A stretch of DNA of 64,000 nucleotides from Xanthobacteraceae bacterium (GTDB lineage: Bacteria; Pseudomonadota; Alphaproteobacteria; Rhizobiales; Xanthobacteraceae). Below are positions 1 through 64,000 of the stretch, one piece after another. The notes beneath the pieces are model-generated. The model was not told the origin of the DNA, did no database searches, and saw only the letters and a list, made by a program, of their open reading frames with translations. How positions within the stretch are numbered: position 1 is the first letter of the stretch; each line of letters starts with the position of its first letter. The stretch is taken from assembly GCA_051985675.1 (NCBI GenBank), contig JBPYFJ010000027.1, positions 613 through 64,612 on the forward strand, read 5' to 3'. Position numbers and translations under genes: made by a program.

Positions 1-1108
1 GTCCTACGCGGTGATTTTCGTCGGCGCCATTCTGGGCGCGATCACCGGCACGGTCGCCGCCTCGGTCATCGCCATGGGCGTAATCTCGATGCAGCCGATG
101 ATCAAATACGGCTACTCGGTCCGCCATACCATGGGCGTGATCGCAGCGTCGGGCACCATCACCCAGCTGATCCCGCCCTCGCTGGTGCTGGTCGTGCTCG
201 CCGATCAGCTCGGACGCTCGGTCGGCGACATGTATGCGGGCGCGATCGGGCCGAGCATCATCCAGCTCGCGCTGTTCTGCCTGTTCGTGCTCGGCGTCAG
301 CTACGTGCGGCCCAAGGATGTCCCGGCGCTGCCGGCGGAAGCGCGCACCCTGTACGGCTGGAAGCTGTGGTACAAATGCCTGCGCGGGATCATCCCGTCA
401 CTTGGCCTGATCTTCCTGGTTCTGGGCACGATCTTCCTGGGCCTCGCCACTCCGACCGAAGCCGGCGCCATGGGCGCGGTCGGCGCGATCGCGCTCGCCG
501 CGTTTCAGCGCACGCTCACCTGGCCGTTGCTCTATCAGGGCATGGCGTCGACCATGCGGATCACCGCGATGGTCGTCTATATCCTGATCGGCGCGCGCGT
601 GTTCAGCCTGGTGTTCCAGGGTGTCGGCGGCAAGGTCTGGATTGAGGATCTACTCACTTCGCTGCCGGGCGGGCAGGTCGGGTTCCTGGTGTTCGTCAAC
701 GCCTTCATTTTTGTGGTCGCGTTCTTTCTCGATTTCTTCGAGATCGCCTTCATCATCATCCCGCTGCTGGCGCCCGCGGCCGATCGGCTGGGAATCGATC
801 TGATCTGGTTCGGGGTCCTGATCTGCGCCAACATCCAGACCAGCTTCATGCACCCGCCGTTTGGTTTCGCGCTGTTCTACCTGCGCGGCATCTCGCCGCC
901 GTCAATCAAAACGGCGGACATCTACTGGGGAGCGATCCCCTGGGTGTTTCTCCAGGTCATCCTGGTCGTCATCGTGATCTTCTGGCCGGGCTCGGTGACT
1001 TACTGGATCGACAGCGGGAAGAAGATCGATCCGAACAGCATCAAGATCGAGATCGAGCAGCCGGATTTGCCGCCGATCGATTTCAGCACGCCGCCGAAGA
1101 TCCAGTAG
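1..1108 (+). CDS. TRAP transporter large permease subunit (DctM family), 5'-partial
   Basis: The ORF runs off the left edge of the window. It is highly hydrophobic and polytopic, with DctM-like stretches (GVIAASGTITQLIPPS, FGVLICANIQTSFMHPPFG). Confidence 0.85.
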   Translation, partial: SYAVIFVGAILGAITGTVAASVIAMGVISMQPMIKYGYSVRHTMGVIAASGTITQLIPPSLVLVVLADQLGRSVGDMYAGAIGPSIIQLALFCLFVLGVSYVRPKDVPALPAEARTLYGWKLWYKCLRGIIPSLGLIFLVLGTIFLGLATPTEAGAMGAVGAIALAAFQRTLTWPLLYQGMASTMRITAMVVYILIGARVFSLVFQGVGGKVWIEDLLTSLPGGQVGFLVFVNAFIFVVAFFLDFFEIAFIIIPLLAPAADRLGIDLIWFGVLICANIQTSFMHPPFGFALFYLRGISPPSIKTADIYWGAIPWVFLQVILVVIVIFWPGSVTYWIDSGKKIDPNSIKIEIEQPDLPPIDFSTPPKIQ

Positions 1109-1156
1109 TTCGACGGCCTCGCTGCGCAGGCAACGAGGCCGCATGTCTTGTGCGCG

Positions 1157-2245
1157 TCAAGCGCGCGTGCGCATGCGCATCATGAAACTGTCGTAGGAAA
1201 GCTCGGCGACCTGGAGCCATTGGTAGGAATCGCTGCGGTAGGTGGTCAGGCTGTCGAGCATGCGCTTGAACATCGGGTTGGTCTGCGCGATCTCGGCGTA
1301 GAGCTCGTTCGCCGCCTTGTAGCAGGCCTCCATCACCGGCTGTGGGAATGCGCGCAGTTCGGCGCCGGTCGCGACCAGGCGCCTTACGGCCTGCGGGTTC
1401 TGGACGTCGTACTTCGCCGTCATCCACACACCGGCTTCGCGGCCACAGGCCTGGATGAGCGCCTGGTACTGTTTGGGAAGTTCATTCCACTTGGCGAGGT
1501 TGACCAGCAGGTGCGGCTGGGCTCCGCCTTCCCACCAACCCGGATAGTAGTAGTACTTGGCGACTTTGACGAAGCCGAGCTTTTCGTCGTCGTAGGGGCC
1601 GACCCATTCGGCCGCGTCGATCGTCCCCTTCTCTAGTGCGGGAAAGATATCGCCGGCCGCCAGTTGCTGCGGAACCAGGCCGAGCTTGCCGACGATGCGT
1701 CCGGCGAAGCCGCCGATCCGCATCTTGAGCCCGGACAGGTCCTCGACCGATTTGATCTCCCGGCGGAACCAGCCACCCATCTGGCACGTCGTGTTGCCGG
1801 TTGGCATGCCCCAGACGTTGTAGGTGGCGAAGAATTCGTTGAGCAGGTCCATCCCGCCGGCATGTTCCTGCCAGGCCTCCTGCTGACGGGTGTTGAGGCC
1901 GAAGGGAAGCGCAGTCCCGAACGTGAAGCAGGGATCCTTGCCGAAGTAGTAGTAGCTCGCGGTGTGGCCCATCTCCACGGTTCCGTTCTGCACGGCGTCA
2001 AGCACCTGCAACCCGGGAACGATCTCGCCGGCGGCGAACACCTGGATCTGGAACTTGTTGTCGGTGATCTCGGCGATGCGCTTGGCCATGTACTCGGGAC
2101 AGCCGTAAAGCGTGTCGAGCGATTTCGGCCAACTCGCGGTCAGCCGCCACTTGATCTCAGGCATGGATTACGCGATGGCCGGCGCAGCAACCGCCGAGCC
2201 GGCGAGGCCGACACCGGCCGCCTTCAGGAATTCACGACGTTTCAT
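1157..2245 (-). pseudogene. TRAP transporter substrate-binding protein (DctP family) interrupted by an in-frame TAA just after the Tat signal peptide
   Basis: ATG at 2245 opens [25 protein letters not shown]. An in-frame TAA follows (2170-2168), then S-MPEIKWRLTASWPKSLD... runs to the stop at 1157. The paralog at 2414-3502 has CAA (Gln) at the same position. Confidence 0.7.
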
Positions 2246-2413
2246 GGCGTTTCCCCTCGGGTTGTCATCGGTCCGCCGACTCGAGGAGAATTATTTCGTC
2301 GCATTCCCGCCGTTGTCGGCGGCCGACGCCGCGATTGTAGGACGAGGCGCGGGAAAGAAGAAAGGCCCCGAAGCCGCGCCTCGGGGCCTTTTGCATATTC
2401 TACTTTCGAACGA

Positions 2414-3502
<1,089 letters not shown>

Positions 3503-3674
3503 TCACTCCTCCCAGAGAGTTGATTTTCAAGGAAATACGGACCCGGACGTGGCGCCCGGATAACACGAAAGGGAGGTCGGTGGGAGCCCAAAATGCGCCC
3601 GGTATGCGACCAATTGCGCTCTTCAGGGTGTGTGCGCCGCGACGGTCGGCCCAGGTCTAACCCGATCCGCGGGC

Positions 3675-5012
3675 CTATTTGGTCACGTCGACGTTAAGTT
3701 CCATCTTCGGATGGATGCCGCAGAACACCAGAAACGATCCGGTTGCCGGAAACGCGATCTCGACGGTTTCGCCGGGCTCCTGCGCGCCGGAATCGAACTC
3801 GAGCTTCGGATCAAACACACGCACATTGTGGGTGCGGGAATCGTTGTTGAGGATCCACAGGTGCGAGCCTGCTTTGATCTTCACGTGCGTCGGGCTGAAC
3901 TGCTTCTCGCGCTGCGAGATCGTGGTGACGTCGACCGCGGCGCCGTCCGGTCGTATCGTCTCGGCGCTGATCGTCGCCGGCGGCTGCGGATCATCGTCCG
4001 CGGACAGCGTCGCGAGAAAGGCGAGCAGAGCGGAGCGCTCCTCACTGGAGAGCGAGAGCCTGCGCACCAGATCCGGCGCCACGCTCTTGCGCTCGACCAC
4101 GCCCTGCTCGTAGTGGCGCAGCACGTCGTCGAGGCTCGCCAACGACCCGTCATGCATGTACGGCTCCGAGCGCTTGAGCTCGCGCAGCCCCGGCGTCTTG
4201 AACGCGTGGTCGGCGGCGGCAAGGTGCAACACCGCGCCGCGGCCGCGATCCGCATCGGGCAAGCCGATGTCGTAGAAATTGCCGTCGGTGAAGGCGAAGC
4301 CGGTATGGCAATTGACGCAGCCGGCCTTGCCGGCAAACAGCCTGAACCCGTCGACCTCCTGGGGCGTCAGCGCCTTGTCATCGCCGTCGACCCACCGGTC
4401 GAAGCGGGTCGGCGGTGACACGAGCGTGCGCTCGTAGGTCGCGATCGCCTTGGCCAGGTTCTCGTCACTGACCTTGGGATCCTGCGGAAACGCCTTGGCG
4501 AAGGCCTGCCGGTAATCGGGATCGGCGGCGAGCCGCGCGATCAGCGGCGCTTTCGGCTGCGCCATCTCGTCGGGCGATTCGATCGGACCAAACACTTGCT
4601 GCTCGAGATTTCGAGCGCGCCCGTCCCAGAACACCGGATGCGCCCACGCGAGGTTCCACAACGTCGGCGTATGACGGCCAAGCCGCTGGCCGGATACGCC
4701 GGTGCCGCGCTCGCGACCGTCGGCGAAGCCTTTCTCGCGGATGTGGCAGGTCGCGCACGCCGTGCTGCCGTCAACCGAAAGCTTCGGATCGTGAAACAGC
4801 TTTTCACCGAGGCTGCGCTTGGCTTGCGTGAACGCATTGTCGGTGGGGAATGGAACGGCCGGCGGCCGGCGGAACGCTGCTTTGAGCGCCGCCAGATCCG
4901 GCTCGGTCCCGGATTGAGCCGCCAAGGCCGCCAGTCCGCCCGCCGCCGCGCCGGCGAGAAACGCGGCGCCCAGCAGCATCGGCAGCGGTCGGATCGACAT
5001 CAGCCTCGTCAC
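3675..5012 (-). CDS. Di-heme cytochrome c peroxidase / MauG-family protein with C-terminal cupredoxin (amicyanin-like) domain
   Basis: Signal peptide and two CXXCH heme motifs (CATCH, CVNCH). The C-terminal ~95 aa carry type-1 Cu ligands: His in THNVRVF and CGIHPKM (C-x2-H-x2-M). GTG start overlaps the upstream stop (GTGA). Confidence 0.8.
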   Translation of the reverse strand: MTRLMSIRPLPMLLGAAFLAGAAAGGLAALAAQSGTEPDLAALKAAFRRPPAVPFPTDNAFTQAKRSLGEKLFHDPKLSVDGSTACATCHIREKGFADGRERGTGVSGQRLGRHTPTLWNLAWAHPVFWDGRARNLEQQVFGPIESPDEMAQPKAPLIARLAADPDYRQAFAKAFPQDPKVSDENLAKAIATYERTLVSPPTRFDRWVDGDDKALTPQEVDGFRLFAGKAGCVNCHTGFAFTDGNFYDIGLPDADRGRGAVLHLAAADHAFKTPGLRELKRSEPYMHDGSLASLDDVLRHYEQGVVERKSVAPDLVRRLSLSSEERSALLAFLATLSADDDPQPPATISAETIRPDGAAVDVTTISQREKQFSPTHVKIKAGSHLWILNNDSRTHNVRVFDPKLEFDSGAQEPGETVEIAFPATGSFLVFCGIHPKMELNVDVTK

Positions 5013-5869
5013 ATCAGTTTGGCCGACGCCTTTTGGATCGCCGCGACGTCGGTAGCCACGGCGGCCGCACTCTTGACCGGCACCTTGGGCGGAACCGGTG
5101 CGGGCCAGACCTTTTTGAGCTGCGCGAGCCTGTTTTGCACGGTCTTGCGCGCGTCCGCGTCCTTGCGCCCGAGCTCGCTCGCGACGCTGTCAATCATCCG
5201 CTCGGCCTGCCACACGAAGCCGCGCGAGTCCTGATATTCGACCGGCTTGGCGATGCGGCCCTTCACGATCGCCCCTTCGTATTCATTGGCCGCGGCCTTG
5301 AGCGCCATGATCGCGGTCGCCATCACGAAGTTCGGCCAATCCTTTTCCTTCGCCTTGAGCCCGGTATCACCGGCGGCGAGCGCCGCCATGACCGGCTCGA
5401 GCGTCGCGGCGTAGTCCGCGCCGCTCTTTTGTTTCACCGCATCGGCGAGCTTGAGCAAGGCGCTGTCGAACGGCGGTGTGCCGTAGTCCGCAACCTTGTC
5501 CTTGATTGGGCCGTAGAGCTCTTCGGTCGGATGCAGGAAATGCGGCAGCGCCGCGTCCCATTGTCCGGCCCTGACCAGCTCGTCGCCGACCAGCAGGTGG
5601 CCGCGGATCAATGCGAGCGTGAGCGCGAACTGAAAATCCGGCGGCAGATCGGCCGGCACCCCGGCCTCGCCCGCTTCCCCGCCGGCCGGCATGTTGTGCT
5701 GCGCCAGGATCCAATGCGGGTTCGCCGTCGGCTGGGCGGACCCGACCCGCGAACCGTGATGAGGCACCACCCCAGCGGTCGCGGCCGGCGTCGCGCCCTG
5801 CGCCAGCGCCGCCGCGCTTCCGCTTACAAACAAACCGACGCCGATCCAGATCTTGGTGGTTGACTTCAT
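5009..5869 (-). CDS. Exported hypothetical protein (helical, Ala-rich), translationally coupled to the peroxidase
   Basis: 286 aa with Sec-type signal MKSTTKIWIGVGLFVSGSAAALAQG. 4-nt overlap with the downstream gene. No family recognised. Confidence 0.6.
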   Translation of the reverse strand: MKSTTKIWIGVGLFVSGSAAALAQGATPAATAGVVPHHGSRVGSAQPTANPHWILAQHNMPAGGEAGEAGVPADLPPDFQFALTLALIRGHLLVGDELVRAGQWDAALPHFLHPTEELYGPIKDKVADYGTPPFDSALLKLADAVKQKSGADYAATLEPVMAALAAGDTGLKAKEKDWPNFVMATAIMALKAAANEYEGAIVKGRIAKPVEYQDSRGFVWQAERMIDSVASELGRKDADARKTVQNRLAQLKKVWPAPVPPKVPVKSAAAVATDVAAIQKASAKLM

Positions 5870-5990
5870 TGCGCGGCCTCAAGAACGTGGCGTCAAGCGG
5901 TAGCGTCTTGGATGGCGCCGGACAATAGGTGCGCCTGCGCGATATCGTCCAATCCAGACGCTGTTTATAGCTATTCCAATCGGGCAGAAG

Positions 5991-6647
5991 ATGCAGATCG
6001 TCATTGGCAACGTGCTGTCGGCAGCCGACCTCGACAGTGTGCGGCACGCGCTTGCGAGCGTGCACTTTGTCAACGGCCGGGAGACCGCCGGGTTTGCGGC
6101 GCGCACTGTCAAACATAACCTGCAAGCCACAACCGAGCCGGCACTCGAGCGCATCCGCACGATGGTGACCGAGCGCATTCTAGCCAACGAGGTCTTCGGG
6201 CTTGCGGTGCGGCCAAAGGCCTTGTCGCTGATGTTCTCGCGCTACGATTGCGGCATGCGCTACGGCGCGCACGTCGATGATGCCATCATGCACGGCATGC
6301 GCGCCGATGTGGCCTTCACGTTGTTCCTGTCGGACCCGCAGAGCTACGATGGCGGCGAACTCATCGTTGATACCGCAGCGGGCGAGGACGCGACCAAGCT
6401 TGCGGCCGGCGCGCTTGTCGCCTATCCGGCGACCAGCCTGCATCGCGTCGCCGAGGTGACGCGCGGGACGCGGCTCGCCGCGGTCGGCTGGGCGCGCAGC
6501 TTCGTGCGCGATGCGGCGCAGCGCGAGTTGTTGTTTGATCTCGACACGGCACGACGCAAGCTGTTCGCGCAACAGGGCGCGACCGCGGAGATCGACTTGC
6601 TGTCGAAATCGCTCGCCAACCTGATGCGGATGTGGGCGGAGGATTAG
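5991..6647 (+). CDS. Fe(II)/2-oxoglutarate-dependent PKHD-type hydroxylase (PiuC/YbiX family)
   Basis: 218 aa. N-terminus IGNVLSAADLD...FVNGRETAG...VKHNLQ and the HVDD iron-ligand region are typical of YbiX/PiuC. Confidence 0.8.
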   Translation: MQIVIGNVLSAADLDSVRHALASVHFVNGRETAGFAARTVKHNLQATTEPALERIRTMVTERILANEVFGLAVRPKALSLMFSRYDCGMRYGAHVDDAIMHGMRADVAFTLFLSDPQSYDGGELIVDTAAGEDATKLAAGALVAYPATSLHRVAEVTRGTRLAAVGWARSFVRDAAQRELLFDLDTARRKLFAQQGATAEIDLLSKSLANLMRMWAED

Positions 6648-6740
6648 CGCATGTCCCGGAAAAGTGGATACCGGTTTTCCGAAAAGGACATGCGCAAAAC
6701 ACAAAGACTCTAGCGCGTATCCGCTTCGGGATGCGCTCTA
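6647..6740. repeat. REP-like compound hairpin between convergent genes
   Basis: GCGCATGTCC (6647-6656) pairs perfectly with GGACATGCGC (6686-6695). It encloses CGGAAAA...TTTTCCG. A second imperfect palindrome, CTCTAGCGC...GCGCTCTAG, follows. Confidence 0.5.
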
Positions 6741-7883
6741 GGCCTCGATCACGATCTTGGGCGCCGGCTTGCTTGCGCCGGCGAGCCCTGCGCGGACGCG
6801 CGCGGCGATCTCGCGATAGATCCTGGCGTGCGCGCCGTCCGGCTCGGTCGCCACCACCGGCAGGCCGGCGTCGGACTTCTCCCGGATCGCCATGTGCAGC
6901 GGCACCTCGCCCAGGAACGGGACGCCCTGCCGCTCGGCCTCGTGCTGCGCGCCGCCGTGACCAAAGATGTCCGCCCGGGTCCCGCATTCCGGGCACTGGA
7001 AGTAGCTCATGTTCTCGACGATGCCGAGCACCGGCACGTTGACGCGCCGGAACATGCCGATGCCGCGGCGCGCGTCGACCAGCGCGAGGTCCTGCGGGGT
7101 CGACACGATCACCGCGCCCTTGAGCGGCACCTGCTGCGCCATGGTCAGCTGTGCGTCGCCGGTGCCCGGCGGCATGTCGACCACCAGCACGTCGAGCGCG
7201 CCCCACTCGACCTCGCGCAGCATCTGCGTCAACGCCGACATCACCATCGGGCCGCGCCAGATCATCGGCGTTTCCTCCTCGATGAGGAAGCCGATCGACA
7301 TGACCTTGAGGCCGTAGCCTTCCATCGGGCGCAGGCGGGTGCCGCCGATTGTCTGCGGCTTGCCGCGGATGGCGAGGAGCTTGGGCACCGAGGGTCCGTA
7401 GATGTCGGCATCGAGCACGCCGACCTTCAACCCGAGGTCGCGCAATCCGAGGGCAAGGTTGACGGCGGTGGTGGATTTGCCGACGCCGCCCTTCCCCGAT
7501 GCGACCGCGATGATCGCCTCGACCCCCGGCACCGCCGGCTGCTGTCCGACGGGCGCACGGCCGTGCGGCCGCGCACCGGGGGGCGGCGCTGCCGGCGGAC
7601 GCGCCGCGGGAGGCGCGGCCGGCGGGCGCGCGCCGGTCGAGCGTTCGCCGGTGAGCGCCACCATCGCGGAGACGACGCCCGGCACGGCGCGAACCGCAGC
7701 CTCGGCCGCTTTGCGCACCGGTTCCCAAGCCGGCACCACCGCGGCGTCGACCGTGATTGAAAAGAACACCTTGCCGTCGGTGACAATCACGTCCGACAGC
7801 TTGCCGGTCGCCGGCAGCGCGGCACCGTCCGGGCTCGCCACCCGCGCGAGCGCGCTTAGAACATCCGACTTCTCGACCGCCAT
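6738..7883 (-). CDS. apbC: Iron-sulfur cluster carrier ATPase Mrp/ApbC
   Basis: Starts MAVEKSDVLSAL (DUF59-like N-domain), then a Pro/Ala-rich linker, then the P-loop SGKGGVGKST and CPECG motif. The annotated 738-aa ORF is a read-through artefact. Confidence 0.85.
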   Translation of the reverse strand: MAVEKSDVLSALARVASPDGAALPATGKLSDVIVTDGKVFFSITVDAAVVPAWEPVRKAAEAAVRAVPGVVSAMVALTGERSTGARPPAAPPAARPPAAPPPGARPHGRAPVGQQPAVPGVEAIIAVASGKGGVGKSTTAVNLALGLRDLGLKVGVLDADIYGPSVPKLLAIRGKPQTIGGTRLRPMEGYGLKVMSIGFLIEEETPMIWRGPMVMSALTQMLREVEWGALDVLVVDMPPGTGDAQLTMAQQVPLKGAVIVSTPQDLALVDARRGIGMFRRVNVPVLGIVENMSYFQCPECGTRADIFGHGGAQHEAERQGVPFLGEVPLHMAIREKSDAGLPVVATEPDGAHARIYREIAARVRAGLAGASKPAPKIVIEA

Positions 7884-7994
7884 GCGAACTCTCCGGGGCA
7901 ACCCGCCTTGATCTAATACGGTGTCCCTGGGTTGACGAGACCCCCGGCACCATGAACTTTGCGGATTTGTAAAAGCGGCGCGAAGGAGGAAGCG

Positions 7995-8864
7995 ATGGCG
8001 AAGGTTGCGTTCCTGGGTCTCGGCGTCATGGGCTACCCCATGGCAGGACACCTGAAGACCAAAGGCGGCCACGAGGTCACCGTCTACAATCGCACCGCTG
8101 CCAAGGCACAGAAGTGGGTTGAGCAGTTCGGCGGCCGCAGCGCCAAGACCCCGAAGGAGGCCGCCGCCGATCAGGATTTCGTCATGGTCTGCGTCGGCAA
8201 CGACAACGACCTGCGCGAGGTCGTGCTCGGTCCCAATGGCGCCATGCACGGTGTCAAGCGCGGGGGAATGCTCGTCGACCACACCACCGCCTCGGCCGAG
8301 CTCGCGCGCGAATTTCATGCCGAGGCCAAGCGGCGCGGCTTTGATTTCATCGACGCGCCGGTGTCCGGCGGCCAGGCCGGCGCCGAGAACGGCGTGCTCA
8401 CGGTCATGTGCGGCGGCGATCCCGAACCGTTCGGACGAGCCGAGAAAGTGATCGCCGCCTATGCGCGCGCCTGCACGCTGATCGGCGCGTCGGGCTCGGG
8501 GCAGCTCGCCAAGATGGTCAATCAGATCTGCATCGCCGGCACGGTGCAGGGCCTCGCCGAAGGTCTGCATTTTGCCAAGCGCGCCGGCCTCGATATCGAA
8601 AAACTGATGGCGACCATCTCCAAGGGCGCCGCGCAGTCCTGGCAGATGGAGAACCGCTACAAGACCATGGTCGCTGGCAAGTTCGACTTCGGCTTCGCGG
8701 TGGACTGGATGCGCAAGGACCTGGCGATCTGCTTTGCCGAGGCCAACCGCAACGGGGCGCTGCTGCCGATGAGCGCGCTGGTCGATCAGTTCTATGCCGA
8801 GGTACAGAAAATGGGCGGCAAGCGCTGGGACACCTCGAGCCTGATCGCGCGGCTGGAGCGCTGA
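7995..8864 (+). CDS. NAD(P)-dependent oxidoreductase, 3-hydroxyisobutyrate dehydrogenase family
   Basis: MAKVAFLGLGVMGYPMAGHL Rossmann motif. AAGGAGGA Shine-Dalgarno lies 5 nt upstream of the ATG at 7995. Confidence 0.85.
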   Translation: MAKVAFLGLGVMGYPMAGHLKTKGGHEVTVYNRTAAKAQKWVEQFGGRSAKTPKEAAADQDFVMVCVGNDNDLREVVLGPNGAMHGVKRGGMLVDHTTASAELAREFHAEAKRRGFDFIDAPVSGGQAGAENGVLTVMCGGDPEPFGRAEKVIAAYARACTLIGASGSGQLAKMVNQICIAGTVQGLAEGLHFAKRAGLDIEKLMATISKGAAQSWQMENRYKTMVAGKFDFGFAVDWMRKDLAICFAEANRNGALLPMSALVDQFYAEVQKMGGKRWDTSSLIARLER

Positions 8865-8877
8865 GACGCGCCGGCGC

Positions 8878-9489
8878 TTATGCGGCCGCGCTCGGACGCG
8901 CCGAAATCTCGGCATGCCAGCGCAGGACATTGCGCAAGTCGTCGCCGACCGCAAGCCGCGCGGGCTTCATGACATCGATGGCGACAAGTCCGGTGATATC
9001 AGCGACGGTGAAGCGATCACCCGCCACGTAAGGGCGCGTCGCCAGCTCGCCGTCGAGCAGCCGCAGAAATTGCTCGACGCGCGGCTTGTTGGCTTCGCCC
9101 CAGGCTGCGACCTGCGGGTTCTCGAGCGCTTTCATGCCGGGGTTGAGATGGCGAAGCACCTGCGCCACGCCGAACAGCAGCTTGTGCTCCATTCGCCGGT
9201 TCCACATTTCGACCATGGCGGCATCGAGCCCAGGACGCCCGAACAGCGCCGGCTCGGGTTTGAGCGCTTCGAAATAGCGACAGATCGCGATCGATTCCGT
9301 GATCACCGTGCCGTCGTCGAGAACGAGGCTCGGCAGCTGCTGCAACGGGTTGATCGCCGTATAGGCCGGCCCCTTGTGCTCGAGCTTGCTAAGATCGACC
9401 TGCTGCTTGTCGATCTCGATGCCTTTTTCGGCCAAAAAGATGCGCACGCGCCGCGGATTGGGAGCGCGGCCGCCGTCGTAGAGCTTCAT
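8878..9489 (-). CDS. Glutathione S-transferase family protein
   Basis: MKLYDGGRAPNPRRVRIFLAEKGI...LPSLVLDDGTVITESIAICRYFE is a typical GST N-domain. Confidence 0.85.
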   Translation of the reverse strand: MKLYDGGRAPNPRRVRIFLAEKGIEIDKQQVDLSKLEHKGPAYTAINPLQQLPSLVLDDGTVITESIAICRYFEALKPEPALFGRPGLDAAMVEMWNRRMEHKLLFGVAQVLRHLNPGMKALENPQVAAWGEANKPRVEQFLRLLDGELATRPYVAGDRFTVADITGLVAIDVMKPARLAVGDDLRNVLRWHAEISARPSAAA

Positions 9490-9635
9490 GAGTGCGTGTC
9501 CTCGACTACCGCGGGCATCTAAGGGCCATATTAAGGAATTGCCGCCACCATTGGGATGGGGCAAGGGCATCACAGTTCGGGAGCGGGCGGCAATCGTCCG
9601 CTTGGCCTATTCCGGGAAATGCCTATGTTGACCAC

Positions 9636-9821
9636 ATGCCGATTGAGTCCCCCTGCACCAAGATTTGCACACTCCATCCCATCTTGCGCATTTGCATCGG
9701 TTGCGGGCGTGACCTCGCCGAAATCGAACGCTGGTCACAGCTCTCGGCGCACGAGCGGGCCGCGGTGATGACCACGGCGCGGCTGCGTCTCGGCGAGCTC
9801 TCACGCGATCCGTCGGCGTGA
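9636..9821 (+). CDS. DUF1289 (YdhL-like) Cys-rich small protein
   Basis: MPIESPCTKICTLHPILRICIGCGRDLAEIERW matches the DUF1289 cysteine pattern. Confidence 0.6.
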   Translation: MPIESPCTKICTLHPILRICIGCGRDLAEIERWSQLSAHERAAVMTTARLRLGELSRDPSA

Positions 9822-9833
9822 CCCGAGGCACCC

Positions 9834-10535
9834 ATGCGGCATGCGCTTCTTTGGATCTTGTTGCTCGGGCTCGCCCTCGCCGTCGTGGTCATGGCCACTG
9901 GGAACGGCCAGGGCACAATCGGCGACCTGACGAGCGGTGATTTTGCCTCGCTGCTCGTCAACGTTGCGTGGCTGGTTCTGATCGCCGGCGTGCTGATCGC
10001 ATTGTTCCGCGACCGGCTGACCAAAGCGCTCGAAGCCGCCGTGCTCTGGATCGTGATCGCCCTGCTGCTGATGCTCGGTTATACTTATCGCTTCCAGCTG
10101 CACGACATCGCCGACCAAGTGATGGCGGAGCTCGTTCCGGGGCGGATCGCCGACAGTGGACGCACGGTGGCGCTGGCGCGCGCCCAGTCGAGCGATTTCC
10201 AGATTACGACCGACGTCAACGGCCACACCATTCCGATGATCCTCGACACCGGCGCGAGCTCGGTCGTGCTGACCAACGAGGCCGCCAAGGCGGTCGGCCT
10301 GCCGGTCGAGGTGATCAAATATACGGTGAACATTGCGACCGCCAATGGTCACACCAAGGCCGCCGAGGTGACGCTCGATCGCGTCGCGGTCGGCAGCATC
10401 GTGGAGCGCTCGGTGCCCGCCTTGATCGCGCAACCCGGCCAGCTTAAGACCAGCCTGCTCGGCATGAGCTTTCTCAACCGGCTGCAGAGCTGGGAAGTGC
10501 GCGGCGACAAGCTGGTGCTGCGCGGATATCCCTAG
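9834..10535 (+). CDS. Membrane-anchored retropepsin-like (clan AA, TIGR02281-type) aspartic protease
   Basis: N-terminal TM helices followed by the ILDTGASSVVL active-site motif and C-terminal LLGMSFL. Confidence 0.7.
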   Translation: MRHALLWILLLGLALAVVVMATGNGQGTIGDLTSGDFASLLVNVAWLVLIAGVLIALFRDRLTKALEAAVLWIVIALLLMLGYTYRFQLHDIADQVMAELVPGRIADSGRTVALARAQSSDFQITTDVNGHTIPMILDTGASSVVLTNEAAKAVGLPVEVIKYTVNIATANGHTKAAEVTLDRVAVGSIVERSVPALIAQPGQLKTSLLGMSFLNRLQSWEVRGDKLVLRGYP

Positions 10536-10547
10536 AGCGTGATCGTG

Positions 10548-10853
10548 ATGAAAGGCGTCGGCGTCGCACTGTTTGCGGCAGGCATCGCGCTCGGCGGGAC
10601 CATCGCGGCGGCGGTCGGCGGGCCGTGCAGCGAAGCGCTCGCCGACCTCGATCGCCGGCTCGAGCTCAACGTCGCCAAGCGCTCGAAGCCGCGGCCGACG
10701 ACCCAGCAACCCGCAAAACCCGCGCCGGCCCCGCGCGCGCTGCCGGAGCAGCGCTACGACCCGCCGCTCGCGCTCGCGCGCAAGCTCGATGCCGAAGGCA
10801 ACGAGGACTGTCACAAGGCGGTGGCCGAGGTCGAGATGCTGATCAGCCAGTAG
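10548..10853 (+). CDS. Hypothetical exported protein
   Basis: MKGVGVALFAAGIALGG hydrophobic N-terminus, Pro-rich middle, two Cys. Good third-position GC. Start could be the GTG at 10539. Confidence 0.45.
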   Translation: MKGVGVALFAAGIALGGTIAAAVGGPCSEALADLDRRLELNVAKRSKPRPTTQQPAKPAPAPRALPEQRYDPPLALARKLDAEGNEDCHKAVAEVEMLISQ

Positions 10854-10865
10854 GTTGGCGCGCGG

Positions 10866-11642
10866 TCAGCCGCCAGTGGCCGACATCGGGATCTGCGCGA
10901 GATCCAGCGGCTGATAATGCGCCAGCGTCTGCAAGCTTGCAATGTCGGTCAATTCGACCAGGCGTGAACGGGTGGTGATCAATTGTTCCGCACGCAATTG
11001 CTGCATGACGCGATTGAGATGCGGGACACTTAGCCCCAACACATCGGCCATGACCTCCTGAGAGAACGGCAGATCGAAGCTCATCTTTTGCGCGCGTCCG
11101 ACCGCCAGCAGACGGGCATGAAGTTCCAGCAGAAAATGCGCCATTCGCTCGAGCGGCGTGCGCCGGCCGAGATCAACGATGTGCTCGGCATAGATCGCCG
11201 CCTCATACGCGGCAAACCAGCTTAGCGCGAGCCCGAAGTGCGGCCGCTCATAGCAAAGCCGGGCATACGCATCGAGCGAGCAGATGCTGTAGGTCAGATC
11301 GCTCACCGCGACGACCGAGTAGATCGAGCGGTCGAAAAAGCTCACCGGAAAACCGATCACGTCGCCCGGCAGGATCACGTTGAGGATTTGCCGCTTCCCG
11401 CTGCGCAGCAGCTTGTAGCGGATCGCGTAGCCGTCCTTGACGAAGCAGAGGTTGCGATAGTGGTCGCCGACGACAACGAGGTCCTTCCGCTTTTTGATGA
11501 TCCGCTCGCCCTCGACAATCAGTTCGAGGCTCCTGAGATCGGGCGCGCTGAGCGGCATGAAGCGCGACAGCCGCGCGACGAATGGATGTTCGGCGAGCGA
11601 TACATCTCCAATTTGAGCTGCAATAATCATGGCAACACTCAC
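10866..11642 (-). CDS. Crp/Fnr family transcriptional regulator
   Basis: 258 aa. cNMP-binding-like beta-roll followed by a C-terminal HTH (SQEVMADVLGLSVPHLNRVMQQL). Confidence 0.8.
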   Translation of the reverse strand: MSVAMIIAAQIGDVSLAEHPFVARLSRFMPLSAPDLRSLELIVEGERIIKKRKDLVVVGDHYRNLCFVKDGYAIRYKLLRSGKRQILNVILPGDVIGFPVSFFDRSIYSVVAVSDLTYSICSLDAYARLCYERPHFGLALSWFAAYEAAIYAEHIVDLGRRTPLERMAHFLLELHARLLAVGRAQKMSFDLPFSQEVMADVLGLSVPHLNRVMQQLRAEQLITTRSRLVELTDIASLQTLAHYQPLDLAQIPMSATGG

Positions 11643-11664
11643 AGCGCAATCTTACGTTTTTCTA

Positions 11665-11678
11665 TTAATCCAGATCAA
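11665..11678. promoter_or_regulatory. FNR/FixK-type box (TTAAT-N4-ATCAA)
   Basis: TTAATCCAGATCAA has one mismatch to TTGAT-N4-ATCAA. It lies 23 nt upstream of the Crp/Fnr start, in the divergent region shared with the ABC operon. Confidence 0.4.
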
Positions 11679-11966
11679 TAACTGGAATGAATGCTAGCGC
11701 ACATTCCGACCGATGCATTTCATGTGACCCGATGACGCAGCGATGACGTTGTATCGCGAAAATCCGCGAACATTGCGTTTCATAAATGTGCTTCGTCGCA
11801 TCATCGACGAAAGTGGCATTGACCGCGCGACCTTCGCGGTTGGGTATGGAAATTCTGCGCGGCGTACTCGTGCGCGGCCGCGATAGCGACTAACGCCGCG
11901 CACAGCACGCTGGACAACAACAAGCGAGCCGGGGCGGCTCGAACGGATCAACGAGGAGGAAACAAG

Positions 11967-13328
11967 ATGTTACGACAAGATCAGGAGCTTGGCAGCGTGT
12001 CCCGTCGCACGCTGCTATGGGCCGGCGTCGGCCTTGCCGGCAGCGCCGTGCTACCGTCCACGCTGACCATGCCCGCCTTTGCGGTCGGCATCAGCGACAA
12101 TCCGCCAGTAGGGACCTGGCCGGCAGGCTCGGAAGGCGACACCGTCAGCGTCGGCGCCGCGGTGCCGCGCACCGGCACCTACGCGGTGCAGGGCGAAGAC
12201 GAGCTCAAGGGTTGGCAGCTTGCGGTCGAGCACATCAACAACGGCGATCCCCTGCTCAAGAAGATCGCACCCAAGGTCAGCAAGGGCCTGCTTGGGAAGA
12301 AGGTCAATCTGCTAGCGGCCGACAGCGCCGCGAAGCCGAACCAGGCCGTGCAGGAGATCCAGACCTTCATCAACCAGAACAAGATCATGCTGATGACCGG
12401 CTCGACTTCGAGCGCGGTCGCGGTCGCGCTCAACAAATTCGCGCAACGCGAGAAGATCCTGTACGTGACCGGCATCTCCGGTTCGAACGATACCACCGGC
12501 AAGGACTGCGTGCGCTACGGCTTCCGCCAGAACTTCTACGGCGAGACCGCAGCCAACGCGATCGGCCCGGTACTGGTCAAACAGTTCGGCAAGAACCGGA
12601 AGGCCGCGTTCATGACCCCGGACTACACCTACGGCCACACTGTCACCAAGTCGGTGAACGACTATCTCACCAATAACGCCGGCTGGACCATGGTGACCAA
12701 CCAGATCTCGCCGCTCGGTACCCAGGACTTCAGCCAGTATCTCACCAACATCGCCAACTCCGGCGCCGAGTTCCTGATCAATGTGAACTGGGGCCGCGAC
12801 GCGGTGCTCTCGATCCAGCAGGCCAAGCAGTTCGGCATTCTGCCGAAGATGACGCTGGTCGTGCCTTACCAGATCCCGTTCCTGGCCAAAGAAACCGGGC
12901 CGGAGCTCACCGCCGGCGTCTATGCGGCAACCGATTTCTGGTGGACGCTGGAAGACAAGTACCCGCTCGCCAAGATGTTCGTCGAGGCGTTCGACAAGAA
13001 GTTCGGCTACAAGCCGGAGTGGGGCGCCAACAACGCCTACATGTCGTTTGCGATCTGGGCCCGGATGGTGTCGGAGGCGGGCTCATTCTATCCGCCCGAC
13101 ATCATCAAGCAGTACGAGAAGGGTGAGAAGTTCGATTCGACCGTCGGCGAGGTCTATTTCCGTCCGGAAGACCACCAGCTCGTCCGCCCCGTGATCATCG
13201 TCAAGGGCAAGGCGCCCAAGGACATGAAGAACAAGGAGGACTACTGGGAGGTCCTGGAGGTCGTACCGGGCGCGCCGCTGATGCAGAAGCCGGACGCCTT
13301 CGGCTGCAATCTCGGCGCCTACACCTGA
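11967..13328 (+). CDS. ABC transporter substrate-binding protein (LivK/amide-urea type) with Tat-like signal
   Basis: 453 aa. SRRTLLWAGVGLAGSAV signal and a type I periplasmic binding fold. First gene of a Liv-like operon. GAGGAGGA Shine-Dalgarno. Confidence 0.85.
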   Translation: MLRQDQELGSVSRRTLLWAGVGLAGSAVLPSTLTMPAFAVGISDNPPVGTWPAGSEGDTVSVGAAVPRTGTYAVQGEDELKGWQLAVEHINNGDPLLKKIAPKVSKGLLGKKVNLLAADSAAKPNQAVQEIQTFINQNKIMLMTGSTSSAVAVALNKFAQREKILYVTGISGSNDTTGKDCVRYGFRQNFYGETAANAIGPVLVKQFGKNRKAAFMTPDYTYGHTVTKSVNDYLTNNAGWTMVTNQISPLGTQDFSQYLTNIANSGAEFLINVNWGRDAVLSIQQAKQFGILPKMTLVVPYQIPFLAKETGPELTAGVYAATDFWWTLEDKYPLAKMFVEAFDKKFGYKPEWGANNAYMSFAIWARMVSEAGSFYPPDIIKQYEKGEKFDSTVGEVYFRPEDHQLVRPVIIVKGKAPKDMKNKEDYWEVLEVVPGAPLMQKPDAFGCNLGAYT

Positions 13329-13412
13329 TCTCGACCTGACGCGTCGTGCCGCGGGCGATTCTCAGCGCTTGCGGCACGGCATTACGGCCGTTCGTCCGGA
13401 ATTGCTCGACCG

Positions 13413-14288
13413 ATGATCAATTGGGCCAATTTCATATCGCAATGCTTCAACGGCCTGGTGCTGGGCGCTCTGCTGGCGCTGGTCGCGTCGGGCTTGACCA
13501 TCATCTACGGCATGCTCGGCGTGCTCAATCTCGCGCATGGCGCAATGTTCATGCTTGGCGGCTATGCCGGCTGGCTGACCTATACGTATACGGATTCCTT
13601 CCTCGCCGCGGTCCTCGCCGGCGCGCTTTTCGTCATGACCGTCGGCGTGCTGGTGGAGCGGGTGATCATCCGCCATTTCTACAAACGCCCGGGCGAGGAT
13701 CAGCTGCTGGTCACCTTCGGGCTCGGCATCGTATTCGTCGAAGCGGTGCGGTTTTTCTTCGGCAGCCTGTCGAAAACCATGCCGCCGCCGCCGGCGCTGG
13801 TGGGCATCACACCGCTCGGCTTCATGTTCTACCCGACCTACCGCCTCGCGCTGCTCGGCATCGTCGCGGTCGCGCTGCTGGCGCTCTATCTCGTGCTCTA
13901 TCGCTCGCGCATCGGCATGATCGTACGCGCCGGCATCGAAGATTCGGTGATGGTCGATTCACTGGGGATCGATGTCTACAAGGTGTTCATGCTGGTGTTC
14001 GGCATCGGTGCCATGGCGGCGGGCTTCGCCGGTATTGTCAATGCGCCGGTGGTCTCGATCGCGCCCGACGTCGGAGAAGCGATCCTCGTGCAGACCTTCG
14101 TCGTGGTCGTCATCGGCGGGGTCGGCTCGTTCCCCGGCGCCATCCTCGGGGGGCTGATCGCGGGCGAGATCGTCAGCATCACCTCCATGTTCAACCCAGG
14201 CTACTCCTACGTCATGCTATTCGTCGCCATGACGCTGGTGCTCGTGCTGCGTCCCTACGGGCTGCTCGGCACGGCGGGCCGCGAATGA
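13413..14288 (+). CDS. Branched-chain amino acid ABC transporter permease (LivH-like)
   Basis: 291 aa, polytopic, LivH-type motifs (LNLAHGAMFMLGGY). Confidence 0.85.
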   Translation: MINWANFISQCFNGLVLGALLALVASGLTIIYGMLGVLNLAHGAMFMLGGYAGWLTYTYTDSFLAAVLAGALFVMTVGVLVERVIIRHFYKRPGEDQLLVTFGLGIVFVEAVRFFFGSLSKTMPPPPALVGITPLGFMFYPTYRLALLGIVAVALLALYLVLYRSRIGMIVRAGIEDSVMVDSLGIDVYKVFMLVFGIGAMAAGFAGIVNAPVVSIAPDVGEAILVQTFVVVVIGGVGSFPGAILGGLIAGEIVSITSMFNPGYSYVMLFVAMTLVLVLRPYGLLGTAGRE

Positions 14289-14301
14289 GCGCGGTCATCT
14301 A

Positions 14302-16155
14302 ATGCTCAGGCAACGTCCATTTGTGGTCGAGATTTTGACGGCCGCCGGTTTGCTCGCCGCGCCGGTCGTACTGCCGTACTTCGGATTTACGCCGACGACG
14401 ATCAACCGCATCCTGGTCTGGGGCGTGTTCGGCATCGGTTTCGACATCCTGTTCGGCTTCACCGGCCTGCTCTCCTTCGGGCAGGCCGCCTTCTTCGGCA
14501 CCGGGGGCATGGTTGCAGCCTATCTGCTCACGATGACGAATTTCCCCTACGTAATGGCGGCGCTCATCATCGGGACGGTCGTGGCCGGCGTCGTCGGTTA
14601 CCTGGTCGGGCTGATCGCGCTGAGGCGCACCGGCATCTATTTCGCCATGATCACGGTGGCGATCGGCGAGGTTTTCTTCTTCGTCGAGTTCAATCCGCTC
14701 TCGGCCTATACCGGCGGCGAGAACGGGCTGCCGGGCGTGCCGCCGCCGTCGATCTACCTCGGCTTCACCACGATCCATTTCGATTCGAATGTGTTGCTCT
14801 ACGCTTTCCTGGCGTTCTGGTACTTCGTCGGCATGGTGATCGCGCTGCGCATCGTGCGCTCGCCTATTGGCGCCGTGCTACGCGCCATCCGCGACAACCC
14901 CCTGCGTGCCGCCGCGGTCGGCCACAGCATCCATGGCTACAAGCTGACCGCCTTCGTGGTTGCCGCCGCCTATGCGGGCTTCGCCGGAGGTCTCCTCGGC
15001 CTGATGCAAGGCTTCATGCCGCCTGACGCCTTCATGTTCGATACGTCGGGGCAGCTGGTGATGCAGACGGCAATCGGCGGTACCGGCACGCTGTTCGGAC
15101 CGTTGGTCGGTGCGACCGTGTGGCTCTATCTGAGCGACTTCCTGCAGACCACACTGCAGCTCGGCGCCAGCTGGAAGCTGGTGCTCGGCGTGATCTTCGT
15201 GCTGCTGGTTTGCTTTCTGCGCCACGGCTTGATCGGCGGCATCGAGGATTTCTATCGGCTGGTGAGCAGCTCCAGGAGAAAATCTAAACCTGTTGCCACC
15301 GACTTCGGACAGAGCGCCGCGCCGGGCCCGCGCCAACCGGCGATCGCCGCCATGCCGGCGCGCCACCGCGCAACCGACCGCACGAGCGGACCGATCCTGC
15401 AAGCCAAGGGCCTGACCAAGCACTACGGCGGCGTCGCCGCCAACAGCGACATCGACTTTGCGGTCGATCATGGCGAGTTGCGCGGCATCATCGGCCCGAA
15501 CGGTGCCGGCAAGAGCACGTTCTTCAAGATGCTGACGTGCGAAGTGCCGCCCACCTCGGGGCAGATCGTCTTCGAGGGCCGCGACATCACCGGCATGACG
15601 GTGACCGACGTCTGCCAGCTCGGTCTCACCAAGAGCTACCAAATCAACCAGCTGTTCAATCGCCTGACCGTGCGCGAGAACCTAACGATCGCGGCGCTAG
15701 CGGAGCTGCGCGGCAAGTTCCGGCTCGATCTGTTCAAATCGCTCAGGAGCGTCCCTCGCCTCGACCAACAAGTCGAGCACACGCTCGTGCTGGTCGATCT
15801 GGTCGCGCGCGCCGACACCCCGGTGGCGGATCTCGCGTACGGCGAAAAGCGCCGGCTCGAGGTTGGCCTTGCGCTCGCGACCTCGCCCAGCCTGCTGCTG
15901 CTCGACGAACCGCTCGCCGGCATGAGCCCGCGCGAGCGCGTCGAGACGGTGCGGCTGCTCAAGTCGATCGCGCGCGGGCGCACCATGATCATCATCGATC
16001 ACGACATGGATTCGCTGTTCGAACTGGTCGAACGCGTCACCGTTCTGCAGGAGGGCCGGGTGCTGGTGGAAGGCACGCCGGACCAAATCAAGGGCAACAG
16101 CAAAGTGCAGGAAGCCTATCTGGGCGGCGTGCACAACGTGTTGGCGGCCGAATGA
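14302..16155 (+). CDS. Fused LivM-like permease / LivG-like ATP-binding protein
   Basis: About 330 aa of TM helices, a linker, then Walker [10 protein letters not shown], signature [10 protein letters not shown] and Walker B LLLLDEP. Confidence 0.85.
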
Positions 16156-16850
16156 GCCTGCTCGAGGTCACCGGTCTCAATACCTATTACGGGGATAGTC
16201 ACATCCTCTTTGATGTCGCCTTGCGGGTCGACCGCAACGAGGTGGTGGCGCTGCTCGGCCGTAACGGCGCCGGCAAGAGCACGACCCTGAAAAGCCTCAT
16301 GGGCGTGGTGACACCGCGCGGCGGCTCGATCGTCTTCGACGGCGCCGAAATCGCCGGCATGAAGAGCCACGCCGTCGCGCGTGCGGGCATGCAACTGGTG
16401 CACGAGGACCGCCGCATCTTCGGCAGCCTCACCGTCGAGGAGAACCTGATGCTGGCCGGGCTCACGGCCGAGCACCCTTGGCCGCTGGCGCGTATCTACG
16501 AGATGTTCCCGCGCCTGCGGGAACGGCGCGCAAGCCACGGCACCGATCTGTCGGGCGGCGAGCAGCAGATGCTGGCAATCGCGCGTGCGCTCGTGCGCGA
16601 CCCCAAGATCATCCTGCTCGACGAGCCGTTCGAGGGGCTGGCGCCGGTGATCGTGCGGGATCTGATCAAGGCCTGCCGCGATCTGGCAGACGCCGGGCAG
16701 ACGATTGTCCTGGTCGAACAGAATCTCGCGGCCGCGCTGACCCTGGCGCAGCGCGCCTACATCATCAACAACGGCCATATCGCGCACGAAGGGCCGACCA
16801 GCGAGATCAAGGCGCGGCCGAAAGTCCTGGAACGCTATCTCGGCGTCTAG
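16152..16850 (+). CDS. Branched-chain amino acid ABC transporter ATP-binding protein (LivF-like)
   Basis: [48 protein letters not shown] overlap with the upstream gene. Confidence 0.85.
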   Translation: MSLLEVTGLNTYYGDSHILFDVALRVDRNEVVALLGRNGAGKSTTLKSLMGVVTPRGGSIVFDGAEIAGMKSHAVARAGMQLVHEDRRIFGSLTVEENLMLAGLTAEHPWPLARIYEMFPRLRERRASHGTDLSGGEQQMLAIARALVRDPKIILLDEPFEGLAPVIVRDLIKACRDLADAGQTIVLVEQNLAAALTLAQRAYIINNGHIAHEGPTSEIKARPKVLERYLGV

Positions 16851-16873
16851 GTGCCCTCGCCCGCGCCGGCGGC

Positions 16874-17710
16874 TCAGTGGCCCAGGATGGCGAGCGCGAA
16901 GCGCGCCGAGGCCACCAGCAGGAAGATGCCAAAGCCGATCTCCAGCCAGCGCTTGGGCAGCGCGTGCGCGAGCTGCGCGCCATAGCTCGCGGTGAAGCTC
17001 GACACCGGCGCCATCAGCGCAAAGCCGATCAGCGACACGAAGCCGATCGAGAGCGGCGGCGTCAGGCTTTGCTTGGGCAGGCCCGCCAGCATGAAGCCGA
17101 TGGTGCCCGCAATCGTGATCGGCACGCCGAGCCCCGCCGATGTGGCGACTGCGCGCAGGATCGGCTTGCCGTGCATCGTCAGGATCATGTTGGAGACCGA
17201 GCCGCCGCTCACCCCCATCAGGGCCGAGCACAGTCCGACCACAAAGCCATAGGCCTTAAGCCCGGTCCCCTTGGGCAGATCGTCGGCGACACGCCAGTCG
17301 TCGCGACCGATCAACAACCGCAGCGCGATCAGGCTGGCGATCACCGCGAAGGCGAGCTGGAACACCCAGCCCGGCGCGAACGCGGCGATTAGCGCCCCGG
17401 TGCCGACGCCCACGACCGCCGGCAGCCACCACGCGCGCACGATCTCGTCCATCACCGCGCCGCGCTTGAGGTGCTCGCGGTAGGACCGAAACGTTGTCGG
17501 CACGATGATGGCGAGCGAGGTGCCGATGCAGAGCTGCATGCGCACCTCGACCGGCACGTTGAGGACGCCGAACACCTCGTAGAGCACCGGAACGATGATC
17601 GCGCCGCCGCCGATGCCGAACAGGCCGGCGAGGATCCCGGTGACGAGGCCGGCGACGACGATCATGCCGGCGAGCCAGGCGAGCTCGCCGACGGAAATTC
17701 CGAGGATCAT
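16874..17710 (-). CDS. Sulfite exporter TauE/SafE family membrane protein
   Basis: MILGISVGELAWLAGMIVVAGLVTGILAGLFGIGGGAIIVP is typical of TauE. ATGA overlap with the dusA stop. Confidence 0.8.
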   Translation of the reverse strand: MILGISVGELAWLAGMIVVAGLVTGILAGLFGIGGGAIIVPVLYEVFGVLNVPVEVRMQLCIGTSLAIIVPTTFRSYREHLKRGAVMDEIVRAWWLPAVVGVGTGALIAAFAPGWVFQLAFAVIASLIALRLLIGRDDWRVADDLPKGTGLKAYGFVVGLCSALMGVSGGSVSNMILTMHGKPILRAVATSAGLGVPITIAGTIGFMLAGLPKQSLTPPLSIGFVSLIGFALMAPVSSFTASYGAQLAHALPKRWLEIGFGIFLLVASARFALAILGH

Positions 17711-18702
17711 GCGGCCTCGCTTCGCGCCGCGTATTCCGGCACGAGCTCGAGCGCACGCGCAAACAGATCGGCGCCGGCATCGGGCTTGACCGCCTGCGTC
17801 GCCAGCATGCGGCGAAACGCGCGCGCGCCGGGCACCGCATGAAACAGGCCGAGCACGTGCCGCACGATCGCGTAGAGCCGCGTACCGTGCGCGAGCTCGC
17901 GCTCGATATAGGGGATCAGCGCGCGGGCAGCCGCCTTGGCGGAGGGAAACGGCGCCGGCGCGCCGTAGAACAGCCGATCGACCTCGAGCAGACGCCACGG
18001 GTCGCGATAGGCCGCCCGCCCGAGCATCAGGCCGTCGACCTCGGTGAGCAACGCGAGGGAGCGCCGCAGGTCGTCGAGGCCGCCGTTGAGCAGGACCGGA
18101 AGGCGCGGATAGGCGCGCTTGAGCCGAAACACCCGCGCATAGTCGAGCGGCGGGATGTCGCGGTTCTCCTTCGGCGACAGACCCTCAAGCCAGGCCTTGC
18201 GGGCGTGCACGATCAGCGCGTCGACGCCGGCCGTTGCGACCGCGGCGGCGAGCTCATCGAGCGCGGCCTCCGGATCCTGGTCGTCGATGCCGAGCCGGCA
18301 CTTGACGGTGACGGGGATCGCAACCGCTGCTTTCATGGCGGCCACGCAGTCGCCGACCAGCGCCGGCTCCGCCATCAGGCAGGCGCCGAAGCGACCCTCC
18401 TGCACGCGGTCGGACGGGCAGCCGACGTTGAGGTTGATCTCGTCGTAGCCGGCCTCGGCGCCGATGTGCGCGCAGTGCGCGAGCGCCACCGGATCCGAGC
18501 CGCCGAGCTGGAGCGCGACCGGGTGCTCGGCCGGATCGTGGCGCAGAAGCCGGGCGCGGTCGCCGTGGATCAGCGCCCCGGTGGTGATCATCTCGGTGTA
18601 GATCAGCGCGCGCCGCGTGAGCAGGCGGTGGAAGAACCGGCAATGCCGGTCCGTCCAGTCCATCATCGGGGCAATTGCAAACCGGCGATCGAGGTTACCC
18701 AT
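17707..18702 (-). CDS. dusA: tRNA dihydrouridine(20/20a) synthase DusA
   Basis: FAIAPMMDWTDRHCRFFHRLLTRRALIYTEMITTGALIHGD is the DusA N-terminal signature. The ATG at 18702 was chosen as start. Confidence 0.85.
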   Translation of the reverse strand: MGNLDRRFAIAPMMDWTDRHCRFFHRLLTRRALIYTEMITTGALIHGDRARLLRHDPAEHPVALQLGGSDPVALAHCAHIGAEAGYDEINLNVGCPSDRVQEGRFGACLMAEPALVGDCVAAMKAAVAIPVTVKCRLGIDDQDPEAALDELAAAVATAGVDALIVHARKAWLEGLSPKENRDIPPLDYARVFRLKRAYPRLPVLLNGGLDDLRRSLALLTEVDGLMLGRAAYRDPWRLLEVDRLFYGAPAPFPSAKAAARALIPYIERELAHGTRLYAIVRHVLGLFHAVPGARAFRRMLATQAVKPDAGADLFARALELVPEYAARSEAA

Positions 18703-18816
18703 CGGCTTTCGCCATGATCCGCGCAGCACCCTGCGCACTGCCGTTACATATCCGCCCGGGCGCGATAGCCCGCAAGCCATGCGCCTGCCGCATGAAGTTT
18801 GCCGTCATCGATGACT

Positions 18817-18918
18817 CCATGGATGCCCAATTTGGCCGGTTCCGGGCATCCATGGATAACATCATGATCCGGCAGAGTTTATTGGCCACGCGTTGTCCAT
18901 GGATGCCCACTTTGGCGG
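18817..18918. repeat. Palindromic REP-like element cluster (CCATGGATGCCC arms)
   Basis: CCATGGATGCCC (18817-18828), a 15-nt loop, then GGGCATCCATGG (18844-18855). A third half-copy CCATGGATGCCCACTTTGGCGG is at 18897-18918. Confidence 0.5.
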
Positions 18919-18998
18919 AAGAGACACGCATGGTGCAGTTAAAGTAGTTTGTGAACTGGAGCTATGCGCCAGGAGCTCAACCGAAGGGACGCGCACAG

Positions 18999-20450
18999 TT
19001 ACGCGTATTGGAACAGGAACATAAAGCCAAAATCCATGTGCAGCTGCTGGTGACAGTGGAACAGCGTCAGCCCTGGATGATCGGTAACGAAATCGAACTC
19101 GACCTCCTGGAAGCCGCCCATCATCACCACGTCCTTGATAACGCCGGCCGTCGGTTTGCCGCCAACACGCACCAGTTCGAAACTATGCCGATGCAGGTGC
19201 AAAGGATGAATATCATCGCTGGCGTTGCGGAACTTCAGCCGGTAACGGTGCCTTTCATGCACGGTGTACATCGGCTTGAGGGTTTCCATCGAGAAGGCTT
19301 TGTCGTTGAGCAGCCATTGATTAAAACCGTCGAGCGAGCCGTTGTGTTTGACTACGGTGAACTCCAGGGTCTCGTCCGGTGATGCCGGAGTAGCACCGGC
19401 TTTGCCGAAGATCGCGTAGTCCCAGTTGTAGGGCCGTGGCCTGCTCCACTGCGGCTTACCCTTGGCGTTGGCGTATTCGATCACAATGCCCATGCCATGG
19501 CCGCGGTCGTCGTCGCTGAGATCGCCCATGACCCAAACGCCGGGATGCTTCATCTCGACGATCGCCGAGATGCGCTCGGCGGTGCCGAGCCACAGCACCG
19601 GCACTTCGGCTTGTGTCGGCACGGGGTTGCCGTCGAGCGCGACGACTTTGAAAACGTGGCCAGGCAGGGCCAGACTTCGGATTTCTCCCGCGCTCGCGTT
19701 GAGCACGTGAAAGAGCACGCGCTCGCCGTGTTTGACGCGGATGGGCTCACCATGGCCGAGCATCTTGCCGTTGATGCCGAAGAGATCGTAGCCGACCTCG
19801 TAGCCCTTGGGACCCCCGAACTGCGCATCGGCCTTCTTGCCGATGTCCTGCAACTCCTCGATCGGCTCTCCAACGAGAAAATCCATGGCCATGTCGCCGC
19901 CCCGGCTGAACGACGGCAGGAATTCCTTGAGCACCAGGAACACCTCGCGATCATAGGCACCGGGATTGTTCGCCGGCTCGATATAAACGGGCCCGACTTG
20001 CCCGGTGTAAGTGCCCATACTGAGGTTGTTCATGGGCACAACGTGGGTGTGGTAGAAACGGAAGCCCGACGGCTGCGGCAAAAATGAAATGCGGCGCATA
20101 CCGTGTGCTGGGATATAGGGTGTACCCTCTTCCGCAGCGCCATCAACATCAACAGGAACGAACTGACCGTGCCAATGTAGCTGCTCTGGCGTATCCGTGT
20201 CGTTGTAGATATCGACGACCACCCGCTTGCCTTCCGTCAGGCGCACCATCGGTCCCGGAAATTGTCCATTGTAGAGCGTGGTCGACACGATGTGCTCCGG
20301 CGACAGCTCGACGAGGCCGGTCACGATACGCAGCGTGTAGTCAGCTTTCTCAGGGAGCGCATCGGCAGCGGGCTGAGCGATCTGCGGTGCCGCGAGCATT
20401 AGCGGGAGCGTTCCGGCAGACTTGAGCAACGAACGTCGATTGATATTCAC
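18999..20450 (-). CDS. Tat-exported three-domain multicopper oxidase
   Basis: GTG start preceded by GGAAGG. NRRSLLKSAG Tat motif. Cu motifs HWHG, YHTH, HPLHLHRH, HCHQQLHMDFGFM. Confidence 0.8.
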   Translation of the reverse strand: MNINRRSLLKSAGTLPLMLAAPQIAQPAADALPEKADYTLRIVTGLVELSPEHIVSTTLYNGQFPGPMVRLTEGKRVVVDIYNDTDTPEQLHWHGQFVPVDVDGAAEEGTPYIPAHGMRRISFLPQPSGFRFYHTHVVPMNNLSMGTYTGQVGPVYIEPANNPGAYDREVFLVLKEFLPSFSRGGDMAMDFLVGEPIEELQDIGKKADAQFGGPKGYEVGYDLFGINGKMLGHGEPIRVKHGERVLFHVLNASAGEIRSLALPGHVFKVVALDGNPVPTQAEVPVLWLGTAERISAIVEMKHPGVWVMGDLSDDDRGHGMGIVIEYANAKGKPQWSRPRPYNWDYAIFGKAGATPASPDETLEFTVVKHNGSLDGFNQWLLNDKAFSMETLKPMYTVHERHRYRLKFRNASDDIHPLHLHRHSFELVRVGGKPTAGVIKDVVMMGGFQEVEFDFVTDHPGLTLFHCHQQLHMDFGFMFLFQYA

Positions 20451-20583
20451 AATGTCAACCTTCCGTTCCTGATCTGCGATGACAACTTGGCGTGGTGCCT
20501 CTGTACCGTCGCCACATTTCCTTGAACGTGAAGACGCTGGCGTGATGGGCAAAACTGATTTATGGCGCCGCAATTAACTCAGC

Positions 20584-20991
20584 GTGATGAAGCACATGAG
20601 AAACATGCCGGATCCCACAGTCAATGTCCGCTACATGGTAGATGATGTTGACGCTGCAGTTGCCTGGTACACGAGGCATCTTGGTTTTGAGGTTCTCTCA
20701 AATGCGGCTCCCGCGTTTGCCGATGTTCAGCGAGGAACTTTGCGACTGCTCCTGAGCGGTCCGAAAAGCTCGGCCGGTCGGCCCATGGCCGATGGTGAGC
20801 AGCCCAAGCCGGGTGGTTGGAATCGTATCCACTTCATTGTGGATGACCTGAAGGTTGAGGTCGCCAGGTTGCGTAGTGTGGGCGTGCACTTCCGAAACGA
20901 GATCGTCACAGGACCGGGCGGATCGCAAATTCTCCTGCAGGACCCCTCGGGAAATTTCATTGAATTGTTTGAGCCGGCTAGACCGAGGTAG
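20584..20991 (+). CDS. VOC (glyoxalase/bleomycin-resistance/dioxygenase) family protein
   Basis: 135 aa. VRYMVDDVDAAVAWYTRHLGFEV ... IHFIVDDL ... ILLQDPSGNFIELFE is the typical VOC fold pattern. Confidence 0.7.
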   Translation: MMKHMRNMPDPTVNVRYMVDDVDAAVAWYTRHLGFEVLSNAAPAFADVQRGTLRLLLSGPKSSAGRPMADGEQPKPGGWNRIHFIVDDLKVEVARLRSVGVHFRNEIVTGPGGSQILLQDPSGNFIELFEPARPR

Positions 20992-21161
20992 GCTTCGATT
21001 TGAATACTATGCCTTGATGTCCGCTTACCGGGGGCAAAGCAGACATTGGCAAGTGCCGCGGCTACCCGAATCGGCTCGGGCCGAGTGGCGGCTCCCGGGT
21101 AGCTGCTCTCCCAACCAGACAACCGGAACCGATTTGTTGGCGCCCTGTTGTTTCGTTTGAG

Positions 21162-22370
21162 GTGGCAGTTCCTGCAAGGCGCAGCAACACGGTAAATGGC
21201 ATGGAAGGGTTACGCGGTTCGCCCGCATTCACCTTCGTGTTGACGATGGGGGTCGTCAATCTGTTTGCGGACATCACCTACGAGGGTGGCGGCAGCATCA
21301 ACGGACAGTTCCTGGGAGCGCTTGGGGCAAGCGCCGTCATCGTCAGCATTACGGCCGGGGTGGGCGAGTTTCTCGGTTACGCGCTCCGATCTGTTTCCGG
21401 GTATGTCGCAGATCGCACCGGGCGATATTGGGCCATTACGTTCATCGGCTACGTCGTCAATCTAATCGCCGTTCCGCTGATGGCGCTTGCCGGTAGCTGG
21501 CAGATTGCGGCCGCCCTCATTGTTGCCGAGCGCATCGGCCGCGCCCTGCGTAAGCCGACCGTGGAAGCAATGCTCTCCTACACCACGCGCGAGTTAGGTG
21601 AAGGCTGGGTCTACGCCGTGAACAACGCACTGGACGAGACCGGTGCCACGCTCGGACCGCTGCTGATCGCGCTCGTTCTTCTCCTCAACGGCGACTACCG
21701 CCTCGGCTTCGCACTGCTGATCATTCCAGCCCTGTTGGCGCTGGCGTCTCTCGTCGCGGCCCGCATCCGCTTTCCGTTGCCTTCGAGCCTTGAGCAGGAC
21801 GCGGCGCCACGGGCGCGGGACTTCACGCCGACATATTGGCTCCACATGGCGGCGGGGGCGTGCTTCGCCGCCGGTCTTATGAGCTTTGAATTGATCTCCT
21901 ACCATCTATCGACGACCAAGGTCGTCGGCGAGCACTGGATCCCAGCTTTTCTCGCCATCTCCACTGCCTTGGGTGTCGGTGCGAGCCTTATTATGGGCAA
22001 GCTCTACGATCAAATCGGCCTGCCGGTTGTTCTGGTGGCGGTCGCCCTATCGTCACTATTCTCTCCGCTCGTGTTTTTCGGCGGCTTCTGGACGATCCTC
22101 ATCGGTCTGGTGTTGTGGGGAATCGGCTTCGCGACCCAGGATAGCTTGCTCAAGGCGGTGGTCGCGGGTGTCCTTCCCGAGGACCGACGCAATCTTGCCT
22201 TCGGACTGTTCTATGCAGGTTACGGGAGCGGCTGGCTCGTCGGCAGTATCGTGATGGGACTGCTTTACCAGCAATCGCGCGTGGCGCTGGTTGCGTTCGC
22301 GATCGCGGCTCAGCTCGCGTCGATACCGCTGTTCGTCTGGGCCAGACATGCGCATCGGGCATCTCGTTAG
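21162..22370 (+). CDS. MFS transporter
   Basis: About 12 predicted TM helices with Gly/Ala-rich loops. Start is ambiguous (GTG 21162 or ATG 21201). Confidence 0.75.
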   Translation: MAVPARRSNTVNGMEGLRGSPAFTFVLTMGVVNLFADITYEGGGSINGQFLGALGASAVIVSITAGVGEFLGYALRSVSGYVADRTGRYWAITFIGYVVNLIAVPLMALAGSWQIAAALIVAERIGRALRKPTVEAMLSYTTRELGEGWVYAVNNALDETGATLGPLLIALVLLLNGDYRLGFALLIIPALLALASLVAARIRFPLPSSLEQDAAPRARDFTPTYWLHMAAGACFAAGLMSFELISYHLSTTKVVGEHWIPAFLAISTALGVGASLIMGKLYDQIGLPVVLVAVALSSLFSPLVFFGGFWTILIGLVLWGIGFATQDSLLKAVVAGVLPEDRRNLAFGLFYAGYGSGWLVGSIVMGLLYQQSRVALVAFAIAAQLASIPLFVWARHAHRASR

Positions 22371-22414
22371 TCGAGACTGTTTGGCTTTGCGGCCATCCAA
22401 TAAGGAAGCTGGAG

Positions 22415-23833
22415 ATGGACACGTCAGCGGACCAGCATCACCAAGACTCAATGCGTTCCTGGACTAGTCGCCGCGAATTCCTGATCGGTGCCGGGGCGGC
22501 GGGTGCGGCGGCTGGTGCCGGCCTCGCCCGCGCCTACAGTCAGGCCGTCAATGCGGCGGACTACACGCTTCGCATGGCGCCGCTGCGGCTCGAACTCGCG
22601 CCCGGCAAGTCGATTGACACGTTCGCCTATAACGGCACGGTTCCGGGACCGCTTCTGCGCCTGCGCGAAGGGCAGCATGTCAACATCGATATCACCAACG
22701 AAACCGATATTGACGACATCATCCATTGGCACGGCCTCTACGTACCGTCGGTCGCCGATGGCGCGATGGAGGAAGGATCACCAATGGTCGAGCGCGGCGC
22801 CACCCGGCGCTATAGCTTCGCGGCGAAACCCTCGGGCACGCGCTGGTATCACAGCCACGATGTGGCGGGCACCGACCTGCGGCGCAGCCTGTACTCGGGA
22901 ATGTATGGTTTTCTGATCATCGAACCGGCCAGTAATCCCGGTCGTTATGATCAGGAAGTCCTGCTCGCAGCGCATCATTGGGAACCGCGCTGGGTCAGTA
23001 TGCAGGACATCCGCAAGGGGCCGCCCCCCGACAATGGCCTCGAAGTGCTGTACGCATCGGCCTCCTTCAACGACAAGATGCTAGGTCATGGTGCGCCGGT
23101 GCGGGTCCGCGAGGGGCAGCAGGTGTTGTTCAGATTGCTAAATGCGAGCCCGACCGAGAATGTCACGTTGGCGCTCGCGGGGCATCAGCTCACCGTCATC
23201 GCACTCGATGGAAATCCGGTACCGTCGCAGCGCACGGTCGACACCGTCTTTCTCGCGCCGGCCGAACGCGCCGATGTGATTGTCGACATGAATCGGCCCG
23301 GCGTCTGGATTTTCGGCGGCATCAAGGATGACGATCGCAAGATGGGTCTTGGCGTTGTCGTCGAATACGCGAACCAGACCGGCGACGCGCAATGGCTAGA
23401 CCCGCCCATCTCTGCCTGGGATTACACCATCTTTGGGGTTGATCGCTCCGTGCCTGCACCCGATCACCGCCTTGAGCTTTTGTTTGAAAAAGTCCCCGGT
23501 GGTCACGGCGGCTACAATCGCTGGACGCTCAACGGCCGCTCATGGCCTGCCACCAACCCGTTGCTGACGACCGAGGTCGGCAAACGCTATCGGCTCGTGA
23601 TGACCAACAAGAGCGGTGACAATCATCCAATCCATCTTCACCGGCATACGTTCGAGGTGACGAAGGTCGGAGATAAGGCGACCGCGGGGCCGATGAAAGA
23701 CACTATCAATATGACGCGGTTCAGCAGTGTTGAAATCGATTTCGTGGCCGACAATCCGGGACCATCGCTATTTCACTGCCATCATCAGGATCACCAAGAC
23801 GAAGGCTTTATGGGGCTTGTCACATATCTTTAG
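22415..23833 (+). CDS. Tat-exported three-domain multicopper oxidase (paralog of 18999-20450)
   Basis: SRREFLIGAG Tat motif. Cu motifs HWHG, WYHSH, HPIHLHRH, HCHHQDHQDEGFM. Roughly 40-45% identity by eye to the other oxidase. Confidence 0.85.
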   Translation: MDTSADQHHQDSMRSWTSRREFLIGAGAAGAAAGAGLARAYSQAVNAADYTLRMAPLRLELAPGKSIDTFAYNGTVPGPLLRLREGQHVNIDITNETDIDDIIHWHGLYVPSVADGAMEEGSPMVERGATRRYSFAAKPSGTRWYHSHDVAGTDLRRSLYSGMYGFLIIEPASNPGRYDQEVLLAAHHWEPRWVSMQDIRKGPPPDNGLEVLYASASFNDKMLGHGAPVRVREGQQVLFRLLNASPTENVTLALAGHQLTVIALDGNPVPSQRTVDTVFLAPAERADVIVDMNRPGVWIFGGIKDDDRKMGLGVVVEYANQTGDAQWLDPPISAWDYTIFGVDRSVPAPDHRLELLFEKVPGGHGGYNRWTLNGRSWPATNPLLTTEVGKRYRLVMTNKSGDNHPIHLHRHTFEVTKVGDKATAGPMKDTINMTRFSSVEIDFVADNPGPSLFHCHHQDHQDEGFMGLVTYL

Positions 23834-23928
23834 ATCGCTCCAGCCTGCCAGACATCGCGCAGCGGCGCCCAATCGAGAGTTTAATCTTGCGATGCCAGAT
23901 CAGCGAAGCCGCGAACTGAGCGGGCGGC

Positions 23929-24462
23929 CTACTGCATGTGGTGATGTTGCTGCACGGGAGCATTCGAATCGTAGCCCCGGAGCGATGAATACAGCTGCAT
24001 CTGATCGGGCGATAGGATTTGAGCTGTTTGAAGATGGTACTTAAGGTGGGCATTACGCAGATCGGCTTGTGTCGCGCCGATTTGTGCCGTCGTCGTTTTC
24101 AGGCTTTCCGGGGTTATCGAATGGCTGGCGAACTGGTGATCAAGATCCGCCTCTTCGGCAAGCAACTTGGCACCGATCGGGATGGCCTCCGCCTTCATGG
24201 AGTCAAACAGCTCTTGGACGCGGGCTCGCTGCTCAGCCGTCAGCCCAAGCTTGTCAGAGAGCTCGAGAACATGGCTCGGGCCCGGGAAGCCATTCAGCTC
24301 AGCCGGCAGTGCCAGGCCCATCCCGCGACCAGCCTTGAGGTCCGCGACTTGTTGCTCAGACAGGGCCTTGATGGGTCGCGTCTGCATCCCGGCGTAGGGC
24401 GATTGGGCGAGGGCCGATGAGGCCACAACGGACACAGCGAACACCACGGACAGCGATTTCAT
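23929..24462 (-). CDS. Periplasmic CpxP/Spy/ZraP-like helical protein with His-rich tail
   Basis: Signal MKSLSVVFAVSVVASSALA. Repeated L(T/S)xEQ helices (LSEQQVADLK, LTAEQRARVQELF, LSPDQMQLY). C-terminal QQHHHMQ. Confidence 0.6.
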   Translation of the reverse strand: MKSLSVVFAVSVVASSALAQSPYAGMQTRPIKALSEQQVADLKAGRGMGLALPAELNGFPGPSHVLELSDKLGLTAEQRARVQELFDSMKAEAIPIGAKLLAEEADLDHQFASHSITPESLKTTTAQIGATQADLRNAHLKYHLQTAQILSPDQMQLYSSLRGYDSNAPVQQHHHMQ

Positions 24463-24478
24463 GGAACCTCCATTAAGC

Positions 24479-24533
24479 GAATTAGGACACGCGCAAAATC
24501 AAATTATTAGGACAAGAGCTTCAGAATTAGGAC
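24479..24533. promoter_or_regulatory. Three direct ATTAGGAC repeats upstream of the CpxP/Spy-like gene
   Basis: ATTAGGAC occurs at 24481, 24506 and 24526 (spacing 25 and 20 nt) in an AT-rich stretch, 20-70 nt upstream of the minus-strand start at 24462. Confidence 0.3.
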
Positions 24534-24738
24534 GCTATCGCCAATTGTTGTCGCGCACAACGCGGCCGCCGCCGACGCGCGAGCTGCGCACGATAACCGC
24601 TCCCCTCGCGAGCGCGGCGAACTGGCCTCTTCGGCGCGGGCAAGAGCGTCGACGCCGACGCACCCGGGCTGAAGTTGCATCCGTAGACGAAAGCCATCAC
24701 GCTGCAGGGCCGCCGGTCCGGCGAATACGCCGGTTAGG

Positions 24739-25840
24739 CTACCGTTGGGGCTGTTGGACCCAGACCCCTCCCTGTCGCACCCACATGAAAGGATCGCCGA
24801 GCGGAACCGTAACGCGGCCCATGAACAGGTCGGTCGTGATGCGCTGGTTCGCCACGATCTGAAGTTGCGACGGCACGCCGAGCGTCGAGGTTTTGGTCCC
24901 GTAGTCGCCGTGCAGGTACTGGAAGCCCACTGTTGTCCCGCTGAACAAGGTGGGGTTTGCGCCGGTCTGAAAACCGACCAGCGGCAGCAGCGGGACGTTG
25001 ACCTCCCCGCCGATCACCGAGCCGGTGAGGGTCTTGCTGACCGACAGCGATTGCGCGGGAAGCCCATTGGTTCCGCACGCGCCGGGGGCCGTGCAGTCCA
25101 GCCTGAGAGATGCGTCTTGCCACGACACGCCGCCGTCGAAGGAGACCATGACCCCGAAGTTTCCGACGGGAATGACCGTGCCGATGCGACCGATCACATC
25201 GGTGCTCCCGCCGAACTTCACGGTCGCGCTGTCGTTTGCTGCGGCTGCGGATGTTGCAATCCCACCGGGACCGAAGGTGCCGGGGATGCCGGAGATCGCT
25301 TTGCTGCCGCTTCCGCCAAGGAACATGACTTCAACGCCGAGGAACACCGGCGCATTCAAGAGGGTAAGGACCTGCTGATTGAAGCCGATAAATCCACCCA
25401 CCACGGTGGCGCTGGGACTGAGCGTCGCCGTCGGGTTGGGTCTCGCATCGGCGGTCCCGGCGGAGATCTGCCCGCCGTTTTCAAAGAAGTCGGTGGCGTC
25501 TATCAAGCCGACCGTCCCGCCCGTGTAAAACCCGTCCTTGAACACCGGTCTCTGGAACGGTCTCTGGCATTTGGGGGAACGGCGGCACATACACTACCAG
25601 CGGCACGCCCTTGAAGCGCGCTTGCAAGGCTCTAAGTTGCGATGCCGCCTGGCTATAGGTCGCCCTGTCACACGCGTCCGCCGCCCGTTGCATCACCTGG
25701 GTCAGGTAGCCGCTTTGGTTTACGGCCTGCTGCTCTTCATAGCTCGGCCCCTGCGCCCAGCCCGGCTCAGCCGCAAGCAAGCTCACGACAAACAACGCCG
25801 CTGCGGCCGCGAGCCTGCGGCGAAGCATTGCACCACTCAT
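24739..25840 (-). pseudogene. Putative outer-membrane beta-barrel protein split by a frameshift (signal/N-domain ORF plus barrel ORF)
   Basis: The 25481-25840 ORF supplies the signal peptide (LFVVSLLAAEPGWAQG) and a PETVPETG linker. The overlapping 24739-25590 ORF has no signal but is beta-rich from PVFKDGFYTGGTVG onward. The frames switch near a 12-nt tandem duplication and a C5 run (25545-25580). Confidence 0.4.
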
Positions 25841-26204
25841 GACAGCCCCCCGGAGTCATGTGGTTTGCAGTTATCGGATTGCACTCGATGCGCGAACCGT
25901 AAATGCCTGCGGTAGCGGGGTAGGCGGGCTGCGAATCGCGCGTGCTGTTGTTGCTTGGCCACAAGCAACAGGTAATGGGCACGCGGTGGCTGCTTTGATC
26001 AAGGCGCATATCTAAAGGTGCGCCAGGTGTCGATCGAAGTTGCCCCACGCGCGGACAAGATCCGCTCAATTTCAACCGATGACTTTTGAGGAAACGAAGC
26101 AGATCGGCGCGAGCAACGCGACGCTATTCGCGGCCTTGCATGAAGACTAACATTCGCGCCCGGCGAAACTCTTGGATTTCGCCGGCGCAAAGACCGAGAC
26201 GAAC

Positions 26205-27497
26205 ATGTCCAGATTCTGTGTGACTGCCGCAGTCCTGATCACGTCGCCGTTTTGGGGCGGCGCGCTTGTCTCCTCCGCCGCCGCAGCCCCCTTGGAGCCG
26301 GTCGCCGCGCAGGCGGCGAAGGAAAAAGGGCCGTTCCTCGACACCTTAAAGGATCTCGTCTCGATCGAAACCGGCAGCGGCGACCGCGAGGGGCTCGACA
26401 AAATCTCCGCGTTGATCGCCGACAAGCTCAAGGCGCTCGGAGGCGAGGTTGAGTTCATGGAGCCGGATCCAACGAACATCTATCGGATGATCGATACGCC
26501 GAAGCAAATCGGCCGCATGGTACACGCGCGGTTTGTTGGCACCGGTACGAAGAAAATCATGCTGATCGCTCACATGGACACGGTCTATCTGCGCGGGATG
26601 CTGGCGAAGCAGCCGTTCCGTGTCGATGGCAATCGGGCCTATGGCCTGGGCATTTCCGACGACAAGCAGGGTATCGCGTTGATCCTGCATACGATCGCGA
26701 TGCTCAAAGGCATGGTCTTCCGCGACTATGGCCTCCTGACGGTGCTGATCAACGCCGACGAGGAGGTGAGTTCGGCCGGGTCGCGCACAACCATCACCAA
26801 TTTTGGCGCCGAACATGACGCGGTGTTTTCCTGCGAGGCCTCGCGGGTCGAGTCCGATCGGCTGTCGCTGACCACCGCCGGTATCGGGGCCGTTGTGCTC
26901 AACGTCCAGGGCCGCGCCTCGCATGCCGGCCAATCCCCCGAGAAAGGGCGCAACGCGCTCTACGAGCTCGCGCATCAGGTCCTGCAGACACGTGATCTCT
27001 CCGACCCCAAGATCGGCGTCAAGATGAACTGGACCATCGCCAGCGCCGGCACCAATCGCAATGTGATTCCGGCAACCGCATCGGCGACCGCCGACGTGCG
27101 GGTGCTGCGCGTGTCCGACTACGACGGGATCGAGCAGAAGGTGCGCGAACGTATCAAGAACCAGCTCATTTCCGATACCAAGGTTGAAATGACGTTCGAG
27201 CGCCGGCGCCCTCCCCTCGAGTTGAAACCGGCGCAGCAGGCTTTGGCCAGGCACGCGCAAACCGTCTATGCCGAGATCGGGAAGGAGCTGGTTGTTGGCG
27301 ACGTCGCCGAGGGGGGCGGCACCGATGCGGCCTTTGCGGCGCTCAAGAGCGCTGCACCCGTGATCGAAAGCTTCGGCGTGCGCGGCTTCGGGGCGCATTC
27401 GAACGACGCCGAGTACATCGACATCGATTCAATCGAGCCGCGGCTTTATCTGCTGACCCGCATGGTGATGGATGTGGCCCGGGGGAAGACGCAGTAA
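26205..27497 (+). CDS. Exported M20-family metallopeptidase, carboxypeptidase G2 (glutamate carboxypeptidase)-like
   Basis: Signal MSRFCVTAAVLITSPFWGGALVSSAAA. LIAHMDTVY, GISDDKQG and EE(V)SS metal-ligand motifs. Confidence 0.8.
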   Translation: MSRFCVTAAVLITSPFWGGALVSSAAAAPLEPVAAQAAKEKGPFLDTLKDLVSIETGSGDREGLDKISALIADKLKALGGEVEFMEPDPTNIYRMIDTPKQIGRMVHARFVGTGTKKIMLIAHMDTVYLRGMLAKQPFRVDGNRAYGLGISDDKQGIALILHTIAMLKGMVFRDYGLLTVLINADEEVSSAGSRTTITNFGAEHDAVFSCEASRVESDRLSLTTAGIGAVVLNVQGRASHAGQSPEKGRNALYELAHQVLQTRDLSDPKIGVKMNWTIASAGTNRNVIPATASATADVRVLRVSDYDGIEQKVRERIKNQLISDTKVEMTFERRRPPLELKPAQQALARHAQTVYAEIGKELVVGDVAEGGGTDAAFAALKSAAPVIESFGVRGFGAHSNDAEYIDIDSIEPRLYLLTRMVMDVARGKTQ

Positions 27498-27643
27498 GGA
27501 TCGCCTTTTGGACGCAATTTAGGACGAGCGCTCGGCCGCCAGGCGCCAGGCCTCTCCGGCCCGCAGCGCGGGCCGAACCGGCAAGCGCAGGGCGCGCTCC
27601 CTTTGAGACGACTGAAGACGCGGCTTTATCGGGGCAAAGGTTC

Positions 27644-27676
27644 ACCAACAAAAACCGGGGCGGAACGTTGCCCCGC
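27644..27676 (-). terminator. Rho-independent terminator for the minus-strand DUF4440-like gene
   Basis: The minus strand reads CGGGGCaacgttccGCCCCG followed by GTTTTTGTTGG, immediately after the stop at 27685. Confidence 0.5.
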
Positions 27677-27684
27677 ACCGACGC

Positions 27685-28142
27685 TTACCGCACCGGTGTC
27701 TCCTGATAGAGCACGCTCAACCAGTTGCCGTTGCGGCGCACATACGTACTCGACGACGGCACTTTCATGGTCGAGGCCTTCGCGTTCTTCATCCCGCTGG
27801 CGTAGCTCACGCGGTACAGCAAGGTGGCGACCTCCGGCGTCCAGACCTTGATGTCGGCATTCGGCTCGATGGTGAAGGTGTCCAGCTGAATGTACGGCAT
27901 CGCCTTGATGTACTCCGCCTTGGTAAAGCGCGTGCCATTGCCGAAGATCAGGACCGCGTCGTCGCCGAGATAGGTCTCCACAGCCGATACGTTGGTACCT
28001 TGAGGTACTGCCAGCTGGCCGCCTCGAGCTTCATCAGCTCGGCCAACAATGCCGCCTTGTCCGAAGGCTGCGCCATCGCCATCGGCGGACCGAACGCCAC
28101 GCCCAGGGCCGCACCGATGAGCAAACTCCGCCTGTCAATCAT
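27685..28142 (-). pseudogene. Exported DUF4440/SnoaL-like (NTF2 fold) protein with a single-base frameshift
   Basis: The 64-aa ORF (signal plus LEAASWQYLK) and the 98-aa ORF (TNVSAVETYLGDDAVLIFGNG...) join in frame if one G is added at CTCAAG(G)GTACC (about 27995-28000). Confidence 0.6.
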
Positions 28143-28494
28143 TGTCTGACTCCCAAGCCCCCTTCACCTGCAGGATCTATCCTATTTTACCGCATGCAGA
28201 AATGGGTCTCACGGCCGGCCGCTGTTCGCATCGGTGGCAGCGAACGCGCCCCACAGCAGCCGTCGATGAGGGAACGGTGAGCGAGCCGGCGGCGCAAGCC
28301 GTCGATTGTAGCCCGCCTGGACCGCCGCGCCCGCGCGTGCCGGTGTGCCCGGCAAGTTCAAACAACCTCCCCGCGACGCGTGTTATCCCCATGCCCCGGT
28401 AGCGGTCCCGCCGGACCGGCGCTAGGATTGAATTTGGGAACAGGCGCGGGCGAGCCCTTAGGGCGTGTGATAGTGCTGACTAAGGAACATTAGA

Positions 28495-28707
28495 ATGCGC
28501 CACCCGCAATATTATCTCGGCCGTGCCGACGAGACTCGCGTCATCGCCGAGGCCACGCTCGATCCTCATGCGCGCGATTTCTTGCTGAGCTGTGTCGCCG
28601 AATACGAACTGCTTGCCAAACTGGCGACAAAGCCCAAAGGCGAAGCGCTCGCCAAGTTGACCCAGGCTAATGGATTTGATCGCGGCAGGCGTCCGCGCAT
28701 GAACTAA
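28495..28707 (+). CDS. Hypothetical small protein
   Basis: 70-aa ORF with AAGGAA upstream. No family recognised. Confidence 0.3.
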   Translation: MRHPQYYLGRADETRVIAEATLDPHARDFLLSCVAEYELLAKLATKPKGEALAKLTQANGFDRGRRPRMN

Positions 28708-28738
28708 TAAACCAAAACAAACAACCAGGGAGGACGCA

Positions 28739-28978
28739 ATGCACTACAAGCCCAAAAGCGTTGCCGCGCTCCAGATCGCTCTTGGCGGGCTCCCGGAACG
28801 GATGCGGGTCGAATCGGAGCCCGACACGCACCTGTCGGCAAAGACCGTCGGCCAACTTCGCAAGCTCGACACGTGGCCAGACAATCTCGCCCTCACGGTG
28901 CCGGAGCAAGACCAGGCCTCCGGATGCGTGAAGGTCGGCAAGGCGAACACCAAAGGGCGCGTTTCGCCAAAACCTTGA
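28739..28978 (+). CDS. Hypothetical small protein
   Basis: 79-aa ORF with a strong GGGAGGA Shine-Dalgarno 5 nt upstream of the ATG. No family recognised. Confidence 0.35.
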   Translation: MHYKPKSVAALQIALGGLPERMRVESEPDTHLSAKTVGQLRKLDTWPDNLALTVPEQDQASGCVKVGKANTKGRVSPKP

Positions 28979-29236
28979 GCACGCCCGTAAGTTCAGTCGC
29001 CGAGTGCAGAAGCCTCCCGGATGCGGTCGAGGTGAGCGCCTCGCGCGGCACGTGCGCTTCGGGTCATTCCCGGCCGCAGGAACCGGTGCGCGTCAGCGCG
29101 CTGCGCGTCATGCTTGCATGAAGCGTGCGCCATGCTCGTATCCGTGATCAGGGTGCCATTGACTTTTACAGGTCGGCCACCATCCTCTTATCAATTTAGA
29201 TGTTAGTCATCATCTTACCACAACGGGCGGCGGGCG

Positions 29237-30607
29237 ATGCGCGACCATTTTCTCGATCAACTCGGCGGCGGTCGCTTTGCCCGCGAGGACGCTGCCGACG
29301 ACGACGAAGCAAAGTCGTCGCTGTTCGCCAAGCAGGGCGAGCAGTTTGTTGGGGACGCTCGGCAAGTCCGCGACCGGAACGATGCCGTCGCGTTGGACGT
29401 TGAGCGGCCGCAACCTCCCGGCGCCGCACGCATAAATGCCTGGCCGTGGATCGTGGCCGGCATCGGAGTGGCGCTGGCGGCACTCGCGTGGATTGGCTTT
29501 TCATACCGCCAAGGCGGCCGTGCGACTTCGACGGTGCCGCCCGCACAGGTCACGGTGAGCAAACCGCTTGTTCGCGACGTCGACATGCGCATCGGCGTGC
29601 TCGGCCAATTTTCCGCGATCGACCGGGTCGAACTGCGCCCGCAGGTTGGCGGCACGCTGACCGAGATCCATTTCCAGGACGGACAGATCGTCCATAAGGA
29701 CGATCTTTTATTCGTGATCGACCCGCGTCCCTATGAGGTCAAGCTCGCCCGCGCCAACGCTCTCCTGCAGACCGCCTCCGCGCGCTTGGCGCTCGCCAAC
29801 AGCGAGCTGAGCCGCGCGCAGTCGCTTCAGCGCAGCAGTTTCGCAACGCCCGAGACGGTCGATCAGCGCACATCCGAGCAGAACTCGGCGCAGGCGGCAA
29901 TTGATGACGCCAAGGCGCAGATCCGCGACGCCGAGCTCGATCTCGAATATACCCGCATTACCGCACCGTTCACCGGCCGTATCGGTGCGCGTCTCGTGTC
30001 GATCGGCAGTCTCATCGCCGGCAGCCGCGCCGGCACCGGCCCGACGACGCTGCTGACCACCCTCGTGTCGCTCGATCCGATCTATCTCGACTTCGACATG
30101 AGCGAATCCGACTACCTGATCTTTGCGCGCGAACGCGCGCATCTCGCGGGCCCGCTCGCAAACGAGATAGCGATCAGTCTCGGCGACGAGAACCGCTTTG
30201 CGCGCACCGGAAAGCTCGACTTCGTCGACAACAGCCTTAATCGGTCGAGCGGAACGATCCATGCCCGTGCCACCGTCCCCAATTCTGATCTTTTCCTGGT
30301 GCCGGGCGAGTTCGCGCGGATTCGGGTGGCGATCGCAGCGCCCGCCCCGACCCTCTTGGTGCCGGATGCCGCCGTCGTGCTCGATCAATCGCAACACATG
30401 GTCATGACGGTATCGGCCGACGGCAAGGTCGTGCCCGCGCCTGTTGAAACGGGGGACCTGCGCGGGGGCCTGCGCGTCATCCAATCGGGTCTTGGCCCGG
30501 AGGATCGCGTGATCATCGAAGGCGTGGTGCACGCAGTTCCCGGCACGACGGTCGATCCGAAGGAAGGCGCGATCCAGTACGACGCCAACGCCGATAGCCG
30601 GCGTTAG
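29237..30607 (+). CDS. Efflux RND transporter periplasmic adaptor subunit (MFP)
   Basis: TM anchor WPWIVAGIGVALAALAWIGF, then lipoyl/coiled-coil/beta-barrel MFP motifs (LRPQVGGTLTEIHFQDGQIVHKDDLLFVIDPRPY, YTRITAPFTGRIG). The true start may be the TTG at 29393. Confidence 0.8.
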   Translation: MRDHFLDQLGGGRFAREDAADDDEAKSSLFAKQGEQFVGDARQVRDRNDAVALDVERPQPPGAARINAWPWIVAGIGVALAALAWIGFSYRQGGRATSTVPPAQVTVSKPLVRDVDMRIGVLGQFSAIDRVELRPQVGGTLTEIHFQDGQIVHKDDLLFVIDPRPYEVKLARANALLQTASARLALANSELSRAQSLQRSSFATPETVDQRTSEQNSAQAAIDDAKAQIRDAELDLEYTRITAPFTGRIGARLVSIGSLIAGSRAGTGPTTLLTTLVSLDPIYLDFDMSESDYLIFARERAHLAGPLANEIAISLGDENRFARTGKLDFVDNSLNRSSGTIHARATVPNSDLFLVPGEFARIRVAIAAPAPTLLVPDAAVVLDQSQHMVMTVSADGKVVPAPVETGDLRGGLRVIQSGLGPEDRVIIEGVVHAVPGTTVDPKEGAIQYDANADSRR

Positions 30608-30622
30608 GACGGGAGCTGCCAC

Positions 30623-33600
30623 ATGCGCCTGTCGCACATCTTCATCGACCGGCCGATCCTCGCCACCGTTCTCAGTGTCTTCGTGACATTGATTGGCCTC
30701 GGCGCGCTCGCGATCCTTCCGGTTGCCCAATATCCGGAGATCGTTCCGCCGACGGTGCAAATCACCACGACCTATCCCGGGGCGTCCGCCGACACCGTCG
30801 CGCGGACCGTAGCAACGCCGCTGGAGCAACAGATCAACGGCGTTGAGAACATGCTTTACCTGAGCAGCCAGTCGACGGGCGACGGCAAGCTCACCATCAC
30901 CGTGACGTTTCGGATCGGAACCGATTTGAACGTCGCGCAGATGCTCACCCAAAACCGCGTGCAGGACACGCTGCCGCGCCTGCCGGAAGACGTTCAGCGC
31001 CTGGGCGTGCAGGTTAGAAAAGCGACCCCCAACATTCTGCTTGCCGTCCACCTGATGTCCCCGGACGGTTCGCGCGACGATCTCTACATGTCGAACTACG
31101 CGACGCTGCATGTGAAGGATACGCTGGCACGTCTGCCCGGCGTCGGCGACGTCCAGCTGTTCGGCGCGCGCGATTACGCGATGCGCATTTGGCTCGATCC
31201 GGACAAGGTCGCGGCCAATAATCTCAGCGCAGGCGAAGTGTTGGCTGCGCTGCGGGCTCAGAACATTCAGGTCTCCGCTGGTATCCTCAATCAGCCGCCG
31301 GTGCCCTCGCACGAAGCCTATCAGATCAACGTTCAGACGCTCGGCCGCCTGTCGACGCCGCAGCAATTTGCAGACATCGTTCTCAAATCCGACGCCCAGG
31401 GGCGGGTGACGCGTCTGCGCGACGTCGGGCGTGTCGAGATCGGCGCCGCCGATTACGGATCGACCGCCTTCACGGATCGCGGTCCGGGACTGCCGCTGCT
31501 CATCTTCGCTCAGCCGGGAGCGAACTCGTTGGAGGTGGAGCACGAGGTCCTGTCGACCATGAAAGTCTTGGCGAAGGATTTTCCGCCCGGCCTTGCATAC
31601 ACGATCATCTACGACCCGACGATTTTCGTCGGCAAGTCGGTCAAGGAGGTCATCACCACCATTTTCGTGGCTGTCATGCTGGTGGTCGGCGTCGTCTTCC
31701 TGTTCCTGCAACGGTGGCGCGCCGCGATCATTCCGGTCATTGCCATTCCGGTGTCGCTGATCGGCACGTTTTCGGTGCTGTACGCGCTCGGCATATCGCT
31801 CAACAACCTGTCGTTGTTCGGACTGGTGCTTGCCGTCGGGATTGTCGTCGATGACGCGATCGTCGTGGTCGAAAACGTCGAACGCAACCTCGAGCTTGGG
31901 ATGTCGCCAAAAGAGGCGGCTTACACGACGATGGACGAGGTCGGCGGCGCGCTCATCGCGATCGCACTGACGCTCTGCGCCGTGTTCGTGCCCTCCGCCT
32001 TTCTGTCCGGGATCTCGGGCGAGTTCTTTCGCCAGTTCGCCGTTACGATTGCGGCCTCGACCGTGATCTCCTGCTTCGTCTCATTGACGCTCAGCCCCGC
32101 TTTGTGTGCGGTGCTGTTCAAGCCGCATCAGGCTGCCGAGAACACGCGGACAGGAAGGATCGGCCGACTCGGTCGCGGAATCTTCGAGTCCTTCAACCAC
32201 GGCTTCGAATGGTTATCGAACGCCTACGGCCGCCTGACGCACCGCCTCGTGCGGAGGGTCGCCGTTATGCTCGCTGTGTATGCGCTGCTCATCGGTTTTG
32301 CCGCCGTTCAGTTCGGACGCGCGCCAACCGGCTTCATCCCGGAGCAAGATCAGGGCTACCTCATCACGGTCGTGCAGCTGCCGCCCGGCGCCACCCTCGA
32401 TCGGACGGAGGCCGTGGTCAAACGCGCGATCGATATAATCCTCAACACACGTGGCATTGAGCATGTCGCACCATTTGCGGGCCTCGATGCCACAACGTTC
32501 ACGGTGGCGTCCAATGCCGGGACGATCTTCTCCGGCCTGCCGTCGCTCTATAACCATTCGCTCAAGGGGGTAACCGCAGCGACGGTGCTCGCTGATCTGC
32601 GCAAGCGGCTTTCGGTGATCCAGGACGCCTATGTGCTGACCATCCCGCCGCCGCCGGTGCAGGGCATCGGCAACGCCGGCGGGTTCAAGATGATGCTGCA
32701 GGATCGCACTGGGCTTGGTTCGGACGCGCTTGCGCGGGCGGCGCAGACGCTCGTCGCGGCCGCGAATAAAGACCCGGACTTTGCCGGGGTCTTTACCCTG
32801 TTCAGTACCCGCTCGCCCTCGATCTATGCCGACATCGATCGCGAGAAGGCGGAAAAGGTCGGGCTCACCCCGACCGACGTGTTCGCGACGTTGCAGGTTT
32901 ATCTCGGCTCGCAATACGTCAACGACTTCAACTACCTCGGCAGAACCTACGAAGTCATCGCCCAGGCCGACGGCAGCTACAGACGCGACGCCGGCGACAT
33001 TGGACGGCTCAAGGCGCGCAACGTGGCGGGCGAGATGGTGCCGATCGGCACGGTCGCGCGCATGCGGCACGAAACCGCTCCCTATCGGGTGCCGCGCTAC
33101 AATCTCTTTCCGGCGGCCGAAGTCATGGGCGTCGCTGCGCCGGGCGTTGCGACCGGCTCCGCGCTGGCCCGGATGGAGGAGTTGGCGCAGGAGATGCTGC
33201 CGCCCGGCATTGGTTTCGAATGGACCGAGCTTGCCTTTCAGCAGCAGCAGCGCGGAACGCCGACGATGCTGGTGTTCGGCGCCGCTGCGCTGTTCGTGTT
33301 TCTGGTGCTCGCCGCGCAGTATGAGAGCTGGAAACTGCCGCTTGCCGTGGTGTTGATCGTGCCGATGTGTCTGCTCGCGTCGGTCACCGGCCTGTTGCTG
33401 CGCGATATGTCGATCGACGTCCTGGCGCAGATTGGCTTTGTTGTTCTGGTGGGGCTCGCCGCCAAGAATGCGATCCTGATTGTTGAATTCGCGCGTCAGG
33501 CACAGGAGCAGGGCGCAAGCGCCGAAGACGCCGCGGTGCGTGCGGCGCGCACTCGGCTTCGCCCCATCCTGATGACCTCGTTTGCGTTCATCCTCGGCGT

Positions 33601-33796
33601 TATCCCGCTCGTGGTCGCGACCGGAGCCGGATCCGAGATGCGGCAATCGCTCGGCACGGCGGTATTCGCCGGGATGCTCGGCGTGACGGGGTTTGGCCTC
33701 CTGTTCACTCCGGTCTTTTACACGCTCCTTCGGAGGATTCGCGGCAAGGAACGGGCCGCGACAAAATCAACAACAATGTCGCAAGGCGCGGTTTGA
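30623..33796 (+). CDS. Efflux RND transporter permease (AcrB/MexB-like, HAE1)
   Basis: 1057 aa. MRLSHIFIDRPILATVLSVFVTLIGL N-terminus and the 12-TM, two-large-loop architecture. Confidence 0.9.
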   Translation: MRLSHIFIDRPILATVLSVFVTLIGLGALAILPVAQYPEIVPPTVQITTTYPGASADTVARTVATPLEQQINGVENMLYLSSQSTGDGKLTITVTFRIGTDLNVAQMLTQNRVQDTLPRLPEDVQRLGVQVRKATPNILLAVHLMSPDGSRDDLYMSNYATLHVKDTLARLPGVGDVQLFGARDYAMRIWLDPDKVAANNLSAGEVLAALRAQNIQVSAGILNQPPVPSHEAYQINVQTLGRLSTPQQFADIVLKSDAQGRVTRLRDVGRVEIGAADYGSTAFTDRGPGLPLLIFAQPGANSLEVEHEVLSTMKVLAKDFPPGLAYTIIYDPTIFVGKSVKEVITTIFVAVMLVVGVVFLFLQRWRAAIIPVIAIPVSLIGTFSVLYALGISLNNLSLFGLVLAVGIVVDDAIVVVENVERNLELGMSPKEAAYTTMDEVGGALIAIALTLCAVFVPSAFLSGISGEFFRQFAVTIAASTVISCFVSLTLSPALCAVLFKPHQAAENTRTGRIGRLGRGIFESFNHGFEWLSNAYGRLTHRLVRRVAVMLAVYALLIGFAAVQFGRAPTGFIPEQDQGYLITVVQLPPGATLDRTEAVVKRAIDIILNTRGIEHVAPFAGLDATTFTVASNAGTIFSGLPSLYNHSLKGVTAATVLADLRKRLSVIQDAYVLTIPPPPVQGIGNAGGFKMMLQDRTGLGSDALARAAQTLVAAANKDPDFAGVFTLFSTRSPSIYADIDREKAEKVGLTPTDVFATLQVYLGSQYVNDFNYLGRTYEVIAQADGSYRRDAGDIGRLKARNVAGEMVPIGTVARMRHETAPYRVPRYNLFPAAEVMGVAAPGVATGSALARMEELAQEMLPPGIGFEWTELAFQQQQRGTPTMLVFGAAALFVFLVLAAQYESWKLPLAVVLIVPMCLLASVTGLLLRDMSIDVLAQIGFVVLVGLAAKNAILIVEFARQAQEQGASAEDAAVRAARTRLRPILMTSFAFILGVIPLVVATGAGSEMRQSLGTAVFAGMLGVTGFGLLFTPVFYTLLRRIRGKERAATKSTTMSQGAV

Positions 33797-33808
33797 AGGG
33801 CGGATTTC

Positions 33809-34360
33809 ATGAAGAAGTCGAAGCTCGAAGCTGCCGAAACGCGGCGACGCATCGTCAAGACTGCCGCGGTGGAGTTCCGCCGCAAGGGAATCAACAACAC
33901 CGGCCTCAACGAGGTGATGGCGGCCGCCGGCCTGACCCGCGGCGGGTTCTACCGGCATTTCGTGTCAAAGGACCAACTGGTCGCCGAAGCTTGCGCCGTA
34001 GCAATGGACGCGGTCATGGAGCCTGGCCTGGGCAAGACTGGACTCGACGCAATCTTGACGGCGTACCTCTCCAAGGATCACCGAGACAATTTGTCCGAGG
34101 GCTGCGTGCTGGCTGGGCTTGGAAGCGAGCTCGCGCGGGGCGACGAGGATACGCGGGCTGCCGCAACCGCTGGATTTCTCAAGTTGGTGGATATTTTCGC
34201 CCAACACTATCGACAGACGAACCACGAAACCGCAAGGGGGCGGGCGTTGGTCGCGGTATCGGCGATGGTTGGGGCGGTTACAATTTCGCGGATCGTGACG
34301 GATCCGAAACTGTCCGCAACAATTCTGCGACTGACCAAAAAACACTTGGCCCATACGTAG
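33809..34360 (+). CDS. TetR/AcrR family transcriptional regulator
   Basis: N-terminal HTH: RRRIVKTAAVEFRRKGINNTGLNEVMAAAGLTRGGFYRHF. Confidence 0.85.
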   Translation: MKKSKLEAAETRRRIVKTAAVEFRRKGINNTGLNEVMAAAGLTRGGFYRHFVSKDQLVAEACAVAMDAVMEPGLGKTGLDAILTAYLSKDHRDNLSEGCVLAGLGSELARGDEDTRAAATAGFLKLVDIFAQHYRQTNHETARGRALVAVSAMVGAVTISRIVTDPKLSATILRLTKKHLAHT

Positions 34361-34442
34361 TGAGTTCAGGCAACCCCGCCGCCATGGGTCATATCCCAAC
34401 CCGGTAGAGCCCATATGATTTGCCGCATCGGCGGCATGGATC

Positions 34443-35252
34443 TCAATTTGTCGACGTCCTGCCGCGCGACGCGAGATGTCCGCAAGCAACAGAGAGCGCG
34501 GCGGCGGAGTTCACGACGTGCGCCGCGGCCGTCAGGATCCGTTGCTCGTCAAAGCGCGCGTCGGGGCCGAAAACGCCGACCGATCCAGCCACGCCGCCGG
34601 TATGGTCGAAATACGGCGCCGCAATCGCGATTGCGCCGACAAAGACCTCGCCGCGGCTGACAAAATATCCGTCTTTTCGCGCGTGCGACAAATCGGCCGC
34701 GAGCGTCGCCTTGTTGACGGTCTTTGGGAGCGCGCGCGTCATTTCAGCAACTTCATTGCCATCGAGAAACGCCAGGATCGCTTTGCCGCTTGCGCCGCGC
34801 CACAGGTGATCGGTCTCGCCAAGGCCGCGCGAAATGGCGAGCACGTGCCGGCTCGCGACTTGGGCGACGCACTGGCGAAGGTCGCCGCGTCGCAGGAACA
34901 GCGCCGTGGTTTCCCCGGTTGCGTTTCGCAATTCCTCCAAAATCGGTCGCGCCAGCGCAATGACATCGATACCGGCGATCCAATTGTGAGCAAGCCGGCC
35001 GATGCCGAAATCCAGCGCGAATCGCTGCGGATCGCCTTCCGCGCGCACGAGGCCCTTCGCGATGAGCGTCTGCAGCAGCCGATAGAGCGTCGGGCGGCTG
35101 AGCGGCACGCTGCGCTGGATCTCGAGCACGCTCATCCACGGCTTTCCCGGCGCGAAGCATTGGAGAATGTCGATGGCGCGCTCCACGGCACGCACATTCT
35201 GGCTCTTCAGAGAACCGCCGGGCATCGCATTCCTTGCCGCCATGTCCATCAC
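34443..35252 (-). CDS. IclR family transcriptional regulator
   Basis: VRAVERAIDILQCF...MSVLEIQRSVPLSRPTLYRLLQTL HTH plus an IclR effector domain. Confidence 0.85.
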   Translation of the reverse strand: MMDMAARNAMPGGSLKSQNVRAVERAIDILQCFAPGKPWMSVLEIQRSVPLSRPTLYRLLQTLIAKGLVRAEGDPQRFALDFGIGRLAHNWIAGIDVIALARPILEELRNATGETTALFLRRGDLRQCVAQVASRHVLAISRGLGETDHLWRGASGKAILAFLDGNEVAEMTRALPKTVNKATLAADLSHARKDGYFVSRGEVFVGAIAIAAPYFDHTGGVAGSVGVFGPDARFDEQRILTAAAHVVNSAAALSVACGHLASRGRTSTN

Positions 35253-35353
35253 ACGGACATAATATACTCGCGACTTGACGTGTCGCGATGGATGTCCTTA
35301 GCTAGCGCCACAACATCAATGTCCATCTGATGGACATTACCGGAGGGCGCGCC

Positions 35354-36337
35354 ATGGTCAAGACCCGACGGGCATTCTTGTCATCAGGCCTGCTCGGTGC
35401 GGCCGCGCTGGCCGCGCTGGCCGCGCCATTCGCAGGACATGCGGGAGCGTGGCCGCAGCGGCCGGTGAAATTCATCGTGCCGTTCGGACCGGGCGCCGGG
35501 GCGGACATCGGGGCGCGGGTCTTTGCCGAGCGCTTGCAGGCCCTGTGGGGGCAGCCGGTCGTCGTCGAGAACCGGCCCGGCGGCGACAGCATCGTTGCGA
35601 TTACGGCCTTTCTGACCGCGAACGACGACCATACGTTCTTGTTTGCACCGGCGGGCAATTTCACGGTGCATCCGTTCATGTACAGCAGGCTCGCCTACGA
35701 GCCAAACGACATCGTTCCGGTCGCGCGCGTGTCCAACACCATCCTCGCGGTTGGCGTGAAGGCGGACGCTCCGTTTGCGACGATCAAGGACTTCACCGCA
35801 GCGGCCAGGCAGGCCCCGGGCAAATACAACTGCGCCATGGTGCAGGGCATCACCGAATTCACGTTCTGGGGCTATGAGGCGGCCGAAGGCTTAAAGATCA
35901 CCCAGGTTCCCTATCGTGACATCAACACGTCGGCGGTCGATCTCGGCGAAGGCCGGATCCAGATTGCGATGTTGTCCTATGCGATGTTGCGCTCGCATGT
36001 CGAAGCCGGTCGGGTTCGATTGATCGTGGTGAACAACGCGACGCGAGCGCCGTTTGCGCCGGACGTGCCGACCGCGCGCGAAGCCGGCTATCCGTCGCTC
36101 GAGGTCGAAGGTCTCATCGGCCTTTTCGCGGTCACGGCGCTGGCGAACGAGCTCAAGGACAAAATCGCGGCGGACATCAAGAGCGTATCCGTGGCTCCCG
36201 TTATCGCCGAACGGCTGACGGCCACCGGCCAGGTCGTGAATTATGGCGGCCCGCAAGAGTTCGCCGATGCGATCACGGCGCAACGCGCCAAAATCGCCGC
36301 CACCGCCAAGGCCATCGATTTCAAGCCGAAACAATGA
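35354..36337 (+). CDS. Bug-family tripartite tricarboxylate transporter substrate-binding protein (TctC-like)
   Basis: Tat-like TRRAFLSSG signal. WPQRPVKFIVPFGPGAGADIGARV is the Bug signature. Confidence 0.85.
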   Translation: MVKTRRAFLSSGLLGAAALAALAAPFAGHAGAWPQRPVKFIVPFGPGAGADIGARVFAERLQALWGQPVVVENRPGGDSIVAITAFLTANDDHTFLFAPAGNFTVHPFMYSRLAYEPNDIVPVARVSNTILAVGVKADAPFATIKDFTAAARQAPGKYNCAMVQGITEFTFWGYEAAEGLKITQVPYRDINTSAVDLGEGRIQIAMLSYAMLRSHVEAGRVRLIVVNNATRAPFAPDVPTAREAGYPSLEVEGLIGLFAVTALANELKDKIAADIKSVSVAPVIAERLTATGQVVNYGGPQEFADAITAQRAKIAATAKAIDFKPKQ

Positions 36338-36367
36338 GGGACGGCCAGACAAGAAGGATCGCAAACG

Positions 36368-37639
36368 ATGAAAAAGGAAACGGCGGAAACACTGGTGCGA
36401 ACCGGCCCCGGCACCCGCATGGGCAACCTGCTGCGGCGTTATTGGGTCCCGATCCTGCTGTCGCGCGAGATCGCCGAACCCGACGGGCCGCAGGTGCGGG
36501 TGCAAATTCTCGGCGAGAAGCTGCTCGCCTTCCGCACGACCGACGGCGAGGCCGGCCTGATCAGCGAGTTCTGCTCGCATCGCGGCGCGTCGCTCTATTT
36601 CGGCCGCAACGAGGACAACGGCATCCGCTGCTCCTACCATGGCCTGAAGTTCGCGCGCGACGGCCGCTGCGTGGACGTGCCGTCGGCGCCGCAGGTCTGC
36701 GCGTCGATGGGGATCAGGGGTTATCCATGCATCGAGCGCGCCGGGATCGTGTGGGCCTACATGGGGCCGAAGGAGAAGCAGCCGGCGCCGCCCGCGGTCG
36801 AATGGTGCGATCTGCCGGCGAGTCATGTGTTCGTCTCGAAGCGTCTGCAGGAGTGCAATTATCTGCAGGCGATGGAGGGCGGCATCGACACCAGCCATGT
36901 GACATACGTGCACCGCTTCGAGGTCGACGACGATCCGATGCACCGGAATACAAAGGCCAACGACTACATCAAGGCTGACGGCAACGTGATCTTCGAGATC
37001 GAGAAGAATCCCTGCGGCCTGACGTTGTTCGGTCGGCGCAACGGCGAGCCGGATTCCTATTACTGGCGGGTGACGCAATGGCTGTTCCCATGGTTCACCC
37101 TGATTCCGCCGTTCGGCGATCATGCGCTCGGCGGTCACGTCTGGGTGCCGATCGACGATCACAATTGCTGGGCCTGGAGCATCAACTTCCACCCCGGCAA
37201 GCCGCTGTCGGCTGCGGAGCGGCGCGACATGGACGAGGGCAAGGGGATCCACTGCCCGTACGAACCCGGCACATTCCGTCCGCTCGCGAACAAGGACAAC
37301 GATTACCTGATGGACCGCAACGCGCAGAAGGAGAAGCGCGCCTATAGTGGCGTGTTCGGATTTGCCGCGCAGGATGCATCGCTGCAGGAAAGCATGGGAC
37401 CGATCCAGGACCATGAACACGAAAAGCTGCTTCCAACCGACCGTGCCATCATGATGGCGCGGCGATCCCTGTACGAGGCGGCCCTTGGGCTCGAGAACGG
37501 TGCCGAGCCGCCCGCGCTCGACGCCAGCCAACAGCGTGTCCGCGCGGCTGGCGTTCTGCTCGACCGCGCCATCAATCCGCGCGACTGGGCGACGGCGCAT
37601 CTGGCCGATGGCTTGAACCAGCCTGTCTACTCAATCTGA
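36368..37639 (+). CDS. Rieske [2Fe-2S] aromatic ring-hydroxylating oxygenase, alpha subunit (phthalate-family, homomeric type)
   Basis: Rieske motif CSHRGASL...CSYHGLKF. Mononuclear-iron region DTSHVTYVH. Confidence 0.85.
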   Translation: MKKETAETLVRTGPGTRMGNLLRRYWVPILLSREIAEPDGPQVRVQILGEKLLAFRTTDGEAGLISEFCSHRGASLYFGRNEDNGIRCSYHGLKFARDGRCVDVPSAPQVCASMGIRGYPCIERAGIVWAYMGPKEKQPAPPAVEWCDLPASHVFVSKRLQECNYLQAMEGGIDTSHVTYVHRFEVDDDPMHRNTKANDYIKADGNVIFEIEKNPCGLTLFGRRNGEPDSYYWRVTQWLFPWFTLIPPFGDHALGGHVWVPIDDHNCWAWSINFHPGKPLSAAERRDMDEGKGIHCPYEPGTFRPLANKDNDYLMDRNAQKEKRAYSGVFGFAAQDASLQESMGPIQDHEHEKLLPTDRAIMMARRSLYEAALGLENGAEPPALDASQQRVRAAGVLLDRAINPRDWATAHLADGLNQPVYSI

Positions 37640-37696
37640 GCCGCGGGCACCTGCGTTCGCGCATTCGATCCACACCGAGCATAAAGTCTGCCGTAG

Positions 37697-38470
37697 ATGA
37701 ACAGGGTTGCCGGCAAGGTCGCGTTGATCACGGGTGGCGGCTCGGGAATTGGCGCGGCCGCCGCCCGGATCATCTGTGCCGAGGGCGGCGAGGTGATGCT
37801 CGTTGACGCCAACGAGGAGGGACTGGCCGCTACGCAACAAGACATTCTCGATCGGGTACCGGACGCGCCCGTTGCGACGTTTCTCGCCGACGTCAAGGAC
37901 GCCGATAAGGCCGCGCGCGCGGTCGAGGAAACCCTTCAGAAATTTTCTCGCCTCGATGTTTTGGTGAACAACGCCTCCATGCGCAATTACTCCGCGGTTG
38001 CGGACGCGACGCCCGCCGAATGGCAGGCGACGGTTGACGTCAATCTGATCGGGGCCGCGAACTACTGCCGAGCCGCATTGCCAACGCTGCGCAAAGCCGG
38101 TCGCTCAAGCATCGTCAATGTGTCGTCGGCTTACGCGGTCGCCGGGCGCAAAGGCATGGGCCTATATGATGCGACGAAGGCCGGCATGCTTGCCATGACC
38201 CGAACGCTGGCCTGCGAGGAAGCGGCCCATGGCGTGCGCGTCAACGCAGTCTGTCCGGGGTCTACGCTGACCGGTTTCCATATGGCGCGGGCGCGCGCCG
38301 CCGGGAAAAGCATCGAGCAATTGCAGACGGAACGGCAGACGACGTCCCTGCTCGGGCGGTGGGCGACGCCGGAGGAAATCGCATGGCCGATCCTTTGGCT
38401 TGCCAGCGACGAAGCCTCGTTCATCACCGGGGCCACATTGATGGTCGACGGCGGCCTTTCGATTATTTAG
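37697..38470 (+). CDS. SDR family oxidoreductase
   Basis: TGGGSGIG cofactor motif, NNAS, YDATKAG catalytic YxxxK. Confidence 0.85.
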   Translation: MNRVAGKVALITGGGSGIGAAAARIICAEGGEVMLVDANEEGLAATQQDILDRVPDAPVATFLADVKDADKAARAVEETLQKFSRLDVLVNNASMRNYSAVADATPAEWQATVDVNLIGAANYCRAALPTLRKAGRSSIVNVSSAYAVAGRKGMGLYDATKAGMLAMTRTLACEEAAHGVRVNAVCPGSTLTGFHMARARAAGKSIEQLQTERQTTSLLGRWATPEEIAWPILWLASDEASFITGATLMVDGGLSII

Positions 38471-38524
38471 CGCGTCCGTGGATGCCGGGCTTGGTGGTGC
38501 CGCCGCTGCCGTTACGTGTTGGGT

Positions 38525-39502
38525 CTAATCCAACCTGAGGCCGGCGAATCTAACGACCTTAGCCCACTTGTCAGTTTCTTCCGCGACGAGACTGCCGAAG
38601 TCCGCGGGAGACCCCGTGAATATATCGCTGCCGAGCTCGCTCATGCGCGCCTTTACGGCGGGATCGGCGAGCGCCGCATTAATCTCCCGATTGAGACGCT
38701 CGATGATCGCCGGCGGCGTGCCCTTGGGCGCCCCGAAGCCCAGGAATCCCTTCACCGCGTAGCCCGGGACAACATCGGCGATCGGAGCAACGTCCGGCAC
38801 CACCCGCACGCGCTCAGTGGCGGTCACCCCAAGTGCGCGCACCGTGCCGGCCTGGATGAGCGTCACCGACGAGCCGATCGCGTCGAACATCGCATGGACA
38901 TCGCCGGCCATCACCGCCGACTGCGCCGCCGGCGTGCCCCGATATGGGACATGCACGATGTTGGTGTCGGTCATCATCTTGAACAGTTCGCCGCACAGAT
39001 GGGTCAAGTTGCCGGTCCCCGTCGAGGCCAGGTTGATCTTGCCGGGGTTGGCCTTGGCAAAGGCGATGAATTCCGCAACCGATTTGACTGGAAAAGACCG
39101 GTTCGCCGTCAGGACGAAGGAATCGTTATTGGTACTCGCGATCGGGTCGATGTCGCGTGTGACCGTGATCGCGCTTTTCTCATAAAGCGTCACGTTGACG
39201 GCGTGCGGGCTGGCAACCTGCAGGAGTGTGTAGCCATCGGCGGGGGCGCGCGCGACCGCCTGCAGCGCCAAGTTGCCGCCGGCACCCGGACGGTTGTCGA
39301 TGATCACCGACTGGCCGAGCTGTTGCGAAAGCGCTTGACCGACGAGCCGCGCAATAATGTCCGGCGTGCCTCCTGCCGGAACAAAAACAACCAGCGTCAC
39401 CGGCCGGGTTGGAAAGGTCTGGGCTTGCAGTGATCGGGGGACGGCAACAAGCGCGGCAGCGCCACCAACCAGATGCAGAGCCTTGCGGCGCGCAATTTTC
39501 AT
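38525..39502 (-). CDS. Bug-family tripartite tricarboxylate transporter substrate-binding protein
   Basis: FPTRPVTLVVFVPAGGTPDIIARL Bug signature with a signal peptide. Confidence 0.85.
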   Translation of the reverse strand: MKIARRKALHLVGGAAALVAVPRSLQAQTFPTRPVTLVVFVPAGGTPDIIARLVGQALSQQLGQSVIIDNRPGAGGNLALQAVARAPADGYTLLQVASPHAVNVTLYEKSAITVTRDIDPIASTNNDSFVLTANRSFPVKSVAEFIAFAKANPGKINLASTGTGNLTHLCGELFKMMTDTNIVHVPYRGTPAAQSAVMAGDVHAMFDAIGSSVTLIQAGTVRALGVTATERVRVVPDVAPIADVVPGYAVKGFLGFGAPKGTPPAIIERLNREINAALADPAVKARMSELGSDIFTGSPADFGSLVAEETDKWAKVVRFAGLRLD

Positions 39503-39566
39503 GGAGTCCTCCCCTGCCCTTCGCGATGGCGATTTCGTCGATTTTATAGGAAGCCCCCATCATCTT

Positions 39567-39860
39567 TTAAACAAAGATGCGGTCGCCCTGCATATCAATG
39601 ATCTGTTTGGCCTTCGAGATCGTGAAGTTGATCGCGTCGTCCCTGTTTTGGTGCGTATCGGCCCGGACGAAACGATGCTCTTTTAGACCGTCCGGGTGGT
39701 CTTTCTCGATAATCCCAGCGGTCTGATACTGACCGTTGACCAGGTACGGTGTCGGCTTGATGCGATAGCCTTTGTACTCGATGAACGCGGTGGCCGCCTC
39801 GTCAAGCTTGCCGGCTCCTTTCGACAGACGGATCCAAGCCGTTTTTAATTTCGCGAACAT
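39567..39860 (-). CDS. HlyU-family small protein as annotated in Rhizobiales
   Basis: MFAKLKTAW...IEYKGYRIKPTPYLVNGQYQTAGIIEKD...KEHRFVRAD...AKQIIDMQGDRIF resembles the alphaproteobacterial HlyU family, recalled from memory. Confidence 0.55.
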   Translation of the reverse strand: MFAKLKTAWIRLSKGAGKLDEAATAFIEYKGYRIKPTPYLVNGQYQTAGIIEKDHPDGLKEHRFVRADTHQNRDDAINFTISKAKQIIDMQGDRIFV

Positions 39861-40110
39861 GCTACTCGCCTCGCCCGCGCGCCGTTCATTCGATGACCTC
39901 GCCGGCGGCGGCCAGTTCGGGGCAAACATCCATTCGGGTCGTCCCCTTTGTGCCAACAGCGGACTCGCGGTCCCCGACGCTCAGAACTTGTAGCTGCCGG
40001 CGATCCTAACGGATGTGCTCTGCGGAAGCCACTGGGGCCCCCCGTGAGCGACCGGACAGCGTACGTTCAAGAACCGAAGCTAAGTGCCGAAACCGGACAT
40101 CGCCGCATGC

Positions 40111-40539
40111 TTAGCTTTGACGGTCGGCGAGTGCCACGTGCACCACAAGCTGACCCTCAGGAGGATGACGGGAAATGTGCCCCTTACCGGTCGTATCTTC
40201 AGCCAGCACAACGCTTCCCGCCGGAAGTCGGCGAATGTCGCCATCGCTTGTCTCGAATTCAACCTGACCGGTTAACCAGAGGACAAGCAAGCGCTGCGGC
40301 GGATTGTGCCAATCCACCTCATGCATGCCGGATGGCACGTAGCAGATGTTGTACCAAGAGGCTGCAAAGTTGTCGGTGAGGCGCAGAGGTGGATTATCTT
40401 TGAAGATTTGTTTTGGCTGTAGAATGATATCGACGTCTTCCATATGAGTTTCGCCGTTAGCATCCGCGAAAATTCGGAGGCATATCACGCGTTCATCCGT
40501 AGCCCGCTTGCCCGAGATCGCTGCCATATCCGGCTCCAT
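40111..40539 (-). CDS. Cupin domain-containing protein
   Basis: 142 aa with a beta-rich cupin-like core (HNPPQRLLVLWLTGQVEFETSDGDIRRLPAGSVVLAED). Confidence 0.6.
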   Translation of the reverse strand: MEPDMAAISGKRATDERVICLRIFADANGETHMEDVDIILQPKQIFKDNPPLRLTDNFAASWYNICYVPSGMHEVDWHNPPQRLLVLWLTGQVEFETSDGDIRRLPAGSVVLAEDTTGKGHISRHPPEGQLVVHVALADRQS

Positions 40540-40592
40540 CTAATCCGCCACGTCGCGGGGCTTTTCTTTAGCGCCAACGCAGCCAGCGCCCT

Positions 40593-42299
40593 TCATTTTT
40601 CGGAAAGATGCCAAATCCCGTTCCAGTCGGCCGGGGGTGGAGTACCCCGCAGTAGTGCAACGCGCTCGAGAAAGAGATGCGTTGGGCCATCATCCACGAT
40701 GGTGCTGAGGCAGCCTTCGAAGTGGGTCTGCGCCGCGTCCCAATCCTGTTGGCGATAAGCAGCCAAGCCGCAGGCAAACTGATCGCGCAGCTTGCTCTGC
40801 TCAGGCTTGAGCTCGCCAGTGCGTCCCATCGCCTCGTAGATGCGGACCGGTTCGGTCTTGCCGGCGACGGTGATTACATCAAGCTCGCGGGCCTCAATGG
40901 CCTGTTGCGCCAGCCGATACGTCTCCTCGCTGAGGATAATCGAGGTGCCGTAGAGCTTGTTGATGCTCTCGAGACGTGAGGCGAGGTTTACGGTGTCGCC
41001 GATCACCGTATAGGAGCGCGCCGATTCGGAGCCGATGGTCCCGACAACACCCTCGCCGGTGGCGATGCCCATGCGGATTGTAAGTTTTGGTGGGTTACGT
41101 CGCATCCCGGTGATCTCAGGCAACCGGGCACGCAGCGCGATGATCGCTTCCTGCTGTGCCAGCGCCGCCAGACAGGCGTCGCTGGCATGGTCGTCGCCGG
41201 CCGAGAACGGTGGGGTCCAGAATGCCATCACGGCATCGCCGATATATTTGTCGATCACACCACGATGCTCGTGGATCACGGCGGCGACCACGGCGAAATA
41301 GCTGTTCAATAGGTTGACGACCGCGCTCGCGGTGAGTTGCTCGCTGATGCCGGTGAAACCCTTGATGTCGGAAAAGAACACGGTGAGATTGCGGCGCTCA
41401 GCCTGATCGGCGCTGTTGCCGATCAGCTGGGTGACGATCCGCGGGTCGACGAACTTGCCAAACGTTTCCTTGATGCGTTCGCGCGTGCGCAATTCCTCGA
41501 CCATGCGATTGAACGAAAGAGCAAGCTCGCCGACTTCATCGCGTGAGTGAATCACCACCGGTACCGAATCCGCGCCGGACTCGATCGCCCGGGTGCTGGC
41601 AACGAGCTGGCGCAACCCACCGATCACGCGGGTCGCACCCACGGCGCTGATTCCAAGTCCGATGCCGCAGGCTACAACAAACAAGGCAAAACTTAGATAA
41701 GTATCGAGCCGTTGTCGAGCGAGGACTTCCCGGGTCGACCGCTCCGTAAGATCGGCGACGGCGCGGCGAATTTCGGATAGATCGGGACCGAACGCCTGAG
41801 CGAATTTCGCGAAGTTCAGAGATTCCGTCCGCGCGTCCTCTCGTCGGCCGTCGGCGAGTGCCGCCATTGTGCGGTCGCCAACGGACAGAAATTCCTCGAG
41901 GCTACGGTTCAGGTACTTGAATGAGCCTTCGATCCGCGCCAAGTCGACGCGGTCAGCGGGGTCATAGCGCCGGTCTTGGATCGCTCGCTCAAGCAATTCG
42001 CCGGCCGTCGCAACGTCCGAACGCATCTCATCGGTCAGTGCCTGTTTGGCGGTGGTGGCCGCATTGAGCTGTTCCGCGCTGGCAGGATTGAGTCGAAGCG
42101 CGCGCAGGATGTTGAGCTCGTACCGGTCGGTGTCGACGTCGAACTGAGCAACTATCCGCGACAGTGGGAGCTCATAACCGACTATGTTGCCGATCTGGTC
42201 GCTGTCCAGCTTCTGAACGACGGCGAGCACACCGACCACAACGCCGAACAGTGCCAGAAGAATGCCGGCGAGGAGAAAAATCTTTTTGCGGATCGTCAT
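40593..42299 (-). CDS. Membrane-bound HAMP-domain class III adenylate/guanylate cyclase
   Basis: TM, about 170-aa periplasmic helical region, TM, HAMP, then the cyclase domain (LTVFFSDIKGFT, GDAVMAFW, GIATGEGVVGTIG, YTVIGDTVNLASRLE). Confidence 0.85.
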   Translation of the reverse strand: MTIRKKIFLLAGILLALFGVVVGVLAVVQKLDSDQIGNIVGYELPLSRIVAQFDVDTDRYELNILRALRLNPASAEQLNAATTAKQALTDEMRSDVATAGELLERAIQDRRYDPADRVDLARIEGSFKYLNRSLEEFLSVGDRTMAALADGRREDARTESLNFAKFAQAFGPDLSEIRRAVADLTERSTREVLARQRLDTYLSFALFVVACGIGLGISAVGATRVIGGLRQLVASTRAIESGADSVPVVIHSRDEVGELALSFNRMVEELRTRERIKETFGKFVDPRIVTQLIGNSADQAERRNLTVFFSDIKGFTGISEQLTASAVVNLLNSYFAVVAAVIHEHRGVIDKYIGDAVMAFWTPPFSAGDDHASDACLAALAQQEAIIALRARLPEITGMRRNPPKLTIRMGIATGEGVVGTIGSESARSYTVIGDTVNLASRLESINKLYGTSIILSEETYRLAQQAIEARELDVITVAGKTEPVRIYEAMGRTGELKPEQSKLRDQFACGLAAYRQQDWDAAQTHFEGCLSTIVDDGPTHLFLERVALLRGTPPPADWNGIWHLSEK

Positions 42300-42490
42300 C
42301 CCAATCTCTGAAAGGCTTGTGCATCCTTCCGCGGTGCTTCCTTATCATAGTAATCGCCTGGTCAGCCACACGCGATACCTCCGGCCAAGCATCGGGACAC
42401 TGGAGGGCACGGCCCGGCATTCAGAGCGCTGGCCTGGAACCATTGGCCGGAAGCCGCGGTTAGTGCTGCATCAAGCACAAGAGCCCTGCC

Positions 42491-42919
42491 ATGCCCAAGC
42501 GGCGCAACATCGCGCGAGCCGTCGAGCGCCGCATCATCGGCGAGTTGCTGATCGGCGCGATGGTCAACATGCGCCGCGCGTACTTCCCGACGTTGCCGCC
42601 GCAGAATGTGCCGGACCTCGGGCTGGTGATGGCCTACGTGATGCTCGCGCACATCGCCGGCCATACAACCACCGCGCACAAGATCGCCGAGGAGACCGCC
42701 ATCCCGCGAGCGACGATCACGCGCCGGTTGGCGTTGCTTGAGCGATTGGGCCACCTCGAGCGCCGGGGCTCGCGCTACCTGATGAGCGCCCGCGCGGCCG
42801 CGGAGCCGCCCTCGGAATCCGCACTCGACGCGCTCGTGCAGCTCATCATCAAGGCCGGCCGCGACCTGGAGCGCGCCAAACTGTCCAAAATGAGCAGTAA
42901 GACCGTTGACGCGGCATAG
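42491..42919 (+). CDS. Winged-helix (MarR-like) transcriptional regulator
   Basis: AHKIAEETAIPRATITRRLALLERLGHLERRGSRY is wHTH-like. Divergent from the cyclase gene. Confidence 0.5.
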   Translation: MPKRRNIARAVERRIIGELLIGAMVNMRRAYFPTLPPQNVPDLGLVMAYVMLAHIAGHTTTAHKIAEETAIPRATITRRLALLERLGHLERRGSRYLMSARAAAEPPSESALDALVQLIIKAGRDLERAKLSKMSSKTVDAA

Positions 42920-43363
42920 CGCATTACCCCTAAGCTGAGCCCGATGGGGATATGCGAAAAAGGACGGGAAGGGCATCAATGACGCAAGTACGTACCGCAC
43001 TCCATCTGTGTACTGACGAGCATCTCAAGCGCGAGCTCCTTGGCACGGCGATCACCGGCAACCGCGGTCGCTCGAACCTGATCGGGCCGATCCTGCGAGT
43101 ACCTGCGAGCGCGAAAGCGTAACGCGGTCCAGCGGCCAGCAGCGCGTCGCGTCGCCGAGTGTAGGTGCTCGGAGTTTCTTCCACCCTGATCGCTCCTTGC
43201 CTCGGCGCCGCCGAAGGCTGAGCGAAATCCATGTCGCGGCGCTGCTCACGCCGCTGACCGCACGCAATCGAACGAACACCGGCCGGTTCCGCAGGGCAAT
43301 CTTGTGGGCTCCTGCCGGTCGGTTCGATCGCTGCGCCGTCTGTGACGGGGAAGGAAGACATCA

Positions 43364-46363
43364 GTGAGCGGATCGACCAGCCTGACCAGGGTCGGCAACA
43401 CATTCTACCTTTATGACAGCACCTGGACCGGCCCCACGCTCAAATATGCCGGTGTAGATTTCGTCGCGGGACAGTTCGGCGGCTGGACGCCGATCGGCGC
43501 AGTGCAGACCGCGAACGGATATGACGTTGCCTGGAAGGTCACCGGCGCCGATGAGTATACCGCCTGGAGCACGGACAGCAACGGCAACTACATCGCGAGC
43601 ATCATCGGGTACGCGGTTCCGGGAACCGATCCTTCGCTGCAGGCGCTTGAGGCCACGTTCCACCAAGACCTCAACGGCGACGGAAAGATCCTGATCCAAG
43701 TGGACGGAGCAACCAGCCTGACCGAGGTCGCGAACAAATTCTATCTCTATGACGGCAGCGGGACCGGCCCCACGCTCAAATATGCCGGCCAGGATTTTGT
43801 CGCGGGGCAGTTCGGCGGCTGGACGCCGATCGGTGCTGTGCAGACTGCGAACGGATACGATGTTGCCTGGAAGGTCGCGGGCACCGATCAGTATGTGGTC
43901 TGGAGCACGGACAGCAACGGCAACTACACCGCGAGCATCACCGGGTACGCCGTTTCGGGGACCGATCATTCTCTTAAAGCACTTGAAACGACGTTTCACC
44001 AGGACCTGAATGGCGACGGCGTGGTCGGTGTTTACACGCCCGGCACGTTTTCATTGCAGTACAAGGGCTTTGCCTACGTCTCCTCCTACAACGGCGCCTA
44101 CGAGAATTCGGATTCGCTGCCAAGCCTCGTGCGGACCGGCGCCAATTCGATCGAGGCGACGATCGGCTACGGTATTGATGTCGCAACATCACAGGTCGTA
44201 GTGGATCACAACTACACCGACAGCCTGAACGCGCTGGGTAAGACGATCGCCGAGGCGGAGAGTTTTGGTCTTTCGGTCATGGTCAGGCCGCTGATCGGCT
44301 TCCTCGACCCGGCCGTGGTCGCACCATACAGCGTCGGCGACTGGCGCCAGAGCTATCAACCAACCGACGTCGCGACGTTCTTTGCCAGCTACAAACAAAT
44401 GCTGATTGCGGAGGCGGAAGTCGCCCAGCAGAACGGCGCGCAGATGCTTTCCGTCGGCGCCGAGCTCGATCAGCTCGCGGGTCCGCAATATCTGTCCTAT
44501 TGGACCGACATTATCAGTTCGGTGCGCACGGTCTTCGATGGCGCCCTGACCTATTCGGCGAACTGGGGCACGGCGACTGAAGTCAGCTTCTGGAGCAAGC
44601 TCGATTACGAGGGCATCGACTGCTACGTTCCGCTGTCGAATGCGCAGAACCCGACCCTCCAGGATCTGATCGACGGCTGGCTCAAGCCCGCGAGCGCGTC
44701 CGCGAATCCCGTCGCTTACAACGCGATGGGCAACCTGTCGCCGATCCACTATTTCGAGAGCCTCGCGGCACAGTCGGGAAAACCGCTATTGTTCACCGAG
44801 CTCGGCTACGCGAACGACAGCGCAGCCGCCGCGGAACCGTGGATATCGGGCAACCACCCTGCCCCGGGGCTGCAAGCCGAGCTCTATCAGGCCTTCTTCC
44901 AGGCCTGGGCTCAGTCCGGCAGCTCCGCTCTGAAAGGCACCTATTTCTGGGACTGGGACCCCAATGGCAGCAGCTCCAACGTGGGCCCGGGAATCGATAG
45001 CTTCAGTCCGCAGAACAGCCCCGCACAGGATCAAGCGATGGCGGGTTTCGCAACGCTGATAAAGGGCGATGCGGGCAACAACATCCTTACGGCGGGATGG
45101 GGGATCGACACGTTCACCGGAGGCGGTGGAGCCGACACGTTTGTGTTCCCGCACACCTACAGCAACGCCGTTGCGGGTCAACGCGACACCATTACCGACT
45201 TCACGCCCGGGACCGACAAGATCGACCTGAGCGGAATCGATTCGCACTTTGGCTCGGGCGACCACGCGTTCGAGTTCATCGGGAACGCGGCGTTCGACGG
45301 GCATGCGGGCGAGCTGCACTATTCCTATGACGCAGCCCACAATGTCACGATTGTGGAAGGCGACACCACGGGCGGCAAGACCGCAAGCTTTGGGATCGAG
45401 CTGACCGGCAACCTGGCCCTGACGACGGCCGACTTCACGGCGGCGAGCCTGTTGCACCCGGTCAACCTCACCGCCACGGCGAACAACGTGACGCTGACCG
45501 GCGGACCGCTCGACGACACCCTCAACGATGGGGGTTTTGCGGTCACAATGGTTGGAGGACTGGGCAACGACACCTATGTGGTGAGCAATCCCGGAGACGT
45601 CTTGGTGGAGACTGCCGGGAGCGCCTACGCGCCGCCGGCCGGGTGGAGCGTGATGGGGACGGCGGACTTCAACAAGGACGGCACGCTCGATGTGGTGCTC
45701 AGCAACGGCACGGCGGACGAGTTTCAACTGCTGACGAGCAGCGGGGCAGTCGTGTCGACGGTCCCAGCGTTATCCTGGGACGGGTGGCAGCTGCAGGGCA
45801 CGATCGATTTTGACTACGACGGCAATCCCGACCTTTTGTTTCAGCGGATCGGCTCATCGCAACAAGAGGTGGACTACCTCAACGGAACGAGTTGGACCGG
45901 ACGTTACTCAGGCGTCAGCGGCGTCACGCCTGACGCCCTGCACCCGCTGCCGGGGGGCGACCAGGACACCGACACAGTCCTCTCCTCGGTGAGCTACGCA
46001 TTGCCGAGCGGGGTTGAGAACCTGACCCTGATCGGAACCGGCAATATCAACGGCACCGGCAACGGCCTCGACAACATCATCACCGCCAACTCGGGCAACA
46101 ACGTCCTCACCGGCGGCGGGGGCAACGATACTTTCGTCTTTGGCGCCAACTTCGGAAAGGATTCCATTACCGATTTCCACCTCGGCGACACGATCCAGTT
46201 CGATCACACCGTGTTTGCGACCGTGTCTGCCGTCCTGGCGGCCCTGGGCACCGACGTCCACGGCAACGCCACCATCACCGCCAATGCCAATGAGACCGTT
46301 ACGGTGGATCACGTCTCGGCAACGCTCCTTCAGCAACACTCCGACGCATTTCATCTGAAGTAG
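43364..46363 (+). CDS. Large secreted mosaic protein: 2 x 112-aa N-terminal repeats, clan GH-A-like TIM-barrel domain, RTX beta-roll, FG-GAP/VCBS-like repeats, C-terminal RTX repeats
   Basis: GTG start after GGGAAGGAAG. The central region has GAELDQL and FTELGY. Ca-binding nonapeptides GGGGADTFVF and GGGGNDTFVF. FNKDGTLDVV and DYDGNPDLLF repeats. No N-terminal signal peptide, consistent with a T1SS substrate. Confidence 0.8.
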   Translation: MSGSTSLTRVGNTFYLYDSTWTGPTLKYAGVDFVAGQFGGWTPIGAVQTANGYDVAWKVTGADEYTAWSTDSNGNYIASIIGYAVPGTDPSLQALEATFHQDLNGDGKILIQVDGATSLTEVANKFYLYDGSGTGPTLKYAGQDFVAGQFGGWTPIGAVQTANGYDVAWKVAGTDQYVVWSTDSNGNYTASITGYAVSGTDHSLKALETTFHQDLNGDGVVGVYTPGTFSLQYKGFAYVSSYNGAYENSDSLPSLVRTGANSIEATIGYGIDVATSQVVVDHNYTDSLNALGKTIAEAESFGLSVMVRPLIGFLDPAVVAPYSVGDWRQSYQPTDVATFFASYKQMLIAEAEVAQQNGAQMLSVGAELDQLAGPQYLSYWTDIISSVRTVFDGALTYSANWGTATEVSFWSKLDYEGIDCYVPLSNAQNPTLQDLIDGWLKPASASANPVAYNAMGNLSPIHYFESLAAQSGKPLLFTELGYANDSAAAAEPWISGNHPAPGLQAELYQAFFQAWAQSGSSALKGTYFWDWDPNGSSSNVGPGIDSFSPQNSPAQDQAMAGFATLIKGDAGNNILTAGWGIDTFTGGGGADTFVFPHTYSNAVAGQRDTITDFTPGTDKIDLSGIDSHFGSGDHAFEFIGNAAFDGHAGELHYSYDAAHNVTIVEGDTTGGKTASFGIELTGNLALTTADFTAASLLHPVNLTATANNVTLTGGPLDDTLNDGGFAVTMVGGLGNDTYVVSNPGDVLVETAGSAYAPPAGWSVMGTADFNKDGTLDVVLSNGTADEFQLLTSSGAVVSTVPALSWDGWQLQGTIDFDYDGNPDLLFQRIGSSQQEVDYLNGTSWTGRYSGVSGVTPDALHPLPGGDQDTDTVLSSVSYALPSGVENLTLIGTGNINGTGNGLDNIITANSGNNVLTGGGGNDTFVFGANFGKDSITDFHLGDTIQFDHTVFATVSAVLAALGTDVHGNATITANANETVTVDHVSATLLQQHSDAFHLK
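43376..44020 (+). repeat. Tandem 336-nt (112-aa) coding repeat, two copies
   Basis: ACCAGCCTGACC... begins at 43376 and again at 43712. The copies are about 85% identical by eye (FYLYD..GPTLKYAG.DFVAGQFGGWTPIGAVQTANGYDVAWKV...WSTDSNGNY...FHQDLNGDG). Confidence 0.8.
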
Positions 46364-46406
46364 ATCCAACCGCACGGACGGAATTTGAGCACGCCCGGCA
46401 CGCCCG

Positions 46407-46625
46407 TTAGCTGAGACAGCCAGCGAGCTCCTCGTTGGATGGGAAGCGACCGGTCGCCTTCTTTGAGAACGCGAGCCGGCCGTCAACGCGAATTTCGAAG
46501 ACGCCGCCGCTCGACCGGCGAAGGTTTACTTGTGCCGAGGGTCGCAGCTTGAGGATCTGGTCTCGCGCCTCACGGGCGCGCGGTTCATAGCCTCACTGAC
46601 CGCAGTATTCGATCTCGATTTTCAT
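46407..46625 (-). CDS. SelW/Rdx-family small redox protein with in-frame TGA at the CxxU motif (candidate selenoprotein)
   Basis: Hand translation gives MKIEIEYCGQ-TGA-GYEPRAREARDQILKLRPSAQVNLRRSSGGVFEIRVDGRLAFSKKATGRFPSNEELAGCLS-TAA. TGA lies at 46595-46593. AGGA Shine-Dalgarno sits 7 nt before the ATG. The pattern parallels mammalian SelW (VVYCGAUGY...GFFEV.V.G.L.HSKK). Confidence 0.65.
46564..46580 (-). promoter_or_regulatory. SECIS-like hairpin downstream of the in-frame UGA
   Basis: The RNA reads UGA-N12-CGCGCC-CGUGA-GGCGCG: six G:C pairs and a 5-nt loop containing GU. The loop starts 19 nt after the UGA. Confidence 0.4.
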
Positions 46626-46733
46626 GAACCCGTCCTCGCGCGTTGGCGACCTGCGGGAGGCAGACATCGCCGTTCATCAAAGGCTCGACCGCCGCGGCAT
46701 GACGTGCCGCAGCGGCAAACCAAGAACCGACGC

Positions 46734-48152
<1,419 letters not shown>

Positions 48153-48423
48153 TCACTCCCTCTCATCAACTGAATACGCGCTTTCCCACGCCGTGGCCGG
48201 CATCGTTGGACGGCGTCGTTTGGCGCGCACCCCAACCTAGCATGCCAAATCGACCCGGGGTATGATTTTGGCGGCCCGTCCTTCGACCGATCTTCCGGCT
48301 TGCGTGCCGACCCGCGACCAGTGAAAAATACCGCATCCTGAACGGCTTCGTACACAACCATCGCAAACGCGGTTGCGCGCGGTCCGTCCCAGCCTCGATC
48401 CCTTCTGCCCCAAGGAGAACGGC

Positions 48424-48825
48424 GTGGCTAACGATGAGTTCAGCGTCAGGAGCGTAGTTTCGTCCGCCATCAGCGCTGACTTGTGCGAAATTGACATCGT
48501 CTTGGAAACCGAGGACGGGCTCCGCCGCGTGTGCAAGATCAACCCAGACGTTCTGGCGGAACTGCTGATCAATCTGTCCGATCTGGCCCAGCACGTGAGG
48601 AACGAGATCGTGGCCCGATTTGGCGAGCTCGCGATCGCCGCGCTCGGGGTCGATGGGGTCGCGGCAACCTCGCCGTCGGGCAGCGGCAAGGTCATTCTGA
48701 GCATCCAATCGAGGACCGGAACCGTGCATCATTTTTCCTTCAATCCGGAATTGTCGGCGATTCTTCGATCGCAAATGCGAAGCGCGGAAAAATCCGCGGG
48801 TCAAATTCGGAAAGGATCGTCTTGA
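48424..48825 (+). CDS. Hypothetical protein
   Basis: GTG start 6 nt after AAGGAG. Plausible composition. Preferred over the antisense 243-aa ORF. Confidence 0.45.
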   Translation: MANDEFSVRSVVSSAISADLCEIDIVLETEDGLRRVCKINPDVLAELLINLSDLAQHVRNEIVARFGELAIAALGVDGVAATSPSGSGKVILSIQSRTGTVHHFSFNPELSAILRSQMRSAEKSAGQIRKGSS

Positions 48826-48856
48826 GTAGTTCATAGCAACCATCAGGGAGGACGAT

Positions 48857-50185
48857 TTGACCAGGAACGGAACAATCGCCGTCGCTCTCGGCTTCATCTT
48901 GCAGGCCGCAAGTCCTTCTGCATGGTCTCAGGAGGGCCGACAATATCTGGCGCCGCAAGATCAATCCGTCGCAATTCGCGCGGCGCATTTGTTCGACGCG
49001 CGCACCGGCAACCTGCTGGACAACCAGGTGGTGCTGATCAAAGGCGACCGCGTCGCCGACGTTGGCGCAAACTTGCAGCTCCCGCCCGGCACGCGCGTAC
49101 TCGACCTCGGCGCGATGACGGTTCTCCCCGGCATGATCGATGCGCACGTCCACGTGAACACCGGCGGCACTACGCCGGCGCAGCGCGCCCTAATCGCGCT
49201 CGCCAACGCGCAGGCCGATCTCGAAGCGGGCTTCACAACCGTTCTCGACATGGATTCGCGCGGCGGATTCAACACGGTCGATCTGCGCGACGCGATCAAC
49301 TCCGGCCTGGTGCAGGGGCCGCGGATGCAGGTCGTCGGCCAGTCGATCAATCAGCGCGCCACCAACTATTACCCCGACTCGCATCCCGACGCGCAGTTTG
49401 GGCGCTACTATGATGGCTTCACCGAGACCAAGAACGTCAACTCTCCCTGGCTCGCGCGCGCAGCGGTGCGCGAGAACAAGCTGCACGGCGTCGACTACAT
49501 CAAGATCTATACAACGCAGGATTTCGTCGGGCCGGTTCACATGTGGAAGCGCGACGGCACGCTGGTCAACAGCCCGTCTCTGACCCTGGACGAGGTTATG
49601 GCGATCGTCGACGAGGCGCACCGGCTTGGCTTGAAGGTCGCTTGCCACACCTATGGGGGCGAAGGAATGGCGAGCTGCCTGACCGCCGGGGTCGATGCCC
49701 CCAACCACCTGCTCGAGCTCGACGATGCCGGGGTGAAGATCCTGCTCCAGAAGAAACTTCCATTCGTTCCGACCGTCGACGATCTGGTCGCGCTCGAGAA
49801 AGCCGACCTGCGCGATACCGGCGGCCGGAACTCGCGCCTGAAACTGCTCGAGCACGCCGTGCGGATCGCGGTTGCCGCCGGGGTTCCGATCGTGTTCGGC
49901 AGCGGCGCGACCTCGCGCGAGATACCGCACGGCAAGCAGGCCAACCAATTCAGCTACTATGCGCAATGGGGCATGGGACCGGTGCGGGCGTTGCAAACCG
50001 CCTATCTTCCGGCCGCGCAGATGCTCAACTACGGTTGGGAGAGCGACATCGGAACGATCGAAAAGGGCAAGTTCGCGGATATCATCGCGGTCAGCGGAAA
50101 TCCGACGGCCGACGTCACCGAGATGGAACGCGTGAAGTTCGTGATGAAAGGCGGCACCGTGGTGCGCAATGACACGGTCAAGTAG
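48857..50185 (+). CDS. Exported amidohydrolase-family metal-dependent hydrolase
   Basis: TTG start after GGGAGGA. Signal peptide. PGMIDAHVHV metal motif and C-terminal GKFADIIAV...V.FVMKGG. Confidence 0.8.
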   Translation: MTRNGTIAVALGFILQAASPSAWSQEGRQYLAPQDQSVAIRAAHLFDARTGNLLDNQVVLIKGDRVADVGANLQLPPGTRVLDLGAMTVLPGMIDAHVHVNTGGTTPAQRALIALANAQADLEAGFTTVLDMDSRGGFNTVDLRDAINSGLVQGPRMQVVGQSINQRATNYYPDSHPDAQFGRYYDGFTETKNVNSPWLARAAVRENKLHGVDYIKIYTTQDFVGPVHMWKRDGTLVNSPSLTLDEVMAIVDEAHRLGLKVACHTYGGEGMASCLTAGVDAPNHLLELDDAGVKILLQKKLPFVPTVDDLVALEKADLRDTGGRNSRLKLLEHAVRIAVAAGVPIVFGSGATSREIPHGKQANQFSYYAQWGMGPVRALQTAYLPAAQMLNYGWESDIGTIEKGKFADIIAVSGNPTADVTEMERVKFVMKGGTVVRNDTVK

Positions 50186-50189
50186 CTTC

Positions 50190-51656
50190 ATGTCGCCAGC
50201 GCGTGCAACCAATCGCCGTGCCGTTCTCGGCATGACGGCGGTGACGGCCGCGGGTCTCGCCTTGCCGTCGACGCGCGTCTTTGGCGAGGCGTCCGGTACC
50301 GGGAACGTCATCAACACGCTGGGCGACTACATGGGCGCCGCCGGCGCGCGTGCGCTTCCCCCCGACGTTGCGGAGGCGGCCAAGCATCACCTGCTCGATA
50401 CCTTGGCGTCGATGGTGTCGGGTTCGGAGCTGCTGCCGGGCCAGTCGGCGCAGCGCTACGTCCGCGCTTACGGCGGACAGGGCGGAGCGACGATCGCCGG
50501 CACGTCGCTCAGGGCGGCGCCCGCCGACGCCGCGCTCGCGAACGGGGTCATGGCGCACGCCGACGAGACCGACGACTCGCACAACGCCTCGCGTTCGCAC
50601 CCCGGCTGTGCGGTCGTGCCCGCGGCGCTGGCGGTCGGCGAACAACGCGGCGTCGACGGCGCGCGCTTCCTGCGCGCCGTGACGCTCGGCTACGACGTCG
50701 GTCCGCGGGTGGTGATGGCCATGGGCGGCGCCGATTGGAGCTACGAGACGAGCCTTGCGACCCATAGCATCGCGGGGACATTCGGGGCCGCGGCCGCGGC
50801 GGCATGCGCCGCCGGGCTCGACGCACGCCAGATGCACTGGGCCTTGGATTATGCCGCGCAACAGTCGTCCGGCATCGTCGCCTGGCGACGCGACACCGAC
50901 CATATCGAAAAGGCGTTCGTGTTCGCCGGAATGACGGCGCGCAACGGCGTGACCGCGGCGCTCGTGGTGCAGACGGGGTGGAACGGCGTCGATGACATCT
51001 TCTCCGGTGCGGACAACTTTTTCCGCGCCTATGCTCCCAATGCGCATCCCGAGCGGCTGATCGAGAAGCTTGGCGAGCGCTACGAGATCGCTGTCACCGA
51101 CATCAAAAAATGGACCGTCGGCTCCCCGATCCAAGGGCCGCTGGACGCGCTCGACGCCATCCGCCGCAAACAGCCGTTCGAGGCCGATGCCGTCAAGCGC
51201 GTCAGCGTACGTCTCGCGCCCTCGGTCGCCGAGGTGGTGGACAACCGCGACATTCCCGACATCTGCCTCCAGCACATGCTCGCCGTGATGCTGATCGACA
51301 AGACCGCGTCGTTTCACGCGGCGCACGACAAGGCGCGCATGCAGGATCCGACGGTCCTGCGCCAACGCGCAAAAGTGAATCTTGTTCGCGATGAAGAGCT
51401 CGCCAAGTTGCTGCCGGTGCGCGTCGCGGTCGTCGACGTTGAACTCGCGGACGGAACTCTTCTGTCGGAGCGCGTCTCGGCGGTGCGCGGCACGCCGCGC
51501 AACCCGATGACGCGCGGCGAAGTTGCCGACAAAGCCGTCGACCTCACCGCGCCGGTCCTCGGACGCGAAAGGGCCGCGCAGCTTGTTGAGACCGTTTTCG
51601 CGATTGAAACGCTTCCGGACGTCCGCCGATTGGGATCGCTGCTGCGGCGCGATTAG
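50190..51656 (+). CDS. MmgE/PrpD family protein with Tat-like N-terminal signal
   Basis: MSPARATNRRAVLGMTAVTAAGLALPS, then PrpD-family motifs (HLLDTLASM, GVMAHADETDDSH, KKWTVGSPIQGPLDA). Confidence 0.85.
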   Translation: MSPARATNRRAVLGMTAVTAAGLALPSTRVFGEASGTGNVINTLGDYMGAAGARALPPDVAEAAKHHLLDTLASMVSGSELLPGQSAQRYVRAYGGQGGATIAGTSLRAAPADAALANGVMAHADETDDSHNASRSHPGCAVVPAALAVGEQRGVDGARFLRAVTLGYDVGPRVVMAMGGADWSYETSLATHSIAGTFGAAAAAACAAGLDARQMHWALDYAAQQSSGIVAWRRDTDHIEKAFVFAGMTARNGVTAALVVQTGWNGVDDIFSGADNFFRAYAPNAHPERLIEKLGERYEIAVTDIKKWTVGSPIQGPLDALDAIRRKQPFEADAVKRVSVRLAPSVAEVVDNRDIPDICLQHMLAVMLIDKTASFHAAHDKARMQDPTVLRQRAKVNLVRDEELAKLLPVRVAVVDVELADGTLLSERVSAVRGTPRNPMTRGEVADKAVDLTAPVLGRERAAQLVETVFAIETLPDVRRLGSLLRRD

Positions 51657-51840
51657 GGCGCGATGGCTTTTCTTCGAATCGTCATCCCGCTCTAGCTCCT
51701 TGCTAAAGCGCGCGGCGGTCCGAACGGCGGCAGGTCGTTGCGGCACGCGCCAACCCGAGCCTCGCAAACTGACATACATTTTGTTTATTTCCGCGCAAGC
51801 GCGTGTATCTGCGGTCACCGCGATGCCTCCCTCGCGGAAG

Positions 51841-51941
51841 TGGGCATGCATGGTGGACGCACGGAAAAAAGGAAGCTTCGTCAGTATGTTGTCATGGGTG
51901 CCCAGAATCGCCGAACATGGGCATCCATGAGGGCATCCATG
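51841..51941. repeat. Second locus of the GGGCATCCATG palindromic repeat family
   Basis: CATGGGTGCCCAGAATCGCCGAACATGGGCATCCATG-A-GGGCATCCATG (51893-51941), plus the degenerate GGGCATGCATGG at 51842. This is the reverse orientation of the element at 18817-18855. Confidence 0.45.
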
Positions 51942-51991
51942 TGCACGCGGCGCTGCCAACGAGGGCCCGGCGAAACCCATCAGTTGGCGGG

Positions 51992-52032
51992 CCCAAAAAA
52001 CCAAAGCCCGCATGGTTTGCGCCATACGGGCT
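51992..52032 (-). terminator. Orphan rho-independent terminator on the minus strand
   Basis: The minus strand reads AGCCCGTATGG-CGCAAA-CCATGCGGGCT followed by TTGGTTTTTTGGG. There is no credible CDS upstream of it. Confidence 0.5.
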
Positions 52033-52338
52033 CCGGCGGTGCCGGCACATTCGCGAGCGCTGGCCGAAGGCACAGGCCGCGCAACGTTTGCTGGCACCGA
52101 GCGCAATCATCGTCCGACCAATCGAAACGGTCAAACCGTGGTCGGATCTTATTCCCGTTATCCACACCTGGGATCGGTCAGAACGCGACGATGAGAAAAC
52201 GGCGAGGCTGCATTAACGGGCACGGCGCGGACGCTGCCGGCGGTTCCATCCGGTCACAAAAATATGCACGCCTTACGGCGGCCGAACCGGGGTCAGCCGG
52301 CGTGCGTTCCTCATTAGTAAAGCAGGAAAGGCAACATC

Positions 52339-52497
52339 ATGAAGCTCGGTAAAGTGGCAGCAACTGTGCTTGTTCTCGCAATAACGCTCGCGACAACCGC
52401 GAACGCGGCCCCGCGCTACCGCCACTACGGCTACTACGGCGGAGGAAATACCGCCGCAGCCGCACACTTCCAGGACCAGTTCAGGAATACGTACTGA
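52339..52497 (+). CDS. Small secreted Tyr/Gly-rich peptide (52 aa)
   Basis: AGGAAAGG Shine-Dalgarno 7 nt before the ATG. MKLGKVAATVLVLAITLATTANA signal, then APRYRHYGYYGGGNTAAAAHFQDQFRNTY. Followed by a terminator. Too short for the ORF track. Confidence 0.5.
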   Translation: MKLGKVAATVLVLAITLATTANAAPRYRHYGYYGGGNTAAAAHFQDQFRNTY

Positions 52498-52518
52498 GCG
52501 AGCAGCGTCCACTGATCC

Positions 52519-52558
52519 AGCCCCGCCAGCTGAAAGGTTAGGCGGGGCTTTCTTTTGG
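52519..52558 (+). terminator. Rho-independent terminator of the small peptide gene
   Basis: AGCCCCGCC (52519-52527), a 13-nt loop, GGCGGGGCT (52541-52549), then TTCTTTTGG. Confidence 0.65.
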
Positions 52559-52669
52559 TGCGGTGCGCTTGGTGTCTGGCTGAGCGCCCGCCGTCGCGAC
52601 CTCGACACTTGGCCGCGCTCTCATTCTCGTGGCCTTATAGGTCCACGGCAGTTAGGCACGGCCCCCGGT

Positions 52670-55366
52670 ATGTCGACCTATCGACTTGATCGCCTGTTCG
52701 CACCGCGCTCGGTCGCCCTCATCGGCGCGAGCCCGCGCGAGAAATCCGTCGGGCGCGCCATTCTGCAAAACCTGCACACCGGCGGCTGGTCGGGGGACCT
52801 TCATCTCGTCAACCCCAAGCACCGCGAGATCGACGGCGTTGAAGCCATCAAGGATTTATCGGAGCTGCCCGCGGCCCCGGATCTCGTCGTCATCACGACT
52901 CCCCCCGAAGCGGTGCCCGGCGTGGTGGCGCAAGCGGCCGAGATGGGAGCAGCCGCGGCTATCATCATCACGGCCGGCCTCGGGCATGGCCCGGGCTCGC
53001 TGGCGCAGGCGTGCGAGCAGTCGGCACGTGCCAAGGGATTGCGGCTGATCGGTCCGAATTGTCTGGGGCTGCTCGTGCCGGGACGGAAACTCAACGCGAG
53101 CTTCGCGGCGCGCATGCCGGTTGAGGGCGAACTGGCGCTGGTGTCTCAGTCCGGCGCGATCGTCGCCGGAATGGTCGATTGGGCAGCCAACCGTGGCGTC
53201 GGCTTTTCCGCGATCGCTTCGATCGGCGACCAACTCGACGTCGATTTCGGCGATCTGCTTGACTATTTCGCGCTCGATCGCGGCACGCGCGCAATCCTGC
53301 TCTATGTCGAAGCAATCAAAAACGCGCGCAAGTTCATGTCGGCCGCGCGCGCCGCGGCGCGCGTCAAACCGGTCATCGTGGTGAAAGCCGGACAACAGGC
53401 CGCGGGCGCCAAGGCCGCCGCGACGCACACCGGAGCGTTGGCTGGCGCGGATGCGGTCTACGGGGCCGCCTTTCGCCGCGCCGGCGTGCTGCGCGTGCTC
53501 GATCTCGGTGAATTGTTCGATGCCGCCGAAACGCTGGGGCGCGTGCGTCATCTTGGCGGCAACCGGCTCGCGATCCTGACCAACGGCGGGGGCATCGGCG
53601 TGCTGGCCGCCGACCGTCTTGCCGATTTCAACGGAATAGCCGCCGAACTCACGGAGGCGACGCGCGACACGCTCGACCGGATGCTGCCGCCGACCTGGTC
53701 GAAAGCAAACCCCGTCGACATCATCGGCGACGCAGACGCCGCCCGCTACGAGGCGGCGCTCGAGGTGCTGTTGGCGGCGCCCGAGGTCGACGCGGTCCTC
53801 GTGATCAATGTCCAGACTGCGATCGCACCGGCAGCCGCAATCGCGGCGCGGGTCGCCGATGTCGCAAGCAAGCTGCGCGCGCGCAAGCCGCAGCCCAAGC
53901 CGGTATTCGCCCTGTGGATCGGGGCCGATCCGAAGATTTCCGCGATCTTCAGCGAAGCCAGCATTCCGCATTACGAGACCGAGACCGACGCCGTGCGCGG
54001 ATTCATGCAGATCGTGTGGCACCGCGAGGCAATTGACGCATTAATGCAGACACCCCCGAGTTTGCCCGTAGGGTTCGAACCGAACGCGGCGGCGGCGCGC
54101 ACAATCGTTGCAAAGGCGCTTGCCGACGGGCGTCGTTGGCTTGATCCGCTCGAGGCGGGCGAACTGTTGCGCGCTTACGGAATAACGACGGTTGAGACGA
54201 TCCTCGCACGGACGGTCGACGAAGCCGAAACCGTCGCCGCGCAGTTTCTGGATGCAGGTCAATCCGTCGTCGCCAAGATCTTGTCGCACGACATCGTGCA
54301 CAAGTCGGATGTCGGCGGTGTCCGGCTCAATCTCACAACGACGGCGGCGGTGCGCGCGGCCGTCGCCGATATCCTCGCCAATGCCAAGCGCGCGCGGCCG
54401 GGTGCGCACATCATCGGGGTGACGCTGCAGCCGATGATCGTGCGGCCGAAGGCGCGCGAGCTGATTGTCGGCATTGCGGATGACGCCACCTTCGGCCCGG
54501 TCATCGTGTTCGGCCGGGGCGGAACCGGTGTCGAAGTCATCAACGACAAGGCGCTCGCGCTGCCGCCGCTCGATCTCAGACTGGCCCGCGACCTCATCGC
54601 GCAGACCCGCGTGGCGCGCCTGCTGGGCGCCTATCGCGACGTGCCGGCGGTGGACCAGGACGATCTCGCGCTCACCCTGGTCAAGGTTGCACAGCTCGCG
54701 GCCGACCTGCCGGACGTTCGCGAGCTCGACATCAACCCGTTGCTGGTCGATGAACACGGAATGATTGCGCTTGATGCGCGGGTGGCGGTGGCCGCCGTCG
54801 AGCCGACGTTCAAGGGATCAGGTCACCCGCGCTTTGCGGTGCGGCCCTACCCGAGCGAATGGGAACGCCATCTCACCATCGCCGACGGACGGCGCGTCTT
54901 CGTGCGGCCAATCCGACCGGAGGATGAGCGGTTTTATGCCGGGTTCTTGGCGCGCGTGTCTGCTGAGGATTTGCGGTTGCGGTTCTTCGCGCCGTTGCGC
55001 ACGCTCAGCCATAGCTTCATCGCGCGCTTGACGCAGATCGACTACGCGCGGGCGATGGCGTTTGTGGCGATCGACGAGCAGCAGGACGAGCTGCTCGGGG
55101 TCGTACGCCTGCATTCGGACGCCAACTATCAATCGGGCGAATACGCGATCCTGTTGCGTTCCGATCTGAAGGGCCAGGGGCTGGGCTGGAAGCTGATGGA
55201 GTTGATGATCGACTACGCCAGGCGTGAGGGCCTCGCGCGCATCGAGGGACAGGTTTTGAGCGAGAACACCACCATGCTGCGGATGTGCGGCGAGCTCGGG
55301 TTTCATCTCGCGCATGACCGCGACGATCCATCCGTCATGGTCGCAACGTTGTCGCTCGGGGCATAG
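52670..55366 (+). CDS. Bifunctional ADP-forming acyl-CoA synthetase-like / GNAT N-acetyltransferase (Pat/PatZ-type protein acetyltransferase)
   Basis: 898 aa. CoA-binding N-terminus (FAPRSVALIGAS), ligase-CoA and ATP-grasp regions, and a C-terminal GNAT motif (LLRSDLKGQGLGWKLMELMIDYARREG). Confidence 0.85.
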   Translation: MSTYRLDRLFAPRSVALIGASPREKSVGRAILQNLHTGGWSGDLHLVNPKHREIDGVEAIKDLSELPAAPDLVVITTPPEAVPGVVAQAAEMGAAAAIIITAGLGHGPGSLAQACEQSARAKGLRLIGPNCLGLLVPGRKLNASFAARMPVEGELALVSQSGAIVAGMVDWAANRGVGFSAIASIGDQLDVDFGDLLDYFALDRGTRAILLYVEAIKNARKFMSAARAAARVKPVIVVKAGQQAAGAKAAATHTGALAGADAVYGAAFRRAGVLRVLDLGELFDAAETLGRVRHLGGNRLAILTNGGGIGVLAADRLADFNGIAAELTEATRDTLDRMLPPTWSKANPVDIIGDADAARYEAALEVLLAAPEVDAVLVINVQTAIAPAAAIAARVADVASKLRARKPQPKPVFALWIGADPKISAIFSEASIPHYETETDAVRGFMQIVWHREAIDALMQTPPSLPVGFEPNAAAARTIVAKALADGRRWLDPLEAGELLRAYGITTVETILARTVDEAETVAAQFLDAGQSVVAKILSHDIVHKSDVGGVRLNLTTTAAVRAAVADILANAKRARPGAHIIGVTLQPMIVRPKARELIVGIADDATFGPVIVFGRGGTGVEVINDKALALPPLDLRLARDLIAQTRVARLLGAYRDVPAVDQDDLALTLVKVAQLAADLPDVRELDINPLLVDEHGMIALDARVAVAAVEPTFKGSGHPRFAVRPYPSEWERHLTIADGRRVFVRPIRPEDERFYAGFLARVSAEDLRLRFFAPLRTLSHSFIARLTQIDYARAMAFVAIDEQQDELLGVVRLHSDANYQSGEYAILLRSDLKGQGLGWKLMELMIDYARREGLARIEGQVLSENTTMLRMCGELGFHLAHDRDDPSVMVATLSLGA

Positions 55367-55625
55367 CCGCCAAAAATCTCCGTTCGGGAGCGGCGTGCGA
55401 CCCTGCCGGGTTCCCGCACAGATGGCCGATATGACAAGTTCGCCGTGGAATGGAACGTTCCTGCCGGTAAGCCGTTGTTGGTGTCGGGTGAAGCGAAAGA
55501 CCAAGTCCTTCCGATTGCACAGGTAACCGCCGTGCCCAGCGTGGCGGACGTCAGGACGCGTACAAAGTCGGCTCCAACAGGGGCCGGAGCGGTCGGGTTT
55601 TTGCCGAACACTGAGGCGCACACAG

Positions 55626-56825
55626 GTGGGCATTGTGGACAGGCAAGCTGCCGTGAGACCGATCATGAGCGAGTCCCTGCCCGACGGCACAACCGCCGGT
55701 GCGCCGGACATAGACCGGATGTGGGAGCTCTCGTCCGACCTGCTGGCGATCACCGACGCCGATGGCATCTGCCTGAGCGTCAATCCGGCCTGGACAGCGG
55801 TTCTGCAATGGCCGGACACCGAGCTCATTGGACAAAGCGCCGCCCGGCTCGTTCATCCCGAGGATCGCGACAAGTCGCAGATCAGCCTGCGCAACGTCGG
55901 GCCGGCGCCGCTGTTGTTCGAGAACCGGCTTCGGCACAAGAACGGAACCTACAGCCCGTTTTCCTGGGTGGCGGTCCGCGACGGAGAGCGGATCTACACC
56001 AGTGCGCGCGACATATCGGCGATGCGGCGCGCCCAGGACGAAGTACGCGTTTCGCTCAACGCGATCGGAGAGGCCGACCGGCAGACGACGATGTCGGAGA
56101 TGACGGCGTCGATCGCGCACGAGCTCAATCAACCGCTGTCGTCGATCGTCACCAACGGGCAAGCCGGTTTGCGCTGGCTCGGCCGGGAGGAGCCTGACCT
56201 CGCCGAAGTGCGCAAGGTACTGGATCGCATCGTCGCCGACGGACAGCGCGCCGGTGAGGTGATCTCCAGCATCCGCGCGATGTTCGGGCAGGATCGGCGT
56301 GACAAGCTCCCGCTCAAGATCAACGATCTGATCTGCGATGTGCTGGCGCTGTTGCACGCCGACCTGGAAAACCAGCGTGTCGCCCTGCAGCTGGCGCTAT
56401 CCGCGAGCGTCCTCGAGGTCGCCGCCGACCGGGTTCAGCTCCAGCAGGTGCTGCTCAATCTATTCAACAATGCGATCGAGGCGATGAGCCTGGTTGCCGG
56501 GCGCCCGGGACGGCTGACTGTGAAGTCGCAAGTGCTCGAACCGGGTGAGGTCCTGATCCTGGTCGAGGACAATGGCTGCGGAATCGATCCCGACAACGCG
56601 GATCGCATCTTCGAGGCATTTTTCACGACCAAGAGCCACGGCATGGGAATGGGACTGGCCATCTGCCGCTCGATCGTCGAGGCGCACGGCGGTCGGCTAT
56701 GGGCCGAACCGGGATCGACGCAAGGCACGATCTTCTACATGACATTGCCGATGCATGGGCCGGCGGCAAAAGGATCCGATGAGCTGATCGCAAATGGCGG
56801 CGCGCAACGGGGCAGCGCGCTGTAA
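55626..56825 (+). CDS. PAS-domain sensor histidine kinase (no adjacent response regulator)
   Basis: PAS (LLAITDADGICLSVNPAW...HPEDR). H-box SIAHELNQPLSSI. N/G boxes NLFNNAIEA, DNGCGID, GMGMGLAICRSIVEAHGGRLW. Start could be the ATG at 55665. Confidence 0.8.
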   Translation: MGIVDRQAAVRPIMSESLPDGTTAGAPDIDRMWELSSDLLAITDADGICLSVNPAWTAVLQWPDTELIGQSAARLVHPEDRDKSQISLRNVGPAPLLFENRLRHKNGTYSPFSWVAVRDGERIYTSARDISAMRRAQDEVRVSLNAIGEADRQTTMSEMTASIAHELNQPLSSIVTNGQAGLRWLGREEPDLAEVRKVLDRIVADGQRAGEVISSIRAMFGQDRRDKLPLKINDLICDVLALLHADLENQRVALQLALSASVLEVAADRVQLQQVLLNLFNNAIEAMSLVAGRPGRLTVKSQVLEPGEVLILVEDNGCGIDPDNADRIFEAFFTTKSHGMGMGLAICRSIVEAHGGRLWAEPGSTQGTIFYMTLPMHGPAAKGSDELIANGGAQRGSAL

Positions 56826-56896
56826 CGCGCCGCGTCGGCCATCACGAGGCGCTCCGCTCGCCCTGAAGGCAAACGAGCGAATGGAGACGACCGTCA

Positions 56897-58105
56897 TCAC
56901 GGGATTGATCTGAGGGCTTGTTTGCCGATCGAGGCTACGTCAGCCGACAATGGAAGATAGCCAAGTTGGGCTGCAAAGTTTTGTCCCGATTGCGAAAGAC
57001 ACCAGCGAACGAATTCGTGCAATGCGTCGCCTTTTATCTTATCGCGATACTGTGCGTAGAGAAGTATCCAGCTGTAAGTCGTGATCGGATAAGCCCCTGG
57101 ATCGACCGGATCAGAGACCGAAGCAGCGAGTTCGTTGACTTCGGGAACCCGCCCAGCGAGAGCAAGTTCGCCCGAATTGACGGTCGGCGTTATGAACTCG
57201 CCTGACTTGTTTTGCAATGCGGCCATCCGCAACCCGAGGCGCTGTGCAAACCAGAATTCAACATAGCCGATAGACCCTTCGCTGAGCCGAATGCGCGCGG
57301 CCACGCCCTCATTGCTGGGAGCGAGCAATACGCCGCTTGGCCATTCCAACTGCTTTCCTACTCCCATTCCGGCGGCGCGCCACGATGGACCGATTGCGGC
57401 GAGGTGATTGGTGAGTGCGGCGGTCGTCCCGCTGCCTTCCAAACGCACGATGAGAGCGATGTCACGGCGAGGAAAGGCGACGCCAGGATTCGCTGCCTGA
57501 ATCCGAGGATCATCCCACTTGCGGATCTTCTTGGTGAAGATGTCCACGTAAACATCGCGCGGCAGCTTAATCTCATTGTTGACGCCTGGAATGTTGTAGG
57601 CGAGCACAATCATTCCCGCCGTCACAGGCAACATGATCGCGTCCGGTAGTTTGGTTGTTTCATCCTTAGACAAAACCTCGTCGCTGCCGGCGAAATCCAC
57701 GGTTTCGCCCAGAAACCGCTTTACCCCCTCACCGCTGCCCACCGCGTCATACGTAATGTTGGTGTCGTGGTGCGATACACTGTATTCATCGATCCACTTC
57801 CTGTAGAGGGGAGCGGAAAACGTGGAGCCTGCCCCGCTCAGCGATATATGCTCATCCGCGTCGGCACCCTGCGCCCAAATTGCGATGGAGATGACGAACA
57901 GGAACAATATCGCGTTAAATAATCGATTGACGTTTCCTCTCTCACTCTTGGCGCTCTTGCGAAAATGACATTGATTTGCGGGTGCGTGCTCCGCGGCAAG
58001 CGGGCAACCTGACTCGTTGCGGAACCATCGCCGCCTCTGCGGCAATAGGCGCCGTAACAAAGTGGGACCGCGCTTGCGAAGACGATTCATGCTTCCTCCA
58101 AACAC
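56897..58105 (-). CDS. PstS-family phosphate-binding protein, orphan (no pstCAB), lower GC
   Basis: SLSGAGSTFSAPLYRKWIDEY...YDAVGSGEGVKRF...DFAGSD is the PstS signature. The start is uncertain: the signal-like segment LFLFVISIAIWAQGADA lies about 60 aa downstream of the first ATG. GC is about 50-53% in sampled 60-mers. Confidence 0.75.
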   Translation of the reverse strand: MFGGSMNRLRKRGPTLLRRLLPQRRRWFRNESGCPLAAEHAPANQCHFRKSAKSERGNVNRLFNAILFLFVISIAIWAQGADADEHISLSGAGSTFSAPLYRKWIDEYSVSHHDTNITYDAVGSGEGVKRFLGETVDFAGSDEVLSKDETTKLPDAIMLPVTAGMIVLAYNIPGVNNEIKLPRDVYVDIFTKKIRKWDDPRIQAANPGVAFPRRDIALIVRLEGSGTTAALTNHLAAIGPSWRAAGMGVGKQLEWPSGVLLAPSNEGVAARIRLSEGSIGYVEFWFAQRLGLRMAALQNKSGEFITPTVNSGELALAGRVPEVNELAASVSDPVDPGAYPITTYSWILLYAQYRDKIKGDALHEFVRWCLSQSGQNFAAQLGYLPLSADVASIGKQALRSIP

Positions 58106-58227
58106 CTCCTCGCAAAGAGGCTTTTTGCGATTCCATGTTCTGCAAATCTGTCAGCGGCATAGTGGGCATGCGTCCATCGATCGGAGGACGAACGCGCGCG
58201 CTTCAATCAACTCAATGTGAGAGGTGA

Positions 58228-58290
58228 CGCTTGTGCCGCTCGATCGTCGAGGCGCACCGCGGCGTCTGTGGGCCGCGCCGACGTTCAACC
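58228..58290 (+). pseudogene. Remnant of a histidine-kinase 3' end (G2-box region only)
   Basis: TGCCGCTCGATCGTCGAGGCGCAC (58234-58257) is identical to 56664-56687 in the intact kinase. About 70% identity continues for another ~24 nt with a 1-nt deletion. A stop lies immediately upstream (58225-58227). Confidence 0.4.
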
Positions 58291-58423
58291 GGTTAGCGAT
58301 AGATGGGCGCTTAATACCGGCTTTTCCAACCTCAAAATTTACTTGCCACCCCTCGCCAACCCTTTCAATCTTACGGCAGCGATTGTTGGACGATTTCCCG
58401 ACGCGATAGGGGCGGTCTCGTCC

Positions 58424-59353
58424 ATGAGCAGAACAGCGAACCCGCATCGCGGTCCTGGGCGCCCGGGCCTGCGCCGTTGGCCGGTCGTCGTATGCGCCGC
58501 GACCATAGTCGCCTCCTGTCAGCGAGCCGGCATATTGGATCCGCAGGGGCCGATCGCGTCGGCGGAGCGGCTGCTCCTGATCAATTCGACGGCGATCATG
58601 CTCGTCGTCGTGATCCCCGTAATCGTTGCCACCTTGGCGTTCGCGTGGTGGTACCGGTCATCGAATGCCCGGGCCACTCGCAGCCTGGACGAGTCCTATG
58701 AAGGGCGCTTGGAGTTCGTTGTCTGGTCGATCCCGGCGCTGACGGTGATCCTGCTGGGTGGGGTCATTTGGATCAGCTCCCATCAACTCGATCCGCGGGC
58801 GCCGATCCCCGGGAAATCCGAACCGCTTCGCGTTGACGTCGTGGCGCTCGATTGGAAATGGCTGTTCATCTACCCCGATCAAGGCATCGCCACCGTCAAT
58901 CAGCTGGTCATCCCGGCCGGAACTCCCATCGCATTCCGGCTTACCTCGGCGACCGTGATGAATTCGTTCTTCGTGCCGCAGCTCGGGAGCCAGATCTACA
59001 CGATGGGCGGCATGACCACTCACCTCAACCTTCTCGCGGACAACCCGGGCGAGTTTCCCGGCATTTCGGCAAACTACAGCGGCGACGGCTTTTCCGGGAT
59101 GCAGTTCGTCGTGAAGTCGGTGCCCGCCGGCGATTTCAAGACTTGGCTTGATCAGGTGCGCGGCGCCGGATCCGCCCTCGACGATACCGCCTACGCCGAG
59201 CTCGCAAAGCCGAGCCAAGACGTGCAGCCAACGACCTATCGCTCGGTCGACCCGAAGCTGTTCGAACGCATCATCGATCAGACCGTTGCCGGTCCTGGAC
59301 CGGGGAGCGTCGACAGGGCCTCGGGTGCGCCACCGCATAAGGCCGGAGGTTGA
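58424..59353 (+). CDS. cyoA: Cytochrome o ubiquinol oxidase subunit II
   Basis: Lipobox [54 protein letters not shown] and [11 protein letters not shown] parallel E. coli CyoA. Confidence 0.85.
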
Positions 59354-59354
59354 C

Positions 59355-61304
59355 ATGCTGGGAAAGCTGACCTGGGCGGCCATTCCGTTCAACGAGCCGC
59401 TGCCGCTGGCCAGCGGAGCGGTCGTCGTCATCGTCATTCTGGCCATCCTCGCGTTCATCACCATCAAGGGCTGGTGGCCCTATCTGTGGAGCGAGTGGCT
59501 GACCAGCGTCGACCACAAGCGCATCGGCGTCATGTACATGGTTCTCGGCCTGGTCATGCTGCTGCGCGGCTTTGCCGATGCGATCATGATGCGCACCCAG
59601 CAGGCGATCGCCGTCGGCGCTGCGCAGGGATACTTGGTTCCGCAGCATTACGATCAGATCTTCTCTGCGCACGGCACGATCATGATCTTTTTTGTGGCGA
59701 TGCCGCTGGTCATCGGGCTGATGAACTTCGCCGTGCCGTTGCAGCTCGGCGTGCGCGATGTCGCTTTCCCGACGCTCAACTCGGTCAGCTTCTGGCTCAC
59801 TGCAACGGGCGCGCTGCTGGTCAACATGTCGCTCGTCATCGGCGTTTTCTCGCGTGCGAGCTGGTGGGGCTATCCTCCGCTCTCCGGGCTCACCTTTTCG
59901 CCCGATGTCGGCGTCGACTACTACCTCTGGTCATTGCAAATATCGGGGGTCGGCACGTTACTGACCGGGATCAATTTCGTGACCACGATTCTGAAGTTGC
60001 GCGCCCCGGGCATGACTTACATGCGCATGCCGGTGTTCTGCTGGACGGCGCTCGCCGCCAATCTGTTGATCGTCGCCGCATTTCCGGTCCTGACCGCGAC
60101 CTTCGTCATGCTGCTGCTTGACCGCTACCTGGACATGCATTTCTTCACGAATGATCTGGGCGGCAACCAGATGATGTACGCCAATCTGTTCTGGGCGTGG
60201 GGTCATCCCGAAGTCTACATTCTGGTGCTGCCGGCATTCGGCGTTTTCTCCGAAGTGGCCGCGACCTTTTCAGGCAAAGGGCTGTTCAGCTACCGCTCGA
60301 TGGTCTGGGCGACGCTGGGGATTTGCATCCTTTCCTTCATGGTCTGGCTGCATCACTTTTTCACCATGGGCGCGGGTGCCGACGTCAACGCGGTCTTCGG
60401 AATCATGTCGTCGATCATCGCCGTGCCGACCGGCGTCAAGATCTTCAACTGGCTGTTCACGATGTTCCGGGGCAGGATCGAGTTCAAGACGCCAATGATA
60501 TGGCTGGTCGCCTTCATGATCACGTTCATCATTGGCGGCGTGACCGGCGTTCTCCTGGCGGTGCCGCCGGTTGATTTCGTGGTGCACAACAGCGCGTTCC
60601 TGGTCGCGCATTTCCATAACGTCATCATCGGTGGCGTCGTGTTCGGCGCGTTCGCCGGATACACGTATTGGTTTCCCAAGGCCTTCGGCTTTACGCTCGA
60701 TGAGCGGTTCGGCAAGGCCAGCATCTGGTGTTGGGTCATCGGCTTCTGGCTCGCGTTTACGCCGCTCTACATGCTGGGCCTGATGGGCATGACCCGGCGC
60801 CTGCAGCACATCTCCGACCCGAGCTGGCAGCCGCTGCTGATCGTCGCGGAAGTCGGGGCCATCGTCATTTTGGCCGGCATCCTGTGCCAGGTCGCGCAGC
60901 TCTACGTCAGCATCCGCACGCGCGAGCAGCGCCGCGACCTGACCGGCGACCCCTGGAACGGTCGAACCCTGGAGTGGTCAACCGCTTCGCCGCCGCCGGC
61001 CTACAACTTCGCGACGCTGCCCAGAGTCGAAACGATCGACGCGTTCTGGCACATGAAGCGCACCGGGCGGGCCCCGGTCGAGCCGCTCTACGAACCGATC
61101 GAAATGCCGCGCAACAGCCCGGCCGGTTTTATTACCGCTTTCTTTGCGGTGGTCATGGGCTTTTCGCTGATCTGGCACATCTGGTGGTTGGCGATCCTCG
61201 GCTTCCTCGCTGCCGCGATTGTGGTCCTGATTGCCGGCTGGAACATCGATCGTGAGCACGAAATCTCCGCCGCCGAAGTTGCGCAAATGGAACGGGCTCG
61301 GTGA
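59355..61304 (+). CDS. cyoB: Cytochrome o ubiquinol oxidase subunit I
   Basis: [15 protein letters not shown]..., [38 protein letters not shown] heme-copper oxidase motifs. Confidence 0.9.
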
Positions 61305-61319
61305 GGTGAGGCAGCCCGC

Positions 61320-61961
61320 ATGACGGTCGCGACAATCGACAGAGCTCCAACCGCGGTTCCAACCGAGCTCGCGCGCGGGCGCGGCGGCGGCGGGCCGGCG
61401 ACGAAACGCACCGTCGTCGCTTATGGGTTCTGGATCTTCATTCTCGGCGACATGGTGATGTTCTCGGCGTTGTTCGCCGCCTTTGCAGTCTTGCGAAGCA
61501 ATACCGCCGGCGGGCCAACCGGGGCCGAGCTGTTCGATCTTCGTAGCGTCTTTATCGAGACGATGTGCCTGCTAGTGTCGAGCTATACCTGCGGGCTCGG
61601 AGCGTTGTCCGCCGAACGCCGGCAACCGGCGCGTTTCTTGATCTTCGGTGTCGCCACATTCGTGCTCGGTTCGGCCTTTCTGGTCATCGAGGCCACGGAG
61701 TTTGCCCGCATGGTCGAGATGGGCGCCGGGCCTTCGCGCAGCGCCTTTCTCTCCGCGTTCTTCACGTTGGTCGGCATGCACGGCGTCCACGTTACCGGCG
61801 GGTTGATCGCGTTGATCTATTTTTCGGCCCAGGTGATCGCTATCGGTCTGCGCACCGCAGTGCTGCGGCGCCTGTTGTGCTGGAGCCTGTTCTGGCACGC
61901 GCTCGATATCGTCTGGGTCGGCGTATTCACCTTGGTCTATCTGATGGGAGACTGGCATTGA
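61320..61961 (+). CDS. cyoC: Cytochrome o ubiquinol oxidase subunit III
   Basis: 213 aa, five-TM, CyoC-like (FGFWIFILGDMVMFSALFA, FWHALDIVWV). Confidence 0.85.
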   Translation: MTVATIDRAPTAVPTELARGRGGGGPATKRTVVAYGFWIFILGDMVMFSALFAAFAVLRSNTAGGPTGAELFDLRSVFIETMCLLVSSYTCGLGALSAERRQPARFLIFGVATFVLGSAFLVIEATEFARMVEMGAGPSRSAFLSAFFTLVGMHGVHVTGGLIALIYFSAQVIAIGLRTAVLRRLLCWSLFWHALDIVWVGVFTLVYLMGDWH

Positions 61962-62317
61962 CGAACGGTCATGATCGCGTGTTCGACGACCGTACGCCGG
62001 GCGTCGAGGAGCGTGAGCCGACAGCCAGTTACCTCTCGTACACGGCGGGGCTGGCGCTTGCGATCTTGGCGACCATCGCCTCTTTCGTTGTGTCGCAGAC
62101 CGATTTGCTGTGGCCCCCGGGCATCCCGGTGGGGTTGATCGTACTCGCCTTCGCGCAGATCGGCGTGCATCTCGTCTTCTTCCTGCATCTGGGCAGCGGG
62201 TCCGACAGCACCAACAATATTCTCGCCCTCGCCTTCGGCGTGCTGATCGTCTTTCTGGTTATTACGGGCTCGGTCTGGATCATCGCCAATCTCAACAGCA
62301 ACATGATGCCGATGTGA
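61958..62317 (+). CDS. cyoD: Cytochrome o ubiquinol oxidase subunit IV
   Basis: TTG start overlapping the cyoC stop (TTGA). 119 aa, three TM helices (YLSYTAGLALAILATIASF...QIGVHLVFFLHL). Confidence 0.75.
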   Translation: MTNGHDRVFDDRTPGVEEREPTASYLSYTAGLALAILATIASFVVSQTDLLWPPGIPVGLIVLAFAQIGVHLVFFLHLGSGSDSTNNILALAFGVLIVFLVITGSVWIIANLNSNMMPM

Positions 62318-62356
62318 GCGGAGGACCGAGCACGAGGTTGCGCCGGTTGCGCGCCG

Positions 62357-63541
62357 TCAGCGCGCCGGCGTCACCAGCGAATAGCGCTCGTCGGCGGCAA
62401 GGCATTGCGCTTCCGGAAAACCCAGCTCCTTGCGCACCATATTGGTGCCCAGCACCAAAGAGACCATTTTGTAGAAGGCGTGGCGGCGGCTCATCCCTTC
62501 GCGGCCCATGCCGCAATCGGTCGAGATCACGAGCCGCTCGGGCGAAATGTATTTCAGCGCCGCGCGGATTTGCGCCGCCACCTGGTCCGGGGTCTCGACC
62601 TGAAGGACGTGGTGATCGATGACGCCGATTGCGATCTTCTTGTCAGTGATGGTCTTGCCGATCGCCTCCAGGTCGATGCCGCCGGAACTCGACGACTCGA
62701 ACGTGATCACGTCGGCATCGACGGTGTTATAGGTCTCCAACGCCGGTTTGTAGCTCTGCACTTGGGCAAACATGCGCTGCTGCGAGGGGTTGCCCCAGCA
62801 CGAATGCGCCCATACCTCGGTTTTGGCGCGCAATCCCTTAACAGTGCGGTTGAAGACCTCGACCATCAATTGCGGTGTGATCACCTTGTCCTGGATCTTG
62901 CGCACCGCGATCAAGTGAATCTGCGGCTCTTCGATCTGGATCACCGGGCAGCCGGCGTCGGCAAGCTCGTGATACTCTTCATTGAAGGCGTCGGCGATGG
63001 CGAACATGCGCTCGGGAACGCTCTTGTAATGCCGGTCCTGCAGGGCAAAAGCCACGATCTCCGCTGATACGGCGCCAAACTTGACCGGCCGCTCGGTGAA
63101 GCGTTGCGCTGCTTTCCACATCGCGGTGTATTGCAGATTGCCGCGCCCGATCGGGCCGGTGACGACCGGCATGACGCGCGATTCGAGATAGTCGTGCAGA
63201 ATATGTCCGCGCGGGAACCACACGCCGCCGCGCCCGGCTGGCGTCGGCACCGGATGCGCCACGTCCAACCCGCTCATGTGGTTCGGCGGGTAGGCGGTCC
63301 AGCTCTGGCCGCCCACGTCGTCGTCGAAGCGGCAATCGCCGTCGGTGACGATGTCGAGACCGGCGAGTTCCTGATCGCGCAAATAGCACGTCAACGCATC
63401 CTCGTATTGCTCGCGGAAGCCGCGGCTGACCATGGCTTCGAGAAAATGTCGCGTGCCGAGATTTTCCGTGTACCAGCTTGGCCGCGGCAGCGAGCCCGTG
63501 ATGGTCGTCGGCAACATAATGCCTTTGGTGCCACGAAACAT
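62357..63541 (-). CDS. Cobalamin-independent methionine synthase (MetE C-terminal domain)-like family protein
   Basis: 394 aa. LPTTITGSLPRPSWY..., DIVTDGD, and a C-terminal Zn-ligand region (DCGM). Confidence 0.75.
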   Translation of the reverse strand: MFRGTKGIMLPTTITGSLPRPSWYTENLGTRHFLEAMVSRGFREQYEDALTCYLRDQELAGLDIVTDGDCRFDDDVGGQSWTAYPPNHMSGLDVAHPVPTPAGRGGVWFPRGHILHDYLESRVMPVVTGPIGRGNLQYTAMWKAAQRFTERPVKFGAVSAEIVAFALQDRHYKSVPERMFAIADAFNEEYHELADAGCPVIQIEEPQIHLIAVRKIQDKVITPQLMVEVFNRTVKGLRAKTEVWAHSCWGNPSQQRMFAQVQSYKPALETYNTVDADVITFESSSSGGIDLEAIGKTITDKKIAIGVIDHHVLQVETPDQVAAQIRAALKYISPERLVISTDCGMGREGMSRRHAFYKMVSLVLGTNMVRKELGFPEAQCLAADERYSLVTPAR

Positions 63542-63585
63542 GATCGGTTCCTTCCGGTGTAATGACGCACTGACTGCGCGGCAGC

Positions 63586-64000
63586 TTAGGGGTCGAGCAA
63601 CGGATACTGAAGCTTCCCCGATTTGTAGGCGGACGGGTGGAGAATGACCTGTGTTCCCGGCCGCTCGAACTGCTCCAAGCCATTACCGGTGATCCCCTGG
63701 TATTGGACCTGGAAGATGCGCGTCTGCGCCCACTCCCCGTCCGCGCCGAAACGGACGTCGCCGACGATCGTGCGGTGCGTCGCCTTGTGGATGTAGTCGG
63801 CGATTTTGGTCTGGTCGAGCCCGTTGGTCGCTTCCACCGCCGCGGCGACGATCTGCATCCCGGCATAGGAAAACGGCGGCAGGTAGTATCCGAGCGGATC
63901 TACGCCGGCGGCGAGCGCCTTTGGCTTGTAGCGGCCGAGGAACTCACTGATGCCGGGGAAATTCGTGGTGGGCTCGGGGACGTAGTCTTCAAACGACACG
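63586..64000 (-). CDS. ABC transporter substrate-binding protein (LivK-like), 5'-partial at window edge
   Basis: The ORF runs off the right edge. The C-terminal region resembles type I branched-chain/amide binding proteins (GDVRFGADGEWAQTRIFQVQY). Confidence 0.7.
   Translation of the reverse strand, partial: VSFEDYVPEPTTNFPGISEFLGRYKPKALAAGVDPLGYYLPPFSYAGMQIVAAAVEATNGLDQTKIADYIHKATHRTIVGDVRFGADGEWAQTRIFQVQYQGITGNGLEQFERPGTQVILHPSAYKSGKLQYPLLDP

Follow-up and report, generated by a model that had tools for sequence, protein, structure and literature searches.

A very probable SelW-like selenoprotein gene with a putative SECIS hairpin inside its coding sequence in a soil alphaproteobacterium

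Bacterial SelW-like proteins and the gene of the window

SelW-like selenoproteins of bacteria were already catalogued in the selenoproteome surveys of 2005-2006 (PMC1088965, PMC1794560). In the Sargasso Sea data they formed the most abundant selenoprotein family, with 48 genes that combined a CXXU motif and a bacterial SECIS element, a structure located directly downstream of the UGA codon and carrying a small apical loop that contains a G (PMC1088965), and they count among the families where the forms containing selenocysteine (Sec) predominate (PMC1794560). The gene considered here was found in a stretch of 64,000 nucleotides, analysed as a whole and hereafter named the window (64 kb). It is a member of this well-known family, described since about 2004-2005, and its close orthologs are already labelled so in databases; because such surveys, curated HMMs and labelled close orthologs exist, we are dealing with an already known kind of gene. 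It has in common with the bacterial family the HMM family itself, an N-terminal CxxU motif, a size in the range of ~70-100 residues, a UGA codon followed by a small GC hairpin with a G in its loop, and the excess of Sec over Cys forms. With its 72 residues the protein is among the shorter members, which makes no essential difference. While the survey examples came from marine organisms or anaerobes, the copy of the window comes from a clade of soil alphaproteobacteria (Xanthobacteraceae, Pseudolabrys, Acetobacteraceae and Rhodopila MAGs).

Outside bacteria, mammalian SelW and MIEN1 have the CxxU or CxxC motif at the same position as the protein of the window, with an identity of only about 32-35%. 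Mammalian SelW binds glutathione or 14-3-3; no comparable partner of the bacterial proteins is known. The way in which the Sec codon is recognized also differs: eukaryotic SelW depends on a SECIS element in the 3'-UTR, together with SBP2 and eEFSec, whereas the corresponding element of the window gene would lie inside the coding sequence. A closer likeness in this respect is offered by the SECIS of the E. coli fdhF type, where the hairpin is likewise part of the coding sequence: it starts at the UGA or immediately behind it, its apical stem-loop follows after some 11-12 nt, and the loop contains G/U. The minimal SECIS of E. coli is the 17-nt upper stem-loop placed 11 nt past the UGA. The sequences differ, however: the loop found here reads CGUG(A/C), no bulged U was identified, and the SelB-binding element is a putative one.

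The coding sequence extends over 46407..46625 on the minus strand, where an ATG (46625-46623) begins 72 codons followed by a TAA stop (46409-46407). It opens with ATG AAA ATC GAG ATC GAA TAC TGC GGT CAG TGA GGC TAT GAA, and the translation of 46625..46407 gives MKIEIEYCGQ, the in-frame TGA, GYEPRAREARDQILKLRPSAQVNLRRSSGGVFEIRVDGRLAFSKKATGRFPSNEELAGCLS and then the terminal stop, reproducing exactly the hand translation of the original prediction, with the TGA at 46595-46593. This triplet (46593..46595, minus strand), codon 11, is the predicted Sec codon; three codons before it, the TGC codon of Cys8 (46602..46604, minus strand), a cysteine in 81/81 aligned sequences, would provide the resolving Cys of a Cys-x-x-Sec motif. 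A Shine-Dalgarno sequence, GAGGA (46633..46637, minus strand), stands 7 nt before the ATG and includes the AGGA at 46636-46633 that had been noticed at the outset; GAGGA or AGGA is found at equal distance from the start in most close orthologs. As the codon for the active-site Sec reads as a TGA "stop", the gene is missed by ORF finders, and the mechanical ORF list of the window has no entry for this frame, in agreement with what had been said of the ORF track. A scan of the window for split ORFs around TGA, meant to reveal further selenoprotein genes, did not produce any convincing candidate.

For the HMM and tblastn queries, U was replaced by C in the 72-residue product. The Rdx/SelW family relationship that had been proposed from the letters alone is borne out by two models, both well over their cutoffs: Pfam Rdx PF10262 (E = 5.9e-20, 71.7 bits vs a gathering score of 22.6), which covers residues 2-67 of 72, and NCBIfam TIGR02174 'CXXU_selWTH' (63.4 bits vs a cutoff of 34.2). 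A narrower equivalog of the Campylobacter type, NF041051, scored 81.3, just under its cutoff of 88, which leaves the gene outside that subgroup. A sequence search of the PDB found MIEN1 (2ljk), Atu0228 (2fa8), SAV_2001 (3dex), mouse SelW (2npb) and three more bacterial proteins described as 'SelW-related'. In the solved Rdx proteins (MIEN1, Atu0228), Cys8 aligns with the first Cys of the CxxC motif and Sec11 with the second, precisely where the original prediction had placed the TGA.

The fold was modelled with AF2 on a natural Cys-form ortholog, P0007, 76% identical to the protein of the window. The model (pLDDT 86.5) displays the order beta-alpha-beta-beta-beta-alpha, with its CxxC motif between strand E4-10 and helix H16-29, that is, at the beta1/alpha1 junction. 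Foldseek ranked first the bacterial structures 2fa8, 2ojl, 3dex and 2obk (TM 0.88-0.90, rmsd 1.1-1.4 A); next came mouse SelW (2npb) and MIEN1 (2ljk), of the same Rdx fold (probability 1.00, TM 0.73-0.74), followed by thioredoxins. The whole set of Cys Rdx structures (2fa8, 3dex, 2obk, 2oka, 2ojl, 2p0g) provides the best structural matches, with TM 0.86-0.90, rmsd 1.1-1.5 A and the same order of strands and helices; these proteins differ from that of the window in having CxxC instead of CxxU, about 25-35 more residues, and 26-33% identity. A thioredoxin-like Rdx fold is thus what the model of this Cys-form ortholog, at 76% identity, predicts for the window protein.

The hairpin downstream of the UGA codon

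The core of the putative SECIS element is a hairpin of 17 nt (46564..46580, minus strand), in which the stem strand CGCGCC (46580-46575) pairs with GGCGCG (46569-46564) around the loop CGUGA (46574-46570). It consists of a 6-bp stem and a 5-nt loop behind a 12-nt spacer, exactly as first described from the letters, with a folding energy of -10.2 kcal/mol. The full SECIS-like element (46551..46595, minus strand; MFE -16.2 kcal/mol) extends this core by a lower helix formed between GAGG (46594-46591), which overlaps the UGA, and CCUC (46554-46551). Taken alone, the hairpin is weak evidence, because some 4% of all positions of this 63% GC window (and 4% of its TGA triplets) are followed at a similar distance by a perfect stem of 6 bp or more, and because the fold of the 66-nt region, compared with shuffled sequence, gives a z of only -0.34, which is not significant.

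Comparison with relatives is more telling. We aligned the window with 80 orthologs (the best 80 of 536) over 66 columns. Of the cells of the core stem, 94.4% are paired (77 distinct orthologs), with double changes from CG to UA in two sequences (L074, L078) and changes from GC to GU in 11. Next to the stem, columns 21/39 mostly face each other as a G-G mismatch; in five sequences, each of which lacks an inner pair, A-U or G-C stands there instead. For the lower helix the share of paired cells is 76%, and one ortholog, L072, shows a double compensatory change, GG being replaced by AA and CC by UU. Covariation statistics remain modest, since most stem pairs never vary.

Codon usage at the same place is stronger evidence for a SECIS element than covariation. 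At codons 15-21 (P R A R A/E A R) the synonymous entropy is 0.0-0.84 bits, vs 1.4-2.1 bits at the four- or six-fold degenerate codons elsewhere in the gene. Arg18 is encoded by CGT in 75/77 sequences, a codon that is rare at the other Arg sites of the gene and that supplies the G and the U of the apical loop. It follows from this suppression of synonymous variation that the hairpin has been selected as RNA, at exactly the predicted place; conservation, restrained synonymous change and a few compensatory changes all side with the SECIS reading initially put forward.

Other ways to look at the region contributed less. An alternative register, pairing columns 19-26 with 31-39 around a bulged G, has slightly more paired cells (86%), yet no covariation accompanies it and the sequence of the window does not fit it; it was rejected in favour of the register first proposed. 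RNAalifold, run on the 66-column alignment, returned a fragmentary consensus only (-2.1 kcal/mol), and no Rfam family matches the hairpin region, the sole match (E=9) being spurious. As a separate observation, codons 5-6, ATC GAA (46608-46613, minus strand), are invariant at the nucleotide level in 81/81 sequences, while the other Glu codons are about half GAA and half GAG; a search by eye for a pairing partner of this segment found none. It could correspond to an additional cis constraint upstream of the UGA that helps recoding, or to a need for low structure near the start codon.

Orthologs, selenocysteine machinery and neighbouring genes

The orthologs were collected by scanning GTDB, with one genome per species, which gave 536 relatives, of which the best 80 were kept. 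These 80 come from distinct alphaproteobacterial species, all soil or peat MAGs (Xanthobacteraceae, Pseudolabrys, Hyphomicrobiales, Acetobacteraceae, Rhodopila), and their products are 65-87% identical in amino acids to the protein of the window; they share its start, and their frame is open to a stop near codon 72-75. The original prediction had left it to relatives to tell, by TGC/TGT or by TGA at codon 11, which form prevails. The answer is TGA in 80/80 of these best of 536, despite a tblastn query that carried Cys at this codon, a choice by which the ranking would favour Cys forms. Past the UGA the residues are well conserved among orthologs, and dN/dS, computed for the window against its 14 closest orthologs, is 0.15-0.30 after the TGA; the downstream part is therefore under purifying selection as a protein. 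Together, the match to the protein family and the conservation over the best 80 of 536 orthologs put the feature far beyond chance.

We therefore hold it as very probable, with only a small margin of doubt, that the locus is a genuine bacterial SelW-like selenoprotein gene with a bacterial SECIS in its coding sequence, the remaining doubt being almost entirely about whether the source organism still has Sec machinery. That none is visible in the window had been pointed out from the start, and the observation stands: there is no tRNA of any kind in these 64 kb, nor any homolog of selA, selB or selD when SelA, SelB and SelD of E. coli MG1655 are used as queries. Relatives are more generous. At L029:10389-15172 and L031:10465-15137 the SelW-like gene is followed by a divergent selD and then by selA, selB and tRNA-SeC (UCA); at L026:5-3529, selA, selB and tRNA-SeC (UCA) lie 3 kb upstream of it; at L028 and L034, selD adjoins it, at about 10386-11425. 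The loci with sel genes beside the ortholog (L026/L028/L029/L031/L034) belong to Pseudolabrys-type MAGs, and their presence there implies that the clade is Sec-competent. The selD match of L028 is broken into three, perhaps by a frameshift or by a Sec or stop codon in frame.

Because the gene sits directly beside selD, selA, selB and tRNA-Sec in several Pseudolabrys-type genomes, one may imagine that the alphaproteobacterial SelW-like protein is a selenium handler, carrying selenide or selenopersulfide to feed SelD, or that it travels with selD-selAB-selC as a module associating a client with its machinery; we consider this an unlikely proposition. Less likely still is that the gene, once that of a true selenoprotein, now resides in a genome that recently lost Sec decoding, so that only a 10-residue peptide is made. 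Bacteria have often lost the Sec trait in the course of evolution (PMC1794560), and the lack of Sec machinery in the 64-kb window would fit with it. The gene, however, shows no decay: there is neither frameshift nor extra stop, the Shine-Dalgarno sequence and the hairpin are intact, the dN/dS with respect to the 14 close orthologs is that of a constrained protein, and related Xanthobacteraceae and Pseudolabrys genomes have selD, selA, selB and selC. All this makes a recent loss very improbable.

The immediate neighbour invites another reading. Upstream on the same strand lies a ligM gene (46734..48152, minus strand), for a tetrahydrofolate-dependent vanillate/3-O-methylgallate O-demethylase with a GCV_T domain; its product matches the Sphingobium LigM structures 5x1i/5tl4 over its full length, with E = 1e-202, and is a true LigM ortholog, as the original prediction had recognized in calling it a LigM-type gene. 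The prediction had further hinted that this pairing could be meaningful, and one might suppose that the selenoprotein is the dedicated redox partner of LigM, co-transcribed with it, in the catabolism of lignin-derived aromatic compounds. The two genes share a strand, with 108 nt between them, and aromatic-catabolism genes are found nearby, in the form of a LigXa-like Rieske gene in the window and of a BphC-type dioxygenase gene beside some orthologs. The hint did not survive comparison: in none of 80 ortholog loci (the best 80 of 536) does a LigM homolog lie closer than about 10 kb to the SelW-like gene, and the pairing for that reason looks incidental. Methyl transfer to tetrahydrofolate by LigM is not known to require a thiol redox partner. 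Furthermore, the spacer, taken with the region of the ligM stop (46626..46750, minus strand), folds at -65.8 kcal/mol (z = -2.75) into a row of three stable hairpins, of which the first, a terminator-like one (46748-46726), covers the ligM stop codon and another has 17 bp; these structures make independent transcription of the SelW-like gene more likely than an operon with ligM. Nor is there a constant partner elsewhere. The neighbours of the orthologs vary from clade to clade (ManC, M20 peptidase, BphC-type dioxygenase, arginase, GFA, nitroreductase, sel genes), and clustering of the flanking ORFs of the window locus and of the 80 loci (best of 536) revealed no conserved neighbour, as no family occurs in more than 23 loci, the clustered genes being unrelated housekeeping or catabolic ones. 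A dedicated partnership with LigM is thus a most improbable explanation.

The surroundings deserve a brief description in their own right. Around the locus, at 35330-38470 and 46734-56825, the window carries genes for the catabolism of aromatic compounds and organic acids; they encode a LigXa-like Rieske oxygenase, an SDR, LigM, an amidohydrolase, an MmgE/PrpD protein, an acyl-CoA synthetase-GNAT fusion and a PAS histidine kinase. In the closest relative (L001:10236-13146), SDR and LigXa-like Rieske genes are found directly downstream of the SelW-like gene, and they are 84-91% identical to the homologs at 35330-38470 of the window. Here some 8 kb (38525-46363) separate these genes from the SelW-like gene, with TctC, an uncharacterised 568-residue ORF, MarR and a GH113/RTX protein; this different material, when compared with L001, suggests an insertion or a rearrangement. 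The last of these genes (43364-46363, plus strand) is convergent with the SelW-like gene across a gap of 43 nt, and encodes a 999-residue protein with two W_rich_C domains, GH113, a serralysin-type C-terminal domain and RTX repeats.

The family has also left a confused trace in public gene calls. A protein database search returned many entries of ~50 residues (about 100) that start after the TGA, a large number of them labelled 'selT/selW/selH-like putative selenoprotein', and a few full-length forms, which carry W, R or C at position 11. The W forms (L083, L084) have TGA in their DNA and were translated under genetic code 4; some calls made with this code run through the real TGA stop and so end in an additional W. 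The R form has AGA, on a single 1-kb contig (L085:127-348), and the C forms have TGT in L086:721-942 (1.7x coverage) and TGC in L087:1067-1291; these three variants (L085-L087) still keep an almost intact SECIS hairpin. In the protein search, the Cys-form homologs included P0007, P0009 and P0057, and the miscalled entries were P0001-P0005, P0008, P0011-P0019 and the truncated set of about 100. Since W stands for TGA read under code 4 and all full-length forms retain the hairpin sequence, Sec would be the standard state of the clade, with the Cys and Arg forms as rare, recent variants or sequencing errors.

This bears on the view that the locus is a pseudogene, a Cys-form Rdx gene killed in this lineage by a nonsense mutation from TGC or TGT to TGA. 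It could invoke the existence of Cys-form relatives (TGT in L086, TGC in L087) and the lack of visible Sec machinery in the window. The latter two relatives are, however, rare metagenomic variants known from single contigs, and they keep the hairpin, from which it follows that Cys is a derived state there, or a sequencing error. The frame past the TGA is intact and selected, and a dead gene would not keep up the conservation of the hairpin at the RNA level; above all, a TGA found in 80/80 distinct species (best 80 of 536) effectively refutes the idea, and leaves it an extremely small probability. Finally, that the UGA is decoded otherwise than as Sec, as Trp or by near-cognate read-through, has a negligible likelihood, for the W of several public gene calls arises from gene callers using genetic code 4, TGA is the commonest ordinary stop of the long ORFs of the window (19/39), so that the code has not been reassigned, position 11 corresponds in alignments to the family's catalytic Cys, and tRNA-Sec and selB adjoin orthologs.

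Decoding, product and meaning

With a genuine SelW-like selenoprotein gene as the preferred reading, its expression may be pictured as follows. Ribosomes would start at the ATG at 46625, behind the GAGGA Shine-Dalgarno sequence, and soon meet the UGA of codon 11. There the SECIS within the coding sequence, a 17-nt GC hairpin with G/U in its apical loop, resting on a short lower helix of which the UGA itself is part, would recruit SelB with GTP and Sec-tRNA(Sec); by analogy with what is understood of bacterial Sec decoding, SelB would bind the apical hairpin as the ribosome arrives at the UGA, and Sec would presumably be inserted in the organism of the window in place of termination. The product would expose Cys8-x-x-Sec11 at the beta1/alpha1 junction and, to judge from the Rdx/SelW family, would most likely act as a small thiol- or glutathione-dependent oxidoreductase, cycling between a selenolate/thiol and a selenenylsulfide state, its reducing power probably coming from glutathione or thioredoxin.

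The finding leaves unchanged what is known of selenoproteins and of the catabolism of lignin-derived aromatic compounds. Its value is chiefly one of annotation: a real gene is lost to standard ORF finding in the genome of the window, and the public calls for its relatives are systematically wrong, being either truncated to ~50 residues or endowed with a spurious Trp under code 4. The 81-sequence alignment offers a clean, clade-specific case of a coding-region SECIS in which constraint is visible in codon usage. As for the organism itself, a soil alphaproteobacterium of the Xanthobacteraceae type, the SelW-like gene suggests that it uses selenocysteine.
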